From Fimicolochytrium jonesii (lineage: Eukaryota): DNA of 64,000 bases. The notes under the pieces were generated by a model. That model saw nothing but the letters and a program-made list of their open reading frames with translations, made no database searches and had not been told where the DNA came from. A program made the translations under genes and the position numbers. This document shows, piece after piece, positions 1 through 64,000 of the stretch. Within the stretch, counting starts at the first letter, position 1, and each line of letters begins with the position of its first letter. The DNA is taken from positions 930,001 through 994,000 of the forward strand of contig NW_026515671.1 of NCBI RefSeq assembly GCF_025526975.1, written 5' to 3'.

Positions 1-854
1 TCCACACCTCTGTCCGCACGGTACGTATATAGCCTTGCAGGGAGGTCGAAGGTGCACAGTTCTATATGCCTCAAAAAAGCATCTGAGGGTACATGGATGA
101 CGGTCACTTGACGCCCCAATCTGACGCCTGTTTTGGGCTTCCGCGTCATTTGCGCCAATGTCCAGACATCCAGACTTCATACTACCGGCTCCCTTCTACC
201 TTACGTTTATTGTGTATGGAATTCCACTGCTTAAAAGCGTTTTGATGCGGGGGACAAATGGGAAGCCGGCGGTGGTGCCTGGTGCCTGGTGCTCCCCGCC
301 CAGTCAGCCTCGATTATGTAAGCTGCATTTATTTATTTTTAGCGTTTTTGCGGCCACTGGTTAAGGGTTAAGGTAGTTAAGCTGTTCATCGGTCTTTCCT
401 TTCCGCTTCCCCTACTGTTTGAGGTTGCATGCAAAATCTCGCAGTCCTCGTCTTCTGTAGATCTAACACTACGTTACCCATAGGACCGGTAATAGTACGC
501 ACGACAGCTGGTTGGACCAGCAGACCAACGTCGTACGTACGTCCTTGTTTCAGTTTTTATCCAGCAGGGCAGCCACCCGCGGGGTTACAGCAACCAAGCC
601 TCTGCCACTGTTTTCCTGGGCAAAGTCATTCCGGTAAGCGCATACTTTCGATAGGCAAAGCTATCCGGCAAGGGGAGTTCCAGGGCTACCACTTCTCGCA
701 GAACTTCTGGAAAAGTTTTTGAAAATCTCGACTTCTCCACCGTATAACATTTCTTAAACCGTTCATTCATTCTCTTACCTTGGACACTTGCTAGAAATTG
801 CGCCAGACTGCCCCTTCAAACCTACACCAACTCAGCGGCAACAAATCGCCTCTC

Positions 855-3558
855 ATGGCCGCAACTTACGCAACCGATATAATTGGAAACTACAGTGGTG
901 GGGACGAGAATATGCCCGCGGAGCAGAATGGGCGGGCCGCCAGCCGTCGGAACCGGCAGGAGACCGTACCCTCCACAATATACGCCTCAGGGTTGGCAAA
1001 GGCTGCTGTGATTGCTGCCCAGAATGGCCTACCTCTTGGGAACGGGGCAGACAGGCGGTACTCGGTTGCGGCGTTGTGGTCGATGGCCGCGGAAAACGAC
1101 GTGGAGGTTGACGACGAGCTGACGCAAGCTCAGCGACGGTTGAAGGATCTGAAGACCAAGATCTCCGCACAGTCGAAGAAGAACTTCCTGCTGGAACGGG
1201 ATGTTCGATTCCTCGACAGTCGGATCGCTCTCTTGATTCAAAACCGCATGGCGTTAGACGAGCAACAGGAGGTTGCTAGTCATTTGGAGGAGCTGGACAC
1301 AACAGAAGGACACCTGCTGCCAGATGAGCGCAAACGCCAGCTGTACGGGAACCTCTTCTTCCTGCTGCAAAACGAACCCCGCCACATTGCCGCTCTAGCG
1401 CGGTTGGTCAGTCTCTCCGAAATCGATACCCTCCTCCAGACTGTCATGTTCACCCTGTACGGAAACCAGTACGACTCGCGAGAAGAGTACCTGTTGCTCT
1501 CCATGTTCCAAAATGTTCTGTCATCCCAGTTCGACGCTGCGACAGATTTCGGAAGTCTTCTACGCGCCAACACCCCCGTATCCCGGATGTTGACCACGTA
1601 TACACGGAGAGGGCCGGGGCAGACATACCTGAAGCACGTCCTGTCAGCGCGGATCAACAAGCTAATTGAGATGCAGGATTTGGACCTGGAGATCAACCCT
1701 CTGAAAGTTTACGAGCGAATGATCGAGCAAATCGAGACGGCCACGGGCAAGCCCAGTGACCTGCCGAAATCGATCTCCCCTGAGGAGGCGTCCCAGCATC
1801 CCGATGTTCAGGCTATCATCGCACCGCGCTTGGTCACGTTGATGGAAATCGCCGAGTCATTCCTGACAACCATAATGGGATCCCTGGACCAGGTCCCATA
1901 CGGAATCAGGTGGATCTGCAAGCAGATTCGGTCGTTGACCAAGGTATGTCGCATTCGTGCCAGCAGTAATGAGAAGCAGGGCACAACAAACCTAATCCAT
2001 TTCACTTCATAGCGGAAATATCCCGACGCCTCCGACCTGCAAATATGTTCTCTCATTGGAGGGTTCTTCTTCCTCCGCTTCATTAACCCTGCAATAGTGA
2101 CACCACAAGCCTACATGCTTGTTGAGGGCAACCCCGCCCAAAGCCCCCGCCGCACTCTCACTCTCATCGCCAAAATGCTGCAAAACCTCGCGAACAAGCC
2201 AACGTATTCCAAGGAAGTTTACATGATGTCCCTGAATCCGTTTGTGGAGCAGCACAAGCAGAGGATAAATCGCTTCCTGAACGAATTATGCGAGGTTGGA
2301 GACTTTTACGAGTCTTTGGAGGTTAGTATCGCTTGAAATTCCTCAATGATCTGGTTAGAACTTGCTCCTAACTCATTCTCTGCAGATGGACCAATACATT
2401 GCATTATCAAAGAAGGACATCACGCTGAACATCTCGCTTAACGAATTGTACAATACCCACTCTCTATTGATGCAACACATGGATGTCTTGGTATGTTGCG
2501 GGCCCCCGTCATGTCGCAGGAAATCCAAGCTCAATGAACGGTCTCCTTCTTCATAGGCTGCCGCCGACAAGCACCACCTTCGCATCTGTCTCCAAGACCT
2601 CGGTTCAGCACCCGCCCAGGTTCCTCGTGCTGAGAACAAAACCGTCGAGCTTCCGATTTTCTCAAGATGGGAGCAGCCAATCCCGGACTTCCCCTCGGCC
2701 ATCGCAGACAGCGAGTTGACATCCAGCGATATCATGTACATGGACACCAAGGCATTATACGTTCAGATCATTCGTACCATGCCTGGATTGTCATCTGCAG
2801 TGGTCAAAGCGGGCAACAAAGGCAGTGCGGCATTCAACTTGGCGCGCGTTGCCGAGAGTGCGGCGACCTCCCGTGACCCCACCCTGGTCAAGAAGGGCAT
2901 CAAGGTCCGGGAGATGCTCTACCAGTTGGACGAGGTTATGCCAGCGGAGCAGAGGCAGAACCCGAACCGGTACGCTCTGATGTGCGACGAAATCCGACAG
3001 GAGCTCGTGCACCTCGGAAACCTGAGAGAGAAGGTCGACAAGGAGATCGGATCTTTGGAGTTAGTCTTCAAGACCATAATCGATCACAACAACTACCTCC
3101 GATCACAGTTGGAGAGCTACAAGGCGTACCTCCAGAACGTCCGCATCAAGTCAGGGGTCACCGGCTCCAAGTCATCGAAGGCTCAGGTGCAAGGCCCGTT
3201 CAAGTTCACACACGCCCACCTGGAAAAGGACGGCATCATTGTGGAAAGCAACGTTCCTGACAACAGGAGGTCCAATATCTTCTTCAACATTCTGTCGCCA
3301 CTGCCAGGGACATTCATTATCGCGCTCCATTATAAAGGTGCGTTGTCTTGACTCCTACTCTCTACTCTCTTGAGCATTCTGACTTACTTCCGTAAACCTT
3401 GTTTAGGACGCGAAAAAGCCATTCTCGAGATGGATCTCAAACTGGACGACCTGCTCGAGAAGCAGCAGCTGGGTGTGACTCTCCTGGACCTCGAATACGT
3501 CCAACTCAGTGTCAACAAGACCCTGGCTCTTCTCAACAAGACTTTCTTGAAGCGTTAA
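855..3558 (+). CDS. Ras GTPase-activating protein (Gap1/IQGAP-related RasGAP + RasGAP_C), 5 exons: 855-1943, 2013-2321, 2386-2490, 2557-3337, 3407-3558
   Basis: Motifs LLRANTPVSRM, GGFFFLRFINPAIVTP and RRTLTLIAKMLQNLAN; four GT-AG introns (1944-2012, 2322-2385, 2491-2556, 3338-3406) join the ORF pieces in frame. Confidence 0.92.
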
Positions 3559-3956
3559 TTACGCTTAGCTAGAAGGACGTTCCCTCTTCTCAACCCACCG
3601 CCGGACGTTGGTTGATTTGACTCTGCTCTTTATCTAGACACTAGACATTCATCACTCTCCTCCCAAACCGTTTCTTCCACTCTCCCCTTGTATAGTCATC
3701 AGTCATTATCCGTATCTTCATGTTTTCCCAGTTACCTTAGCAAGTAATTCTAGAGTGTTCGTTTATTCAAAAGAATATCTGACCACTGTAAAGTCCCTGA
3801 ATCGCTTTATCTGGACTCTGAATACTGCGCCCCCTGTGGAGAGAAGTACATGTTACAGGAGGACACAGTGCGCCACGTGCGGTACGCAGCTCTCCGTCCA
3901 CGAGGACATGGCGCACCCCTTTCAGCCGAAGGAGGATTTCCAGTTGGGCACTTTCT

Positions 3957-4351
3957 GGACCCTGGCCAACCCGTCCGGGTCGGGTCGGGCTTTGGCCGGC
4001 CCGGTGCCCGACCCGGCTGGGCCCGGCCCATGTACGGGTTTGCCGGGTCGGGTCACTTCGACAGGGTTTGACGGGCAAAGTGTCAAATTTCACTGAACTC
4101 TGGGTACTCCGCAAAATCATGGATGGTCCTAGAGACGCTTCCTGAGAAAGATCATCCATCCTGGATGGTAGGGTGATGGTGCAAAGGTCAGGGTTGTCAC
4201 TTGGGTTTCTCGATGGTTCGGGAAGGGGTGCAGCCCATATGATAGGCAACCCGCCGGGCCGATGGGCCATGTCAAGGATGACCCGTAGCGCGACCCGGCC
4301 GGGCCGGCCCGCGGGTCGCCCGGGTCGGGTCACGTAAGGGTTGGATCCCTA
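3957..4351. repeat. GC-rich element with clustered ACCCG/CGGGT motifs at both ends; possible non-autonomous hAT-like remnant
   Basis: Many CCGGGTCGGG/CGACCCGG motifs at 3970-4070 and 4250-4335; right end reads TAGGGATCCAAC on the minus strand; only 7 bp of terminal inverted match and no clear TSD. Confidence 0.35.
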
Positions 4352-4825
4352 GGCGTGTTGATGGAATTACGGATGACTCGCGTTTCGAAAGTGATGGGGG
4401 CAACAATCAGTCACAGGCAGCCCCAGCCTGATAAAAGTTGATAACGGGAGATTGGGAGTGCAAGGGCGAGAATGGGTGGCTTGGCTTGGGCTGGCTGCGC
4501 TGACTCACGGCGACTCACGCACCACTCATGCAAGGGGGTTGCTTATCGTTGACAAACAACTGTGAGTTCTCCTCACGCTTAACATCTTCCTCACCAGCAA
4601 CCGAACCCTCGGCGTTTTACATTATTGGGAGGCAATGCATGCTTCGTACGCTGCTGCTGCTCGTTCGGCAATAGGTTCACCCAATCCGCAACCTGCCCTT
4701 TCGGTATCGCGAAACAGGTTCGGCAGTTGAGTTGACAATCTCTTCACTGCCATAGTACATATTGTTCCACTCCTAGGCCAACGAAGGAGGATGATTTTCA
4801 GCCATCTATCATCAAAAGATGGCAG

Positions 4826-5173
4826 ATGACGGATTTTACGAATATAATCCCTGTGTCAAAATACTGGAACAGTCAGGACCAGCAAGATTCGCGACTTCCA
4901 CTGGATACTATGAACTCAAACCACTCAGTTGCCATGAGCCATGTGGGGATTCATAAAAGATTCACTGACAAAGTACCAGGATCCACTTTGATCGGCTGTA
5001 GTTGGCATGCGGCCTGCAAGATGTCTATTGATTCAAAGTCAGCTTTTCTGATCGACATCGGAATCAACAAGAGGGCACTGAAAGGGACGTCCAGCCCACG
5101 AAACGGAGGGAAGCGCCATCTACTTCAGTATGTCGATGGTATAATCAAGATCAAACTGGTAATGGATTGCTGA
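4826..5173 (+). pseudogene. Possible degraded hAT-like transposase fragment
   Basis: MSHVGIHKRFTDKVPGSTLIGCSWH resembles the hAT 'M.G...G....L....P......C..H' segment; short and decayed. Confidence 0.3.
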
Positions 5174-5446
5174 AAGATTACGTACCATTTCGATCTTTTT
5201 TTATTGACATGTGTGACCAGTCTAGATCGTCCAAATATTAACTAATGAATGACGAAACTTACCGAGATTGCTTAGATGACATTTCCCAGAAGCATATGTT
5301 TCGAGAGACATATATACTTCTTTTGAGGTGAGGTGATAAGCGTGTATACAGGCAATAATTTTGGATTTAATTGACGAACGCCTTCAATGCAGGAAGCAAT
5401 ATCCTGACTATTTCGCGAGTGTTAAGTTCAACATTCGGCAGAAAAA

Positions 5447-6196
5447 TGTTATGGACGACGTGCCCATACCATAATCTTACCTACTGAGAGCTGCCATTGT
5501 CAAATGCCAATATCAAACGCCAATGTCAAACGCCAATGTCAATGTCAATGTCAATGTCAATGCCAATGTCAATGCCAATGTCAATGCCACTCCGCCACTC
5601 TTGTAAGAGGAACACACACATTTTGGCTTAGTGGTTAAGACACCTAGCTCTCACCCAGGTGGCGTGGGTTCGATTCCTACCTTCCCCAAACATTTTTCTC
5701 TTCTTTCTGTGACTGTACCACCTCTCCAGGGCGTTCCGAGCAATCGGGACGATTCCCTTGACATCTCTCCTCTCATTTTGCCAATCCTCCCGCAATATCG
5801 CCACTCCTCCTCTCCCCTCTCATTTCGCCAATCCCTCATTCGCCGCTCCTCCTCTACCCTGTCCATCTGTGAGCCAATCTCCGGCCATTTGTCGACCCCC
5901 CCAGTACTTCTCCACAGCCAGCAGCTGTAGCTTCCTCTCTACGCCTGCTACGCTCGCTCTAGGCTAGGGAGCAGAGCTGGCACTCACTAAGTCCCCTCTT
6001 GTTGTTGTCTTTGGTCTGCTGGGTTGTTTATCCATAAATAGCCGCCCCCTCTTTGTCCATTCCCTTCCTCCCCAGCAGATCAACACCAGTTCTTCTCGTC
6101 TCTTGTTCTAGTCCTTGTCTCTTGTTTCGCCAATACAATCTCTTGTCGCCCATCGCTCTCGCCTTGTCTTCCGCCTCAGTCGTCGAGATCGTAACA
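5447..6196 (+). mobile_element. Solo LTR of family A (related to LTRs 28954-29492 and 34457-34994)
   Basis: TGTTA...TAACA termini, 5-bp TSD AAAAA (5442-5446 / 6197-6201), AATGTC microsatellite, colinear with the family A LTRs. Confidence 0.9.
5602..5763 (+). mobile_element. 162-bp TG..CA insert containing a tRNA-Glu(CTC)-derived sequence
   Basis: Absent from the other two family A LTRs; TGT...ACA ends; flanks ACTCT/TCTCT; A box 5624-5634, anticodon arm 5643-5659, B box 5667-5677, T5 run at 5693. Confidence 0.7.
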
Positions 6197-6798
6197 AAAA
6201 AAGCCTTTGTGCAGATATGCGGTAAAGATGCTGCGTCCACTCCTTACGATTTGTCAAATGCTTCTCAACGTGAAGTTGCAGGACTCCGTATCACTGAGCA
6301 TTTGATCCCGAGTTCCCAGTACAGAAGACTTACATCATATCACGACCGAGATTTGATTGAAGCTGTCAGACTGCTGCCTAATCCCGATTTTCAGACAATC
6401 ATAGAAGCTCTGACAGCCATGGATATATTCTAGAAGGGTTTATAGTATCTCACTCTAAAATATATTCCTCCCAATCTTTGCCCTTTATCTGCGTTATCCC
6501 CAGTCGATCCACGCTTTCCTTCGCTCTTCTTTGTATCTCTATCAGCGCTTCATCAGGATCCTTTGACAAGGAGCTATCTTTCTCAAAAGGGACTTTCCTA
6601 GCATCTAAGGATAGCATTTCTAAGCGCTGAAGTAGTAACCTTCCCATTGTTTCTATACAGGAGTCAGGCATACTTAAAACAAGGCTTTTTAAAAACATTC
6701 CTTTCTTACCCTTAAATGTTTTTTCTGACAACGCTAACCGCAAAAATTTGCTTGGAACCTCAGTCAAAACCTCGCGCAAACTCCTATCAAGCGAAGTA

Positions 6799-7073
6799 TG
6801 TAAGGTCAGAGGAAACGTAGACGATATTGGGCCCTTCCGAGAGGGCTGAGAGCAGTGTATTGTAGTGAAGAAAAAAGTAGGAAGCTCTTTGCAGCGGCCG
6901 CTTGACTGACAGCTTTATATATGGGCTGCCAGTGGGGCTTGCGTGGCTTCAGTGAGGCTTGGCGCCTTATGTCATGTATCACCGAGAGCTCGGGTGGCCA
7001 GCCCGGGTCTCGGATCAAGGAGAAGTAAAGAGATATAATATGAAATACAAGTGAAGATGAGATATCACCGACA
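6799..7073 (-). mobile_element. LTR family B, solo copy 1 (truncates the family C 3' LTR)
   Basis: TGT...ACA; near-identical to 17515-17791 and to the reverse complement of 25656-25930 and 36088-36362; no TSD. Confidence 0.9.
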
Positions 7074-7447
7074 CCCGGGGCGCCGCCCGAAGGCTTTTCT
7101 TCCCTTTGGGAGTCACCCCAGAGCGTAGGACTCCAATATAATTTATGCTACACGTGATCTCATGCCCTACACGCTTCCCCGCCCTATGGTGACACCTGCA
7201 GCACCTCATTACAACCCCCTTAGAGCCAAGTGTCACTCCGACACCGACCGCACCTGTCAGTCGCTCCCCGCTGTTACTTGATGTTTAGCTGACACAGGTG
7301 TCGGCCATGAGGAGTGCGCATGGCTCTACTGGAGCGGCTGGCGTCACTGGTGGTCACCACGATGGCAATCAGATCCACGCCGGTATGAGGTAGAGATGGT
7401 TCGGCCGCAGCTGGTCGTGGGGCGCTATGGTCCTTGTCCATGCGGCA

Positions 7448-7455
7448 TATAAAAG
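7448..7455 (+). promoter_or_regulatory. Candidate TATA box of the antisense RING-like gene
   Basis: TATAAAAG 107 nt upstream of ATG 7555, followed by a pyrimidine-rich leader and CACCATGG start context. Confidence 0.55.
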
Positions 7456-7554
7456 GGAGGCAGTAGTCCCCTCAGCACCTTCCCGCCAGTCCTCGGACTT
7501 ACATTTCTTGCTCCCAATCTCGTAACCCCTCACCGTCGCCGTTCCTCTCTCACC

Positions 7555-8313
7555 ATGGCCAGCGTAGCTCCTCCTGCCAAGCCCACCGCCGCCGGCCCGT
7601 CATCGGGCAAGAAGAAAGTAGGCGAGGGCCCCACCAAAGGAGACAGCCTGAAGAAGGCTCTCAAACGACAGCGAGTGGTGAGTCCACGGAGGGCGCCCAA
7701 TTGACCGATCTTACGTGGTTTGACCAATTTTATCTCAGGACGCCACCGAGGTGCACTCGGACAGTGCCCCTGAGCCCCCGGCTCTACCGGCCCGACCTAC
7801 GCGTTGGAACTGCAACACGTACCGCCCCCGCAAGATGTTCCTCTCGGCGTGCCAGCACGTTATATGCCGGCCTTGCATCCTCCCGCTCTGTGATGACACC
7901 GTAAGGAACCGCATGTTATGGGTGGTTCCCGCAAGGTGACTGACAGCTCACATCTCTTCCCAACAGACCAACACGCCCGTCGGGGAGTTCACGTGCGGCT
8001 ACGTTGACGGTTTCGGGGAGGAGTGTGAAGCGCCGCTCTTCTGCCAGGCGCTACCCTGCACCTGTGTGTGGCCCGACTGCGATTGTCTGACCCAGGACGT
8101 GCAGGTCTTCCCCTGCGACCACATCCAGTGTATGGGGCATGTCCGCGCGTAAGTACAACAGTCGTGAACTTTTGACAGGTTCCGATGTTGACTTGACGCG
8201 TTCCCTTTAGCCAGATGAACGTCCAGCAGTTCGTCCCGCTGCGTTGTGGCATGGGGACCGCCTGCCACGGCACACGTTGCCAATGGTCTTTCGCCAAACA
8301 GGCTGGTATTTAG
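7555..8313 (+). CDS. 189-aa Cys-rich tandem RING-like zinc-finger protein, 4 exons (7555-7677, 7739-7900, 7967-8148, 8211-8313), antisense within the chromovirus 3' region
   Basis: Introns of 61, 66 and 62 nt with donors GTGAGT, GTAAGG and GTAAGT and CAG/CAG/TAG acceptors splice into one stop-free ORF; motifs CQHVICRPC and CDHIQCMGH; basic N-terminus. Confidence 0.8.
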
Positions 8314-8404
8314 CCTGGCATCGTCGTTCTTCTTTCTTGTATATATATTTTGTTGAATTTGATCTCTTCGGAGCGTTTCCCTTGGGTACTTCACCGATCG
8401 TCCT

Positions 8405-8710
8405 GAGCCCTGGTGCCTCGCACCCGCTCGCATAGGCCCTGGTACCTCGTACCCGCCCGCATCTTAGGCCTTGGTATTGCATACCCGCCCGCATGAGCCC
8501 CGACACCTCGCTTGCCCGCTCGCATAGGCCCTGGTACCTCGTACCCGCCCGCATCGTAGGCATTGTTATTGCATACCCGCCCGCATGAGCCCTGACACCT
8601 CGCTTGCCCGCTCGCATGGCCCTGGTACCTTGTACCCGCCCGCATCATAGGCCCTGTTACTTCGTACCCGCCTGCATCATAGGCCTTGGTACTAGTACCC
8701 GCCCGCATGA
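8405..8710. repeat. Tandem array of about 10 degenerate ~30-bp units (GGCCCTGGTACCTCGTACCCGCCCGCAT-like)
   Basis: Core CCCGC(C/T)CGCAT recurs every ~28-33 bp between the RING-like gene stop and the end of pol. Confidence 0.9.
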
Positions 8711-11700
8711 GTCCGTAATGGTAATGATCATTTCGGACAGTAGAAACTCTGTTTTGATGTATGTACAAGGTTCCAGATACGTTTACGACGACGAGAGACT
8801 GCCGCTCCTCTTCGCCTTGGTCTCCCAAGTCTCCTGGCGTTTGACGGCTTGCTTTCGGACATATCGCTTGTGGGCCGAGGTGTTACAGACGTGTCGGAGT
8901 GGCTCCCAGTGTTCTGGGACACGTCGAAGCCGGCCCATCTGACCAGGAACATCTCGGTGTTGCGTACCCACTTGGAATCGAGGATGTCTTCAACTCGGTG
9001 TTCGAGTTTGCCGTTGACTTCCTGGGGGGGTGGCGCGTCCACTTTTTGGTATGGGCCGTTCTCCGGAGGGTTGTACCCGCGTAGGATGTTGACATGGAAC
9101 ACCGGGTGTAGTCCACTGAACTCGTGGGAGAGCTCCAGCTTGTAGGTGTCCGGGTGGGGCCCTTTTCCGCTGACGGTGAAGGGCCCGATCCACAGCGCGG
9201 GCAGCTTCTTGTTTCGGGCCGAGATACTCTTGATCTGAATGCCTTCGCGGTTCAGCAGGACCTGGTCGCCTACTACAAACGCATCCGTATTCTTGTTTTT
9301 GTCGTAGTATCTTGCCTGCCTGTCCTGGGCCTCTCGGAGTCTGTGCTGAACAATGCGGCTCACCTCGGTCAGTTGCTGCATGCGCTCCTCAATGCACTTT
9401 CGATCGGCCTGTTTCAGTTGCTCTGTTGGGTCGCTGGTACCCCATTGGTCTGGTACCTTTGGGATGTACCCGATGTCGATCTCGTACGGTGACATGCCCG
9501 TGGAGGTCTGGGACGTCCTGTTGTAGGTGTACTCAAGGAGGGAAGCATCTCGCGCCAGTTCGAGCCGGTGTAGTTCAGGTAGGGGACCATCATCTTCTTG
9601 ATTGTCTTGATGACATTCTCCGTCTTGCCGTCGGTCTGTTGGTGTCGTTCCGACGAGAGTTCCTGCTCTACGCCGGCGCACTTCAGGAGGTTCTTCCAAA
9701 AGGCGCCGGTCCATTGGTGTCCCAATCGCTGATGATCGTGTGGGGCATGCCCGTGATGCGGAAGGCCTGGTCAAAGAACAGCTGGGCGAGTTCCTTTGCC
9801 GTTGCCTTGGCATGGGTCTCGAGGAGGATTACGCGGCTGGATAAGTAGTCCACCAGGATGAGGACGGCTCCCTTGTCCATGACGGACTCGTCTCCCGCTT
9901 CGCCCCCCTTAGATTTTGTCATGGGGAAGTAGATGTCCAAGCCGACGCAACGCCAGCGCTCGTCGGGGACCGGAATGCTGCGTAGGAGCCCGAAGTTGGA
10001 AGCCTGCTTGTTGCGTTGGCAGTCGGGACAAGTCCGGACGTACTGGTGGACCTCGCGCTTGAGGAGGGGCCAGTAGTAGAGCGCGAGGAGTTTGGCGCCG
10101 GTGCGCTGGACACCTGAGTGGCCGCCGTTGGCCAGGGAGTCATGATAGAACCTGAGGAGGGGGCCCCGAAGGCCCTCGGGGACGGAGCAGCGGCCATGCT
10201 ACAAAACAAAGCCGCGGTCGTCACGCGTGAGGCGGCGCGCAAAACCCGAGAGGGTAGAGGGGTCATCAGGGTTTGTCATGGTGGTCTGCAGGTGGGCGAG
10301 GGTGTCCTTGCAGAACATGTCATCGCCAAGTGCAGTGAGCCACTTGGTGTCGGTAGGGAGGCGGCCGGTGATGTCCGGTAGAGGTGTCCCGGTGACAATG
10401 GAGAACACTTCGACGTTCATCTGACAGCTGGCGCACTTCGGGGCGTACCGTGGTGTGCGGCTGAGTATGTCGGCGATGTGATTGAACTCGCCGGGGAGGT
10501 ATTCGATAGTGAAGTCGTAGTCCTGAAGGAACTCCACCCATCCGGCCTGGCGCCGGGAGAGATGAGGCTGATTCTGGAGGTATATGAGGGATTCATGGTC
10601 GACGAATGCACGGAATTGGCGACCGATGAGGTGATGGCGGTTAGCGCGGATCACTTTGTTCAACGCGAGGAGCTCCTGTTAGTGCACCGGGTATCGGGTG
10701 TCGGCCGGAGCCATTTTGCGTGAGTAATATGAGATGACGCGGAGGCGCGGAAGGTTATTGGGGCCCTTTTTCATGGTGGGCAGTGGGTTCAGCATGGGAA
10801 AGTCGCCGTCCGTGCCCTGACGATCCAGCCATGAGAAGACGTAGGGGAACTTATCGGGGTCGAAGAACGCCCGGCAAGGGGCATCGGCGACGAGCGCCTT
10901 GATGGTGTTGAAGGCTGCTTGTTCCTTGGCGCCCACTGCCACGGGCGGGTGCCGGATTGAAGGTTGGTCAGTGGGAGGGCTGTGTCAGTATAATGCGGAA
11001 TGTATTCCTTGACATAGTTGACTAGCCCCATGAAGGAGAGGAGCTCGAGGGCGCTGGTGGGTTCGGGTCGAGCGCGGACAGCCTTGACCTTGAACGGGGC
11101 GATGGAAAGGCCATCCTTACCCACCATGTGCCCGCAGAACTGACCTGGTCCACTGCCCACTGACATTTGGATGGTTTACCGTGAAGGCCGTGAGCCGAGA
11201 GGGTCTTGAGCACATCAGTGACATGCCCGATGTGGGTCCATGTCGGTGCTGAAAATAAGGATGTCATCGAGGTAAGAGATGAGGTATGAATCGTACTTGT
11301 CACCCAGGAGTTTGTTCATGAGGCGTTGGAACGTCGCGGGGGCGTTCGTCAGCCCGAAGGGCAGTACGTTGTACTGGAAGTGGCCGAAGCGCGTCTGGAA
11401 GGCAGTCTTCTCATGGTCTTCCTCCCGCATGAGGATGCAGTGGTAGGCATCGCGGATGTCGATAGCGGTGAAGACCTTCATGCCGACGAGGCGGTCCCGA
11501 AGGTCGTTGAGGTTTGGGAGGGGCGTGGCGTCCTTATGGGTCATCTTGTTGAGGGCCCCGGTAGTCGATGCAGCAGCGGAGGCCACCGTCCTTCTTTGGG
11601 GCAAACAGTATGGGTGCCCCCCAGGGGCTCTTAAAGTGGGAGATCCACCCGCGGGATGATAGGCGCTCGAGTTGCTGCCGTAGCTCGTCGAGTTCGTCGG

Positions 11701-14605
11701 GGGTCAAGTGGCGGAGTGGGAGCATGACAGGCTTGGAGCCGGGCTTCAAGTTGATGCTGAAGTTGTCGTCGTCGCGGTCCGGCGGGAGGCCGGTCTGTTC
11801 GGTGAAGAGGGTATCTGTAAACTGTTCCAACGGGCGAAGAGGGTGGTCGGGGGCGACCGATGCGAGTGGATCCCCCGGGTGGTATCGGAGGGGTGTCCGT
11901 TGCCTTTCGGTCCGCAATGATCGCACATTTCTTTGCCTCGACCGTGCGAACGAAGTTAGCCTCTGCTTCGGCGACGTCCGTGAGGGTGTCGTCTGTGGCC
12001 AGGTCCACCTCCGTGTCTGTGCGTGAGACCCATGCGGTATAGACCTCGGTGGCCTTATTCCTCTTGATTCCTCGCTTGAATTGTTTGGCCGTGAGGAAGC
12101 CCTCCTCATTTAAGGCCGCGCGCTTTGGGTAGAAACGGCGGGGGTGAGGGCCCGTATGAGGTTCGAGTAACCGGGCCGCGCAAGCGCTGGGTTGTTGCCA
12201 TCGGCGGGTGGTAGGTTTAGCTCGGAAAGTTAGTACGGTTGCGTTAGCCTCAATTGAAGCGCCGGGAACCCATTGTCGCGCCATAAGCGTATGAGGTCAA
12301 GGTCCAAGATGTAGGGTAGCCCTAGGATAACATCCGCGCGGATCGGGGCCACGACAAACGGGACCCGAGGGGTCTTATGAGGTATTCATTCCTCCGTGAA
12401 GACGGAGAGGTTGGCACAAATCATCCGCGTGGTGCCGTATGATCCGGCTTTGTCACCCCAGCGCACCTCAAGGGGCATGGGACAGTCGTACGTGTTAAGA
12501 TCATGGCGTTGGGCAAATGAGTCGCTAATGAGCATGGTATTGCAACCAGTGTCTATGAGGGTGCGGCAGAAGATGCCGCCGACACGTCCATGGACCTTGA
12601 ACGTGAGCTTGTCGATGATGGGGGTGGGGCGGTATTCCGGAATGGTGTCCTGCAGTCGGGGTCCGGTAGGTCCCTCGGGTTATCTGGACGCTGAGGCGCT
12701 GCAGGCGGTCAGGCCCTGGGCAGAAAATCCTGACTGTCGATGGAGTATGCGCGGCTCGGGGGCTTCCGCGGCCAAATGAAACTTGTCGTTGTCATCATTG
12801 AAGGCCTTGGCGGGCGCCGCCGAGATCTTGAGTCGTCCGGGTTCTTAGGGCACGCCCGGGCGTAGTGGTCCTTGCTGCCGCAAGTGTGACATTCGCCTCG
12901 CTGAGTTTTCCTCTCCTTCCCAAGGGGTACTCGGTTGGAGTTGAAGGTGGGGGGCGTATCGCGCTTGTCGCAAGCCTGGCCGGAGTGGCCGTTCCGGGTT
13001 GGACCCGTTTGCCGTCTCCGAAATGTGGGCAATCCCGTCGGCATAACCCCCGATGCGGAAGGCCCTCTGGGCGGCTCCCTGAAGGGTCTTGATGGGGATG
13101 TCTTCGTCCTCATTGCCCTGTTGTAGGATGAACTGGTAGCACTGCTCACGGATGCGACGTCCGACCTGGTGGAAGGTCAGCCCGTTCAGGAAGTACTCAC
13201 GTTCCTGTCGCGGAGTGAGATGAGATGTTCCTTTTTGGGGAGGATAACGATCTGTGTGGTCAGTACGTTGAAGGCCGGAACGTAGTCGGACATGCTGTCT
13301 TTGAACTTCAGGGCGGCCAGTTTCGCCTCGACCGAATTACGGAGGTTGGCGGTGGGGTAGAACCTGCGCCTGAGTGCCTTCAGGAACCGTTCCTGGGTGG
13401 CGGAAGGCTCTCCGGAGCGAGCCTCGAGCTTCCACCACTCAGCGGCGTCTCCCAACAAGTGGGCTACGAAGTGTTTCACATCCCCGTCCTCTGTTCTGAA
13501 TTCGGTAACTTCCAGATAGCGTAGGTGGGCGTCGACGAACTCGTCCAGTTTGGCGACCATGTCTTTACCATTAGCCTTACCGTCAAACTTGGTCAGCATC
13601 TTAGCCAAGGTGGTTCGGAACTCCTTCTCGGTGGCCGCCTTGCGCTTACGCTCTTCGCTAGCCGCCAAATGGTCCTCGCGGCTAACCCGTACTCCAGCGA
13701 AGGGGCTGTCATCTGGGCAGTCCCTCTCCAGGCGCTCGAATTGCTGCTGGAGTTGGGCGTTGGTGTTGGCCAGCTGGGCTAGGATTTGGAGGATTGTTGC
13801 CTGTCCGTTCTCTTGTCGGGCTGGGGTACGGCTCGTGCGCCGCATGGGGGAGCGGCTTCGGGTCCTCGCCGGGGAGCGGCTGCGGTAGCGGCTTACTCAG
13901 CGGCTCCTTCGACGGGGGGGGAGATGCTCCTGCGACTCGTCGTCCGCGCCTGTATCGCTCTGGCGTCCGATTCTGGCGTCGAGGGTCCGGGCTTCGACGT
14001 CGACAAGGTGAGCGTGAGCTGGAGTGCCTCCTTCCAGGTGGCGACCACGGGGGTGACCCCCTGCGCCTGTGCAAGGGGCGGTTACGCTCTGCGGGGCCGT
14101 TGCCTTGGCGTTGGTCGCTGTCGAGCCGTTGCGCCCTTCGATGCGGGTGTTCAAATGGATCAAGCTTTAAGCGGTCATTGTTAACTATCGCAGAGCTGAC
14201 GGCGGTATTAGCACCCGCCTGAGAGTTGCTCATCGTAGGTTGCCGGAGAGATCTTTAAGGATGGTGCTACCATGTAATAATGCTAGGTCCGTTGCCAGAG
14301 GCTAGCTCTGTCTCCGCTCGATGTATTGAAAGAATTCTAGAGTTTCTACCTCCGGGACGCCGCCCGAAGGCTTTTCTTCCCTTCGGGAGTCACCCCAGAG
14401 CGTAGGACTCCAATATAATCTATGCTACCCGTGATCTCATGCCCTACGCGCTTCCCGCTCTAAGGTGACACTGCAGCACCTCATTACACACTCGCTGTCG
14501 CTTGAGAGCCTTCTTTAGGCTGTCCCCTTTGTGTGTTTGAGGCAAAGGTGTCCCTAAGCGGACGTCGTGTGTGATGTGTGATGTGACACTTCGCTCTAAG
14601 GGGGG

Positions 14606-14825
14606 TGTAATGAGATGCTGCAGGTGTCACCTTAGTGCGGGGAAGCGCGTAGGGCATGAGATCACGGGTAGCATAGATTATATTGGAGTCCTACGCTCTG
14701 GGGTGACTCCTGAAGGGAAAGAAAAGCCTTTGGGCGGCGCCCCAGGAGGTAGAAACTCTAGAATTCTTTCAATACATCGAGCGGAGACAGAGCTAGCCTC
14801 TGGCAACGGACCTAGCATTATTACA
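14606..14825 (+). mobile_element. Family C 3' LTR of a second, oppositely oriented copy
   Basis: TGTAAT...ATTACA, reverse complement of 14273-14488, preceded by PPT CTAAGGGGGG. Confidence 0.9.
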
Positions 14826-15257
14826 TCTGAGCTGCTTCAGATGGACACAGATAGCATGTATATGGCGCTTGCCGGTGACACCATTGATTCCCTGGTGAGG
14901 CCAGAACTCAAGGAGCAGTTTCTACAGGAACGCGGGTTTATGGTTGGTTGCCGATGGGGATGAATACAACGAGAAGACCCGGGGCTATTCAAGATAGAGT
15001 TCACCGGGACAGCGCTGATTGCCCTGGCACCCAAGATGTACTTTGTGGTTGGAGATGAAGAGCAGTTCCTACGGAGCAAGAAGCGCAGCAAGGTGAGCTG
15101 CAAGGGGACCAATAAGAAACAGAATGTCGATCTTCTGACCTACGACAATTTCAAAAAAGTATTGGATGGACAAATCAAGAAAGAGTTCATACAAATGGTC
15201 AACAAAGGTTTTAGATGTTACAGGACGCAGTTGTACCAATATGAAACAACGGCGTGA
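14826..15257 (+). pseudogene. C-terminal fragment of a protein-primed-type family B DNA polymerase (Maverick/Polinton-like)
   Basis: LLQMDTDSMYMAL (motif C), PGLFKIEF, ALIALAPKMY, KVSCKG, LTYDNFKKVL across frameshifts; intronless; cut by an LTR. Confidence 0.8.
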
Positions 15258-15459
15258 AGCCTCAGCAATAAACAAGATAAAAGGAGGAGATTACCAGATG
15301 GGCGCCGAACCTAACCGCTCTACTAGCTTGCACAAAACAAAACAAACCCTTCCCAAGTGGAAGATTTATAGGAGAATAAATATGTGTAGTGAAACGCACT
15401 GCTTGTTTTCCCTCGTTCTTTTTTTTTGACACTCAACGCACTCACTCACGCACTCAACG

Positions 15460-17514
15460 TACTGCTCTCGAGTGGTACAATACGACTTACGCCGCTGGAC
15501 CTCCTGCAAATTGGGCAGCTTTCGAAACGGCTCTCGTCGCTCACTTCTATCCTCGCAACTTGCATAATACTATTGAGCTCAAGCTCTCGGTCTCAAGCTC
15601 GGTGACTCTCTCAAAAAATGTATCAAGGAGTTTCAAGACACCAATAATGAGCTCGAAGCCGCTCATCGTCTCGATAACACTCAAGGCACCATTCCCCTTA
15701 TCGATCAGATTTGATACTTCAAGGCTGGTCTTCTCAAGAATACAGGAATCGGTCATTATCTCGCTGAAGCCGTTACGAACTTTGAAATCTCGGGCACTAC
15801 CAATATCAACACCCCTATCACTCTCGATCAAGCTATCACTGCAGCTCGTCGTGCTCATGTGGCTCATGGGTTCACTGACGGCAACCAAGCCAATACGCCT
15901 CGTCCGATTGCCTCGGCATCAAGTTCTCGTGACGGCCGTGGAGCCAGTTGAGGTCGAGGTAGTTGTGGCGTGGTCGTGGTGGACGATACGCCCCTTACAC
16001 CAATCTCGAATTACGGAATTTGAGCAAGACTTAGATGATATGACCTTTGGGCTCAATGCCCTCGGTACGTCATACTATCCCCCTGGAGTGAGTCGTCTCA
16101 CTACAGGTCAAGTTCCTACCAACGTCACAGCCCTTTCGTTGACGTGGACACTGGCAAGCTACTCACGGTCCTCGTCAACGTCCAACGACTCCCTGTCCCC
16201 TTTGTAACAAAATGGGACATTGGAGAGTTGAATGCTGGTCAAATCCCGAAAAATCGACAGCAAGGCTCGCAAACCCAGAAGCGACGCGGTGGTCTTCGAC
16301 AGCGCGGTCGTGGCGCTCAAACTCCGCAGCCCAGTTGCCAACCTAATCAACAACAAGGTTCAGCCAATCAGGTTGATGCTGGGTCATGCATTACGGAAAT
16401 TCTCGATGACGCCGTCAACTCAGCGAATACTACGAATACTACTAAAATCAAGCTTCGAGTTCTTCCAAGGTCGATAGAGCCCCTCGGTAGCTCTGCTTGG
16501 CCTACCACATACGATCCTACCAATAAACCTGCCTTCGAACCACTGTCTGCTGGACTCTGGGTCTCTCATTGTCGCATCGGAAACAAGTTTGCTCGTGTTC
16601 TTTTCGATAGCGGCGCAACTGGGTTATTCCTTGATAAGACATTCGTCGAAAAGCACAAATTTCCCAAGAAACGTATCAAACCGAAGCAGATATGGCTGGC
16701 CGGCAAAGAATCATACATGATTGTCGACACAGTCGTTTCGGAAAAGTTAGATCTATGGGATCTCAAATCTCAGTCGCTTTTCTTAGTTGGACAACTACCC
16801 TGGCTAGTCAGTAATCTGGCTTACGACGCTATTATTGGAAAGCCTTTCTGGCGTTTCTTTAATTACGCTGAACAATTCTCGATGAGTACCTTACCTACCC
16901 TTCGCTGGACCAATTACGGCCCTATACCAAACGCACCGCAGTCTGTCACCATCAAGTGCGAAAGAACTTCAAGAAACTGGGAAGACGTCGAATACATCCC
17001 GAAACACAAAACCCTTACTTCGATGTACAACGAGATCCGGTCTATGACAAAAGACCTGTTCGACCTGTTCGGATCAGTAAACCTGTGGATACTCGTCCTC
17101 TACCAGCCGCACCTCATTATATATCTCGATTTGCTCAAGCCAATGCCCTTCGCAATCCTCAAGTCATAGAAATGACTTTTAAGCAATTCAATAAGGCTTG
17201 GCGACGGAACAAGTTTGAAAAAGACCCAGTCTGTCCCCTCGCTCTTAACGAAATACTGGACGCTCCACAAGAGCTTAAAAAAATCCAGGACATCTCAAGG
17301 ATATCCTAAATAAACACGTCAATACGCTCTTCAAGGAACCGGAAGGTCTACCCCCTGATCGCGGAGAAGATGATTTCAAGATCGAACTCACTGAAGGTGC
17401 TGAACCCGTTTGGCAACCTCTTCGGCACATGAACAAAGAAGAACTCGCTGAACTCAAGAAACAAATCACCTCGATGCTCGAAAAAGGATGGATACAACAC
17501 TCCTCAAGTCCTGG
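15460..17514 (+). mobile_element. Internal fragment of family B gypsy element (gag, protease, start of RT), frameshifted
   Basis: Closely matches 26339-27637; VLFDSGAT protease; LPPDRGEDDFKIEL...GWIQHSSSP RT start, cut by an LTR. Confidence 0.88.
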
Positions 17515-17791
17515 TGTATCGTCAGAGGAAATGTAGACAACATTGGGCCCTTCTGAGAGGGCTGAGAGCAGTGTATTGTAGTGAAGAAAAAAGTAAGAAG
17601 CTCATCGCAGCGGCCGCTCGACTGACAGCTTTATATATGGGCTGCCAGTGGGGCTTGCGTGGCTTCAGTGAGGCTTGGCGCCTTATGTCATGTATCACCG
17701 AGAGCTCGGGTGGCCAGCCTGGGTCTTGGATCAAGTAGAAGTAAAGAGATATAATATATGAAATACAAGTGAAGATGAGATATCCCCGACA
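17515..17791 (-). mobile_element. LTR family B, solo copy 2
   Basis: TGT...ACA, near-identical to other B LTRs; flanks CCTGG/TCACG, no TSD. Confidence 0.9.
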
Positions 17792-17958
17792 TCACGACTT
17801 GGGTAGCGAACCCTCTCGCCTTGTTCAGATACGACGGCGCGTTCGTGAACAGATGACGGGCTTTAGTCTTGACGTTCTGAAGGAAACTGGGCATCGAGGG
17901 TTTCGCTGTCTTAGCATGATGGATAGAATTTTTTCTCATCGCTTTAGAAAGTGCGAGA

Positions 17959-19463
17959 ATGGCGGCCATCTACAGGGCAAACCCTCTCGAAGCCCAAGGT
18001 TACAATCGGCCCAAGCCGATTACGAACCTCCAACGCCATCAGATTGGCCAGGCGCTTGACTACGGTCATCTCGACGCGTTCGGTGTCCCAATGTGAAGTA
18101 CGCGTGGAACAGGAACATCCACCGGAAGGACCTCGCTACTAAACAGAACTACACCGCTCCAAAACATGAGACGGTCATCTCCTCCGTTGAAGCGTTGAAG
18201 CTTCAATGCAGCCAGGCTTCAATCGAAAGCCTACAAAGATGCCCAGGAGTTCCTCAAAGCAGAGAAGGATTACCGTGAACGCGAACGTTTCCTGGATCGC
18301 ATCACGCCTTCGAGGCGAGCGGGGACCGCGATCTCCGTTGGTACCTCTACCTCTACAAGCGGGTTGCCGATCCCTGATCAGACAGGTTACGTGTACAACT
18401 ACCCCGCTGAAGTTACGGCTCAAACTGGCCTTCAGTTCCAGGCTCCCAGTGGGGGGAAGGAGGTTCCCGAGGAGAAGCTAAATCTGAACACCAAAAATGT
18501 CAATCCTGTTATTCAGACGCGAGAGATGGAGATCCGCGTAGATCCAATGGACGGCACGCATCGAGTCGGCGTCGCGACCGGAGTTGTTGACCGCTCGCCC
18601 AAGTTCCCGCGCCGAAAGGAGACTATGTTATGCCCGGAACGTTCCCTGGCCGAACGGCTGAAGTTCCCATGGAGGTGTATGTTGACACCACGCCCTCACC
18701 GCAGCCTTCTCAACCTGTGAGCCCCCGTGACGCGGTGGTCCTAAGCGATCGGACTGGCCAGAGAAATGAGATCTTTGACATACTAGATCAGAACGCAACC
18801 TTCGTCTCCGTTCCAGCTCCTACGCCACACGCCGAGTTCCGAAAGTACGAGCCACCTCCCGTGCCAGTCTTCAACCAGGGAAAGAAGCGAGCCGGCAGCA
18901 GCACTTTGTACACCGCTCAAGACAAGAAGAAGGCGAGAGTTATATGGGACGACATAGGGGCAAGGAGGAGGTTAGCAGCCGTCGGCAGGGACGATGATCC
19001 TCCAAAAGTGCCTGTTCCCCAACCGACTCCTCCTGACTTTCCCACTCTTCCGAAAGCTGTGGATCTGACGGTGGAGGTCCCGAGAGGGACTAAGCGCAAG
19101 GCTAAAAGGTCGCCCGAGGCGTTATGAGTTCGCAAATGTGCTAGAATAGAGGAGGATGTGGAGGACGTTGTCCTCCGCCCGGTAGAAGCCATAGGCCAAG
19201 CCCCGACCCGCCGTTCAGGGCGAGACCTGGAGGCTGAGATACCTACGACCGGAGTCATAGCGCCACCGGCCCCACTGCCCAAACAACCCAGGGTAGCCGT
19301 TGGAGCCGCGATTCGTCCGCTTGCGAAACTGAAGAGCTGGAAGCTGACATCGGCATTCCTGCCGTCGCTTCAAGCGGCCCTTTGGTCGAACCCATCTTGC
19401 GCAGACGGCCTAGGAAGTCGGCTGAACCGGTACCTGAGCGCCCCACGAAACGTTGTCGGCTAG
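17959..19463 (+). pseudogene. Long intronless frameshifted ORF, Pro/Lys/Arg-rich, unknown function (possibly viral)
   Basis: Consecutive ORF pieces from MAAIYRANPL... through GKKRAG, DKKKAR and GTKRKAKR; no splice signals seen. Confidence 0.45.
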
Positions 19464-19509
19464 CTTAGGGAATGTTGCTTACGAGTAACAAGATCTACTC
19501 GCGAGAATC

Positions 19510-20056
19510 ATGGCGGGGATCAATTCGAGAAACAGCTCCGGGCTCCGGTACTTGGAGGATGCGCATCTTCAATCGCCGCTGGTTAGTGGCGATATGAAGG
19601 CTTTCAGCGGGGACGCCAGCATCACTGGTTTCCAGAAGGCAGGCTTTCAAACTGTCTCGAATGAAAATGACCTTTTCGAGGTAAATTGAGTTGAGGCCAC
19701 CGAGCCGCTGGAATCGAAGACCGAAGCCGGGCTGGCAACTGTTAGCCTTGTTCATGATGAGACCCTCCGAGTCACTGATGGTAAACTCGGCACAACTCCC
19801 GTGCCAAAAGTTGAGGTCATCACGCCAACCCCTGCTGGAAATATTCGACTGCCAGGTCTCGCAGCTCCTTCCACCGGATCCGCGAACCATCACGTACGAT
19901 GCTTTTATCGATAACCTGGACAGCAGGGTGAAGAGGATATCGGAAGCGATGCGGATTTTGGCGGCGAGAGTGGGGCAGGAACCGGAGCAGAGCGCTGGTG
20001 TTGTGCTGTTGGGGAAACAGCTTGCTGATAAGAAGAGTCTGTACATCGAAAGGTAA
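19510..20056 (+). pseudogene. Degraded intronless ORF with a fibre-shaft-like repeat
   Basis: MAGINSRN...; ATEPLESKTEAGLATVSLVHDETLRVTDGKL after one in-frame stop; helical C-terminus in a shifted frame. Confidence 0.35.
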
Positions 20057-20462
20057 AGAACTTTGCGCGCAAGAACTGTTAAGGACGCACTCGCCTTCCG
20101 ATGGCTGACACTTTTGTGCGTCTTGTCAGATATGTGGATTGGGCACGGAGTCACGTAGCGACCCTAGGATGCCCTGCTACCACGGTCATCATTCGTTCCC
20201 TGCGCACCCTCCTAGCCAGCGACGAAGACTTGTGCATGATCTCCAAGTCGGCCTTGAGGAAAGAAATAGACACACTCGTCAAAAGTGCACTCGCACCAGC
20301 TCTGGAAACCGCGCGCAGAATCCTACCACGCTCGGACGATCCGCAATCTCTGATACTCGATGTGAAGTACAACCGGGAAGCCACTTCAAAGCAGGTCAGA
20401 GATGCTACATCAGGCGCCATCATCGAGAACCTCCGCCGCCGCATCATCCACCGCCGCGCCCA

Positions 20463-20933
20463 ATGCCCGAGTCCCTCGAACCCCTCTACGATTTCATACG
20501 CACCCACTACGGCAAACTCCTCGCAACAGGTGCCACAATCGCCTCCGCCCTCTTCCTGCACCACGACTCAAAACGCAACCACCGACAATGCAGGAACGCA
20601 CTGATCTGGCCCAAAGTCAAGGCACATGTGGCGGTGCTGTGGCTTCGGCCGCGATTACACCGTGCCTTCGACGTCTTGACCACAAGCATTGTGGGCGTCT
20701 ACCTCCTTTACTTTGCAGTGCAGTACTGGATCCTCGGCCGCACCGTGTGGGAGATGTCCCTGTTGATATGGCGAGATCAGCAGATCGTGGATTTCATGGG
20801 CGGGTTGCTGGTCGCGGTGGTGTGTTTGGGGCTGTTAGCTGTTGTTGGGGTTGTGGTTGAGAGGGTTGAGAGTGTTAGACATCCAATACCCCCCTTGCTG
20901 CCGCGGGTTAAGGTTAATTGTGTTATCTTGTAG
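20463..20933 (+). CDS. Hypothetical membrane protein (156 aa from ATG 20463, possibly continuous with the 20101 ORF) ending in a CaaX box
   Basis: Two to three hydrophobic segments; C-terminus ...RVKVNCVIL*. Confidence 0.45.
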   Translation: MPESLEPLYDFIRTHYGKLLATGATIASALFLHHDSKRNHRQCRNALIWPKVKAHVAVLWLRPRLHRAFDVLTTSIVGVYLLYFAVQYWILGRTVWEMSLLIWRDQQIVDFMGGLLVAVVCLGLLAVVGVVVERVESVRHPIPPLLPRVKVNCVIL

Positions 20934-22209
20934 TGTAGCTCGTAGCGTAGGTTGCGTTTGCTGTTCATTACAACAAATCTGAAATTGCATCTGCTGTAGA
21001 TACTACTCTTGTTCACTAGCCGAGTTTGTTATTTGATAACATAACTGAGGATATGTAGGTAAATACTACGCCATCTTAATCCAATTGCTTCTACACAAAT
21101 CGTCTATAGCAGGCCCAAGAACAATGAAAACCAAAAAAGAACGTGAATCTACAAACATTTCTGAACAGAAATGAATCATAGGAGTCGAGGCCATCCAATC
21201 CATCTCATTCAAGCGCTGCCACCAGCACGCGCTCTCGAGATGACAACGATTGAACTCGAGCCACCGCTGGCGCCAAACGGGGGCGGAAGTCGGTTCGTTT
21301 TAATATCCGGCGGTTCCACCTTTCATGTTCCTCAAAACGAAGCAGGAGGCATTAGAACAGCGAGACAGGAGAAACGCAGGAGATGCATCACGGAAACGCT
21401 CAAGATAGATAGTTCCGCCGGGTTGTGGATTGTGGACTTCGGGAGACCTGGTACAATGATGATGGATGCACAACGGCCTTGACGCGTCTTTGTCATGACA
21501 TGAATCACGCGTTGGGAACCGGGGAGGGACTCAAACGTCGCCTCTCTCATCATCCAAAGTCCGTCCGAGTCCTTTCTCACCATTCGGTCACCTACTCTAT
21601 GAACAAGAATGCCGATCAGCTCAAAGACGGGCAACGCCTGCGGTTCGGAACTGGATCTGCAGTATCCGGCTCGGGTCATCGAATGGGATGGTTCTACTGA
21701 ACGTTGAAAAAGAAGCGAATGGCGTCACGTACTAGGTTGCAAAGACGACTCCCATCAGGATTTGTGCTTTGTATGCATTATTGAGCCGATCTTACATTCC
21801 CACTATGTACATGTGCAGTAAGGTGCGGTGCGGTGATGCTATGCATGCGCACGGTCTTCTACTGGAAGTTAACCGTTGCCGCTGCGCTGCGTGACATCCG
21901 CGCGGAACGAAATCAACAAGCGCGAACTACATAAAAGCCGGAGACGGAAGGTAAGTCTCTGCAGTTTTCGTCCGGCATATTCATTATGCCACTCCTAAGA
22001 TCTAACGCTACATTAATCCAAGAAACGGAATCTTGCATATGAGTCCAAGGTAACAGCAGAACAGTGTTCCAAGGGAAGGATGGCTCCTTTGCTCGGCGAT
22101 GAGCCCCTCTACCCTCTGCTCGACTCAAGCGGCACCGAGATTTTGCCGCTTTTTATCTCTGGCGTCGGCAGCAGCTCTTCGGAAAACCTCTTCACCTTTT
22201 ATATGAAGT

Positions 22210-23821
22210 TTATCGGCGTCGTCCCCTTGGTACTTCATGCCTGTCCTGTTTTCCGTGCTTCTTCGAGATCTTGACCGCCGCCCGCGCCATCACTTGCCCG
22301 GCAAGATAGCAATAGATGTGATCGGTCTTATTTCCCATCTGAATGTCGAGAACCCGGTTGCCGAGCCAATGGTAGTTGTCGACGTGGTCTGCACCCCCAT
22401 TTGATGATGCAATGATGTGTAAGACGTCTTGGTCTGGTAACAGTCGGAGGCCGGCTTTCGTCAACCGGCGCCGAAACTGAGCTGTAGTCTATAGGAAGAT
22501 TTAGTCCTGTGTCGGGAATCGACAAGCGGCGCAACAAATCTCCGGATTCGTAAACGTACGCAGAAGCCTCCGTCTTGTTTCTTGCTCTGTTTTTTTACTT
22601 GTTTCGACTTCTTCTCTTCGTCCATCCCCAACCGTAACCCATTGGTGAGTTTGCTGAGGAAAACTCTCAAAACTTTACTCTCATTATCGCCCGCTGTCCG
22701 CTTCCTTTTCCCACCGGCTGGAGAGAACTTGTGAGCAACCGCTCCTATTTCTTCGCATAACAGTTTTTTCATCACACACCTATATCTTCAAACGTCAAGT
22801 CTATGCATTCGACGGGGTCCTACAATGAGATTTAGTTTCGCGAGGATAAGTGTCCGGAAAAAACAAGGAAAAACCGACCTTCTTTTTTGCCACCTGCGTA
22901 TGGCGTGGAAAACCCCCTTTCCATAACGACAACTCGCAGCGCATCCTCTATTCTCTCTTCAAAGCTCGTCGTGGGACCATTCCCGGTGTCGGGCCATGTC
23001 TCGGTCGAACGGAATCTCCAACAGCATACACCCGCGAACGAGATCAGGCAACATAAACTCCTTCATGCTGAACTTGTCCGCTATCAAGGTATCGGCCACT
23101 CGAGCGTCCTCAACAGAGGGATCGCGGCAAAAGCCTCGAAGGTCTTCCATTGGGAAAAGCCTTTATCAAGAATGCTTTCGTCGGGATAGCAGAACTCGCT
23201 CTTTCGATGTCCGACACGGACGGGAACTCATACTTGTCTTGCAAACGGGGACCTTTGAACCCTGACTTTTCTGCATATCATATAAATAAGGAATTCATAT
23301 AGCGATTAGAGCGACTCCTAAAGTGGTAAAAGGACCCCGCATACCAAACAGCGCGCAAAAGGCCCTTTGGGCTTCTGCTTGATTTCCCTTTTTGCGTCCA
23401 GTGTACCGTTCGACCACATGGTTGAGGTCGTCCGTCCGGACCTGTTTCTCTCGACAAAGCCTTCACGTTATCCTCCTCTTCAACAATGGCCTTGATGAGC
23501 TCCCGCTTATACTTTCTGCCTCCCTTGTTGCCGCACACTGTGTAGTGAAGCGGTCTGAGGTCATCCTCTTTGTGTAGCAGGTCGAGAAGGTCGAAAGCAA
23601 CGTATGCTGCACGGTAGAAAGGGGTCCCATTGAACATACGGACCGACGGCCGGTTGGTGGGGGAGTGCAAGCACTTTGAGAGGCTCGCTAAGACTCTTGA
23701 CGTTGAAGTAGGCGGGGTTGGGTGGGTGGTAGGCCAATGCTGATTCCCTGCCGAAAGCTGCGAAGAACTCATTGCGCGACTCTCGCCGGCAGATCCGCGC
23801 GTCGCTCACTGGGAAGACATC
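22210..23821 (-). pseudogene. Degraded multi-exon gene with a C-terminal HNH-nuclease-like motif
   Basis: QDVLHIIASSNGGADHVDNY; GT-AG introns at about 23345-23273 and 22878-22820; frameshifts and stops. Confidence 0.55.
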
Positions 23822-23958
23822 TCAAAAAGGGAACACAATATGATGGACACAGTGCTAGGTAATCAGTTTCACAATGCCAGTCATATGTTTATAGCCAGGG
23901 TACTAGAAATGTGCTATGCGACCCGCAAATCGGTCAAAAGGTCAAGAAATCTGCTATA

Positions 23959-25160
23959 CTACTCCGCGGAAGTCTCCGTCCAAGAACTAAGCTTCCACGG
24001 CTTGAAAGGGTTGTCGACGGAGTTCACAGAAGAGGCCAGCTCTGGGAAGTGCCGTGAGATCAACCCCTTGAAGTTGCCCTGTGTCTCGATGTACTTGATA
24101 CCCTCCGCGGTGTATATCTCGGGTTTGTAGTCGTCAGTCAAGAAACGATCCGTGAACAATCGCCGGGAAGCCATGAGGATGAAGATGTGGAACGCCGTGT
24201 CACCGAACCCGTAACCGTCTGGTCTCGGCTCCTCTGCCAGTGTGCCGACGAGGAGGTCGACGTCTTCGGGAACTCGGTAAACGGACTGCAGGAGGGCTTG
24301 GACCTTCTTGTCCGGGTTGATGTCCGCGAAGGTCTTGAAGTCTGGTTTGAGCCCGATCTCGCGATGGACTGAGGGTATTTCAAAAAATCAAGATGATTCG
24401 AGACGTTAGTTCCGGGCCGGAAAGAGCTATTAGCTTTCAAGCTACTTTCTTACATTGCAAGTATCGGGGTATTCCACGCTCGCGATCGCGGTAGATTTCG
24501 GTGGTCGCCATATCGATGATATAGGGTTCATTTGGCTTGGTAAGATTCATCAACCACGCCTGAGGGAAGGAAATTTACAATCCATGGCTGGGGTTTGCCG
24601 TTCCGCCTGGTGACCACCCCAATAGGTGGCTCCCGACGGAACGGCTTCGCGGGCAAAACCGCGCACGCATATATTAGCAACACCGCATATACATACATCC
24701 ATCGCAAACAAGGGAGGGTGGGTAGCTGATTGAATTGCTATCTGCGTTGCTTTTCCAGTGAGGAGGAAAGAAAAGAACGAACTTGAAGGCCTTTAGATAC
24801 TACGGCCGTGCCAGCAACACAAATGGGTCACGTGGCTCCACGTGCACCCCACTTTCTGGGCATTGCCCATTACGATTGTCAACATCGGAAAGTTGCAATT
24901 TTCATCGTTGTTTGTTCACTCACCGGGTAGATGTTGCGCGGAAGAGCACCGGGATTAGCTGTCCCAAACTTGTAAACAACATTGGCCAGCTTATTTTCGG
25001 CGATCATTCGGCGGCCTCCTTTGAGAGTGATTGACGGCAAATCGTACACACGACCGGACAACTTCTTGGATTGCGCATCCCGAATCTCGATTGTATCGGG
25101 TGTCAATGAATGCAGACAGTAGACAGCGGTGAATTCCTCCGTCAGTGAGAAGGGCTGCAT
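23959..25160 (-). pseudogene. Alpha-dioxygenase-like haem peroxidase (peroxidase-cyclooxygenase superfamily), 5'-truncated pseudogene
   Basis: PFSLTEEFTAVYCLHSL, NIYP|AWLMNL across intron 24923-24560, EIYRDRERGIPRY, DVDLLVGTLAE, FILMASRRLFTDRF, NPFKPW. Confidence 0.85.
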
Positions 25161-25182
25161 GGGAAAGAAGGTTATATCAGCG

Positions 25183-25655
25183 CTAGAGCCTCATGCGTGC
25201 GCACCACTCATGGGTGTACTGATGATTAGCATGTTGAGGCTTTCGAGAAATTTCATCGAGATAATCCGAATATGGATCTTTGCATAGCGCTTTTTTCCAT
25301 TCTTCTTCTGAGCAGGTAGGGGAATTTTGTGGATCCTCTGTCGTAGCATTGGAGGAAGGTTCGTTGACAAGCATGTTGCTGATCTGCGTATGCATGTTGA
25401 GGCGTCGTTGACAATCTACACACCGAGGCGCATAGATTGGATTGCGGGAGAGCATGTCGGCAATATGATTCCATTGTCCAGGGAAATACTGGATGTCAAA
25501 ATCATACTCTTGTAGCTTCTCCACCCAATTGGCTTGTCTTCTGCTCAAATGGGGTTGCGTTTGAATGAATTCGAGTGCCTTGTGATCGCTAAAACATTGG
25601 AAGTAACGACCGATGAGATATGGTCGATTGGCCCAACATCTTGACAAGAGCTAAT
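25183..25655 (-). mobile_element. Gypsy RNase H fragment
   Basis: FSDHKALEFIQTQPHLSRRQANWVEKLQEYDFDIQY..G..NHIADMLSR. Confidence 0.85.
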
Positions 25656-27637
25656 TGTTGGGGATATCTCATCTTCACTTGTATTTCATATTATACCTCT
25701 TTACTTCTACTTCATCCGAGACCCGGGCTGGCCACCCGAGCTCTCGGTGATACATTACATAAGGCGCCAAGCCTCATTGAAGCCACGCAAGCCCCACTGG
25801 CAGCCCATATATAAAGCGGTCAGTCGAGCGGCCGCTGCGAAGAGCTTCTTACTTTTTTCTTCACTACAATACACTGCTCTCAGCCCTCTCGGAAGGGCCC
25901 AATATCGTCTATGTTTCCTCTGACGTTACATGGTAGCACCACCTACCGCTAGCATCACCAAGAGATTCCTCGTCAACGTCGCCCCTCTACCGGACGTCGC
26001 CCTTACACTCGTTCACAAGCAAGAATGGACCACCAAACTCAAGCTATCGTTGCGGCTGTCGCAGCTGCTTTCGCTTCTTGGGGGCGTGCTGTTACGCAAG
26101 ACACCCAACAAGCCGAGCGTTTCAGACTTCTTATGGACGCTCGCAAGAACAAGCTTGTCGAATACGATCGCGCCAAAGCTGCCAAAGAGATCGAAGAGTT
26201 TGTTACGTCTCACATCAACTCCCTCGAGTCTCTCACTGTCCCGGCTGTACAAGCTGGACCAGACGGTACTGGAACTGCCACTGCCATAGCCTTTAATATG
26301 GCAGAGTACGCTCCTACGCTCACTACCTACCTCAAGGGTACTGCTCTTGAGTGGTACAATACAACTTACGCCGCCGGCGCTCCCGTGAGTTGGACAGCTT
26401 TTCAAACGGCTCTTGTCGCTCACTTTTATCCACGCAACTTGCGTAATACTATTGAGCTCAAGCTTTCTGGCCTCAAGCTTGGTGACTCTCTCGAAAAATA
26501 TATCAAGGAGTTTCAAGACACCAATAATGAGCTCGAAGCCGCTCATTGTCTCGATAACACTCAAGGCACCACTCCCCTTATCGATCAGATTCGATACTTC
26601 AAGGCCGGTCTGCTCAAGAATACAGTAATCAGTCATTATCTCGCTGAAGCCGTTACGACCTTCGAAGTCACGAGCACTACCAACATCAACACCCCTATCA
26701 CGCTCGATCAAGCTATCACTGCAGCGCGTCGTGCTCATGTGGCTCATGGGTTCACTGACGGCTACCAAGCCAATACACCTCGTCCGATGTCCTTGGCAAC
26801 AAGTTCTCGTGACGGCCGTGGAGCCAGTTGCGGTCGAGGTAGTCGTGGCGGTGGTCGTGGTGGACGATACGCCCCTTACACCAATCCTCGAATTACGGAA
26901 TTTGAGCAAGACTTAGATGATATGACCTTTGGGCTCAATGCCCTTGGTACGTCATACTATCCCCCTGGAGTGAGTCGTATCACTACAGGTCAAGTTCCCT
27001 ACCAACGTCAACAGCCCTTTCGCCGACGTGGACACTGGCAAGCTACTCACGGTCCTCGTCAACGTCCAACGACTCCCTGTCCCCTTTGTAACAAAATGGG
27101 ACATTGGAGAGTTGAATGCTGGTCAAATCCCGAAAAATTGACAGCAAGGCTCGCAAACCCAGAAGCGACGCGGTGGTCTTCGACAGTGCGGTTGTGGCGC
27201 TCAAACTCCGCAGCCCAGTTGCCAACCTAATCAACAACAAGGTTCAGCCAATCAGGTTGATGCTGGGTCATGCATTACGGAAATTCTTGATGACGCCGTC
27301 AACTCAGCGAATACTACGAATACTACTAAAAATCAAGCTTCGAGTTTTTTCCAAGGTCGATAGAGCCCCTCGTTAGCTCTGCTCGGCCTACCACATACGA
27401 TCCTACCAATAAACCTGCCTTCGAACCACTGTCTGCTGGACTCAGGGTCTCTCATTGTCGCATCGGAAACAAGTTTACTCGTGTTCTTTTTGATAGCGGC
27501 GCTACTGGGTTATTCCTTGACAAGACATTCGTCGAAAAGCACAAATTTCCCAAGAAACGTATCGAACCGAAGCAGATATGGCTGGCCAACAAAGAATCAT
27601 ACATGATTCTCGACACAGTTGTTTCGGAAAAGTTAGA
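25656..27637 (+). mobile_element. 5' half of family B gypsy element: LTR 25656-25930, PBS, gag 26025-27230, protease
   Basis: TGTTG...TTACA then PBS TGGTAGCACCA; CPLCNKMGHWRVEC knuckle; VLFDSGAT. Confidence 0.9.
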
Positions 27638-28953
27638 TTTCCCCTTTGCTCGTTGAAAGAATTGTCAGATCATCAACGTAGACGGCAATGATGATAAAAC
27701 CTCGGCCAATGCGCTTTATGTAAAGAGCATAGTCTGGTTTGGAAACGTTGAAGCCTTTTTCTCGGAGGTAAGCGTCCAACACCTTATTCCATAACTGAGG
27801 TGACTGTTTCAGCCCGTATAGGGAACGTTTGAGTTTCACTGTTGTCCCGTCTGGTAGGCGAAGGTATTTTACGGTGTCAAGGTTCCCATTCAGGAATGCG
27901 GCCTTTACATCCATCTGATGGATCTCCAAGTCGTGTGACGCTGCGATGGCTAACAACATCCGCAACGTATTAAACTTCACGACGGGCGCAAACGTTTGGT
28001 GGTAATCTATTCCCTCTCTTTGCGTAAATCCTCTGGCTACTAAACGTGCCTTGAACTGCTTGATAGAATTGTCAGGATTGCGCTTTACTTTAAAGACCCA
28101 TTTGGAATCTACTGTGTGTCCAGTGTTTTTCTGATCAGACGATTCCCAAGTTCCGTTCTTTGCGTGAGAGGCAAGTTCTTCTTCCATAGCGGCTTGCCAT
28201 TCGCGTGAGTATGGGGATTTCATAGCGGCTTGCAGTGTGGTGGGTTTATCTGTGTCCACCGTAGCTACCAGGAGTTCCGCTCCTGTGTACTGACCACCGT
28301 CGTCTTCGGCCCCCAAAAACTCAGATAACGCTACTGCGTCTTTTACAAATTCGTAGGGTTCCATGTGGGGTCGTCAAAACCTTCCCACTTGACGAGGTAC
28401 TCCTTCTCCCCCAAATCTCCATCTCCACTCGATAAGAGTATTTTCTCAATGGCGTATTCTGCAGGGTCTTCTGATCCAGGAGCGACGGATTCGCTACGAC
28501 TGTTTTCTTTGTTGAAGGTTACATCCTGAGACTCAAATATCTCGAGCATATCTTCATCAATGAGACGATAAGTGTCATGTTTAGTGGCATGATACCCAAG
28601 TAAACGCAACGGACCTAGTGCCCAGGCGAAAGTTTACTTCTCCTCTTCTGTTTAGGGATGTGGAGGAACGCCTCACTCAACGGTGTCCGCAAAGTCAATA
28701 TATCCGCTGATTTCCCATACCATTTGTGGTATGGAGTTGTGCCAGTAGCACTGGCCGGTGTCCTTTGTCTGAGGTAATTCACCAAAACGGCAAATTCATT
28801 CCAAAGGTTTTCTGGCACGTTACTCATCCACATTATGGTGCGAACTTGATCCATAACTGTTCGATTGAACCGTTCCGCAATACCATTTTGTTGGGAGGAG
28901 TACGGCTGTGTCCGGACTAGCGAAATCCCGGCTTCTTTGAGTTCATCCAGCAT
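27638..28953 (-). mobile_element. Ty1/copia pol fragment: integrase - chromodomain - RT
   Basis: PYSSQQNGIAERFNRT integrase; WVFKVK..KARLVARGFTQ, HQMDVKAAFLNG, SLYGLKQSP, VYVDD RT; INT precedes RT (copia order). Confidence 0.92.
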
Positions 28954-31900
28954 TGTTATGGACAACGCGCCCATACCATAAGCTTACCTACTGACAGCCG
29001 CCAATGTCAACCGCCAAATGTCAAACGCCAATGTCAATGTCAATGTCAGTGTCAATGTCAGTGTCAATGCCAATGTCAATGCCACTCCCCCTCTCTCCTC
29101 TCATTTCGCCAATCCTCTTGCAATATCGCCACTCCTCCTCTCTCCTCTCATTTCGCCAATCCCCCCCTTGGCTTCTCCACACCCCCCACTGCTTCCCCAT
29201 AGCCAGCAGCTGTAGCAATGCTCTCTACGCTCGCCACGCACGCTCTAGGAGCATAGCTGGCGCCCCCCAGTCCCCTGTTGTTGTTGTTGTTCTCTGATCT
29301 GCTGGGTTGCCTATCTATAAATAGCCGGCCTCTCTTCGTCCATTCCCTTCCTCCCCAGCAGATCAACACCAGTTCTTCTCATCTCCTGTTCTAGTCCTTG
29401 TTTATTGTTTCGCCAATACAATCTCTTGTCGCCTGTCACACTCGCCCTGTCTTCTCTACTTCGCTTCCGCCCCCATTGTCGAGATCATAACAGTTTGATC
29501 TGCTCCAACACTGCGAAGTTCAGAACCTGTCCAGCCCTGCATCCGACAAACCTTTTTCGCCATGTCCCAACCCGAATCCGTACCTTTCACCGCCAAGCAA
29601 TGGAACGATATGTGCCAAGCCATCGCCGCCTTGCAAAGCCAAAACGCCAACTTGCAGGCCAACCTAGCGCAAGCCCAAGCCGACGCACAAGCTGCCCAGA
29701 GCATCGCCGCCCAGGTTCAAGCCGATACGTACACCCGTCCCCAAGTCGCCAACCCTGCTCTGGAGCCAAGAATCAGCTCGCCCGAGAAGTTTGATGGTAC
29801 CCGCAGCAAATTCCGTGGGTGGTTGAACAACATCCAGTTGATGTTTGCTCTCCAGCCCGACCGCTACCCCAGCGACATCATCAAGATCCAAACTATTGGC
29901 ACCTACCTCACCGGCACTGCGCAAGCCTGGATGGCGCCCCTAGTCGAACGCCAAGATCACAGCCTTCAGGACTTCAATAGTTTTATCAGTCAGATGCAAT
30001 CGGTCTTCGGAGACAGCGACAGGGTCCGCACCTCTGAAAACAAGCTCCAGAACCTTCGCCAAACCCGTGCAGCAACCGAGTACGTCGCTGAGTTCCGCCA
30101 GCTACAATGCGATGTCTCCTGGAACGACCAGGCCCTGATTGCTACCTTCCGCCGTGGCCTCAAAGAGGACGTCAAGGACCTGATGCTCACAATGCCCCCT
30201 GCTGTCCACCATTGATATGGTGATGGAGCAGGCTATCCAGTGCGATAACCGGCTGTTTGAGCGCCGCCTGGAGCGAAACAGAAGCCGCCAGACCTTCCTG
30301 GTTCCCCACACCTCAGTTTACTACTACCACCACTGTCGACCACAGCGAGCCTATGCAGATTGACGCCGCTCGTCCCCGCGGCCCTCTGAGCCCTCAGGAA
30401 CGCCAACGCCGCATTTCCAACAACCTCTGCCTTTACTGCGGTGGCGCGGGGCACATTGCAAAAGTCTGCCCCGTCAAGAACAAGACCACCACCCGTGCCG
30501 CCAATGTCGACATGAAAGAACCCTCCACCGAACAGGGTTTTCCCAAAGTCCAGCCGCAGTAAAGCCCCAGCGACTGGACAACACACACCGCCCCGGGCCT
30601 CCTAACCTCGCAGCTCCTGCAACGGGAGAGGCCACCCCCCTGGTTCCCGACTCCGTTATAGCTGACACAACCCTCCTAGCCGCTGCCCATGTCGAAAACT
30701 CCGAAATTAACCCCCGCGCCATGCTTGCGCTGGGTCCCATCGAACCCTTCAACTACCCCGTTACCATCATGGTATCATCCAGCCGCGCCCCGATACCTAC
30801 CTCAGCCATGATCGACAACGGTGCCCTGTCCTGCTTCATCGACAGAGACTTTGCCCGCAAACACCGCATCGCCCTAGTCCCGCATCAGCGTCCACTGACG
30901 ATCGAACTCGTTGACTGTCAACCCAGCTCTGCTGGGCCAATCACCCATCACACCCAACCAGTAGGCATGTGGGTCGACGACCACTTCGAAGAACTCGTCT
31001 TCCATGTCACCAAATCACCCCATGCTCCAATCCTCCTTGGTCTTCCCTGGCTCCGCCTCCACGACATTAACCTTGACTTCAAGAACCTTTCGGTCGGTTT
31101 CCGTTGCGACTGTCTGTACCATGAATTCGCGAATTGGGACAACTCTCCAGCACCCCTGAGCCCAGCACCCGCCAGAACCCCCGAGCCCTTGATCCGCATC
31201 CCCCAGGATGAAGTCCCCGTCGACGAAACATGGTCGATTCCAGTACCCAAGGTATCTCGCTCCAGCACCCCAGAACCGGCTCCCACGCCGCTCCGAGTCT
31301 CGTTCATCTCCGCCCCAGCCTTCCAGGTCGCAGCAAGGCATGACCAGGTCTTTGTTGCCTACGCCAACCCTGCGAAACCCGATCTCCCAGCCTCGCCTAG
31401 CCCCAGTAACCCCCCGACACCCGAGAAAGACATCAAAGACTTCCTGCCCCCCGAGTATCAGACTTCGCCGACGTTTCGAAAAGAGAAATGCTGACACTCT
31501 CCCCGAGCACCGGCCCTACGACTGTCCAATCGATCTGGAAGAAGGCAAGCAGCCACCTTTCGGCCCGATCTACAGCCTCAGCGAACCAGAAATGAAGGCA
31601 CTCTGCGAATACCTCGAAGAAAACCTCGCCAAAGGATTCATCCAACCCTCAAAGTCCCCTGCCGGTGCGCCAGTCTTATTCGTGAAAAAAAGGACGGTTC
31701 TCTCCCCCTCTGCGTGGATTATCGAGGCCTGAACAGCATCACGGTGAAGAATCGCTACCCCCTGCCCCTGATCAACGGTATCATGGATCGTCTGCGCGGT
31801 GCCCGCCGTCTCACCAAGATCGACCTCCGCGGTGCTTATAACCTCTTATGCATGCGCCCGGGCGATGAATGGAAGACCGCCTTCCGCTGCCGCTATGGCC

Positions 31901-34900
31901 TATTCGAATACAACGTCATGCCCTTTGGACTCAGCAATGCTCCTGGCGTTTTCCAGTACCTGATGAACAACATCTTCCGCGACATTCTCGATGTGTTTCT
32001 TGTTGTCTACCTTGATGATATCCTGATATTCTCCAAGAACCCCGAAGATCTCCCCAAGCATGTCCGCGAAGTCTTGTCCCGCCTCCGCCAGCATGGGTTG
32101 TACGCCAAACCAGAGAAGTGCGAATTCAACCGCAAATCCGTCGAGTTCCTAGGCTTCATCATCTGCGAGAAAGGCATCCAGATGGACCCCAAGAAGATCG
32201 CTGCCATTACGGATTGGGAGCCTCCCAAGAATGTCAACGGCGTCCAGCGTTTCCTCGGCTTTGCCAACTTTTATCGCCGATTCATCCAAGGTTACTCCAA
32301 GATTGCTACCTCGCTCACAGCCCTGACCCGGAAAGACATCCCGTACGCCTGGACACCCGCCGCAAACACCGCCTTTGAGAACCTGAAGAAAGCATTCACC
32401 ACCGCCCCCATCCTTGCTCACCCTGACCCAGAGAAGCCCTTCGTCGTCGAAACGGACGCCTCCGACTTCGCTCTTGGCGCAGTTCTCCTCCAACCTGACC
32501 AGGACAATCAGCTCCACCCCGTGGCCTTCCACTCTCGCAAATTCACGGCCAAAGAGATCAACTACGAGATCTACAACAAGGAACTTCTGGCCATCCAAGA
32601 CTCCTTTGCCCAGTGGCGACACCATCTCATTGGCGCCCGTCACAAGATCACCGTTTACTCCGACCATAAAAACCTTCAGTACTTCATGACCACCCGCACC
32701 CTGAACCGCCGCCAAGCCCGCTGGTCGATATTCTTCTCGGATCTTTGACTTTGTCATTACCTATCGCCCCGGTTCCCAGCAGCACCAAGCCGATGCCCTC
32801 TCCCGACGCTCCGAACATGAGCTAAAAAATGGGGAAGAAGCGTTCCGCTCCCAGGCAACCACAATTTTGACTCCCGAATGCCTTCGACTCGCCGCGGCCT
32901 GCCTCACACCCATGGATACCATGCTTCTTGACATGATTAAGGCTGCCCAGGCCTCTGATCCCCTCGCTAAGGCCATCCGCGAAGAGCTCAAGATACCCCT
33001 CGCCCAACGGACTGACGAAACCCAAGATCGTATCAAACGGTTCTCAGATGAAGAAGGAATCCTGCTGCACGATAACCTTGTCTATGTCCCCACCAACAAG
33101 CTCCGAGCTGAAGTCTGCCATGACATGCACGATACACCCCTAGCCGGCCACTTTGGGATGTCCAAGACGCTCGAACTCGCCTCCCGCAACTACTGGTGGC
33201 CCAGCCAGTGGCGCTTCGTCAAGGCTTACGTCAAGTCCTGCGATACCTGTAGCCAAGCGAAATCCAGTCGACACAAACCATATGGCCTACTCCAGCCCAA
33301 CAGTATCCCTACCCGCCCTTGGGGATCTTGGTCCCTGGACTTTATCACCGGTCTGCCTCCCGTGGACGGGTACAACTCCATCCTGAACGTCAACTCTTGC
33401 CTCACCAAGATGGCCCACTTCGTTGCCTGCAGCGAGTCAGAATCTGCCGAATCCACCGCCGACCTAGTCTTCCACAACATCATCCGTCTCCACGGCCTCC
33501 CCAACGACGTCATCTCTGACCGAGGACCCCAGTTTAAGTCCCGGTTCTGGCGTCGACTTCTCAAACTCCTTGGGGCAAAAGCCAACCTCTCCTCGGCCTT
33601 CCACCCCCAGAGCGATGGCCAGACGGAACGCACCAACCAGATCCTGGAGCAGTATCTCCGATGCTTTTGCAACCACCAACAGGACAACTGGAAACAGCTT
33701 CTGTCGTCCGCCGAGTTCGCCTACAACAACACCCACCAGTCCGCCTCCCAGACCACCCCCTTCTACGCCAACAAGGGTCTCCACCCCCGCTTCAGTTTCG
33801 CGGCCTCCGCTACCTCCGAATCCGTCAACCCCGCCGCTGAAGCCCGCGCTAAACAAATCAGGGAAGTCCATGAACTGCTCGCCTTCGAGCTCAAGGAAGC
33901 CCAAGATCAAATGAGGCGCTACGGCGACGCTAGACGAATTCCTGGACCGGACTTCAAGCCTGGCGACCACGTCTGGCTCCTCCGCAAAAACCTCTAGACA
34001 ACCCGGCCCTCTCAGAAACTCGACCATCGCAAGATTGGGCCATTCCCCATCGTTGAAAAAATCAATCCCGTCGCCTACCAGCTCAAGCTCCCGCCTACGT
34101 ACAAAATCCACGATGTCTTCCATGTCTCGCTCCTCGAACCCCGCTTCACCATCCCCAAACGACACGAACCCGAACCCGCGCCCCCAGAGACCGTTGAGGG
34201 TCAAGAAGAGTGGGTTGTCGAAGCCATCCTTGACTCTCGCATCCATTGTCGTCGCCTTCAGTACTTGGTCAAATGGCAGGGCTGGCCTGACTCCGAGAAC
34301 ACCTGGGAGCCCGTGGAACACCTCACCCATACCGATGCACTCCTCCAGGACTTCCACAGCGCGTACCCCAACAAGCCTTCCTCTGTCCCTGTAGCACCTC
34401 CTCTGCGGCCACACCAACCTCGACGCCGCCGCCGCCGCCGCTAAAGAGAGGGGTGATGTTATGGACGACGGGCCCATACCATAAGCTTACCTACTGACAG
34501 CCGCCAATGTCAACCGCCAAATGCCAAACGCCCATGTCAATGTCAATGTCAGTGTCAATGTCAGTGTCAATGTCAATGTCAATGCCACTCCCCCTCTCTC
34601 CTCTCATTTCGCCAATCCTCTTGCAATATCGCCACTCCTCCTCTCTCCTCTCATTTCGCCAATCCCCCCTTGGCTTCTCCACACCCCCCACTGCTTCCCC
34701 ATAGCCAGCAGCTGTAGCAATGCTCTCTACGCTCGCCACGCACGCTCTAGGAGCATAGCTGGCGCCCCCCAGTCCACTCTTGTTGTTGTTGTTCTCTGAT
34801 CTGCTGGGTTGCCTATGTATAAATAGCCGGCCCCTCTTCGTCCATTCCCTTCCTCCCCAGCAGATCAACACCAGTTCTTCTCATCTCCTGTTCTAGTCCT

Positions 34901-34994
34901 TGTTTCTTGTTTCGCCAATACAATCTCTTGTCGCCTATCACACTCGCCCTGTCTTCTCTACTTCGCTCCCGCCCCCGTCGTCGAGATCATAACA
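28954..34994 (+). mobile_element. Full-length Tf1/sushi-like gypsy chromovirus, family A (LTRs 28954-29492 and 34457-34994), with several frameshifts and stops
   Basis: ~539-bp LTRs differing at roughly 15 sites; [81 protein letters not shown]. Confidence 0.96.
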
Positions 34995-36362
34995 ATTTGG
35001 AAGCAATATCTCAACTACAACGTAAGCAATTGGAAGAAACTATTGCCTTTAATCGAATTCGCATACAACACTGCTCGGAGGGAGGAATATGAAGGTTTAT
35101 CGCCATTCGAAGTAGATCACGGACGCTCTCCAATCCTCCCGGGTTGGAATCCAACACTCAAAGGACAAGAACTCAAACTTCGAGCTGTAGATCGAAACGA
35201 AATCGAACTCTTCAAGAAAGGGCAGGAAGATATTGCCCGGATCGTATGCGAACACCTTCAGAGGTCGCAAGATCAATTTGCACGTCAACACAACAAAGGT
35301 CGAACGCCAATCGCATACAGAATTGGCGACCTCGTCAATTTAAATCGACAAGGAATCAACCTAGAAGTAGACGCTCGAAGCGGACTTTGATACTCAGCTA
35401 CGTGGATCGAACCATTCAAAATCATCGCACAAGGAGCACATCCTGATACCTACAAACTCGATTTATCACCATCGAAGATCAGCGGCATCTGGCCCGTCTT
35501 TCACGTCGATATTTTACGACCACATCGCGAAGAGCAATATCCGCAACATACAGTTCCACAACCTCCTCCACCAGTCGAAGAACGCGGACAACCCAAATGG
35601 GTTGTAGAAGACATCATCGACGAGGGATGCGCCGTACGAAATCTTCTAGTCAAATGGCTCGGTTATCCTGACCCTACTTGGGAATGCGAATCAGCACTTC
35701 GCTCCACGCCTGCCTACAAACGATGGCGAAAAGCTCACCCACAATCTTTGTGGATACGGAAACGTACAGCATAGAGCATCTCATATCACATCACACGCGC
35801 GACGCCGCAAGAACCGCTCACTATCAATCACACCGCTGACAATAGCGACGTAAACTACATCACATCACGCGCGGCGACGCAAGAACCGACCTTACACACA
35901 CACATCACACACGATGTCGGCTTAGGGACGCCTCTGCCTCGAACACACACATCACACAGTGCGTCAACACTATAAAATGAACAAGTGCCTCAACACTTTA
36001 AAATGAACATGAGCTCTCCCTTTCTTCACATATCCCTTGTAGTTCACCTCTTATTTATTCGGCGCCCTCCTCAGGATCCGAGGGAGGTGTAGGGGATATC
36101 TCATCTTCACTTGTATTTCATATTATATCTCTTTACTTCTACTTGACCCGAGACCCGGGCTGGCCACCCGAGCTCTCGGTGATACATGACATAAGGCGCC
36201 AAGCCTCACTGAAGCCACGCAAGGCCCACTGGCACCCCATATATAGTGCTGTCAGTCGAGCGGCCGCTGCGAAAAGCTTCTCACTTTTTTCTTCACTACA
36301 ATACACTGCTCTCAGCCCTGTCGGAAGGGCCCAATATCGTCTACCTTTCCTCTGTTGTTACA
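34995..36362 (+). mobile_element. 3' part of family B gypsy element: integrase end, chromodomain, 3' UTR, PPT, LTR 36088-36362
   Basis: LPLIEFAYNT, WPVFHVDIL, WVVEDIID..LVKWLGYPDPTWE; PPT GAGGGAGG directly before the LTR. Confidence 0.88.
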
Positions 36363-36367
36363 GGGGT

Positions 36368-36566
36368 TGTTGGAGGTATCATCCTCCCAAGTCCCCGGTT
36401 AGGGTCCCCGTGGTTTATTTCCCCACGTGACTTCCCTCCCGCTTACGCCACGCTTCCGCGTACGGGACTTCACTCTTTTCTTCCCCTACGGACCTCGCGT
36501 CCTCTTTCTACTGAAGACTTATCTGTAAGACAATACATACTTCACAGTATTACATCACACACAACA
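36368..36566. mobile_element. Probable 199-bp LTR of a fourth family (D)
   Basis: TGTTG...CAACA inverted termini, preceded by GGGGT; single copy in this window. Confidence 0.5.
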
Positions 36567-37546
36567 TGAAGTTCGCTCAGTCATCTGCTTCCTCTGCCGA
36601 CTACTGCTACGTGGCGGATCCATCAGAGCATCACCCATCACCGTTGCCTACCTCAGTGAAGGGATTTACGAGTCTGCCACCGTTAAAGCCAATAGCTTTC
36701 TTTGGGCGGAAGATGCAGTCCGCTGAAACACGTTACCCCATGCACGAACAAGAGCTACTTGCTTTGGTTAAGATCTGCAAGGCAAATAGGCATTACTTGC
36801 AGGATCGGACAAATGATCGCCCGTTTCGAGCGTTCACCGATCACGCTAGTTTGGTCTGGCTGCAGACACAGCCCTTCCTTAGCCATCGCCAAGCACGATG
36901 GGTTGATTTCCTGCAACAATTCAAATTTGATATTGAAAATCAACCTGGTCGTTGGAACACCGTCGCAGATGTAGTGAGTCGTAATCCTCATTATGCACCG
37001 CGCTGCGCCGAATGTAACAAGCGAGTTGAGATCGCTGCAGCCATGGGGATGTCCGTTGAGTGAATTCCTTTGGGGAATGTTACGCTTGAGGATTCAATAC
37101 AAACCTTGGAGTCTGATGAGTACTTTGCATCTCGGAAAGATCCTTTGTCACAGCCAAAGGAACGGCAGTCTACATTCGATCGACGTTTTTCGATCGATGA
37201 GCATGGTTATTTACTGTATCACGATAAGTTCTACGTGCCAGCTGCTTTACGAGGAACTGTATTGCAAGCGTACCACGACTCGTTGCTTTCTGGCTCGCAT
37301 ACGGGAGTACAAGGTACTTTGGGCAAGCTCCTACGCGAGTTTTACTGGCCCGATATGGACGCAGACGTGAGAAGGTACACCAAGACTTGTGGGTCTTGCC
37401 AAAGGTTCAAGTCGCCGAAGAATAAGCGTGTTGGCTTACTTTGTTCGCTCCCAATTCCCGACCGACGTTGGCACACGATGGGTATGGATCCTGTCTTGAT
37501 GCCAATAACACGGTCATGGGGGGGAAGGTGCATAGTGATGCGTTAG
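36567..37546 (+). mobile_element. Degraded gypsy RNase H-integrase fragment
   Basis: AETRYPMHEQELLALV, FTDHASL, YHDSLLSGSHTG...FYWPDM...CGSCQ (HHCC). Confidence 0.85.
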
Positions 37547-37687
37547 GAAGGAGTTCTTGCCTTCAGAGCTTTTAAGGAGAACGGAGTTTACACTATGAAG
37601 CCCCAACCTATCTCAAGATATGCCTACTCAGCTGGAGTACTCCGTAGTACCCCCTTCCATATCTGGCATCAGACACTGGGCATCTAA

Positions 37688-38556
37688 GGCGGACAATTTA
37701 CTCAACGCAAAATCAAGATTTCAGATGAGATTTTTTCGTTAAAAAGTCCATAAAAAGTGTGCAAACATCCCCTCAAAACGTACCGATCTTTGGTTCCGTC
37801 TCCCACCCTCTTACCAGCAGTCCTGCAACCTGGTTAGCGCTTTTGGCGCCAAGCGCAGATCCAGCCCTGGTCACCGAGATGGACCAATCAGAAGTCCATT
37901 TTCCTATGGGTTTTTGCAAGAGAGAGCGCACGGCCATCGAAAGTCAAAGTAGCTCCCGAGCACCATCGAGTTTCCAGGCTCCTCGCAGCTGGGCCAAAAA
38001 GTGGGGTAGGGTTAGGGCCCGTCCAAAACTCGTTGGGCCTCCCACAACAACCCTACCGCGAACGAGTGCTCTTGCATGCATATTCGTCCATATCCAGCCT
38101 ATATCCAAGCATACGCAGCGGTCCTGGCGCATATCCAGGCATATTCAGCCTATATCCAAGCATATGCAGCGGTCCTGGCGCATACCCAGGCATATCCAGC
38201 CCAAATCCAAGCATACGCGGCTCTCCGGGCGCATATCCAGGCATATCCAGCAGATCCCGGCACTCAGAACGCAGGTTCGGCCAGGATTGGCAGGATATGC
38301 TGCAGCGACAGCATCCATGATAGATGATGAATTTACTCCCCAATTGAAATGGCCATTGCTAATGCAAAACGAAGTGGGGTCTTTGCGATCGTTGACCCGA
38401 AAGACTGGTGAGTAAATTCTCAAATCGAAAATTTGCACTGGTTACCGAGAAATGAAATTGTGCCAAAGTTATTGCCTTTTTATCGTTTTTCTTGTCAATT
38501 ATGAACTCCATTATGAACTCAATTTCTCTAATGGATTGGTGAGTAAATTGTCCGCC
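37688..38556. mobile_element. 869-bp non-autonomous TIR element (PIF/Harbinger-like MITE)
   Basis: Perfect 17-bp TIR GGCGGACAATTTACTCA (37688-37704 / 38540-38556), TAA on both flanks. Confidence 0.85.
38090..38250. repeat. Three tandem 51-bp units built from ~10-bp GCATATCCAG subunits, inside the MITE
   Basis: Units start at 38090, 38141 and 38192. Confidence 0.88.
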
Positions 38557-38629
38557 TAAATGCCCAAGACGTACAAAAGCTTGCCAACTGCTACCAACAC
38601 GACATCAGGTTCACAGGACACCCTGATGG

Positions 38630-38995
38630 TCATATCTGCGAAGTCTGCACGCTCGCCAAGAACTGGGAGGCGTCGCGGATAGCATCTTTCACTTGCGCCT
38701 TCGGCCAAGTATTCTTGGGAGTATCGTCTTCTTTTCCCAGGATATCGCGCAGCGCCCGCAAATAAGTGGCAATGGCATTACAAAATGCCTTGGGACTCTT
38801 GTATTCGAATTCCTTCGCGAATTCTACCGGCGAGAAGACATCCTGCTTAAAGGCGTCTCGCAGAAAGAGCAGGCGCTCAGCGCCGACCCTGTCTGCTGCA
38901 TAATAAACGGAGATGGTAGGTGTCAGTTCTTGTCCATTTGCAGGAGGGTCGTCCAGCACATGCTCCTCCGGGGACAAAGGGCCAAGCCTAATCAT
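38630..38995 (-). CDS. Hypothetical protein or exon, unknown
   Basis: 121-aa ORF with globular-looking composition; no recognised motif. Confidence 0.3.
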   Translation of the reverse strand: MIRLGPLSPEEHVLDDPPANGQELTPTISVYYAADRVGAERLLFLRDAFKQDVFSPVEFAKEFEYKSPKAFCNAIATYLRALRDILGKEDDTPKNTWPKAQVKDAIRDASQFLASVQTSQI

Positions 38996-40258
38996 TCAAC
39001 CGGATCCACAATAATGGAGGTGTACGACAGTAGCTGCAACTTGAATGGACGGACAAAGCCCACCAACAAGTCGGCTAAAGCGCACTTGCAACCCCAACCG
39101 CATAAATGCAGAACCCTCCTCCGCGCGTGCTGCATCCCAGTTTCAACATAGTCAAGGTAGAACACAAGGGCTTCTACTCAAAGGACCGTGTGCCAGAGCA
39201 CACCCCCAGAGAGCACGCCAGAGCATTCCTACAGAGAGCCTTGCCACAAATTCGGCTGGCCAAACACGCGCGGGTTTATTGCGGAACCGAGCTATTTCGA
39301 TGCAAGCTATATCTCGAATCAAAGTCCTAGAACAAGGTCTGGTGCAACGCGCAGCGATAAACACGCCGTTCCATCCATCATTGCAAACTGAACCTCAGGA
39401 CCAAATGTGCGTTTCCTGGTGCGCCGCCCTCGCAAACTCGAGATTTGAACGGCCAAGCGTATGGCTTTTGTGCGCAAAGGCCCGACTGCGCCGCCCTCGC
39501 GGCCGAGTTTGTCGCCAGCGTTGCGCCGCCCTCGCCGAGCACCTACCTGCACCCAACCAGTGTTTGTTGTCCAGAGAAGTCCGTGGCGGAATGGTGGGTA
39601 CCACTATCTTGAGGGAAGATGGGCTGGGAGGTTGACGGGAACGGGCCCCAGTTCTGCACGCGTGTCCATACAGGGTCCTTGTCCACCCATTCGATGAGAC
39701 GCGCCTGTTCGAGTTTCTGTGTGCAGTTTCAAGCAGTTTTCAACACATAGAGCACAAACACCTTTTAATCATCTTGCCGGCACTTGATCCACCTCCAACC
39801 ATTGCAACAAGTCTAACAACCGTGTCCAACGCAATATCAAGCGAGCTGAACGTGACCCTTCCTGAGGCCCCAGGTGAAACACACAAAAGCAGCACCCGTT
39901 ACTATGAGCCGTATCTGCCGAATGGAAAATGTTGTATGATGGCGCGAAAGATGGGTTGATTTCCATCCCGGACCCAACGATTGACCAGGCCGAAGTAAGG
40001 TTGGGCGATCAGGTCGATTTGATCACTGAACTGTACGTATCAGACAAATACGGGGATCTTGGTGATAGATATTGCCAGGGCATAGGGTAGACATCCGCCG
40101 TCGCGGCATATCCCCCGCGTTGTTCAGACTAGGCACATGTAATCAACTCCTGACAATATCACAGTGAACCACGGTGCACGAAAAGGGGCGGAAAGCTTTC
40201 CTGGTCATTACTTTCAAGCAGCAGTTTATTCAATTATCTCAGAGGGATTCCTTCCCAC

Positions 40259-41125
40259 CTATTTGTTACGAGGTAGCAATGGGAAGAGGCAACTCACGAC
40301 CCGAGGGGGTGGAGCCCACAGGGCCGTTGCCACGCGTTTCCCTCACTTTTTCGAGTACCACTCCTTCACTTTCGGATGGGCGGCGAGCTTGTCACGCAGC
40401 TTGCAGATTCTATCGAATTGGTTTACCCAGGCCGGGTCTACGCCGTCCAGTAAGCCACTAGACATCCACCACATTGCGCCGTTGAGCTCCAAATCAGCGA
40501 TGGTGGGCTTGTCTCCGCCCAAGACGTAGCCTTTTTCGGACGAAAATTAGCAACATGAAGCCAGCAAAGATCGGGTTTCGAAATGGTAAACTGACATACC
40601 TGACGGATCCAGGCGGGCGTTGATCTTTTTGGTGAAAACAGTCAATTCGCCTTCAGGGCCGGTCAACTCTTGACGAGTCTTCACTTTCTTCTCAGCATCC
40701 GGCTCCCGCATTGTGGGTGAGATCTTTTTACCCAAATCTGGGAAGGGATGCGACGCAGGATCAGTAACAAGCGTGACGTGACGTGCGCACGGCTGAGCAG
40801 TCAACTAACCTTCACATGCGTTCAAAATCTCGTCCACTCGCAATGCTTTCAGAGGGTCCTCAACGGGATACAGGCCTGATTCAGGTGCTAGCCGGGCCAC
40901 ATACCGAAGAATGGCTTCGCTCTGAGCCGCCATGAATGTTTGGCCGTTTTCCGTGATTTCCAGAGTGGGAACTTGGCCGTATGGAGTCTTCTCTTTGAAA
41001 GCTGGCCATTCGCTCCTTGGGAGGCGCACATCCTCGAAGGGAATGCCTGCGATGGTAAGGGCAAGGCGAATTGATTCCGCTCGGGCACGGATGTCGAAAT
41101 ACGTCAGCTTGAGAGTGGGTGCCAT
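40259..41125 (-). CDS. Glutathione S-transferase (sigma-like), multi-exon
   Basis: LKLTYFDIRARAESIRLAL, TPYGQVPTL, QSEAILRY; downstream exon YVLGGDKPTIADL; GT-AG introns. Confidence 0.9.
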
Positions 41126-42095
41126 CTTGGAGAAGGATTGTCAATGGATTACGATCGATTCAAAGACGGGAAGATTTTGAGCGATTGCGCCTGGGGAATA
41201 AGGCCAGTACGCCGCTTATATAGGACTTTTCTGCAGTCATTTCCCCTACAGCCGAGAAAAAAAGGTGCGCTGGCAGACTACTAGGAATCCGATATGTAAT
41301 TACTCAGCGAGGCGGGCCCTTGTGACCTTGAGGTCAAATTTCCAGGTTCCATCAAGTTCCAATCCGAACGCGTGCGACCCCCAATTACGCGTCCGACCGA
41401 CCCCACACCGTCCGCCACAAACGTGGCACCAACCCCCACGCGGAGAACTCCGAGTCCGAGATAATCCATTCAATGACGGCAGCCGAACAAATCCGACACC
41501 GTGCCCCCCGACTCCGCCCAGTGCCCACAACGGAAGCCGTTGATGGACGAAACGGCTCATGAGGACGAAACGGCGCAACAACATGTTTCCTATGCAACTC
41601 ACATCACGGAATCATTCGCCTGGCGCAAGGACTCGCATGTGCTACTACTCCTTATGGAATGCAATTTTGTACACTGCAATGATAGAATAACCCCAGTAGT
41701 GGCCAGCGATTGGGGGGAGGGGGGAGGTTCGCGATATATTGGGGAACTGGCCCTCAAAAAAACACACTTTGTGACCCAGCAGAATGGGTTGACAAGGGTC
41801 GGCCTTCACCGTACCGCTTGGCTTGATTTAAGCAGTGTATCCCTAGCCCGGGTGACGGGGCCATTCCGCAGATTACAACATCCCGCGTCGCCCAAACTTC
41901 CAGGGTGCTGGCTCAACACAGCCCGTCAAAGTCAAAATGGTTTGGATTTAAGGTTAACAGAACGTGGTCCCCTTGAGTGATTGGCAAGCAGACGCCGAGA
42001 TTTGTTGAAATAAGTGCCGTTAGAGAAGGGAGCGTCACGTACCCCGGGCAGATTGGCATTACTCGCAGAATTCGTACTCGACAGCACAACATCCG

Positions 42096-43170
42096 ATGGG
42101 TCCAAACAAAGCAGGAGCAGGTCCATCGAACCGGCGTGGGTCATCCTTTGCCGATGCGTACAAACCGCCGTCTCGAGTAATGTAAGTGACTCGAATGTCG
42201 ACAGCTCCGCCCAGCCATTCACTGAGCTGCTGGCTGATAGTATTCACCACCAGATTCGACAAGTTCGACACAGATTCATCGGGTACCATCAATGTTCGTG
42301 AGTTCCGAGATCTATGTTACGACATGGGGTACTTCCTGTCGGACAAGGAGCTATCGATGGCGATAAAGCTGCTGGATGTAGATGGGAACGGAGAGATTAG
42401 TTACGGCGAATGTGAGTGACCGCGGATGCTTGTGGAACTCTGCTCATTCTCTGAAAATCTACATGTCGTCAATGTCCCCCTCATCTTGCATTTATCGTCG
42501 TTCGGAAGTCATAAATTGGTGGCAACGCGAAGATCGGTTCGCAGCTTTGAAGCTGTCCCAGGGGGAGTTAGCCGAATTGACAGAAATCAGCACAGAGTTT
42601 CAACGGTACGTTCAAGACGCCAAGATTCCGGTCAGATGCTAGGCCGGCCCTGCGAGTCCAAATTCTGAGGGCATCGCATATTTCCTGACGACGAGGATGC
42701 ACGAAGCACGGCCTCGATGGGAATGCACTAGCAGAGATGGAGTCACTGGCGATACAATCCGTTTTTCAGCCAAGAGCTGACTGCGTTTGATTCTATCATT
42801 TGCAGATTCGACAAAGATCATAGCGGATGCATCGATGTGCGCGAATTCCGGATGCTGTATGCTGATCTCGTAAAACGACATATGACCAAGAAGACTCTTG
42901 CAGGGACCTTAGAGGTATGATGCGCGGGGCGTCTGTGCCACATTAGGGGGAGCTGCTTGATTGGGACCCATATTGACTCCAGGGCCCAAATCTTCCGAAC
43001 CAAAGGAGCTAGACCATAATCGCGACGGAAAAGTATCGTTCAACGAATACGTCAACTGGGTGATAAGTCAAAGGCGGTCCGGAGACCATGCAGTGGACGC
43101 AAAGCTCGATCCGCTTTCATCTACGACAAGTTCGCGAAGGCCCTCGGATACCAAGCAACTCGCACAGTAA
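42096..43170 (+). CDS. EF-hand calcium-binding protein (4 EF loops), multi-exon
   Basis: DTDSSGTINVREF, DVDGNGEISYGE, DKDHSGCIDVREF, DHNRDGKVSFNEY; exact exon borders partly uncertain. Confidence 0.85.
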
Positions 43171-43310
43171 TTAGACACCCAAATACCACTGCTGGTGTAT
43201 ATTGCACAATCTGGCCCTGTCCTCCGCAGCCCATTTACATCATGTTCGCATCAGAATAGATATTTCGTATTCTCGCCCTTTCGTTTCGGATCACCCCCGA
43301 ACGCCACACG

Positions 43311-45026
43311 TTATCTGCCCCTCTGAGACATGGACAGACAGTTCCCACCATCAGATGATGACTCCCTTATCTGCCATCCATTGAGTTGTCTTCTTCTGCA
43401 GGCCTTCTCCGATAACGGCTCTGATACTGCATCAGCGGCTGTTCTTGGGCCCATTCGAACAGTGTTTGCAGCTGCGGAATGGGTAAGGCCAACGCATGTC
43501 CGTCCACATCTGGGAAATGATCAAATCAGAACGCCAGACTGATCCAATCGGTAGTGAAGTCGGAGCAATATACCTTCATCAATTGGCGCATCCGTACATA
43601 GCCGATGCACGATTCTGATAGAAGAATGTGAGAGCGCAGTGGCCGACGTGATTCGCCGAAACTCACTTATTCGGACATCTGAATACATTGCAAAGGTGCA
43701 TAAGCCTTTGCCTCAAAGGTGATTCCTTCCCTACTGTTCTCCGCGAGAATGTGTCTCACCGTTGATGTAAACAATGTCGCCTACTTCCAGCATGTCCAAC
43801 CATCTTGTGTTCGCTCTCCAGAGTGTAATAGGGAAGAACGGAACGGTATGATCCGCCACCAAAACCGAGGTAACGGGCACAGATGCGCCATCTATCGACA
43901 TGTGTTTCACCACATGAAGCTGCGTCACGACAGCTAATATGGCGCACCGTGTGTTTATGCGACAGCTTGAAAGATTTGTTGCGGGAAGAAGCGCGGAACG
44001 GACGGGTTGGAGGGTGGACTGCAATGGCAGAACAAAGTCTCGTCTGGTTGGAGGGTTCTGATGCTGTCGTCGCGCAGAATGCCCGCTCGTACTGCTCGCC
44101 ATTGAAGCCAGTTGCGACTCAGTGGGAGCATGTGGTAAAGGGAAGGGATCGGACTCTCTGTTGGAAGCAGCGGCATCGTTATCCTTGATTCCATTTGACG
44201 CTCGATGTGTAGCCCGGTTGAAGCCTCCATTTATCAACGCTGCTTGCGAGTCAAAGGTAGGCAAAGTGGTGCTGATGGAGTCCATCCTTTCCTGTGAAGT
44301 TGTAGGAAGGATAATCGTCACTGAAGACGCGATTGAGGCAAGATGGACAGAGGTGGGACCCGTGCTTTCGGAATGTGTATCCACACCATCAACTAGTGCT
44401 GGGTTTGAGATCCCCAGAGATTTGATGTCCCGTTCATTCGGCAAACTAGCGTGCAGAGAAGCTGATCCTTGTTGTATCTCAAGGTGATGATGCATGGGGT
44501 GTGAGGCAAGGATGCTCGCCCCAAAATCATTTTCGTTGACGAGACTATCTCGATTGTTTGCCCCGAACAGCCCATCAAACAGAGAGTTCCAGTATAAGCT
44601 CAAAGTGTGCTGAAGCAATTCCTCCGTAGGCTCTGTACCAACATGGAGCTCAAGAGCTGTCGGGTTGACGTGTTCAGCGGACATTGTATCGTTGACTTCC
44701 ACGCAAAGAGGAAAGTGGTTGTTGAACCCAGCAAGCGACTCGATTTGCTCTCTGTTCTGAAGTTCTGAGCTCCAATGATGCTTCTGAAGAAGATTTGCTG
44801 GGAAGTACGGGCTTTCCACCAAACTGTAGCGAACGGCTCGGACAACGGGGGACCACTCCTGAGATGCAGGCTGCAAAGCGCCGCTGTCTTCAAACGTGTA
44901 ATCCTCATATGACACAAGCGGACCATTACCGAGTAGTTCGCCTGTATGTTCTGATGGTATTTCTTGTTCAGGGAGCGAACCGATGCTAATGCTTGGCGGG
45001 AGGAACAGGCGGAATCTCCGGGTCAT
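43311..45026 (-). CDS. Protein with a long disordered N-terminus and a C-terminal OB-fold (SHLD2/RPA-like)
   Basis: AILAVVTQL...VLVADHTVPFFPITLW...LEVGDIVYI OB-fold pattern; intron begins near 43757; 3' end approximate. Confidence 0.55.
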
Positions 45027-45669
45027 CGTGAGGTTCTTCCAGTACGCAACCCCGTTTGATGACAACCCACATTGCGACAGCACTGACTGCCACACCGCAA
45101 GCCAAGGCGACAAACGGCGCTGAGCAGCGAGCAGATCCCTTTCCTAAAAGGGAGTTTGTACGGGAATGTCCATGCGCCTTGCACCTCTTGGGTTTGCAGA
45201 TGTCACGGAAAAAGCTGCGGGGGACTGTTAAGAGTTTCGGTTAGATGAGGTGTGACGTGCTGGCTTACGCATCTCCGAAAAAGTCGCCTTTCACGCGTGT
45301 GTTTCGCGTTTCCGCTGGTCCTTCCCACTTTGGTCTTCTCACAACCTTCGCAATAGATCGGGGGCGTGCTAGGTCAGCTGCTGCAGCGGCGGCATCCTCC
45401 TTGATCGGATATAGTCCGAGTGCTCTCCTCAGATCTTTCTACAATTATAATACAAGTCCACCATTATACAAACATGCGTTTACTGTCCGGCATTGTCTTT
45501 GGAAAACTGGACACGACACAACACACGTTACGTCCTGCGAGCGACACACATACAAATACACAACGTATGTCAGAAGAGCCACGAGAGACGATAAAGGAAT
45601 CTCCTTCGATGCTGATTAGGTTCTCAGGATATGTAGTACTTCCTTCACTGTCCTTCCTGCTTTGACGAT

Positions 45670-48393
45670 TCAAAGAATCTTAGGCCCGAGGCTGTACATC
45701 AACTCGATGCCGTGCAGCGCGCGGGCCTCGTCCAGGGCAGCGGCTAGTGTTTTCCGGGGTGGCATATCGAAGTGAAGATTTGAATGGAAGATGGGAAAGA
45801 AATGGGACGACATGCCATGAGTATCACGAGGAAAGCTGTAAACAGTAAAACCCCGGCCATCCCGGTCACGCAAGCGGCCACTTACGACATTGACAAAGCC
45901 TTGCACACGCAATCGCCAGGTTCTTCTTGGCCTTGAGATCGCGGATCGTGTCGTCCCGCAGTAAGTGCACGATATGCGTCGTGGCGCCGAGGCGATGGAG
46001 TTGTTTTGCGGAGGTGGCTGTTTTGGAGTGGGAAGTTTCGTGAGATTGGCCGGAGAAGCGAAGCAACAAAAGAAAAACGTACCAGTCTTTGCACACTCCC
46101 CTACACATAGCGCCGCATTTCCGAGGATTTTCTCATCCCTCTCCGCAGGTTTCACTCCCCTCGCACGCTCCAACACGCCCACTAACGCTTCGAACCCGCC
46201 CATCTTGCGCCACTCGACTGCTTTGCTCTCGCCAGATGCCAGCCATGCGGCAAGGAGTTGCAGCGACAGGGCCTGCTGCTGGTGATGCTGTTGGATGAGC
46301 TGGAGCATCGGCACGTCGTCCCACCACCCATCCAGGGTGGATATGATGTCGTCCCGATGGGAAGCGAGGAGACGCGTCAGCACGCGGAGTGCGAGGGTTG
46401 TAAGGTGTGTATGTGTTGCTGATGGTGTATCTGTGGCCTTCGGCTGGGCTATTAGGACGTGGACCAGCCGGACGTGAATCGCATGCCGACGGAGCAGCGC
46501 CGCTATGATTTTTTGTGCGTCGTCGTCGGTTGGGAGGTTCAGGAGCGCGTTGTGGGTCGTTGCCAGAAGGACGGATACGAGGTCTGGGTTGGATGTGGAA
46601 GTCGGGGAGGTTGAGGTTGGGGTCGGGGTTTGGGGCGTGCGCTCAGGTGTGGGAAGGTACACCGTGAGATTCGTCCACATTGCATCAAGAAGCGATTTGT
46701 AGTGTTGAGAGAACGCGGCGGCTGCCGCTTTCGGCGACCCGGCGAGGGCATCGATGAGAAGGCATGCATTGGTGACCACCGCGGGGTCGTGTCTGGGCTT
46801 CTTATCGTCTGCTTTCGAGTCGTCCGCTTTTTGCTCTTCAGCTAAATTTGCCTTATCAACTCTCAAGTAAGACGGCAACTCCCCCAGCAACTTCTCGGGG
46901 CCCAAGCCCCACGCCACGCTAACGGCCCGCCATCCCGCCGGTCCCTCCTTCACAACACGCGTCAGAAACTCCAACAGAGCCTCTACAACCAGCTTTGTCG
47001 TGCTCGCCTCATGCAGAAACTTCAAAACCAACTTCCCAAACGCCTTTCCGTCAACCTGCGTATCTCCATCAGAGTTTGCCATCCCGCAAACAGCACGCAC
47101 ACCTTCTTCCTCTCGCACAACAAGCCTCAACACTTCCACCGCGGTTTCGACTGTCTCGACACGCGGACTTTGCATGCGCATCATCGTGTTGACGATCGCG
47201 CCGACGTGTTTCGCGAGTGCGCGTCGGTTGACTGATGAGGTCCGCGCAGAGGCGCCCATGACAGGGAGGATCAGATCAATTGAGGTTGGTGTTAGCACGG
47301 CGGTGTCGGACAGGAGGATTGGGTAGGCGTTAGTCGCACGGAAAGCGTCGGCGACCAGCGGCGAGGCTTCGACAAGTCGAGTGAGTCGCGTGGAGGAGGC
47401 ATGGGCGGCGGCATGCGCTTTATTCGTACTGTTGGGTGGAGACCCAGCGATTGCGCGTAGTGTTTCAGCAAACGCGGTGACGAGCTCCTGCAGGACCGTA
47501 AACGACCCGTCGGCCGTCAACTCCTCCTTCAACTTCTTCTCCTCGCTCTCGTCCGCAAGCTCACGCTCCAACACCGCGAGCAGCCCACGCACCTCCGCCT
47601 CCGACACCCCCGGATCCGTCACGTTCGCTCTATCCTTCCTCAACTGGCCCATCCGCGACGTCAACCCCGCGAAATCGTCAATCAGCCCCTGCAGCGCAAA
47701 TGCGTCTTTCTTGGCCTGTTCGTATTGTCGCAGGGCACGGTACGCTTCCGCGCGCCGCCATAGTGCTTTGCTGCATCGTGGGTTGAGCTCCAGCGCGTAA
47801 GTGCAGTCGGCGACGCAGAGAGTGTATGCGCCAAGCCGGAAGTGTGCGAGCGCGCGGTTGGTGTAGAGGGTTATGGCAGTGTCATCGGACGGGTCCGTTG
47901 TGTCGCTGTGCGATGGTTGGACTTTTCGCCGGGCAGCGGCGGCCAGGGCGAGCGTGTATGCGGACACGGCATCCGCGTACTTTTTCTGCTTGAAGAACGC
48001 GTTACCGTCCGCGCGGTGCTGGGCTGCTTCCGCTTTGGCCTTTTCGTCATTTGAGATCTCCTTCGTTTTGCTGCCTTCTTTGTCCGCTCTTGAACCACTC
48101 ATCAGAATCTTCCCCGCGACGCCACTCACAGGCTCTGCAGACTCAGCCGCCACATTATCGAGCGCCTTCATGTCAACCGTCGCACTGTGGATGCTCTCCA
48201 GCTGCTGTTTAGCCCACTGCTTATCCGCATCTGGCAGCTTCCCGGTGAGGATGTCATTCATCTGTCCAGCTAGTGAGAGGATGCGTGAGATTTGGTCGTT
48301 TTTCAGCAAAGCGCCGATATGGAACGTACTGTAGTTCTCGACGAAAGCCTCAAACTCGTCCAGCTCCGCCGTGAGTTTGTTAAGTGCTTCCAT
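45670..48393 (-). CDS. TPR + armadillo-repeat protein, TTC12-like (two introns near the 3' end)
   Basis: GNAFFKQKKYADAVSAYT, LYTNRALAH, KALWRRAEAY TPRs; LGNAALCV, KNLAIACARL, LHGIELM C-terminal motifs. Confidence 0.8.
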   Translation of the reverse strand: MEALNKLTAELDEFEAFVENYSTFHIGALLKNDQISRILSLAGQMNDILTGKLPDADKQWAKQQLESIHSATVDMKALDNVAAESAEPVSGVAGKILMSGSRADKEGSKTKEISNDEKAKAEAAQHRADGNAFFKQKKYADAVSAYTLALAAAARRKVQPSHSDTTDPSDDTAITLYTNRALAHFRLGAYTLCVADCTYALELNPRCSKALWRRAEAYRALRQYEQAKKDAFALQGLIDDFAGLTSRMGQLRKDRANVTDPGVSEAEVRGLLAVLERELADESEEKKLKEELTADGSFTVLQELVTAFAETLRAIAGSPPNSTNKAHAAAHASSTRLTRLVEASPLVADAFRATNAYPILLSDTAVLTPTSIDLILPVMGASARTSSVNRRALAKHVGAIVNTMMRMQSPRVETVETAVEVLRLVVREEEGVRAVCGMANSDGDTQVDGKAFGKLVLKFLHEASTTKLVVEALLEFLTRVVKEGPAGWRAVSVAWGLGPEKLLGELPSYLRVDKANLAEEQKADDSKADDKKPRHDPAVVTNACLLIDALAGSPKAAAAAFSQHYKSLLDAMWTNLTVYLPTPERTPQTPTPTSTSPTSTSNPDLVSVLLATTHNALLNLPTDDDAQKIIAALLRRHAIHVRLVHVLIAQPKATDTPSATHTHLTTLALRVLTRLLASHRDDIISTLDGWWDDVPMLQLIQQHHQQQALSLQLLAAWLASGESKAVEWRKMGGFEALVGVLERARGVKPAERDEKILGNAALCVGECAKTGTFFFCCFASPANLTKLPTPKQPPPQNNSIASAPRRISCTYCGTTRSAISRPRRTWRLRVQGFVNVVSGRLRDRDGRGFTVYSFPRDTHGMSSHFFPIFHSNLHFDMPPRKTLAAALDEARALHGIELMYSLGPKIL

Positions 48394-48859
48394 TGTGATC
48401 GTCTGTTTCTGCGCTCGCCCAGTATGTTTCCGGATGGTGGCGATTCTGGGTATAGTGGTATGGTTGCTTTCCTAATCAAAAGAGAATAACCACATCGATA
48501 GCACTGCCGCGTGAACTTTCCTGCTATCTACGCAGGTTCGCGGTATGTCTTCTGAAGCTCCTCCGCGAAAAGTAGTTCATGGAGCACCAGGGCAAGGGCC
48601 GAAAAACGCGTGAAGAGGGAAAACGGGCGTCGTGGCTGCGCATTTTTCATCCTGGCGGAACGCGTTGGAACTTGCGCTTCGAAAAGGGGCCCAAACAACC
48701 AGCTAACTGGCCAGGACGGGCGGAAGGACCGACGGCGTATTAAAGGTACGGGGTTGCTCTGTCTCCGCTCCTCTCTATATTCACTCATCCATAATCCATT
48801 CGTTACTCTTAAGACTGCTTTCCAACGTACCTGCCGTATCACATCCACAAATACCCACA

Positions 48860-49327
48860 ATGGCAAGCGTAACCCCCAAACTCACGCTCGGCATCCACCC
48901 ACAGTCCCTCTCCATTCACCGTTTCACCCCAATCGCACACAATATCTCCCTCGCCGCTGGGCTCCTCGCCACCGCAAGCCAACCAACCTATGCCCCGCTG
49001 GCCTCCCTCACCATCACATCCGACGAAGTCTCCGTCATCCTTCCTTCATCCCTCGCCCTCCCCTCCGGAGAATCACATGGCGCCCCACAAGGAGAGATAA
49101 AGACGGAAGGTGACTGGATTGCCGTGCAAGTCGCCGGCACGCTGGATTTCGCATTGGTGGGCATTCTTGCGTATCTGACTGCTCCGTTGAAGGAGGCTGG
49201 TGTGAGCGTGTTTTGTGTTAGCACATATGATACGGATTGGATTCTGATTAAGGAGGATAAAGTGGAGGAGGCGAAGGCGGCTTGGGAGAGGGTTGGATGT
49301 AAGGTTGTTGACGCTCAGAGCTTGTAG
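48860..49327 (+). CDS. ACT-domain protein (CASTOR/ACT_7-like)
   Basis: SLTITSDEVSVI; VAGTLDFALVGILA..L..AGVSVFCVSTYDTDWILIK. Confidence 0.88.
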   Translation: MASVTPKLTLGIHPQSLSIHRFTPIAHNISLAAGLLATASQPTYAPLASLTITSDEVSVILPSSLALPSGESHGAPQGEIKTEGDWIAVQVAGTLDFALVGILAYLTAPLKEAGVSVFCVSTYDTDWILIKEDKVEEAKAAWERVGCKVVDAQSL

Positions 49328-50062
49328 ATGGGATATGCTGGATTCGGGTGGGCAGACCGAGAGCCTCTAAAATGCAGAGATCTTTCGTAGAGGCGCCCTT
49401 CCCCGCCAACACGGTAGCTTAGCTTATGACATACCGCATATCAGACGTAGTTACCCCCATACCACCACATGTACTAGACTTGAAAATCACCCTATACGCA
49501 CGAGTGCCTTTACTTTTTGGGAAGTCTCTATCAGCTTTATGCCAACCGCAGCCCACAACTACACGTCACGTGCTTGTGGCCGTAATTTATAAATGTGACT
49601 ATGCCGCCAACTCTCTTATCTGATCTGCATGGTCTCGCAAATTACGAGGAAGAGTCATCGATTCCCATCCAGAATCGCTCGCCGGGACTTGGCCGAGCTC
49701 ATCAGCGGAGTTGGAAAAATGAAGATGGCACGGGCATCCAACGCCGCAACGGACAGGAACGAGATGAACTTTTTTTCTTTCCGGGCTCGGCTCCACAAGG
49801 AAGCAAGCGGCCCCAGCAGCGGAGTATCATTATGGTATACGTTTTGAAAAAGGCGCCCAAATAAATATAAGAGAATAAACACGAAAGGGGAGGGGGACGG
49901 TCTGTCTGTCTAATGAGGTATCAAGGTCCCGACGAAGGGGGCCTTCATTTACGGAGAGATGCATCCCAACTTGGTAGCGAGAGAAAAATGTCAAATAAAT
50001 GAACGTCCTATTGCGGGCGGGGGTCTCCAAAAAGGGGCGTGTTGGCTGGGCATTCGCACAGC

Positions 50063-50269
50063 TCAGTAATGGACCTCGGAAGCGACCTGCTTGGCGAGTA
50101 ATGCGGTGGCGACGAGGCCGAAGATGGTCGCGGGGCGTATACTGCTGCCGTTGTTGTTGCGGGAGGGATTGCTTCGTGCAGCAGCGACGACGGTTTCACG
50201 TTGGGATGCAGTTGATGCGTTGCGGAGGAAGGTGGGACGCATCGTGGAGAGGATTTGGCGAGCGTTCAT
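50063..50269 (-). CDS. Small (68-aa) protein with a mitochondrial-presequence-like N-terminus and one hydrophobic segment
   Basis: MNARQILSTMRPTFLRNAST... then TIFGLVATALLA; ACAACCATG context; TATAAAA about 155 nt upstream. Confidence 0.5.
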   Translation of the reverse strand: MNARQILSTMRPTFLRNASTASQRETVVAAARSNPSRNNNGSSIRPATIFGLVATALLAKQVASEVHY

Positions 50270-51690
50270 GGTTGTGTGTTTGTGATTTGTGATTTGGTAG
50301 GGTTCTGACGGTAGGTTGGGTCGTTGAAGACGTAACGATATAGAGAGATGTGCAAGTAGATCTGGTTGTTTTGGTTGGTTGGGTTGAAAGGAAGGTGGGC
50401 AACCTCGGCCCACCTCGCCTTTTATACCATTTCCGTGCGGTCCTCACCGCCGCACGTTTTGCGGTGTGGATGCTACGAGATCTGGAACTGGTTCCGCTGG
50501 CAAAAAAAAGCCTTCGGCGGCGGTATCGAGTGTCTGCGGGATCGTTGAAAGAACCCTTGGGCTGGGGTGCTCTTCGATTGTTACCCGTTCGGGGTCCGTA
50601 TCTACTTACTATCTGTCTAAAAAAAACTTGGTTATCATCATCATCGCATCATTAGATGGATCCTGATGAAAAGTTTCGGAACGCGGTGACTCACACGCAT
50701 CAACGCGTGCGCAGTCGCCCAAACGGGAACGGGGGTCCCAGCGCGTGTTGCTGTTTATGGACCGCGATCCCTCGCCTTGAAGCCATTTCCGATGACTCCG
50801 TGCCATTCTGGACATTCCCATATGCCATCTCCTGGACCCCTCCTTACCCCAAAACTTCTTTTTCACATGGAAAGGACGCTGTCCGAAAATAGTATCGGGT
50901 TTCCCTCGCTTTCAGATGCCACCTTCCGATCCAGACTCGGCGAAACATCAGAATTCAAAGAGTGCAAGTGAATAAACATCCGGAAGGTCCCGTTGAGTTT
51001 CGTCTGAGGCTTAGCGCCTCTGATTTCCGTCATCAGATCCTTCGAATGGAGGGACGGTCAAAATGTTGCGATACGTGCATATTCGCTTCCTTCAAGCTCC
51101 GTTCAAATCCGTTGTCCTTCCGAGAAACGTGTCCCTAATCGTATGCCAGTTGGTGGTTTGCACAACGTCATAACCTTCCCTACGGTTGACTGGTGACACT
51201 TGCCGCCCCCACAGCCAAAGCCTTTCAGGCACACTGCATGGTTTATATGCTTTGTAGTTTGTAGTTTTTGTTAGTTTTTTTCGTGGTAGGGTTGGTTGTG
51301 GTAGGAAGTTTTGGTGGCTGATGCGAGATGGACGTGCGAGATGGAAGTGCGAGATGGAAGTGGTGGGGTTGATACCCTTTTTGTGCATGGGAAGTGGTGG
51401 ATGTGCCTACGAACACGGGGAGTGGACCGAAATGATGCATTTGGAAAGGAATGTGGGAGTGTTTTTTGCACATGCTATGAATTTTGTGTATCTCGGTTAT
51501 CGCTATGCAGCTACACATAAGGAAAGGGGGGACATTTGGAGCGGGGCTGTTTCCCAACTGATCTACATACACCGGCGCAAATCGACAAAATAGGATGCGT
51601 GCATGCTATATCCTACCCTAACTACCAAAAATAATTCGCCAACCCAGCAAAGCCTCGTCGAGGGACTCAACCCGCCAACTCTTACGTCTC

Positions 51691-52779
51691 TTACGTCCTC
51701 CCACTCCCACTCCCACACCCCCTCTCCAACTCCTCCTCCTCCCGCGTCAACCTCCCCAACGCCGCCTCCGCCATAATCTCCCTCATCGGCCGACTCTCCC
51801 GTTCCCCCGTCTCCCTCCTCCCTCCCCCACCCAGCCTAAACGTGCCCCCCTGAAACGCCGGCTCATCCACCCTCTCCTCCTCGGGCGGGTTGTAATACGC
51901 GCCGCGAGTCCCCACAGTGCGCCCGTTGCTCAGGGCATCGCATTCAGCGTTGAGTTGCCGATTGAACGCGTGGAATTGCGCGTCGTGGGCGGAATGCACC
52001 ATATGCGCGAGTTCGTGGAGGAGGACCTTGCGGATGGTCCCGTAATGTCTGAACCCGTCCAAGTCGTTCGTGCGGAGCCGGAGTGCGATGGATTGGCCTT
52101 TGTTTTCGTTGTACCCCAATATCGTGCGTTCGGACGGGTGCAGTTCTTTGAGGGTGCCCACGCGCCATTTGTGGGTGGACATGATGTGTTTGATGGCGTG
52201 GTCGTTTGCGAGACGGGTGAGGAGGGCGTGGGCGAGGTTGTGGTCGGGGAAGGAGGGGAGGGCGAGGAGGGTGGTGAAGGTGTAAGTGGAGGAGGGGTCG
52301 GCGGGGGATGTGAGGGTGCTGATGCGGCTGCCGGTTGAGGTTGCTGCCGGTCGTCGATGTGATGATGATGCTCGCACGGCGGCTTGCTGTTGGCGGGCGG
52401 TACCTTCCTGAACGGCGGATATTTGCGCGGCGGAGGAGCCGATGAGGAGTAGCTTTGCATGTGGTTTCAGGCCGATGGTTTCGAGCGTTGCGTCTGGAGG
52501 GTAGGTGGATTTTCCTTTGAATAGGAGCTTTTGATTGGGTGGGGGTACGCCGATGGATGGGTGGGTGGAGAGATAGGATTTGAGGTCATCGAGGGGCGTT
52601 GAGAAGGGAAACTCGAGGGGGAGTGCTATGCCTTTGTAGGCGACTGTGAAGGGGATCATGCTGGGATCTGCGACGGTTGTTGGTATGGACGTGTCCCCGT
52701 TTCCAGCATTGCCGACACGGTGGTCACTCCCGAGCACCTCAGGCTTCGCTTCTGGTGCAGTGGGACTGCCAAGCGCCAT
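51691..52779 (-). CDS. Ubiquitin-like + WLM metalloprotease (Wss1-family)
   Basis: GVPPPNQKLLFKGK UBL; LGYNENKGQSIALRLRT, LLHELAHMVHSAHD (HExxH), FQGGTFRLGG. Confidence 0.9.
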   Translation of the reverse strand: MALGSPTAPEAKPEVLGSDHRVGNAGNGDTSIPTTVADPSMIPFTVAYKGIALPLEFPFSTPLDDLKSYLSTHPSIGVPPPNQKLLFKGKSTYPPDATLETIGLKPHAKLLLIGSSAAQISAVQEGTARQQQAAVRASSSHRRPAATSTGSRISTLTSPADPSSTYTFTTLLALPSFPDHNLAHALLTRLANDHAIKHIMSTHKWRVGTLKELHPSERTILGYNENKGQSIALRLRTNDLDGFRHYGTIRKVLLHELAHMVHSAHDAQFHAFNRQLNAECDALSNGRTVGTRGAYYNPPEEERVDEPAFQGGTFRLGGGGRRETGERESRPMREIMAEAALGRLTREEEELERGCGSGSGRT

Positions 52780-53733
52780 GTTTTGCAGGTTATTGAGCAC
52801 TATCGAGGTGAAGAATTTGGAAGTGTCGTGGATGGGGAGAGTGTCGGTCGACAGTGATGCTGAATATCCTTGACCGACAAAAGTATTTATAGATGGAGCC
52901 AGGAACTCTCTATCGACTTGAAGCCGTGGCTTAATACAGGGAACCTGGCCCTTTTTGTATCGTATCGTAGCGTTCGGGGTGGGGGTGGTTGTTGTTATTG
53001 TTGTTGTTGCAAGAAGGTGTGCGAAGGGAAGAGCTGCGTGGTTTGTCAGACTCGCCCATGTTGATTTGTCAGGGCTGCCACTCTCGGGACGCGTCGCTGA
53101 AGGGTCACATAGACGGCGGAAAGGGACGATGCAAGTGAACACTTTCGGACAACCTTCAAGTCGGCCCCAACAAGTCGATGACGTTGTCCACCGCGACAGA
53201 GGTCTTCTTGACATTTCAGAGTATGGAATGTATGTAATGGGGGAGGTCCTGCAAAGTCTGTCTTTCCATTTCAGTCAGCGAGAACTTGGGAGTTTGGCGG
53301 GGGGATTGGCAGCCACATAACCACTTAAATAACGGTACGGCCCCAACAATAAATGCATTGAGCGCGGGTCCCGGAGTCGCGGTACGCCGCCCGCCCATAA
53401 GTTATATATATAACTCATTTGCCAGTCATCACGATAGTCGGAGGGAGGGGGAGGCTTGCTGGAAATCGCTCACCAGGCTTCAGCGGCAAAGCAACGACTT
53501 GCCCTCGCTTGGAAAAACGCCCCACCTCCCCACCAGCAGCCTTATAATTACTTCCCACCCACCAAGTACATCCTCCTGCCCGCTGGACGGACGCACGGAC
53601 GGACGGACGGACCGCGATTCTTGCCCCATACACCCTCTTTTGGCCACCAGAAAACCCCGTGTGTCCTTTCCAGCTCGCCCGTCGAAAACGCCAACAACAG
53701 CGGGCATCACACACCCATCACACAGGATACGGA

Positions 53734-56700
53734 ATGGAGGACTTTCTGGACACCGAATACAAGCCTTCGCAGGCCACTCTAGCAAAATACCAGAGCTACA
53801 ACCCCTACTCTCCGGGTGGGAACGAGGCCGACCCCAAATGGCCGCCATATCAAGATACTAACCAACGCGAAAGGGAAACGAACCCTCTAGCTTTCAGCGA
53901 CTTTTCCACTCACGAGCACCTACGAAATGACAGCGACTTCTTTGACTGGCACAACGAAGCGCCCGACCATGATGCGGAACCGATACAAGAACATATCATC
54001 GCCAACGTCGCACCAGCAGTCGAAAGCGCTTTCGCCCAACGCCACCAGTCCGTCAGCGTAAACCTCTTCTCCCATGGCACCCTCCCCCTCTCCACAAACG
54101 CAGAAGCCGACGACGACAGCGACCTCTTTCAATCCACCCCATCAACCACCCGAGAAAACCACCGCCCAACTGGCCTCCCCAAAGACGTCATAACCTTCCC
54201 CATGATCGATTTCTACCTCCGCTTTATCACACATGACCTCACTCCAGAAACTCCTTACACGCATCTGCAGGCCAAATGCGTGCAGTATATGGCCATGAGT
54301 CGTGTGGCTGAAAGGGATCTGTGGATCTCGAGGGATTGGAATACGGTGCATATGACGAGTCGGGGTTTTAGGGTGTTGCAGGATTTGACGATTATGCGGA
54401 GAGTCACATGGGCTGTTACGAGGATTCAGGAATTCTGGAGGAGAAGAAACAGGAGGGTGACGGTCAGGAATCCACCGCAGGAGGATCGCGATGTTTTCGC
54501 ACCGGAGACTGAAACGCGAGAGAACCATCTCGCAGACGGGCAACCGGAAATCGCCGTGGAATACGCAGATTCCGACGGCGGGTCCTTCGGCGGTTCATTC
54601 GGCGAACTAGAAAACGACGAAGAGACCCGCGTAACACTCCAACGTCGCCGCACAAACGATTTCGACCGCTCAACGCACTTCAACACCGTCGAGCGCCTCC
54701 CCCAACCCACATCCCCACTACCCCCCACCATCCCAACTCTAACCCGCCACCAACGCTCCCACCACCTCAAACGCCTCTGGCAAATCTCCACCTCCTACAC
54801 CTCCATCCTGCACGCCCAAGACGCAATCGGCTTCCAACGTAACGACCGCGGCCCCTCCGAACCCGAACTCAAATTCATGGACCTCCTCAACGCCGACGAG
54901 ACCTACCAAACATCCAAAGACGTCCTCGACATGGACCTCAATGAAGACGAAGACGACGATGATAGATATTTCGGAGATATGGAGAATAAGGGCACCGTGA
55001 AGGTTTATAAGGATTACTCCCCGCAGGTCGTGAGGTGGATTCGCGAGACCTTATCCCAACAGGAGGGGGAGGATACCGCCGCGTATTACCACCACCCCTC
55101 CCACGCCAGCACCGACCTCATAACTCTCCTCCGCTCCGGGGACATCCTGATCCGGCTCTCTACGACCCTGTTCCCATCCACACCCTGCCACCTCCTCACG
55201 CAACCATCAACACACACGATCCATAAACTCGTCTTCTTTTTGGAGTTGGCGAAATTGGTGGGTGTGGAATCCGGGGATCTTTTTTCGGTGTGGGATATTC
55301 TGATTGATGCAGGGTTAGAGGGGCGGGGGAAGGGTGGGAGTGGGGGGAGGGCGGTGAGTTGTAAGGTGCTAAAGACGGTGTTGTTATTTGAGAAGTGTGC
55401 GAGGGGCATGGGAGGAAAGGGGGTCGAGTTGGTTTTGGAGGATGTGGGAGCTGAGGAGGAGGTGGTGGAACCGGAGGTGGTGGAAAACGTACCCGGAAAC
55501 GCCGATATCACGGATAGCGATAATGCAGATCGACAATTGCAGCAATCGGTCATAACGAGCAACGATCCGCCCTCGCCAACCTCGCCCACCCACCTCCAGA
55601 AAAACCACTCCAGCGACTCCCTCTACAATATGTACGCCTCCAATCGGTCGTCCACCGTCGCCATCCCACACCCCACCAGCGCGCTCCCTCACGACTCATC
55701 ATCCGAAGACGACGACACAACAACAGAAGCCTCTTTCGTCACCGCTGGCGAAGGTTATACCACCGAGGATGATTTCAAATCCATGAGGAGTCGGCTGTCG
55801 TCCGATGAGGAGGATGACGATAATGACGATAGTCTTGTTGCGCCGTTGGATGATCTCAAGTGGAATTTGGGCGGTGGGGCTATGGGTGGGGATTTGGCGC
55901 GGCCGGACCAGGATCACGGGAATGGCAGTGAGGGAGATGATGACGAGTCCGTTATGTCTGACGAGAGTGATGTTACTGTGAGAGGGGTGGATGCGAGAGA
56001 CGGGGCTGTGGCGGAGGCGAAGACTGGCGATGCTGTGGAGGTGAGGCGGACTGCTTACGGGGTCGATAGCGACGACCACGACGGACACACGTTCGAGGAA
56101 AGCGCCACCACCACACTCCCCCATGACGACGAAATTCCGAAACAGGACGAGGAGTCGACACCCTTGTTGAGCCCGACTGGATCGATCCAGTCGGATGAGA
56201 CGGCCGTGGTGGGTGATGAGGCCCCAGTACCAGCCGCGGAGACGACAGCGACACCGTCACATAGCATAGAACAGGAACCCGAACACTGGCGGTCCCTCCC
56301 CCCCATCGCCCCCCTCCCGCCCTACCGAACCCAAGGCCTCTCTACCCCCCGCACCTCCCCCCGCGACGAAACTTCACACCCGCCGACCCTCCCACCCCCA
56401 TCCACCCCCCAACCGCGCCCACATTTCGTCTCCCCACCCCGATCCCGAGCCGTCCCGGACCGCGCGATGGCCCGCCCGGTGTCCTTCGTGGCGTCGAGGG
56501 GCGGGAAGGGCGCGACGAGTGTGTTGTTGGAATTGGCGGGGGAGTTTGGGTATGATGAGATAGATGAGGAGGAGGGAGATGACGATAAGGATGCGCAACA
56601 AGCGCACAAACAACAGCAGCCTGAGGAGGAGGCGCAGAAGCCACAACAGCAACGACGCTCCGACGACCCGGCGGGGACGAATCGGAACAGCAGCGTGCGG

Positions 56701-58612
56701 ATCTCCCAATTCATCGACTCGCACCACCCCGACCCGATGAAACGCACCAGCACCCCCCGTCTGTCCCAATTCATCGACGCGGATCCCATGAAACGCACCA
56801 ACAGCGTGCGGATCTCGCAGTTCGTGGAACTCCCCACCTTCCCGAAACTCCCGGCTGCGGATGGGTCCTTACCCCGCCCGGATGTCGCCAGCAACGTGCC
56901 GCCGGGGATACATCTCATACCCCCGACACCGCCGAGTAAGACCGGGGATGCGCGCAACACAGGTGCAGAGAGACCGGATGGTGGTGCATATGGACCGGGC
57001 CCCACTCCGCCCCTTTCGCCCAACCGATATGGTGGGGAGGATATGGGACGAGCGGGGTTGAGGCGGTTGGAGGTGCATGTGCCGTTTGTGCCGCCGCCGA
57101 TGTCGCCGAGGAGTCCGGTGTCGCCGGTGGGGGCGGAGGCGGGGAAGAGGGGGAAGCTGCCGCAGGGGCAGCGCCGGCCTTCGCAGGAGATGGGCAAGAC
57201 GCAGCAGCTGCCCCAGCACCTGCGTCAGTTACCTCAGCGGGACCAAGAGCAGCGTGAGCGGCATGTTCTGCAACCTCAGCACATGCATCAGCCGCCTCGA
57301 GAGCCTCAGCAAGACCTGCAGCAGCGCGAGCGGCACATGCAGCAACCTCAGCACTCGCATAAATCACCTCGAGAGCCTCAGCAAGACCTGCAGCAGCGCG
57401 AGCAGCACATGCAGCAACACCAGCACCCTCATCAACCATCTCAGCAGCCTCACCAAGACCGTCAGCAGCCGCCACAGCAGCAACCTCAGCATCCGCAACA
57501 ACCACGAAAATTATCCAACCCACCACCACGCCTAGAAATCCCAGGCAGCAACAAGCCCAACCCAGCTCCGTCGACAAACCGCGAAACAGTCCCACCACCC
57601 TCCCCATCCCACGTCGTGAACAGGTACAGCCTCACGCCTCTCCCACCTGTAACCGTGCCATTCGCGCAGACCTCGGCCTCGAGAAGCCCAGCGCCGACCG
57701 CGGCGTTGCCTTCCCCGCCGCCTGTGGATGTGCGGCAGAGGAAAGGGAGTGTTACGGGACGGGGTGAGAGTGGGGAGGTTGGTGGAAGACGAGGGAATGC
57801 GCAGGGGAAGAAGAGGGAGGCGGGGGTTGCGAAGATGTTGTTGAGTGAGGTACGTAAAAAAGAATTACCTTTCTATTTGCTCACATGGGGGCATGTAACT
57901 CACCCCTGTCGATGTCTTCCAGTCAAACTTCGTCTACGACCTAACCCTCGCCGCCGAATTCCTCGAATACCTCACGCACACCACCCCAACGCCCACCCCA
58001 CTGACCTCCCACTACACGCGCGTGCACGCCGTCGTTCTCGACATGCTCGCCATCCACCGCGCCCTCCTCGACGCCCTCCGCCATGCCGCCCTCTCCTCCT
58101 CCCCAACGCAGTCAACCTCACCGAAGCAAAATACAAACGCCCTGGGCCAGGCCGTGCTTAGATTCGCGACGGCGGCTATCCCCGTCTACTCGAGCTACGC
58201 CGTGGCCATGCGGGACCAGCAGCTAGCGTTCGACACGGGCAACGTGGCCCTTCCCCCGGCCGTGATGCAGAATTTCCTGGGGATCGTGAAAGGCTTCAAG
58301 GGCCTGCCGGCACAATGGATCGACGGCCTCACCAGCGTGCCTGGCACCGACGGGGACGGGGAGGAGGCGTGGGCGAGGGCGTGCAAGAAGGTGTTTGCGA
58401 TCCCTGTGATTCGGTTGGGGCATCTGGCGCGGATGATGAGGGAGATTGCTCCGGTGCCGGTGCCGGCGGCCGTGCAGAGTGGGGGCGCGCCGACGCCGAG
58501 ACAGTCGCTTGGTGCGAGTATCCCGCCCGAAGTGCTGGCGGCGTTGAAGTTGCAGGGGTGTGCGAGGGCGATTGAGGCCGCTGCTGGTAAGGCTGCTGGT
58601 GTGAGTGGGTGA
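53734..58612 (+). CDS. Large low-complexity protein with a CH-like domain and a C-terminal DH(RhoGEF)-like region; intron 57850-57922
   Basis: WIRETL...LLRSGDILIRL...LFSVWDI (CH-like); IQEFWR IQ-like; splicing gives LLSESNFVYDL; Gln-rich repeats 57200-57500. Confidence 0.7.
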
Positions 58613-59267
58613 ATTGGTTGGCTCTGCTCTGGACAAGTAGACAACGGGATATACTCCCTCACGGCGTATCACGGTATATAGTCTACGATGGACTTTGACT
58701 GGTATATTTTACACCAACCCCTCCTCATAGCGCTGAATGTTCTTCATTGCTACGTACATAGACCCCCTTAGAGATAGATACCCCATCCTCGTGTATATTG
58801 GCCTGCACATTTGTCTCCGTGTCAATGGAAATGGGAGCTGGATCTCCTACAACTTCGATCGAGTTCACCCAACACAGTGCTAGCTTTGTTTGTCACCTGG
58901 TGCGATGTACATATTCTGCGTAGGGAAACAGGCCCGAATGATCAAGAACACAACACGGTATTTCTATTCGAGTCTAAACACCACATTGTGATCCATGCCC
59001 GAACCACTACGTTTTGAGTATCGCTCATAAAACCCATTTTCTTCAGGAGTCCGACTCATTCTCACGCTTCCCGACTTGTAAGTATTTGACAAAACCGGTT
59101 CAACCCCGTACGCTGTCCACACCACACTTGACCTCCTCTCACATCGTCACTTTTCCTTCACCTCACTTCCTTCGTGATGTACATACTAATCCCACCCTCC
59201 GTAACCCTCCCACGTCCCAAAACTCCTCCCCATAAATGCATCCCACGGATATCCGCCGCCCCGCCCC

Positions 59268-60403
59268 TCACACAGTGAGAGAATGGACGGAGGTCATGAC
59301 GGCCTTCCGGAGCTTGGTCAGCGACCGGCCCACCGACCTGTTCTTGCCTCCGATGGTCAGGATGCGCTTGAGGTTCTTCTTGAAGGGGCCGGGGCTGGCG
59401 GGGGCGACGGGGGTGAGGGGCGTCGACGGGGCGTGTTCGGTGGGGAGTGCGGACGTTTCTGGTTCGGCTGCTACCGCGAGGGTGTTACGTGCGTCGCCCG
59501 GGCGTTCGATGGCTCGTTCGTGCGTGCTTGAGCTGCTGCTTCCCCGCGACGCGGGCTCGCCGGCGGAGGCTTTGAGAGGGTAGTTTTCCGTCAGATCTTT
59601 GTCCTGTGCGATTTGATCTGAGATTTTGGCGGCCGAGCTGCTGCGGCTCATTGAGGCGGCCCCGTAGGAGCGAAGCATGAGCATGGTTGGGCAGGTCGTG
59701 GCGAGCGAGCCGTGTGACATGCTTCTGCGCGGGAGTGCGGGGAGGACCGTTGGACCGCCTAAAGTTGATCTTGGGCGACTGTCCGGTGTACTCTGCAGCT
59801 CTTGATGGAATTTCTCGAGGTTCTAGGATTGCAATTCCATTGCAAAGAATGAGGATAGCGAGTATGAGCGCCTTGAATTTACAACATGACTTTTACCTTG
59901 GTTACCGTGGTGGATAGGTACGCCAGAGTCTTTTCTTGAGTTTCCTACAAACACAGTCTATATCAGCATATGCGCGAGGAAGTAGGGCGGGTCGTCCAAC
60001 TTCTCGACGGCCCGGCGCCACTCACGAATTTGGTCTGCAAGTGTCCGATTTCCGCCGCCACCATCGAGCGGAACTGGATGACCTGCTCCTCCATCGTCTG
60101 GCGAAACCGCGCTGCTTCGGCTTGGAAGAATTCCCGTACTTCGGTCATTTCCGCATGCAGCGCTTTGGTCGCCTCAAAATCGGCGCGGACGGCGTTGAGC
60201 TCTGCTTTCGTGGCGCTGAGGGCACGGTCGCTTACGGCTTGCTGCTTCTTCAAACTACTTTCAAGTTCTTGGGTGCTTTGTCGAAACTCAGCAAACGCCT
60301 CTTGTTCAATCTTCAACTGGCTCTGCAGGATGGCGACTTGCACTCGCCTACCCATGCAGGGGCTGTTATCGCAAATGTCCTCTAACGGTGAATGAGCCGA
60401 CAT
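59268..60403 (-). CDS. Hypothetical coiled-coil protein, probably spliced
   Basis: Heptad-rich ORF 59963-60403 and a Ser/Pro-rich 3' ORF; junctions not resolved. Confidence 0.5.
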
Positions 60404-62110
60404 GTTGATATCGAGTAGTTTATATCTGTAAATTGGGGCTATGAAGTGGTAGTATGTCGTCGACTCGTTGTAGACTCGTAACGGGAGTGCTATGAGGACA
60501 AAGCTTGAAGGAATTTCCTACGTTTCGTGCGAGGGAGGGGAGGCACTTTGTAAGTGTTGGAACCTTCTTCGAGCAAAGATCACCTCAGCGGGAACTGTCA
60601 GCTGGGGATTTACGTCGCTTACGTCAGTTTCTGACAGCGCGACGCTCAACCTGTCGATCGGGGGTTATATGTCTAATTAGACATCTTGCACGTCATGCTA
60701 CTGTACGTATAGTGTCTATAGTGTTTCCACCGCTTCCCGAAGTCGAATCTTTGTTTCCATGACAGCGGCTCAGTGCTTCATAGTCCCAATGGCGGTGTTC
60801 TTTCCCCGTCGTCGGCAGTGCTCGGTGCGCCATCAATAGTCCTGGAAAATCGCTGCATGGTGCAATAAGTCCCCCTCCAAATCTCTCGCTTCAGGCAAGT
60901 AGTCGCCGGCAAGTTTCCTGAGATGATGAAAACTTTGCTGTAAATGATGAAGGCCCTGTCGCCGCCGTAGATGAAGAGAAACGTTTCGCGTTCTAAGCTG
61001 GTGCATTCGGTGTCGTTCAGTCAGACTTCAGGTGCAAAATGAATCGCTATTCTAGAATATATCGGCATGTAGCCATTGATAAACCGGATAGGTCGGATGT
61101 CTCAGCTCGGCTTCAGGGTTACCAAACGGTTGCACCTCGCTTGTTTAGTACGTCTAGCTGGAGACATATGTCGTTTACTGGCATGGACGTGTGTATCGTG
61201 CTAAATGTCCCTGTCCCAGTCCCACACGGTGCTTTACGCTTTTCTGATTCCAAACCGATTGTTGCGGTATATGACAGCATTGGCTAACTTACGCCCGTAT
61301 GTTTTTCAAGTGTACGAACGAGACGGAGGTTGCAGGGACATATTGAAGAGGATGCCTTTTGTCTTCTCGGGTTCCAGATCCCAATTGAACTATCCTCTGG
61401 CCTCACGGACGTAGGAGTGTCACCTTAGCTGTGGCTTCCGACCCCCCAAACTGATTTGAATCTTTCGGTCTCGCATAGCAATAAGCCCGGCCCCACGACT
61501 CTGTCCGGTTCCATAGGAGTCGCGAGGATAGCGATTTCGGCTCACAGACTTCATTTACTGTCGAATTTCTGTGGGAGTAATTCGAAACGTTCGAGAGGAG
61601 ATAGTGGTTGGTTTGAACGTCGCACGGTCGCTGGATATTCAGAGCTGTACTGATCGTTTCCATAGGAAGCTCAATCTTGCCCGGTTTTCGCGTCGTCACG
61701 ACCGCATCCCTTCGCCTCTTCGTTGAGATGTAGTCCACCCCGATAGGCTAAGGCTGTGGTCCCACTACTTCAAGCAGCGCGGAACCAGAAGTTCACGTCT
61801 TGATTGCCCTGGCGATGCTCATGTTCCTGAGGTTAATTCTCGACTCGCTTCAGAGAATCAGTCACACCCGAATCGGACTCCGACCGATGAGCGCGTCCCA
61901 CCCCGTGACGTCATTTGGCAAAACCTTGAAAGCTTGTTTGTTTCTCACGCGAGGCCGCGAGGGTTCCGTCGGCCACGCCGAAGGCTGGAAGGCTCTCAAC
62001 CGGCTCCTTCGACAATAAGAAGTTCGCAAACAGGCTTCGGCATTCGGAAGTTCGCTAGCTTCGTCGGCATCTCTCCTTTCACGGCGCTGCCAAGCCATTC
62101 CCAGGGCGCC

Positions 62111-63751
62111 ATGCCCTCATCACCACGGACCCACCCGATAGACATGCCCCAAGATGTCGCTGAAGATGGTGATACTACCCTTCGCGAAATTTCCCAGGCG
62201 CCACCCCAAGCCGCTCATCCGCTTCACCATGACCATAAAGCTGTCGAACCCCCAAAAGCCCGCTTCCACCCCGTTCAAGCCGCCCGCATTATTTACAGAT
62301 CCACGAGTACCATGTCGCGGCTCGCTAACCTCCTCTGGCCTCTGGCTCCCATTGGGATCATTTTGAGATTTGTGAGACCCGAATGGCATATCGCTATCTT
62401 TGTAGTCAATTATTTGGGCATGATTCCGAGCGGGAATTGGTTGGCTTTTGCGAGTCTTGAGATCAACGAGAAATTACCTAATGTATGTCTGCAATGGCGA
62501 TAGTGATATGAGTCGGCGGAATATTCCTTCACGCGACGCTGGGCTTCGAGAAAAAAAGCCCAGTGGAACGTTCTAGCCGAACGTTCTAATCCGTGCGGTT
62601 CGACAGGAGGAGTAAATACTAATCAAGCTTTCGAACACGTAGATTGTAGGCGCGACCTTCGAGACACTGATGGGCGCTATGGTCGAGCTCATCCTCTGCA
62701 TCCTCCTCCTCTTCCAACGGCAATACACCGTCGCCCAAGACGCCATTCTCGGGTCCATGTTTGCCAACCTGCTCCTCATTACTGGCTTCTGTTTCTTTGT
62801 TGGTGGCGTCAAGTACAAGCATCAGGATGTAGCCGAGTTTGTTACGGAGATCTCAGGTGCGGGGTTGCTGGCGTCGGCGTTTGCCATCATTCTGCCCAGT
62901 CAGTTCAGTTTGGCTGTCATGCCTGCGATGGGGCTTGGGGCGACGGAGGACTTGGTGCTGAAAGTGAGCCGGTCGGCGGCAGTGGGGCTGTTAATCTCTT
63001 ACGGCGGGTGAGTGAAGGGTTCATGAGTGAGTTGATGCAAGTCTTTTACCTTCGGTCATAACCGCTCACCCCGCTCCACCCAGCTTTCTAATCTACCAAC
63101 TCAAAACACACCGCACAACCTTCGACGCCGTCCTCTCGGCCGCCGAAGCAAAAGACACAGACCGCGAAGAAGAAGCCCGTCGGAAACGGCTCTCTTGGGC
63201 CGAATCCCTCGTCCTACTCCTCATCTCACTCGCCCTCGTCACCGCCTGCGCCGTCTTCCTTGTCGGAGAGATCCATCATATCGTGGAGCTGGGACATGTC
63301 ACAGAGCCGTTCATGGGCCTGATCCTCGTGCCACTGGTGGAGAAGGCTGCGGAGCACTTTACGGCCATTGATGAGGCTTCTGATAGTATGACTGAATTCA
63401 TCACTTTTGCTGCTTTACTGCAACCAAATACTGACCGACTCTCCCTACAAAACAGACCAAATGGACCTAGCCCTTTCCCACGTCCTCGGCGCAACCATCC
63501 AATCCGCGCTCCTCGTCGCGCCCATCGTCGTCATCGTCGGGTGGATAGCCAACCATCCCATGACGCTCCAATTCAACGGGTTTGCCTCGTTCGCCTTACT
63601 CCTCGCGGTCCTTGTCGTCGGCAGCTTTCTGTCAAACGGAAAGACGAATTGGGTCGAGGGTATGTTTTTGTTGTTGTTGTATTATATTTTTGCGGTGGCG
63701 GCGTGGTTTTATCCGAATGGGGCGGAGGTGGGCATCAGTGAGGGGCATTGA
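62111..63751 (+). CDS. Vacuolar Ca2+/H+ exchanger (CAX/Vcx1 family), multi-exon; start may lie further upstream
   Basis: AILGSMFANLLL, GLILVPLVEKAAEH, MDLALSHVLGATIQSALLVAP, GKTNWVEG. Confidence 0.9.
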
Positions 63752-64000
63752 TGAGTGGGTTCTTGGGGGATGGTGTGGATTGACGTTTCTGTTGGTGGAC
63801 TCTGTTTTTTCGTTTTCATTTGCGGACTTTTTCACATTGTATTATATATACCTTTCTGCTTCCCCTCGTACATGCCCCTTACTTCATATAAAATGGACAT
63901 ACATACGTACATACCTAGATGCCTTCTCTGCGAACAAAATAGTTGCCGTTTTGGACGGACCCACAACGCATTAATCTGAAGTTATCTGGGCTCCGAAGCA

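Follow-up and report, generated by a model that had tools for sequence, protein, structure and literature searches.

The insert and its surroundings

The DNA analyzed here, a 64-kb stretch of a Fimicolochytrium jonesii contig (the window), contains between 5.4 and 38 kb a nest of Gypsy pieces together with one Copia fragment. The nest includes a solo LTR of a Gypsy/chromovirus family (family A), within which sits a short segment with tRNA-like sequence (the insert), and two further family A LTRs that are empty at the corresponding site. The main features are as follows:

5442..5446, + strand: left 5-bp target-site duplication (TSD) of the host solo LTR, AAAAA
5447..6196, + strand: LTR A1, solo LTR of Gypsy/chromovirus family A (TGTTATGG...CGTAACA), host of the insert
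6197..6201, + strand: right 5-bp TSD of the host solo LTR, AAAAA
5597..5601, + strand: left target-site copy of the insert, ACTCT (4/5 match)
5602..5763, + strand: insert, 162 bp, TGT...ACA, probable solo LTR of a Helenus-type TRIM
5764..5768, + strand: right target-site copy of the insert, TCTCT (identical to the empty site)
27636..28953, - strand: Copia fragment (RVT_2, integrase), truncated on both sides by Gypsy sequence; its LTR was not found in the window
28954-29492: LTR copy A2
29092..29096, + strand: empty site in A2, single TCTCT
34457-34994: LTR copy A3
34595..34599, + strand: empty site in A3, single TCTCT

LTRs A2 and A3 enclose open reading frames for gag, RT/RNase H, integrase, and a chromodomain, and are 97.4% identical to each other; A1 is ~88% identical to both when the insert is left out, and is separated from them by other indels as well. 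The Gypsy element that they delimit (28954-34994) has mismatched flanks (AGCAT and ATTTG) and adjoins the Copia fragment on its left side only; it probably represents an insertion that was rearranged or that arose by recombination. The 5' part of the family A LTR carries a (TGTCAA/TGCCAA)n hexamer array, at 5510-5590 in A1, where the array is 12 bases longer.

Several other features of the window were recorded. Two head-to-head pieces of a third LTR family at 14274-14826 form an imperfect inverted repeat of ~550 bp (84% self-match), and next to its 14274 end, on the minus strand, is a word resembling an iMet-type PBS, before a broken Gypsy element at ~8.7-13.9 kb. A 97-codon frame at 14964-15257 has words (LAPKMY...VSCKG) reminiscent of the C-terminal region of family-B DNA polymerases of Polinton or DNA-virus type. 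A fragment of an animal-type haem peroxidase lies within the transposon nest at 23962-24387 (Pfam An_peroxidase, E 8e-17). The closest relative of a RasGAP exon in the window is from Geranomyces michiganensis (85% identity), and the best named relatives of a WLM protein are from Spizellomyces punctatus (59%), Borealophlyctis, and Rhizophlyctis. These proteins mark the source as a chytrid, probably from the Spizellomycetales.

Boundaries and internal layout of the insert

An initial annotation had described a 162-bp segment absent from the two other family A LTRs, and the alignment bears this out: relative to A2 and A3, A1 is longer by 167 bases at a single site, equal to 162 + 5. Gap-free placement of the extra stretch is best at 5597-5763 (six mismatches), with 5602-5768 giving seven and a total of 10 placements being at most one mismatch short of the best. 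Where the empty site has one TCTCT, the filled site shows ACTCT, TGT...ACA, TCTCT, a duplication matching at four of five positions. The ends of the insert are set by the empty-site comparison independently of sequence motifs, and they fall on TGT...ACA and on a 5-mer duplication. Within the window, the background for TGT...ACA at fixed ends is 2e-4, and only 3 of 1,530,552 position/length pairs combine such ends with a flanking 5-mer repeat of at least 4/5; because ends of this kind are rare there, their coincidence with the alignment gap is unlikely to be due to chance. The duplication is imperfect, by one mismatch, and lies within a low-complexity C/T stretch. The end motifs, the near-duplication, and the imperfect terminal inverted repeat are all as originally described, the last being weak (6/9 and 8/11 matches, with no extension). 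The 3' end reads CCCTTGACA, and an A-rich or simple-repeat tail is absent.

Two further ideas about the insert as a whole were discarded. A special RNA fold is ruled out by minimum-energy comparison, in which the complete insert does no better than shuffled sequences (z -0.36; tRNA part, z 0.15). In one orientation, its ends and those of LTR family B share TGTAAG...GACA, a likeness too short to count.

Inside the insert, a tRNA-like cassette lies close to the 5' end:

5602..5616, + strand: 15-bp leader upstream of the tRNA position-1 equivalent; putative very short U3 with Pol III start
5618..5624, + strand: 7-bp direct repeat ACATTTT, 5' copy, at the cassette edge
5624..5688, + strand: tRNA-like body, positions 8-73; acceptor stem absent in register
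5624..5634, + strand: box A, TGGCTTAGTGG, fits TRGCY...YGG
5667..5677, + strand: box B, GGTTCGATTCC
5690..5696, + strand: 7-bp direct repeat ACATTTT, 3' copy, at the cassette edge
5693..5697, + strand: T5 run, predicted weak Pol III terminator and putative R/U5 border
5698..5763, + strand: 3' part, 66 bp, putative U5; predicted hairpin at ~5725-5761

The tRNA likeness of this cassette exceeds chance. With the pattern used, its A-box/B-box pair is the sole pair on both strands of the 64 kb, and dinucleotide shuffles reproduced the pair in 1 of 20,000 cases with the strict pattern and in 38 of 20,000 with a looser, Helenus-type pattern. The Rfam tRNA model matches 5625-5688 at 27.8 bits (E 0.0018), under the gathering score of 29. 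Pairing is kept at 3/4 positions of the D stem, 4/5 of the anticodon stem, and 5/5 of the T stem, the anticodon loop holds CTC, and the variable region has 4 nt, so the A box, anticodon arm, T arm, and T5 run of the initial annotation stand, as does its missing acceptor stem (0/7 pairs in register). The tRNA part is non-functional in shape, and ARAGORN predicted no tRNA genes in the window. A second Rfam match, to Plastid-ycf2 on the minus strand (E 0.19), is merely the reverse of the tRNA likeness and was set aside.

Derivation from tRNA-Glu, as originally proposed, is plausible from sequence comparison. A natural tRNA-Glu(CTC) gene (L024) aligns with the cassette without gaps, at 41 of 72 identical positions and with identical anticodon and T loops; as L024 was retrieved with a pattern that contains both loops, only the spacing counts as independent evidence. 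The acceptor 3' strand of L024 matches the insert at 0/7 positions, and the comparison thus supports Glu ancestry only in part.

Folding of the 3' part gives a modestly supported hairpin, with z -1.78 over the 66 bases, and z -3.43 over a 40-base stretch that was picked post hoc from the fold. Separately, the flanks of the cassette (5605-5612 and 5695-5702) can pair at 8/8 positions, one of them G-U, in an arrangement absent from the predicted minimum-energy fold; such an outer stem could replace the lost acceptor stem.

A probable Helenus-type TRIM

The anatomy of the insert fits the initial annotation's first suggestion, the solo LTR of a retroelement bearing a tRNA promoter, and it matches a known group that the annotation did not name. 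Helenus elements are TRIMs with tRNA-derived sequence in the LTR, with box A as TRGCY/YGG and box B as GGTTC (Kojima 2024, PMC10886601). According to the same paper, the TSD is 5 bp in fungal and plant families, solo LTRs are frequent, some families are known from LTRs alone, and fungal LTRs span 106-284 bp (its Table S1). We consider it probable that the insert is the solo LTR of such a miniature LTR retrotransposon (TRIMp3). Like the Helenus LTRs described there, it carries both boxes in tRNA-derived sequence inside an LTR, has TGT...ACA ends of the LTR type TG...CA, is flanked by a 5-bp duplication with one mismatch, has a length within the fungal range, and contains a tRNA that is unlikely to be functional. 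In terms of sequence, all the Helenus features described in that source that can be visible in a solo LTR are present. By eye, the fungal Helenus LTRs in Data S1 of the paper also have a T run right after the tRNA part, and GCTTAG(T/C)GGT and CACCTAG are common to the insert and six small rust families (111-112 bp). Six longer diagnostic words of the insert had no exact LTR match in the Helenus supplement, the single match being to a wasp internal region.

The insert differs from the published families in its host, a chytrid, whereas the fungal rows of the paper are all Basidiomycota and its main text nowhere uses the word "chytrid". It differs further in the position of its cassette near the 5' end, its 66-bp 3' part, and its Glu(CTC) loop; it also lacks an acceptor stem in register, whereas acceptor stems in the supplementary fungal Helenus sequences, judged by eye, often still pair. 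Finally, no internal portion is seen.

The initial annotation had pointed to plant Cassandra elements, with their 5S promoters, as the nearest case. The comparison holds to the extent that Cassandra, too, is a non-coding element whose LTR contains a Pol III promoter taken over from a small-RNA gene; according to PMC10886601 and PMC7215508, however, Cassandra uses the type-1 promoter of 5S rRNA and is confined to plants, whereas the insert has the type-2 promoter of a tRNA. An Rfam scan of the insert to E 10 gave two matches, neither of them to 5S, the trait of Cassandra and Ajax, and Helenus is the closer case.

By analogy, the tRNA-derived A and B boxes of the insert would likely act as an internal RNA polymerase III promoter. 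The full element would consist of two LTRs around a short internal part with a PBS and a PPT. Pol III generally starts a short distance upstream of box A, about 18-20 bases. In the proposed cycle, transcription would begin within ~15 bases of the left edge of the 5' LTR, and part of the transcripts would read past the weak T5 run; their end at the T5 run of the 3' LTR would make R correspond roughly to the tRNA-like part and U5 to the last 66 bases, and U3 could be tiny because, with Pol III starting within the first bases of the LTR, it would have no need to hold a promoter. In budding yeast, five Ts are described as a minimal (weak) terminator and six as required for fairly efficient termination (PMC9278858), so a T5 run could pass some transcripts in the 5' LTR and stop some in the 3' LTR, a strength judged from yeast that may differ for chytrid Pol III. 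Gag, RT, and integrase would be supplied by an autonomous helper, by analogy a Copia, and integration would produce the 5-bp duplication; the solo copy would have been left by LTR-LTR recombination, with a later change of one TSD base. Copia was proposed as the helper of fungal Helenus from PBS likeness (PMC10886601), and the fragment at 27636-28953 shows that this superfamily occurs in the genome, although nothing ties that fragment to the insert.

If this assignment is right, Pol III-driven TRIMs extend to Chytridiomycota, far outside the rusts and mushrooms of PMC10886601, and the insert would be a case of a known mechanism in a new host group, a fungal phylum not listed for Helenus in the describing paper. 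Our literature survey, with Repbase outside its scope, found no report of a chytrid Helenus, and a 2026 sugar-beet paper (PMC13570524) cites Helenus without, in the text consulted, going beyond the citation. The case would also bear on the choice between an ancient origin of fungal Helenus and many separate origins. Kojima 2024 notes that the Pol III function of Helenus lacks experimental validation, and that Helenus LTRs inflate tRNA gene counts in rust annotation (PMC10886601). With its tiny leader, the LTR of the insert offers a compact test case for the claimed Pol III transcription.

Alternative origins and further copies

Several observations count against the assignment to Helenus, among them the imperfect duplication in its C/T stretch, the missing exact word matches, and the contrast in acceptor pairing, all given above. 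Within the window there is one copy of the insert only, and a two-LTR form is unseen: blastn with word size 7, searches of both ends allowing three mismatches, and nhmmer --max found no second copy. Since the host LTR differs from A2 and A3 by 12% and by indels, the empty site is that of a sister subfamily. Further, the 66 bp that follow the T run are longer than the corresponding part of most fungal Helenus LTRs examined.

The ACATTTT repeat at the cassette edges raises the question of how the tRNA part was acquired. An unlikely but conceivable history is that the insert is an independently born chytrid TRIMp3, in which the repeat is the target duplication left by a 5'-truncated tRNA-Glu copy or SINE head that landed in an LTR of ~90 bp; capture of a tRNA into an LTR is a step proposed without demonstration by Kojima 2024 (PMC10886601). 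A 7-mer repeat at the cassette edges (within two bases) arose in 33 of 20,000 shuffles, in a test made after the repeat had been seen. In such a history, a cassette-free sister LTR of ~90 bp, joining 5602-5617 to 5690-5763, would be expected in this genome or that of a relative. However, the acceptor 3' strand can pair at 5/7 positions with GAGGAAC at 5607-5613, so the same anatomy would also follow from a full tRNA into which 10 CA-rich bases were inserted behind position 7.

It is improbable, in our assessment, that the insert is a solo LTR in which the Pol III boxes are mere passengers, whether its parent was a larger and possibly autonomous LTR element or an ordinary TRIM with a single past capture of a tRNA piece. 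The ends and the duplication indicate nothing more specific than an LTR-like element, and ACATTTT at both cassette edges would suit a later insertion of the cassette into an LTR of 90 bp. Against this, both boxes and three stems have been retained and the acceptor lost, as in Helenus; moreover, the repeat test was devised post hoc, and the alternative 5' acceptor strand accounts for the layout without a second insertion.

SINEs start at the tRNA head, have no internal terminator, and finish in an A-rich or simple-repeat tail. The insert resembles a tRNA-derived SINE (SINE2) in being short and non-coding, in carrying tRNA-type A and B boxes near its 5' end, and in its short duplication. A SINE-like insert was the second option of the initial annotation, and one could picture such a SINE, or a tRNA retropseudogene, placed here by LINE machinery and bearing TGT and ACA ends by chance. 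We judge this quite improbable: the 15-bp leader puts the tRNA position-1 equivalent well inside the TGT end, the T5 run falls in mid-element, there is no tail, and ends of the LTR type at fixed positions have the low background given above. We further infer that a Pol III monomer transcript could not hold both the bases upstream of its start and those downstream of the T run; both would be restored by LTR-type reverse transcription but not by SINE-type copying.

A non-autonomous DNA transposon (MITE-like) with a tRNA fragment would be in keeping with the small size and the partial complementarity of the TGT...ACA ends, but the terminal inverted match does not extend beyond its few paired bases and the whole element folds no better than shuffled sequence, making this origin very improbable. 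Least probable of all is that the segment originally belonged to a longer LTR-A subfamily and was lost by deletion from A2 and A3: A1 has further indels relative to those two copies, which are the only empty ones in the comparison and are nearly alike, yet TGT...ACA and a 5-mer repeat are not expected at plain deletion ends, and the host LTR is that of a long coding element, with a TATA-like site of its own further downstream.

Searches beyond the window identified no relatives of the insert. Four low-depth DNA metagenome runs (from eight listed, with shares of 0.05-0.10) yielded 12 contig pieces, all of them on the host LTR and none on 5602-5763, at a depth too low to weigh; the listing included no RNA runs. 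A scan of metagenomes with a 30-base pattern from the insert returned 0 loci, as did a scan of viral contigs. A metagenome pattern combining the ends with the A box returned 23 loci, none of which is a relative, the best blastn alignment covering 22 bases of the A box at E 0.042; three of the 23 had a B box, and none of these three had a flanking 5-mer repeat. Two of the unrelated metagenome loci, L004:601-766 and L007 (a minus-strand match), carry tRNA-like A and B boxes with odd anticodon arms, and appear SINE-like by eye.

Follow-up and report, generated by a model that had tools for sequence, protein, structure and literature searches.

Antisense genes located between pol and the 3' LTR are already known in LTR retrotransposons (Boty brtn, Grande gene23, Retand), and their function is hard to address because most of their products resemble nothing. 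The window analysed here, a 64,000-nt stretch of the Fimicolochytrium jonesii genome (contig NW_026515671.1, positions 930,001 to 994,000), contains a broken chromovirus of a family named C below, with a candidate gene of this kind on the opposite strand. This locus raises three questions: whether the gene is real, what its product might do, and whether it belongs to the element, to a virus or to the host.

A spliced gene antisense to a family C chromovirus

A first reading made from the letters alone (hereafter the sequence-only reading) had placed here a TATA box, a start codon and three GT-AG introns of 61-66 nt, giving one ORF of 189 aa, and this structure was borne out (Table 1). The ATG at 7555 (+), in the context CACCATGG, opens four exons whose 189 codons are closed by a TAG at 8311-8313 (+). 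The three introns are all of the GT..AG type, and each contains TTGAC/CTGAC branch-like words. A simple intron pattern picked out five introns on the + strand of the 64 kb, three of them being those of this gene, and three introns were obtained in only 1 of 3000 Markov resamples of 7448-8313. Their sizes are in the same class as those of the first two introns of the host RasGAP gene (69 and 64 nt).

Codon-use scores were calculated in the six frames: each exon taken separately was best in the frame required by the model (4/4), and the total score of the exons was reached by none of 2000 base shuffles. GC3 was 0.76 in the model frame, versus 0.62 and 0.54 in the other frames. Alternative splice choices lead to longer open frames, up to 227 aa; the 189-aa model was preferred because homologues match exon 4 (17/34 identical residues). 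A chance ORF and a host gene lying outside the element were both rejected, given the codon signal, the homologues and the element sequence that flanks the gene on both sides. No Rfam match was found at E≤0.1. As judged from sequence, a real spliced protein-coding gene inside the element is confirmed.

Table 1. Positions of the antisense gene, its carrier element and adjoining sequences in the window.
Feature	Position	Strand	Remarks
Family D solo LTR	6799..7073	-	cuts family C 3' LTR; matching target-site duplication absent
3' LTR remnant	7074..7213	-	93.5% identical to 5' LTR; starts at 7213
Short polypurine tract (PPT)	7214..7221	-	precedes 3' LTR
TATA-like box	7448..7454	+	TATAAAA, 107 nt 5' of ATG; putative promoter element
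Exon 1, codons 1-41	7555..7677	+	basic, low-complexity, NLS-like clusters; 8/41 identities to P0059
Intron 1, 61 nt	7678..7738	+	GTGAGT..CAG; 25-aa insertion here in P0054
Exon 2, codons 42-95	7739..7900	+	unit 1 ligand positions R63, C66, C79, H81, C84, C87; Pfam zf-RING_5 E 2.7e-4, under cut-off; 26/54 identities to P0059
Intron 2, 66 nt	7901..7966	+	GTAAGG..CAG; in-frame TGA inside; 25-aa insertion here in P0054
Exon 3	7967..8148	+	C105, C115 end unit 1; C128, C133, C145, H147, C150, H153 begin unit 2; 8/8 ligand residues retained in P0059, 19/60 identities
Intron 3, 62 nt	8149..8210	+	GTAAGT..TAG; P0054 terminates exactly at this border
Exon 4 and stop	8211..8313	+	C168, C174, H175, C179, 4/4 retained in P0059; 17/34 identities
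T-rich and TATATA stretch	8327..8362	+	3' of stop; possible 3'-end signal, judged from sequence
Tandem array	8407..8708	.	units of 31-32 nt, higher order of 92 nt; separates converging ends of pol and gene
Broken gag-pol, family C	8783..14254	-	Pfam: capsid, CCHC, RT, RNase H, integrase, SH3, chromodomain
Primer-binding site	14260..14272	-	begins TGGTAGCA
5' LTR	14273..14488	-	TG..CA
Second, 43-nt copy of exon 1 end	14489..14531	-	rearranged neighbouring family C copy
3' LTR of neighbouring, plus-oriented family C copy	14606..14825	+

The carrier element is a chromovirus both by its domains, with Pfam RVT_1, RT_RNaseH, Integrase_H2C2, SH3_Tf2-1 and Chromo found in this order, and by its ends, with TG..CA LTRs, a primer-binding site and a PPT, the 3' LTR being truncated at 7074. 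The primer-binding site is presumably of the tRNA-iMet type. Over the 1187 codons that align to P0004, pol has accumulated 13 lesions (3 stops and 10 frameshifts). The gene is bordered by the pol end (8783) and the array on one side, and by the PPT and the 3' LTR start (7213) on the other. With the pol end, PPT and LTR mapped, the antisense placement read from the letters alone holds; in being coding, antisense and located between pol and PPT/3' LTR, the gene resembles the antisense accessory genes of the aORF-3R kind.

Relatives of the element were searched with its integrase. Among 48 matches to the integrase tail, the best four are a metagenome pol (56% identity) and three Powellomyces hirtus proteins (45-61%); the remaining 44 are at most 36% identical. 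A tree of the integrase tail unites these four with families C and D in a single supported clade (99/96). On this basis the host is probably a chytrid of the Spizellomycetales. The 366-aa integrase frame had no relative at 1e-20 in a word-index protein search. No locus came out of metagenomes scanned with exact 23-mers or by aligning the integrase, and nothing was found when viral contigs were scanned with the integrase.

Two RING-like units of unequal strength

Residues 1-45 of the protein are basic (net charge +6) and hold the NLS-like clusters, and the protein is predicted to be nuclear. Unit 1 has 7 of the 8 RING ligands in the present copy, and 8/8 in P0054, P0055 and P0059. The ligand pattern of unit 1 in the homologues is C-x2-C, C-x-H, C-x2-C, C-x4-C; the present copy has a 5-residue insertion in the last pair relative to them. 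The C-x4-C last pair of the homologues resembles that of RBR RING1. Unit 2 has ten conserved Cys/His, and its outer pairs are non-canonical.

Pfam zf-RING_5 matches 6 of the 8 alignment members, all under the cut-off (best 23 bits, for a cut-off of 27.9). Using an HMM built from 102 viral RING-HC domains, unit 1 scored above 997/1000 shuffles and unit 2 above 968/1000; for P0059, the same HMM placed unit 1 above 987/1000 shuffles and unit 2 above 992/1000. Unit 2 of our protein is thus weaker than unit 1, its score being reached by 32/1000 shuffles (8/1000 for the homologue). When the two units were aligned directly, 770/5000 shuffles were as good, so that an internal duplication is without support.

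The structure model of P0055 has a mean pLDDT of 39.5, with about 55 in unit 1, where values run from 50 to 70, and values below 50 in unit 2. The top structural matches of its unit 1 are RING entries (VIA Z 6.2, rmsd 2.3 over 59 residues), obtained from this low-confidence model and with a Z below 8, which may be chance. Structural neighbours of unit 1 include FANCL-type, SP-RING and RBR RING1 entries. Foldseek with the P0055 model returned nothing at E≤0.001, the best match, a RING entry, being at E 0.22. The single-sequence fold of the spliced protein (P0001) was uninformative (pLDDT 36), and single-sequence PDB searches gave chance matches only. With the alignment profile A5, the best PDB match was the PCGF5 RING (E 0.013); matches of this profile on the window itself are circular. 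The tandem RING-like protein of the sequence-only reading is therefore kept in part: unit 1 is RING-like by its ligand order, RING entries heading the structural lists of a low-confidence model; unit 2 is weaker, and Pfam scores stay under the cut-off. The same reading had found Arg in place of the first expected Cys, which is right (R63); a Cys occupies this position in all five homologues.

Does the product look like an E3 ligase? In PMC8261083 and PMC6487577, an aliphatic residue before ligand 2 and a linchpin Arg after the last ligand serve as criteria for E3 activity, and the former uses these two features to argue against such activity. The aliphatic position is occupied by N65 in unit 1 and by D132 or D134 in unit 2, and the linchpin position by E116 in unit 1 and by H175 or Q180 in unit 2. 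In unit 1 of the homologues, checked in P0054, P0055 and P0059, these positions hold K and G, respectively. Pfam detects no IBR and no catalytic RING2 pattern. The proposal that the gene encodes an E3-like anti-silencing factor is weakened, and stays unproven, since neither unit has either of two hallmarks usual in E3 ligases.

Homologues in Powellomyces and the MELD virus record

Exons 2-3, with intron 2 read through, were used as the phmmer query against 1.84 billion proteins. There were four matches at E≤0.001, three homologues and one unrelated repeat protein. The latter, a bacterial protein with Ig repeats (P0057, E 7e-4), was discarded. The best match is DAC81638.1 (P0054), the "oncoid" of Powellomyces chytrid fungus MELD virus 1 (42% identity, E 6e-19), annotated as a 197-aa protein in a record of 21,205 nt. 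The remaining homologues, cluster members included, are hypothetical proteins from four contigs of P. hirtus (KAI8911323, KAI8921334/5, KAI8903067 and KAI8904226), where the same sequence occurs in one case under two adjacent locus tags. P0055, P0058 and P0059 are 91-94% identical to one another and the oncoid is 52-53% identical to those three. Such dispersed, near-identical copies in P. hirtus are the pattern expected from a mobile element.

The alignment of the spliced model with P0059 covers residues 35-185 (44% identity over 151 aa, E 1.6e-45) and spans all four exons. From residue 60 on, 17 of the 21 Cys/His are retained in P0059, the exceptions being C92, C121, C126 and C135. The alignments also bear on the introns. 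In the oncoid, 25 extra residues are present exactly at intron 1 and again at intron 2, and its C-terminus falls at the intron 3 border; the partial P0058 stops at the border of exon 2. Intron positions appear to be common to the homologues, and the published oncoid DAC81638.1 appears to be an unspliced reading of a three-intron gene.

Further searches gave no additional relative: a word-index protein search with exon 3 found no candidate among longer proteins, scans of viral contigs with the spliced protein P0001 and with P0054 found none, and neither did tblastn on phages. In PMC8502044, oncoids are defined by short motifs, and those of MELD viruses and adintoviruses by LxCxE or a related Rb motif beside CxxC. 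LxCxE is present in none of P0054, P0055, P0056, P0059 and P0001, so that these five proteins lack the LxCxE part of the motif definition of a MELD/adintovirus Oncoid.

Other copies of the gene and traces of selection

The second copy of the exon 1 end (Table 1) is antisense to the neighbouring family C LTR, like the main copy. Its three differences from exon 1 are all synonymous (3/3, neutral p 0.015-0.045). Promoter and start are both absent from this fragment, which is joined to 56 nt of a family D 3' region and is therefore a rearranged relic. It is part of a 118-nt mosaic (14489-14605) placed between two inverted family C LTRs and made, in this order, of 43 nt of exon 1, 56 nt of inverted family D 3' region (35895-35949) and PPT-proximal family C sequence. 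The break in this mosaic falls exactly at the exon 1 splice donor.

Contigs of 151 nt from two metagenome runs, X1 and X2, are about 94-99% identical to the array, to the pol tail and, within the gene region, to 7803-7951, 7994-8143 and 8264-8416; they have a depth of 2, may contain errors, and together cover exons 2-4, array and pol tail. A deletion of 1 nt at 7915, in intron 2, occurs in one X1 contig. In one contig of X2 the array is 183 nt shorter, and this contig continues to 8745. In exon 3, 4/4 listed differences of the X1 contig are non-synonymous, compared to 6/9 in pol (Fisher p 0.50). The X1 and X2 contigs give no sign of purifying selection, and their pattern is as expected after post-insertion decay. 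Six X1 contigs at ≥90% identity fall within 7803-9183 (1.4 kb) and almost none over the remaining gag-pol. This clustering may be explained by a selection effect of the run, or by deleted elements retaining their 3' part. The end of an X1 contig one base before codon 63 was set aside, most such contigs having clipped ends.

Given the lesion rate of pol, a clean frame of 189 codons has P=0.13, and the initial caution that an intact gene beside a broken gag-pol is too short to prove selection was well founded. Ligands are retained across species at 44% identity, and the synonymous differences of the 43-nt fragment (3/3) stand against the non-synonymous ones of X1 (4/4). Codon use of the gene leans toward the element, by 0.084 bits per codon, which is within the 0-0.13 range of gag-pol pieces, and its score is above 15 of 16 host windows. 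This element-like codon use lends weak support to a long residence in the element. In the sister family D of the window, pol and LTR are only about 310 nt apart, and tblastn with the protein found no match there.

Role and origin of the gene

We lean slightly towards an accessory gene long carried by a chytrid chromovirus lineage, whose product, with two RING-like units and a predicted nuclear location, would bind ubiquitin or chromatin factors of the host as an adaptor or decoy and not be a self-sufficient E3. Introns antisense to the genomic RNA of a retroelement escape splicing during retrotransposition. In the scheme that we propose, the LTR promoter would make genomic RNA on the minus strand, in which the antisense introns would stay unspliced and so survive reverse transcription. 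From an internal TATA promoter near the PPT, a convergent mRNA would be transcribed, which would be spliced and would end close to the tandem array. The protein might then help the element to escape or tune host control, which is the weakest step. The present gene copy is probably a relic, because ligand 1 is lost and the element is dead. The lack of the gene in family D counts against this accessory gene reading, and the viral annotation of the best match makes a viral source fit as well.

According to such a viral scenario, an accessory gene of a Polinton-like MELD virus was captured by the element, or by a narrow subfamily, while nested in viral DNA, the retrotransposon being a passenger carrier. 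The gap in family D would fit. A broken frame with a DTDS motif (14829-15254, +) also lies directly beside the plus-oriented LTR of the neighbouring family C copy, and we take it to resemble a family B DNA polymerase of the Polinton/MELD type. This reading of the frame found no support in Pfam, PHROGs, PDB or viral contigs. The top match is the oncoid of MELD virus 1 (E 6e-19), and a single Powellomyces dataset yielded six assembled MELD genomes (PMC8502044); yet the legend of Fig. 5 in that paper describes one element with Gag and retropepsin genes, so that the virus record may hold an LTR element. The "oncoid" label itself is based on short motifs, LxCxE is found in 0/5 proteins checked, and codon use fits the element. 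Viral capture is in our opinion unlikely. We would give a little more credit, tentatively, to a double-RING gene family shared by chytrid LTR retrotransposons and Polinton-like dsDNA viruses, a mobile module for host manipulation whose introns are kept antisense; if this were true, both parasites would get the same handle on host ubiquitin or chromatin machinery.

The other two readings concern the activity of the product and a host source. That the element-borne gene encodes an active RING or RBR-RING1-like E3 ligase, ubiquitinating a host silencing factor, would agree with the full set of eight unit 1 ligands in the homologues, with structural neighbours of the FANCL, SP-RING and RBR RING1 types and with the planarian Burro elements, for which PMC6431247 reports RING and ubiquitination-linked domains. 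The missing aliphatic residue and linchpin Arg, and the failure of Pfam to find IBR or a catalytic RING2, make this distinctly improbable. Least probable of all is a small chytrid host gene family, one member of which was captured once, antisense, by the present copy and then decayed neutrally. RasGAP-like intron sizes, the neutral look of the exon 3 differences and the non-significant intactness (P=0.13) would be accounted for, but the neighbouring copy has a second fragment with synonymous differences, gene, array and pol adjoin in X2 as they do here, the array differing in length, and the phmmer homologues are near-identical dispersed copies in one species plus a virus record, with no broad chytrid orthologue.

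Comparison with known systems

In Botrytis cinerea, the chromodomain Ty3/gypsy elements called Boty-like (BcGypsy1) carry the antisense gene brtn (PMC7264820, PMC8365987, PMC4227169, available parts). As in the window, a fungal chromovirus carries an extra antisense gene in the pol-3' LTR interval; the Botrytis host is an ascomycete and not a chytrid, and those parts report no RING domain for brtn. Plant aORF-3R genes include Grande gene23, RIRE2 and the Retand TRP28 ORFs (PMC7264820, PMC11963269). Their products are TRP28 or without known domain, not RING. Retand belongs to a non-chromovirus plant lineage with 3' regions of 2.9-6.6 kb, versus 1.6 kb in the family C element, and the word "intron" is absent from the Retand paper (PMC11963269). 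In planarian Burro Ty3 elements, the RING-related domains are found in the sense polyprotein, as opposed to an antisense gene here (PMC6431247).

The oncoid DAC81638.1 is a true homologue with the same ligands, and with insertions or its end at the three intron positions; it differs in being annotated as an unspliced viral oncogene-like ORF, whereas the window gene is spliced and inside an LTR element. With RING-HC and RBR RING1 domains, the protein shares a C-x-H-x2-C-x2-C core and eight ligand positions, but it has two units in 180-190 aa and lacks IBR, the E2-contact aliphatic residue and the linchpin. In the literature covered, mostly outside subscription journals and including available parts of PMC3248453, PMC2864245 and PMC9289625, no RING-type antisense gene was found in a fungal LTR element. 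The novelty lies in a product with RING-like units in tandem and in its connection with the record of a Polinton-like virus.

PMC7264820 asks that antisense and spliced transcripts be looked for. The product of the window gene can tentatively be placed in a fold class, a chytrid that grows in culture has intact homologues, and intron positions are apparently conserved, so that the function of the gene is testable. As for the oncoid, its apparent unspliced reading would either correct an annotation or show gene traffic between a retrotransposon and a Polinton-like virus.

Other elements and host genes in the window

The family D chromovirus occupies 25656-36362, with LTRs at 25656-25930 and 36088-36362 and the same TGGTAGCA primer-binding site, and is interrupted by a copia fragment nested in it and by a family B element. 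Its pol tail has a GC3 of 0.40, versus 0.75 in family C. The family B chromovirus (28954-34999, +) has LTRs that are 97% identical, broken frames and no extra 3' region; a solo LTR related to it lies at 5446-6197. Among host sequences, a frame at 43731-45143 (-) matches the first OB-fold of Shieldin SHLD2 (E 6.7e-8, above cut-off), a fold that, to our knowledge, would not be expected in fungi. Finally, a fragment of an animal haem peroxidase domain (23959-24387, -, E 8e-17) lies inside the repeat cluster.

Follow-up and report, generated by a model that had tools for sequence, protein, structure and literature searches.

A classical chromodomain between integrase and reverse transcriptase in a decayed copia fragment and its intact relatives

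The window, the whole 64,000-nucleotide stretch of DNA analysed here, contains a copia-type piece of 1.3 kb on the minus strand (28952-27641) that represents only an internal part of an element. Six-frame translation and Pfam give its minus-strand domain order as integrase core, SH3-like module, chromodomain and RVT_2 reverse transcriptase (RT). The C-terminal part of the copia integrase catalytic core lies at 28624..28952 (Pfam rve_3, E 3.7e-8; 60.5% identity to residues 317-435 of P0001, an intact relative described below). It is followed by the second half of SH3_retrovirus, the SH3-like module of the integrase C-terminus, at 28505..28621, with Pfam PF25597 matching on either side of a frame break near 28622. 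A classical chromodomain occupies 28314..28459 (Pfam Chromo E 3.3e-5 for its N-terminal half; 69% identity to the P0001 chromodomain over 54 columns). A weakly conserved linker with a hydrophobic stretch (28251..28313), likely containing the integrase/RT cleavage site, then leads into the copia RT at 27641..28250 (RVT_2, E 2.4e-47), which ends shortly past the YVDD motif. The sequence-only reading had placed a chromodomain between the integrase and the RT of a copia element; both Pfam and PDB matches bear this out, with 28459-28314 as its exact position.

Three minus-strand reading frames cover the piece. The frame 28983-28618 encodes the integrase core, 28633-28346 the SH3-like module and about the first two thirds of the chromodomain, and the ORF 28373-27636 begins with the remaining third and continues into the RT. 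Frame changes in tblastn against P0001 place two one-base breaks near 28622 and near 28360; the latter confirms the missing base suspected earlier inside the chromodomain, and P0001 aligns across both sides of it. The fragment is cut inside the integrase core at 28953 and just past the RT YVDD motif at ~27641, and both ends are junctions with gypsy sequence. RNase H, LTRs and gag are absent from the 1.3-kb fragment (27641-28952). Because of the two frame breaks and the missing LTRs, this copy is dead and unable to transpose. Unbroken host ORFs of 933 and 1537 aa occur in the same window, which argues for decay rather than sequencing error as the source of the one-base breaks.

The assignment to Ty1/copia (Pseudoviridae) rests on the integrase preceding the RT in pol and on an RT of the RVT_2 type that groups with copia RTs in trees; full-length relatives show the order PR-IN-RT-RH. 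The chromovirus arrangement, RT-RH-IN with an RVT_1-type RT, is not what the fragment has. What the fragment does share with chromoviruses is a C-terminal integrase chromodomain, which follows the SH3 module immediately and precedes the putative cleavage site. A copia element with an integrase C-terminal chromodomain is also the defining arrangement of CoDi-A and CoDi-I, and it is found here.

The copia piece sits in a nest of gypsy elements, and the parts of gypsy A and B around it are on the plus strand. On its left, it adjoins the 5' LTR, gag and protease of gypsy A (25656..27640), meeting the protease at ~27640, exactly where identity to a second A copy (16460-16752) ends. On its right, its integrase core is cut at 28954 by the 5' LTR of gypsy B, a full-length chromovirus-type element with its own, different chromodomain (28954..34994) and LTRs that differ at 14 of 538 aligned positions. 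Beyond gypsy B come the integrase C-terminus, a YPDPTWE-ending chromodomain and the 3' LTR of gypsy A (34996..36365). This YPDPTWE chromodomain (~35590-35750), attributed earlier to a neighbouring family B, belongs to gypsy A, whose LTRs lie at 25656-25933 and 36088-36365, and not to the full-length gypsy B. The flanks of gypsy B are mismatched, with no target-site duplication. Its LTRs are 97% identical and it carries several frame breaks, consistent with a recombinant of two insertions. In the simplest history of the locus, elements would have inserted into one another and then lost parts by deletion, in one case probably through recombination between two B copies.

Other features of the window are recorded here in their own right. 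The gypsy A gag-protease region exists in two copies, 15380-16752 (+) and 25953-27640 (+), 87-98% identical; both lose the RT just past the protease and diverge there. Family A LTRs, in mixed orientation, also occur at 6798-7075, 17515-17791 and 36088-36365. A third decayed chromovirus-type gypsy element at 8731-13896 (-) retains Gag, RT, RNase H, integrase zinc finger, SH3 and a frame-broken chromodomain. Nested inverted repeats at 14272-14826, with 85-nt arms that are 96-99% complementary and related pieces at 7075-7236, are possibly a small non-autonomous DNA element. An ORF piece at 43734-45143 (-) matches SHLD2_OB1, the OB fold of shieldin subunit 2 (E 6.7e-8, above cut-off), in a genome of fungus-like character. 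The 1537-aa open frame at 53548-58161 (+) has no Pfam match and contains internal repeats of 3 x 72 nt (57232-57447) and 3 x 54 nt (56664-56828).

The N-terminal 33 residues of the copia chromodomain alone reach 24.2 bits against Pfam Chromo, just below the cut-off of 25.1, because only half of the profile is covered. The best PDB match of this half-domain is fission-yeast Swi6 (E 9.3e-5), so the peptide does score as a chromodomain, as had been anticipated. An aromatic cage of the Y24/W45/Y48 type defines the classical (group I) chromodomain (PMC3350952). The window copy has this cage as Tyr (28456-28454), Trp (28387-28385) and Phe (28378-28376). Of 33 copia rows, 31 retain all three aromatics, and the two incomplete rows, one an N-terminally cut gene call and the other a deletion, lack the first aromatic only. 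Among six relatives, identity to P0001 falls from 38-65% within the chromodomain to 6-39% in the linkers on either side, and this difference points to purifying selection on the domain. A profile of nine copia domains finds CDY/CDYL as the best PDB matches, then HP1, CBX (Polycomb types) and Chp1, with E values down to 1.5e-15.

The predicted fold agrees with this assignment. In an AlphaFold2 model of P0001 (35-row alignment), strands at 493-501, 507-513 and 520-523 and a helix at 531-537 form a block with pLDDT 80-89. This is the three-stranded sheet and C-terminal helix of a chromodomain (residues 493-537), as predicted for the relative and not for the broken copy in the window. The domain sits between low-confidence linkers, and the linker after it is modelled as disordered. 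Among the matches listed for a Foldseek search with the complete P0001 model there were integrases only, and the search gave no information on the chromodomain.

A search with the broken pieces returned one protein among 66 candidates, P0001 (TPX52540.1), from the chytrid Powellomyces hirtus (Spizellomycetales). Its presence answers a test set beforehand, namely whether intact relatives carry the domain: in a single frame and in the same order, P0001 has a Gag remnant, protease, integrase, SH3, Chromo (E 6.9e-9) and RVT_2. It is 60-64% identical to all three window pieces, and 61-64% identical across both sides of the break near 28360. The best 150 matches of P0001 among 1.84 billion representatives include seven with a clear chromodomain at this place, P0001 among them, and one with a degenerate domain. 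A chromodomain stands at the same place in 2 of 80 metagenome loci. In a profile search, with 120 of 171 matches listed, at least 30 proteins combine Chromo with SH3_retrovirus and/or RVT_2; adding P0004 and P0144 brings the total to at least 32 database proteins in which Chromo accompanies a copia integrase C-terminus and/or RVT_2. Nineteen of these 32 were looked up: two come from P. hirtus, and the record of one names a bacterial MAG. Judging by these relatives and by host genes of fungal type, among them a WLM protein for which an Atlas search pointed to a fungal-like eukaryote, the window probably derives from a chytrid-like fungus. A region search with residues 430-600 of P0001 found two proteins among 972 candidates, far below the alignment search, and word-based searches therefore under-count. 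Among the matches listed by the Atlas feature search, no copia cluster had Chromo, and all feature scores were below 0.9.

Two proteins deserve separate mention. P0177 (GAC1660287.1), a copia Pol with chromodomain that is recorded under a bacterial MAG, likely comes from a mis-binned eukaryotic contig. In the Powellomyces gene model P0046 (TPX53569.1), the protease region is joined straight to the chromodomain and RT without an integrase, which may reflect a gene-call splicing artefact or an internally deleted copy. Within the wider lineage, the domain is dispensable in some branches, because P0016 has a degenerate chromodomain and P0029, a copia element with Ty3-type Gag, has none.

The nest itself raises the question of whether the domain was acquired locally, taken from a gypsy neighbour or joined on by nesting or misassembly. 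The rearranged setting, the mismatched flanks and the three gypsy chromodomains in the window would suit such a local chimera. Against it, P0001 comes from a different assembly and aligns collinearly from integrase through chromodomain to RT, all in a single frame. With X placed at the frame break, the window chromodomain is 69% identical to that of P0001 and 55-61% identical to those of three more members of its group (G1, below), compared with 24% for gypsy A and 35% for gypsy B. In addition, the domain tree groups it with four copia relatives (G1) at 100/97. The chance of a local chimera is thus vanishingly small, and the chromodomain is inherited within the copia lineage. The same identities and grouping rule out the neighbouring gypsy elements as donors. 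They overturn the earlier suggestion, drawn from the shared DPTWE ending, of acquisition from the YPDPTWE gypsy element; DPTW(E) recurs in unrelated chromodomains (gypsy P0002 and others). As to the deeper source, the chromodomain tree (122 rows, 55 columns) is mostly without resolution and its bootstrap did not settle, and mean identity of the G1 domains is 39% to gypsy domains and likewise 39% to HP1 domains. A distant gypsy element or a host gene could each have been the donor.

The polymerase and integrase phylogenies agree with inheritance. In an RT tree of 168 rows, which left out 9 of 34 chromodomain copia rows with fewer than 125 aligned RT residues as well as cluster duplicates, the window falls in an 8-row clade (SH-aLRT 98) in which all eight rows carry the chromodomain; we call this clade G1. 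The other chromodomain copia elements form four further groups. Concatenated trees combined integrase with RT/RNase H, excluding linkers and chromodomain, and included 69 and 40 of 151 eligible proteins plus the window row, with a background drawn at random. In the 40-row tree, a G1 core of five rows has support of 100/100. G1, G2, G4 and the degenerate P0016 form a 13-row clade there at 94/97, with 12 clear domains and a bootstrap that is not fully settled; the 12 clear rows are also united at SH-aLRT 99 in the 69-row quick tree. This clade has Trp just upstream of the SH3 module, compared with Phe-Gly in ordinary copia.

Outside this clade, G3 (P0014, P0161) pairs with the chromodomain-less P0050 at 97/98 in the 40-row tree. 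G5 (P0170, P0218, P0250) is distant and long-branched, has copia-type Gag and carries its chromodomain set in a long linker; it probably represents another independent capture. A single clade for all chromodomain copia with Ty3-type Gag (G1-G4) is not supported by the more careful 40-row tree, the four groups standing together in 0% of its 200 bootstrap trees. An AU test on the 69-row quick tree, in which the free tree was suboptimal, did not reject G1-G4 monophyly (p 0.84). The trees thus put chromodomains on no fewer than two or three distinct branches among the copia sampled, and counts of changes do not distinguish gains from losses.

The relatives also have an unusual Gag, a feature known from them and not from the window fragment, which has no gag. 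Among 166 proteins typed with our own Gag profiles, all from a background set retrieved by P0001 only, 96 are copia-type, 11 are of another type and 59, mostly partial, are untypable. Nine of the 11 non-copia-type proteins have a chromodomain, one has a degenerate domain and one has none, a count that is partly circular since ten of the 11 built the profile. The copia polyproteins with Ty3/gypsy-like Gag are P0014, P0016, P0029, P0161, P0164, P0166, P0167, P0169, P0172, P0173, P0182 and P0001, most of them with a chromodomain. The copia-type Gag PF14223, usual but not universal in Ty1/copia, is not what these relatives carry; the lineage Gags match Pfam PF03732 and mostly also PF19259. PF03732 itself has been associated with Copia as well as Gypsy polyproteins (PMC4350172). 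A profile of 12 lineage polyproteins matches the Ty3 capsid in the PDB (6r22, E 7.7e-8), and none of its best 60 of 233 rows is a Copia capsid; a control profile of 16 ordinary copia elements matches the Drosophila Copia capsid (E 5.6e-33), with no Ty3 capsid among the best 60 of 162 rows. The gypsy B Gag of the window scores 36 bits with the lineage Gag profile, and none of the 96 copia-type Gags exceeds 16.5. The Gag of P0001 amounts to just 70 residues, and its match to Ty3_capsid (E 3.8e-5) is below the cut-off.

We tentatively consider, at rather less than even chances, that the lineage is a cross-superfamily mosaic, in which a copia PR-IN-RT-RH was combined with a Ty3-like Gag and an integrase chromodomain, both from a chromovirus. 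Such elements would replicate with copia enzymes while being packaged and targeted like gypsy chromoviruses, in early-diverging fungi and other microbial eukaryotes. If the Ty3-like Gag did come from a gypsy donor, this would be a rare exchange of modules between the two superfamilies.

What the domain might do can be framed from its position and cage. Protease would cleave Gag-Pol in the hydrophobic linker after the chromodomain, leaving the domain on the mature integrase; the cleavage position, ahead of the RT N-terminal motif, is one we presume from copia biology. The Tyr/Trp/Phe cage would then bind H3K9me2/3 (or H3K27me), as in HP1 and MAGGY, and the histone-bound chromodomain would tether the integration complex to silent chromatin, biasing insertions to heterochromatin. 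The MAGGY chromodomain binds H3K9me2/3 (PMC3350952), and in Tal1/EVD it is the C-terminus of a copia integrase that decides target preference (PMC11735389). The mark read by this lineage could differ, because the best PDB matches are CDY/CDYL, followed by HP1 and Polycomb types. The place of the fragment inside a nest of transposable elements is also consistent with neutral accumulation. Taken together, we favour as likely the reading that this decayed copia fragment belongs to a lineage whose inherited chromodomain is carried on the integrase and tethers it to methyl-lysine histone marks, by which new copies would be directed into silent chromatin.

The main rival to targeting is a role in integrase regulation, in which the inherited domain would control integrase activity or specificity, or bind nucleic acid or a non-histone partner. 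Chromodomain ligands are diverse, and the chromodomain of Tf1 modulates integrase activity rather than being a shown histone reader: its removal raises integrase activity and lowers substrate specificity (PMC3350952). Methyl-histone binding by the lineage domain is, moreover, a prediction. However, the retention of the complete cage in nearly all rows, across divergent groups, is expected for a selected methyl-lysine pocket, and we therefore judge a purely regulatory or non-histone role unlikely, though to be taken seriously. A different alternative concerns ancestry, namely that this lineage and the diatom CoDi-A elements form one group, of which it would be the fungal branch, and go back to a single ancestral capture of the chromodomain. 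The position of the domain equals that described for CoDi-A (PMC2774666), and the Atlas feature search puts oomycete and diatom copia clusters first, though at scores below 0.9 and without Chromo. On the other hand, CoDi belongs to Branch 1 with Ty1 and GalEa in the published description, and the lineage matches Ty1 integrase no more closely than ordinary copia does (profile E 2e-31 compared with 3e-39). In trees built without a CoDi sequence, it nests among ordinary copia with copia-type Gag. Common descent with CoDi-A thus seems improbable, and the fungal and environmental chromodomain copia lineage is probably separate, with an independent capture. The protease signature DTG(C/A), which defines GalEa (PMC5445492), is not that of the lineage: 11 of 12 rows in alignment A3 read DS at the catalytic motif, and only the chromodomain-less P0029 reads DTGA.

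The literature places this lineage in a sparsely described category. Llorens et al. 2009 (PMC2774666) reported a putative integrase chromodomain in the diatom CoDi-A copia elements and knew of no other copia with one. In the available text of Ustyantsev et al. 2017 (PMC5348765), chromodomains are named only for chromoviruses, Chronos and CoDi-I. The corresponding text of Neumann et al. 2019 (PMC6317226), a plant survey that includes 5410 copia elements, gives them for chromoviruses only, and that of Muszewska et al. 2011 (PMC3248453) mentions them for gypsy only. The word chromodomain has zero occurrences in the study of ascomycete copia by Donnart et al. 2017 (PMC5445492), and the sections available of PMC10817607, PMC3587641 and PMC6875170 describe no chromodomain copia. 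The titles and abstract openings searched, a scope that has subscription papers and Repbase Reports outside it, contain no report of a fungal chromodomain copia. The statement that such domains are rare in copia therefore holds as to rarity, with the qualification that CoDi-A is a precedent (PMC2774666).

Chromodomains serve as a hallmark of gypsy chromoviruses, and CoDi-A was the sole copia case named in the sources of 2009 and 2017 as available. Convergent capture of chromodomains by retrotransposons is an established theme. Gypsy lineages of Ectocarpus are reported to have captured reader domains repeatedly (PMC12477816), and arthropod copia an MBD (PMC6673714). With a full methyl-lysine cage in a second copia lineage, diverse and probably separate, fungal copia would join the retrotransposons that have convergently captured histone readers. 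The case also cautions that neither a chromodomain nor the type of Gag is by itself a safe basis for classification. The chromodomain-less sister elements P0029 and P0050, together with the degenerate P0016, offer natural controls for chromodomain retargeting of a copia integrase, and the lineage could serve to probe the poorly known heterochromatin of chytrids.

Among known systems, CoDi-A and CoDi-I likewise have the copia order and, ahead of the RT, an integrase that ends in a chromodomain (PMC2774666; PMC5348765). As described there, they are Branch 1 elements of diatom hosts, whereas the nearest named relatives of the window element are from the chytrid Powellomyces hirtus. The CoDi-A domain is called putative in its description, whereas that of the present lineage passes Pfam Chromo and has a full cage. 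Chromoviruses of the Ty3/gypsy superfamily (MAGGY, Tf1, Tcn1) have an integrase C-terminal group I chromodomain with the same type of Y24/W45/Y48 cage, and the relatives of the window element share with them a Gag matching the Ty3 capsid. Unlike chromoviruses, the window element has a copia Pol, with integrase before an RVT_2 RT and SH3_retrovirus instead of the Tf2-type SH3 module; its chromodomain is internal to the polyprotein, whereas the chromovirus domain is at the polyprotein end. The host proteins HP1/Swi6, CDY/CDYL and SUV39 share fold and cage with the copia chromodomain and provide its best PDB matches, but the copia proteins have neither a chromo-shadow nor a SET domain. The arthropod CopiaMBD (PMC6673714) and Arabidopsis Tal1/EVD (PMC11735389) are copia elements with a chromatin-reading MBD and a target-setting integrase C-terminus, respectively. 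They use another module and ligand, methyl-CpG or CENH3 chromatin, as shown by experiment, whereas the lineage of the window element is known from sequence.
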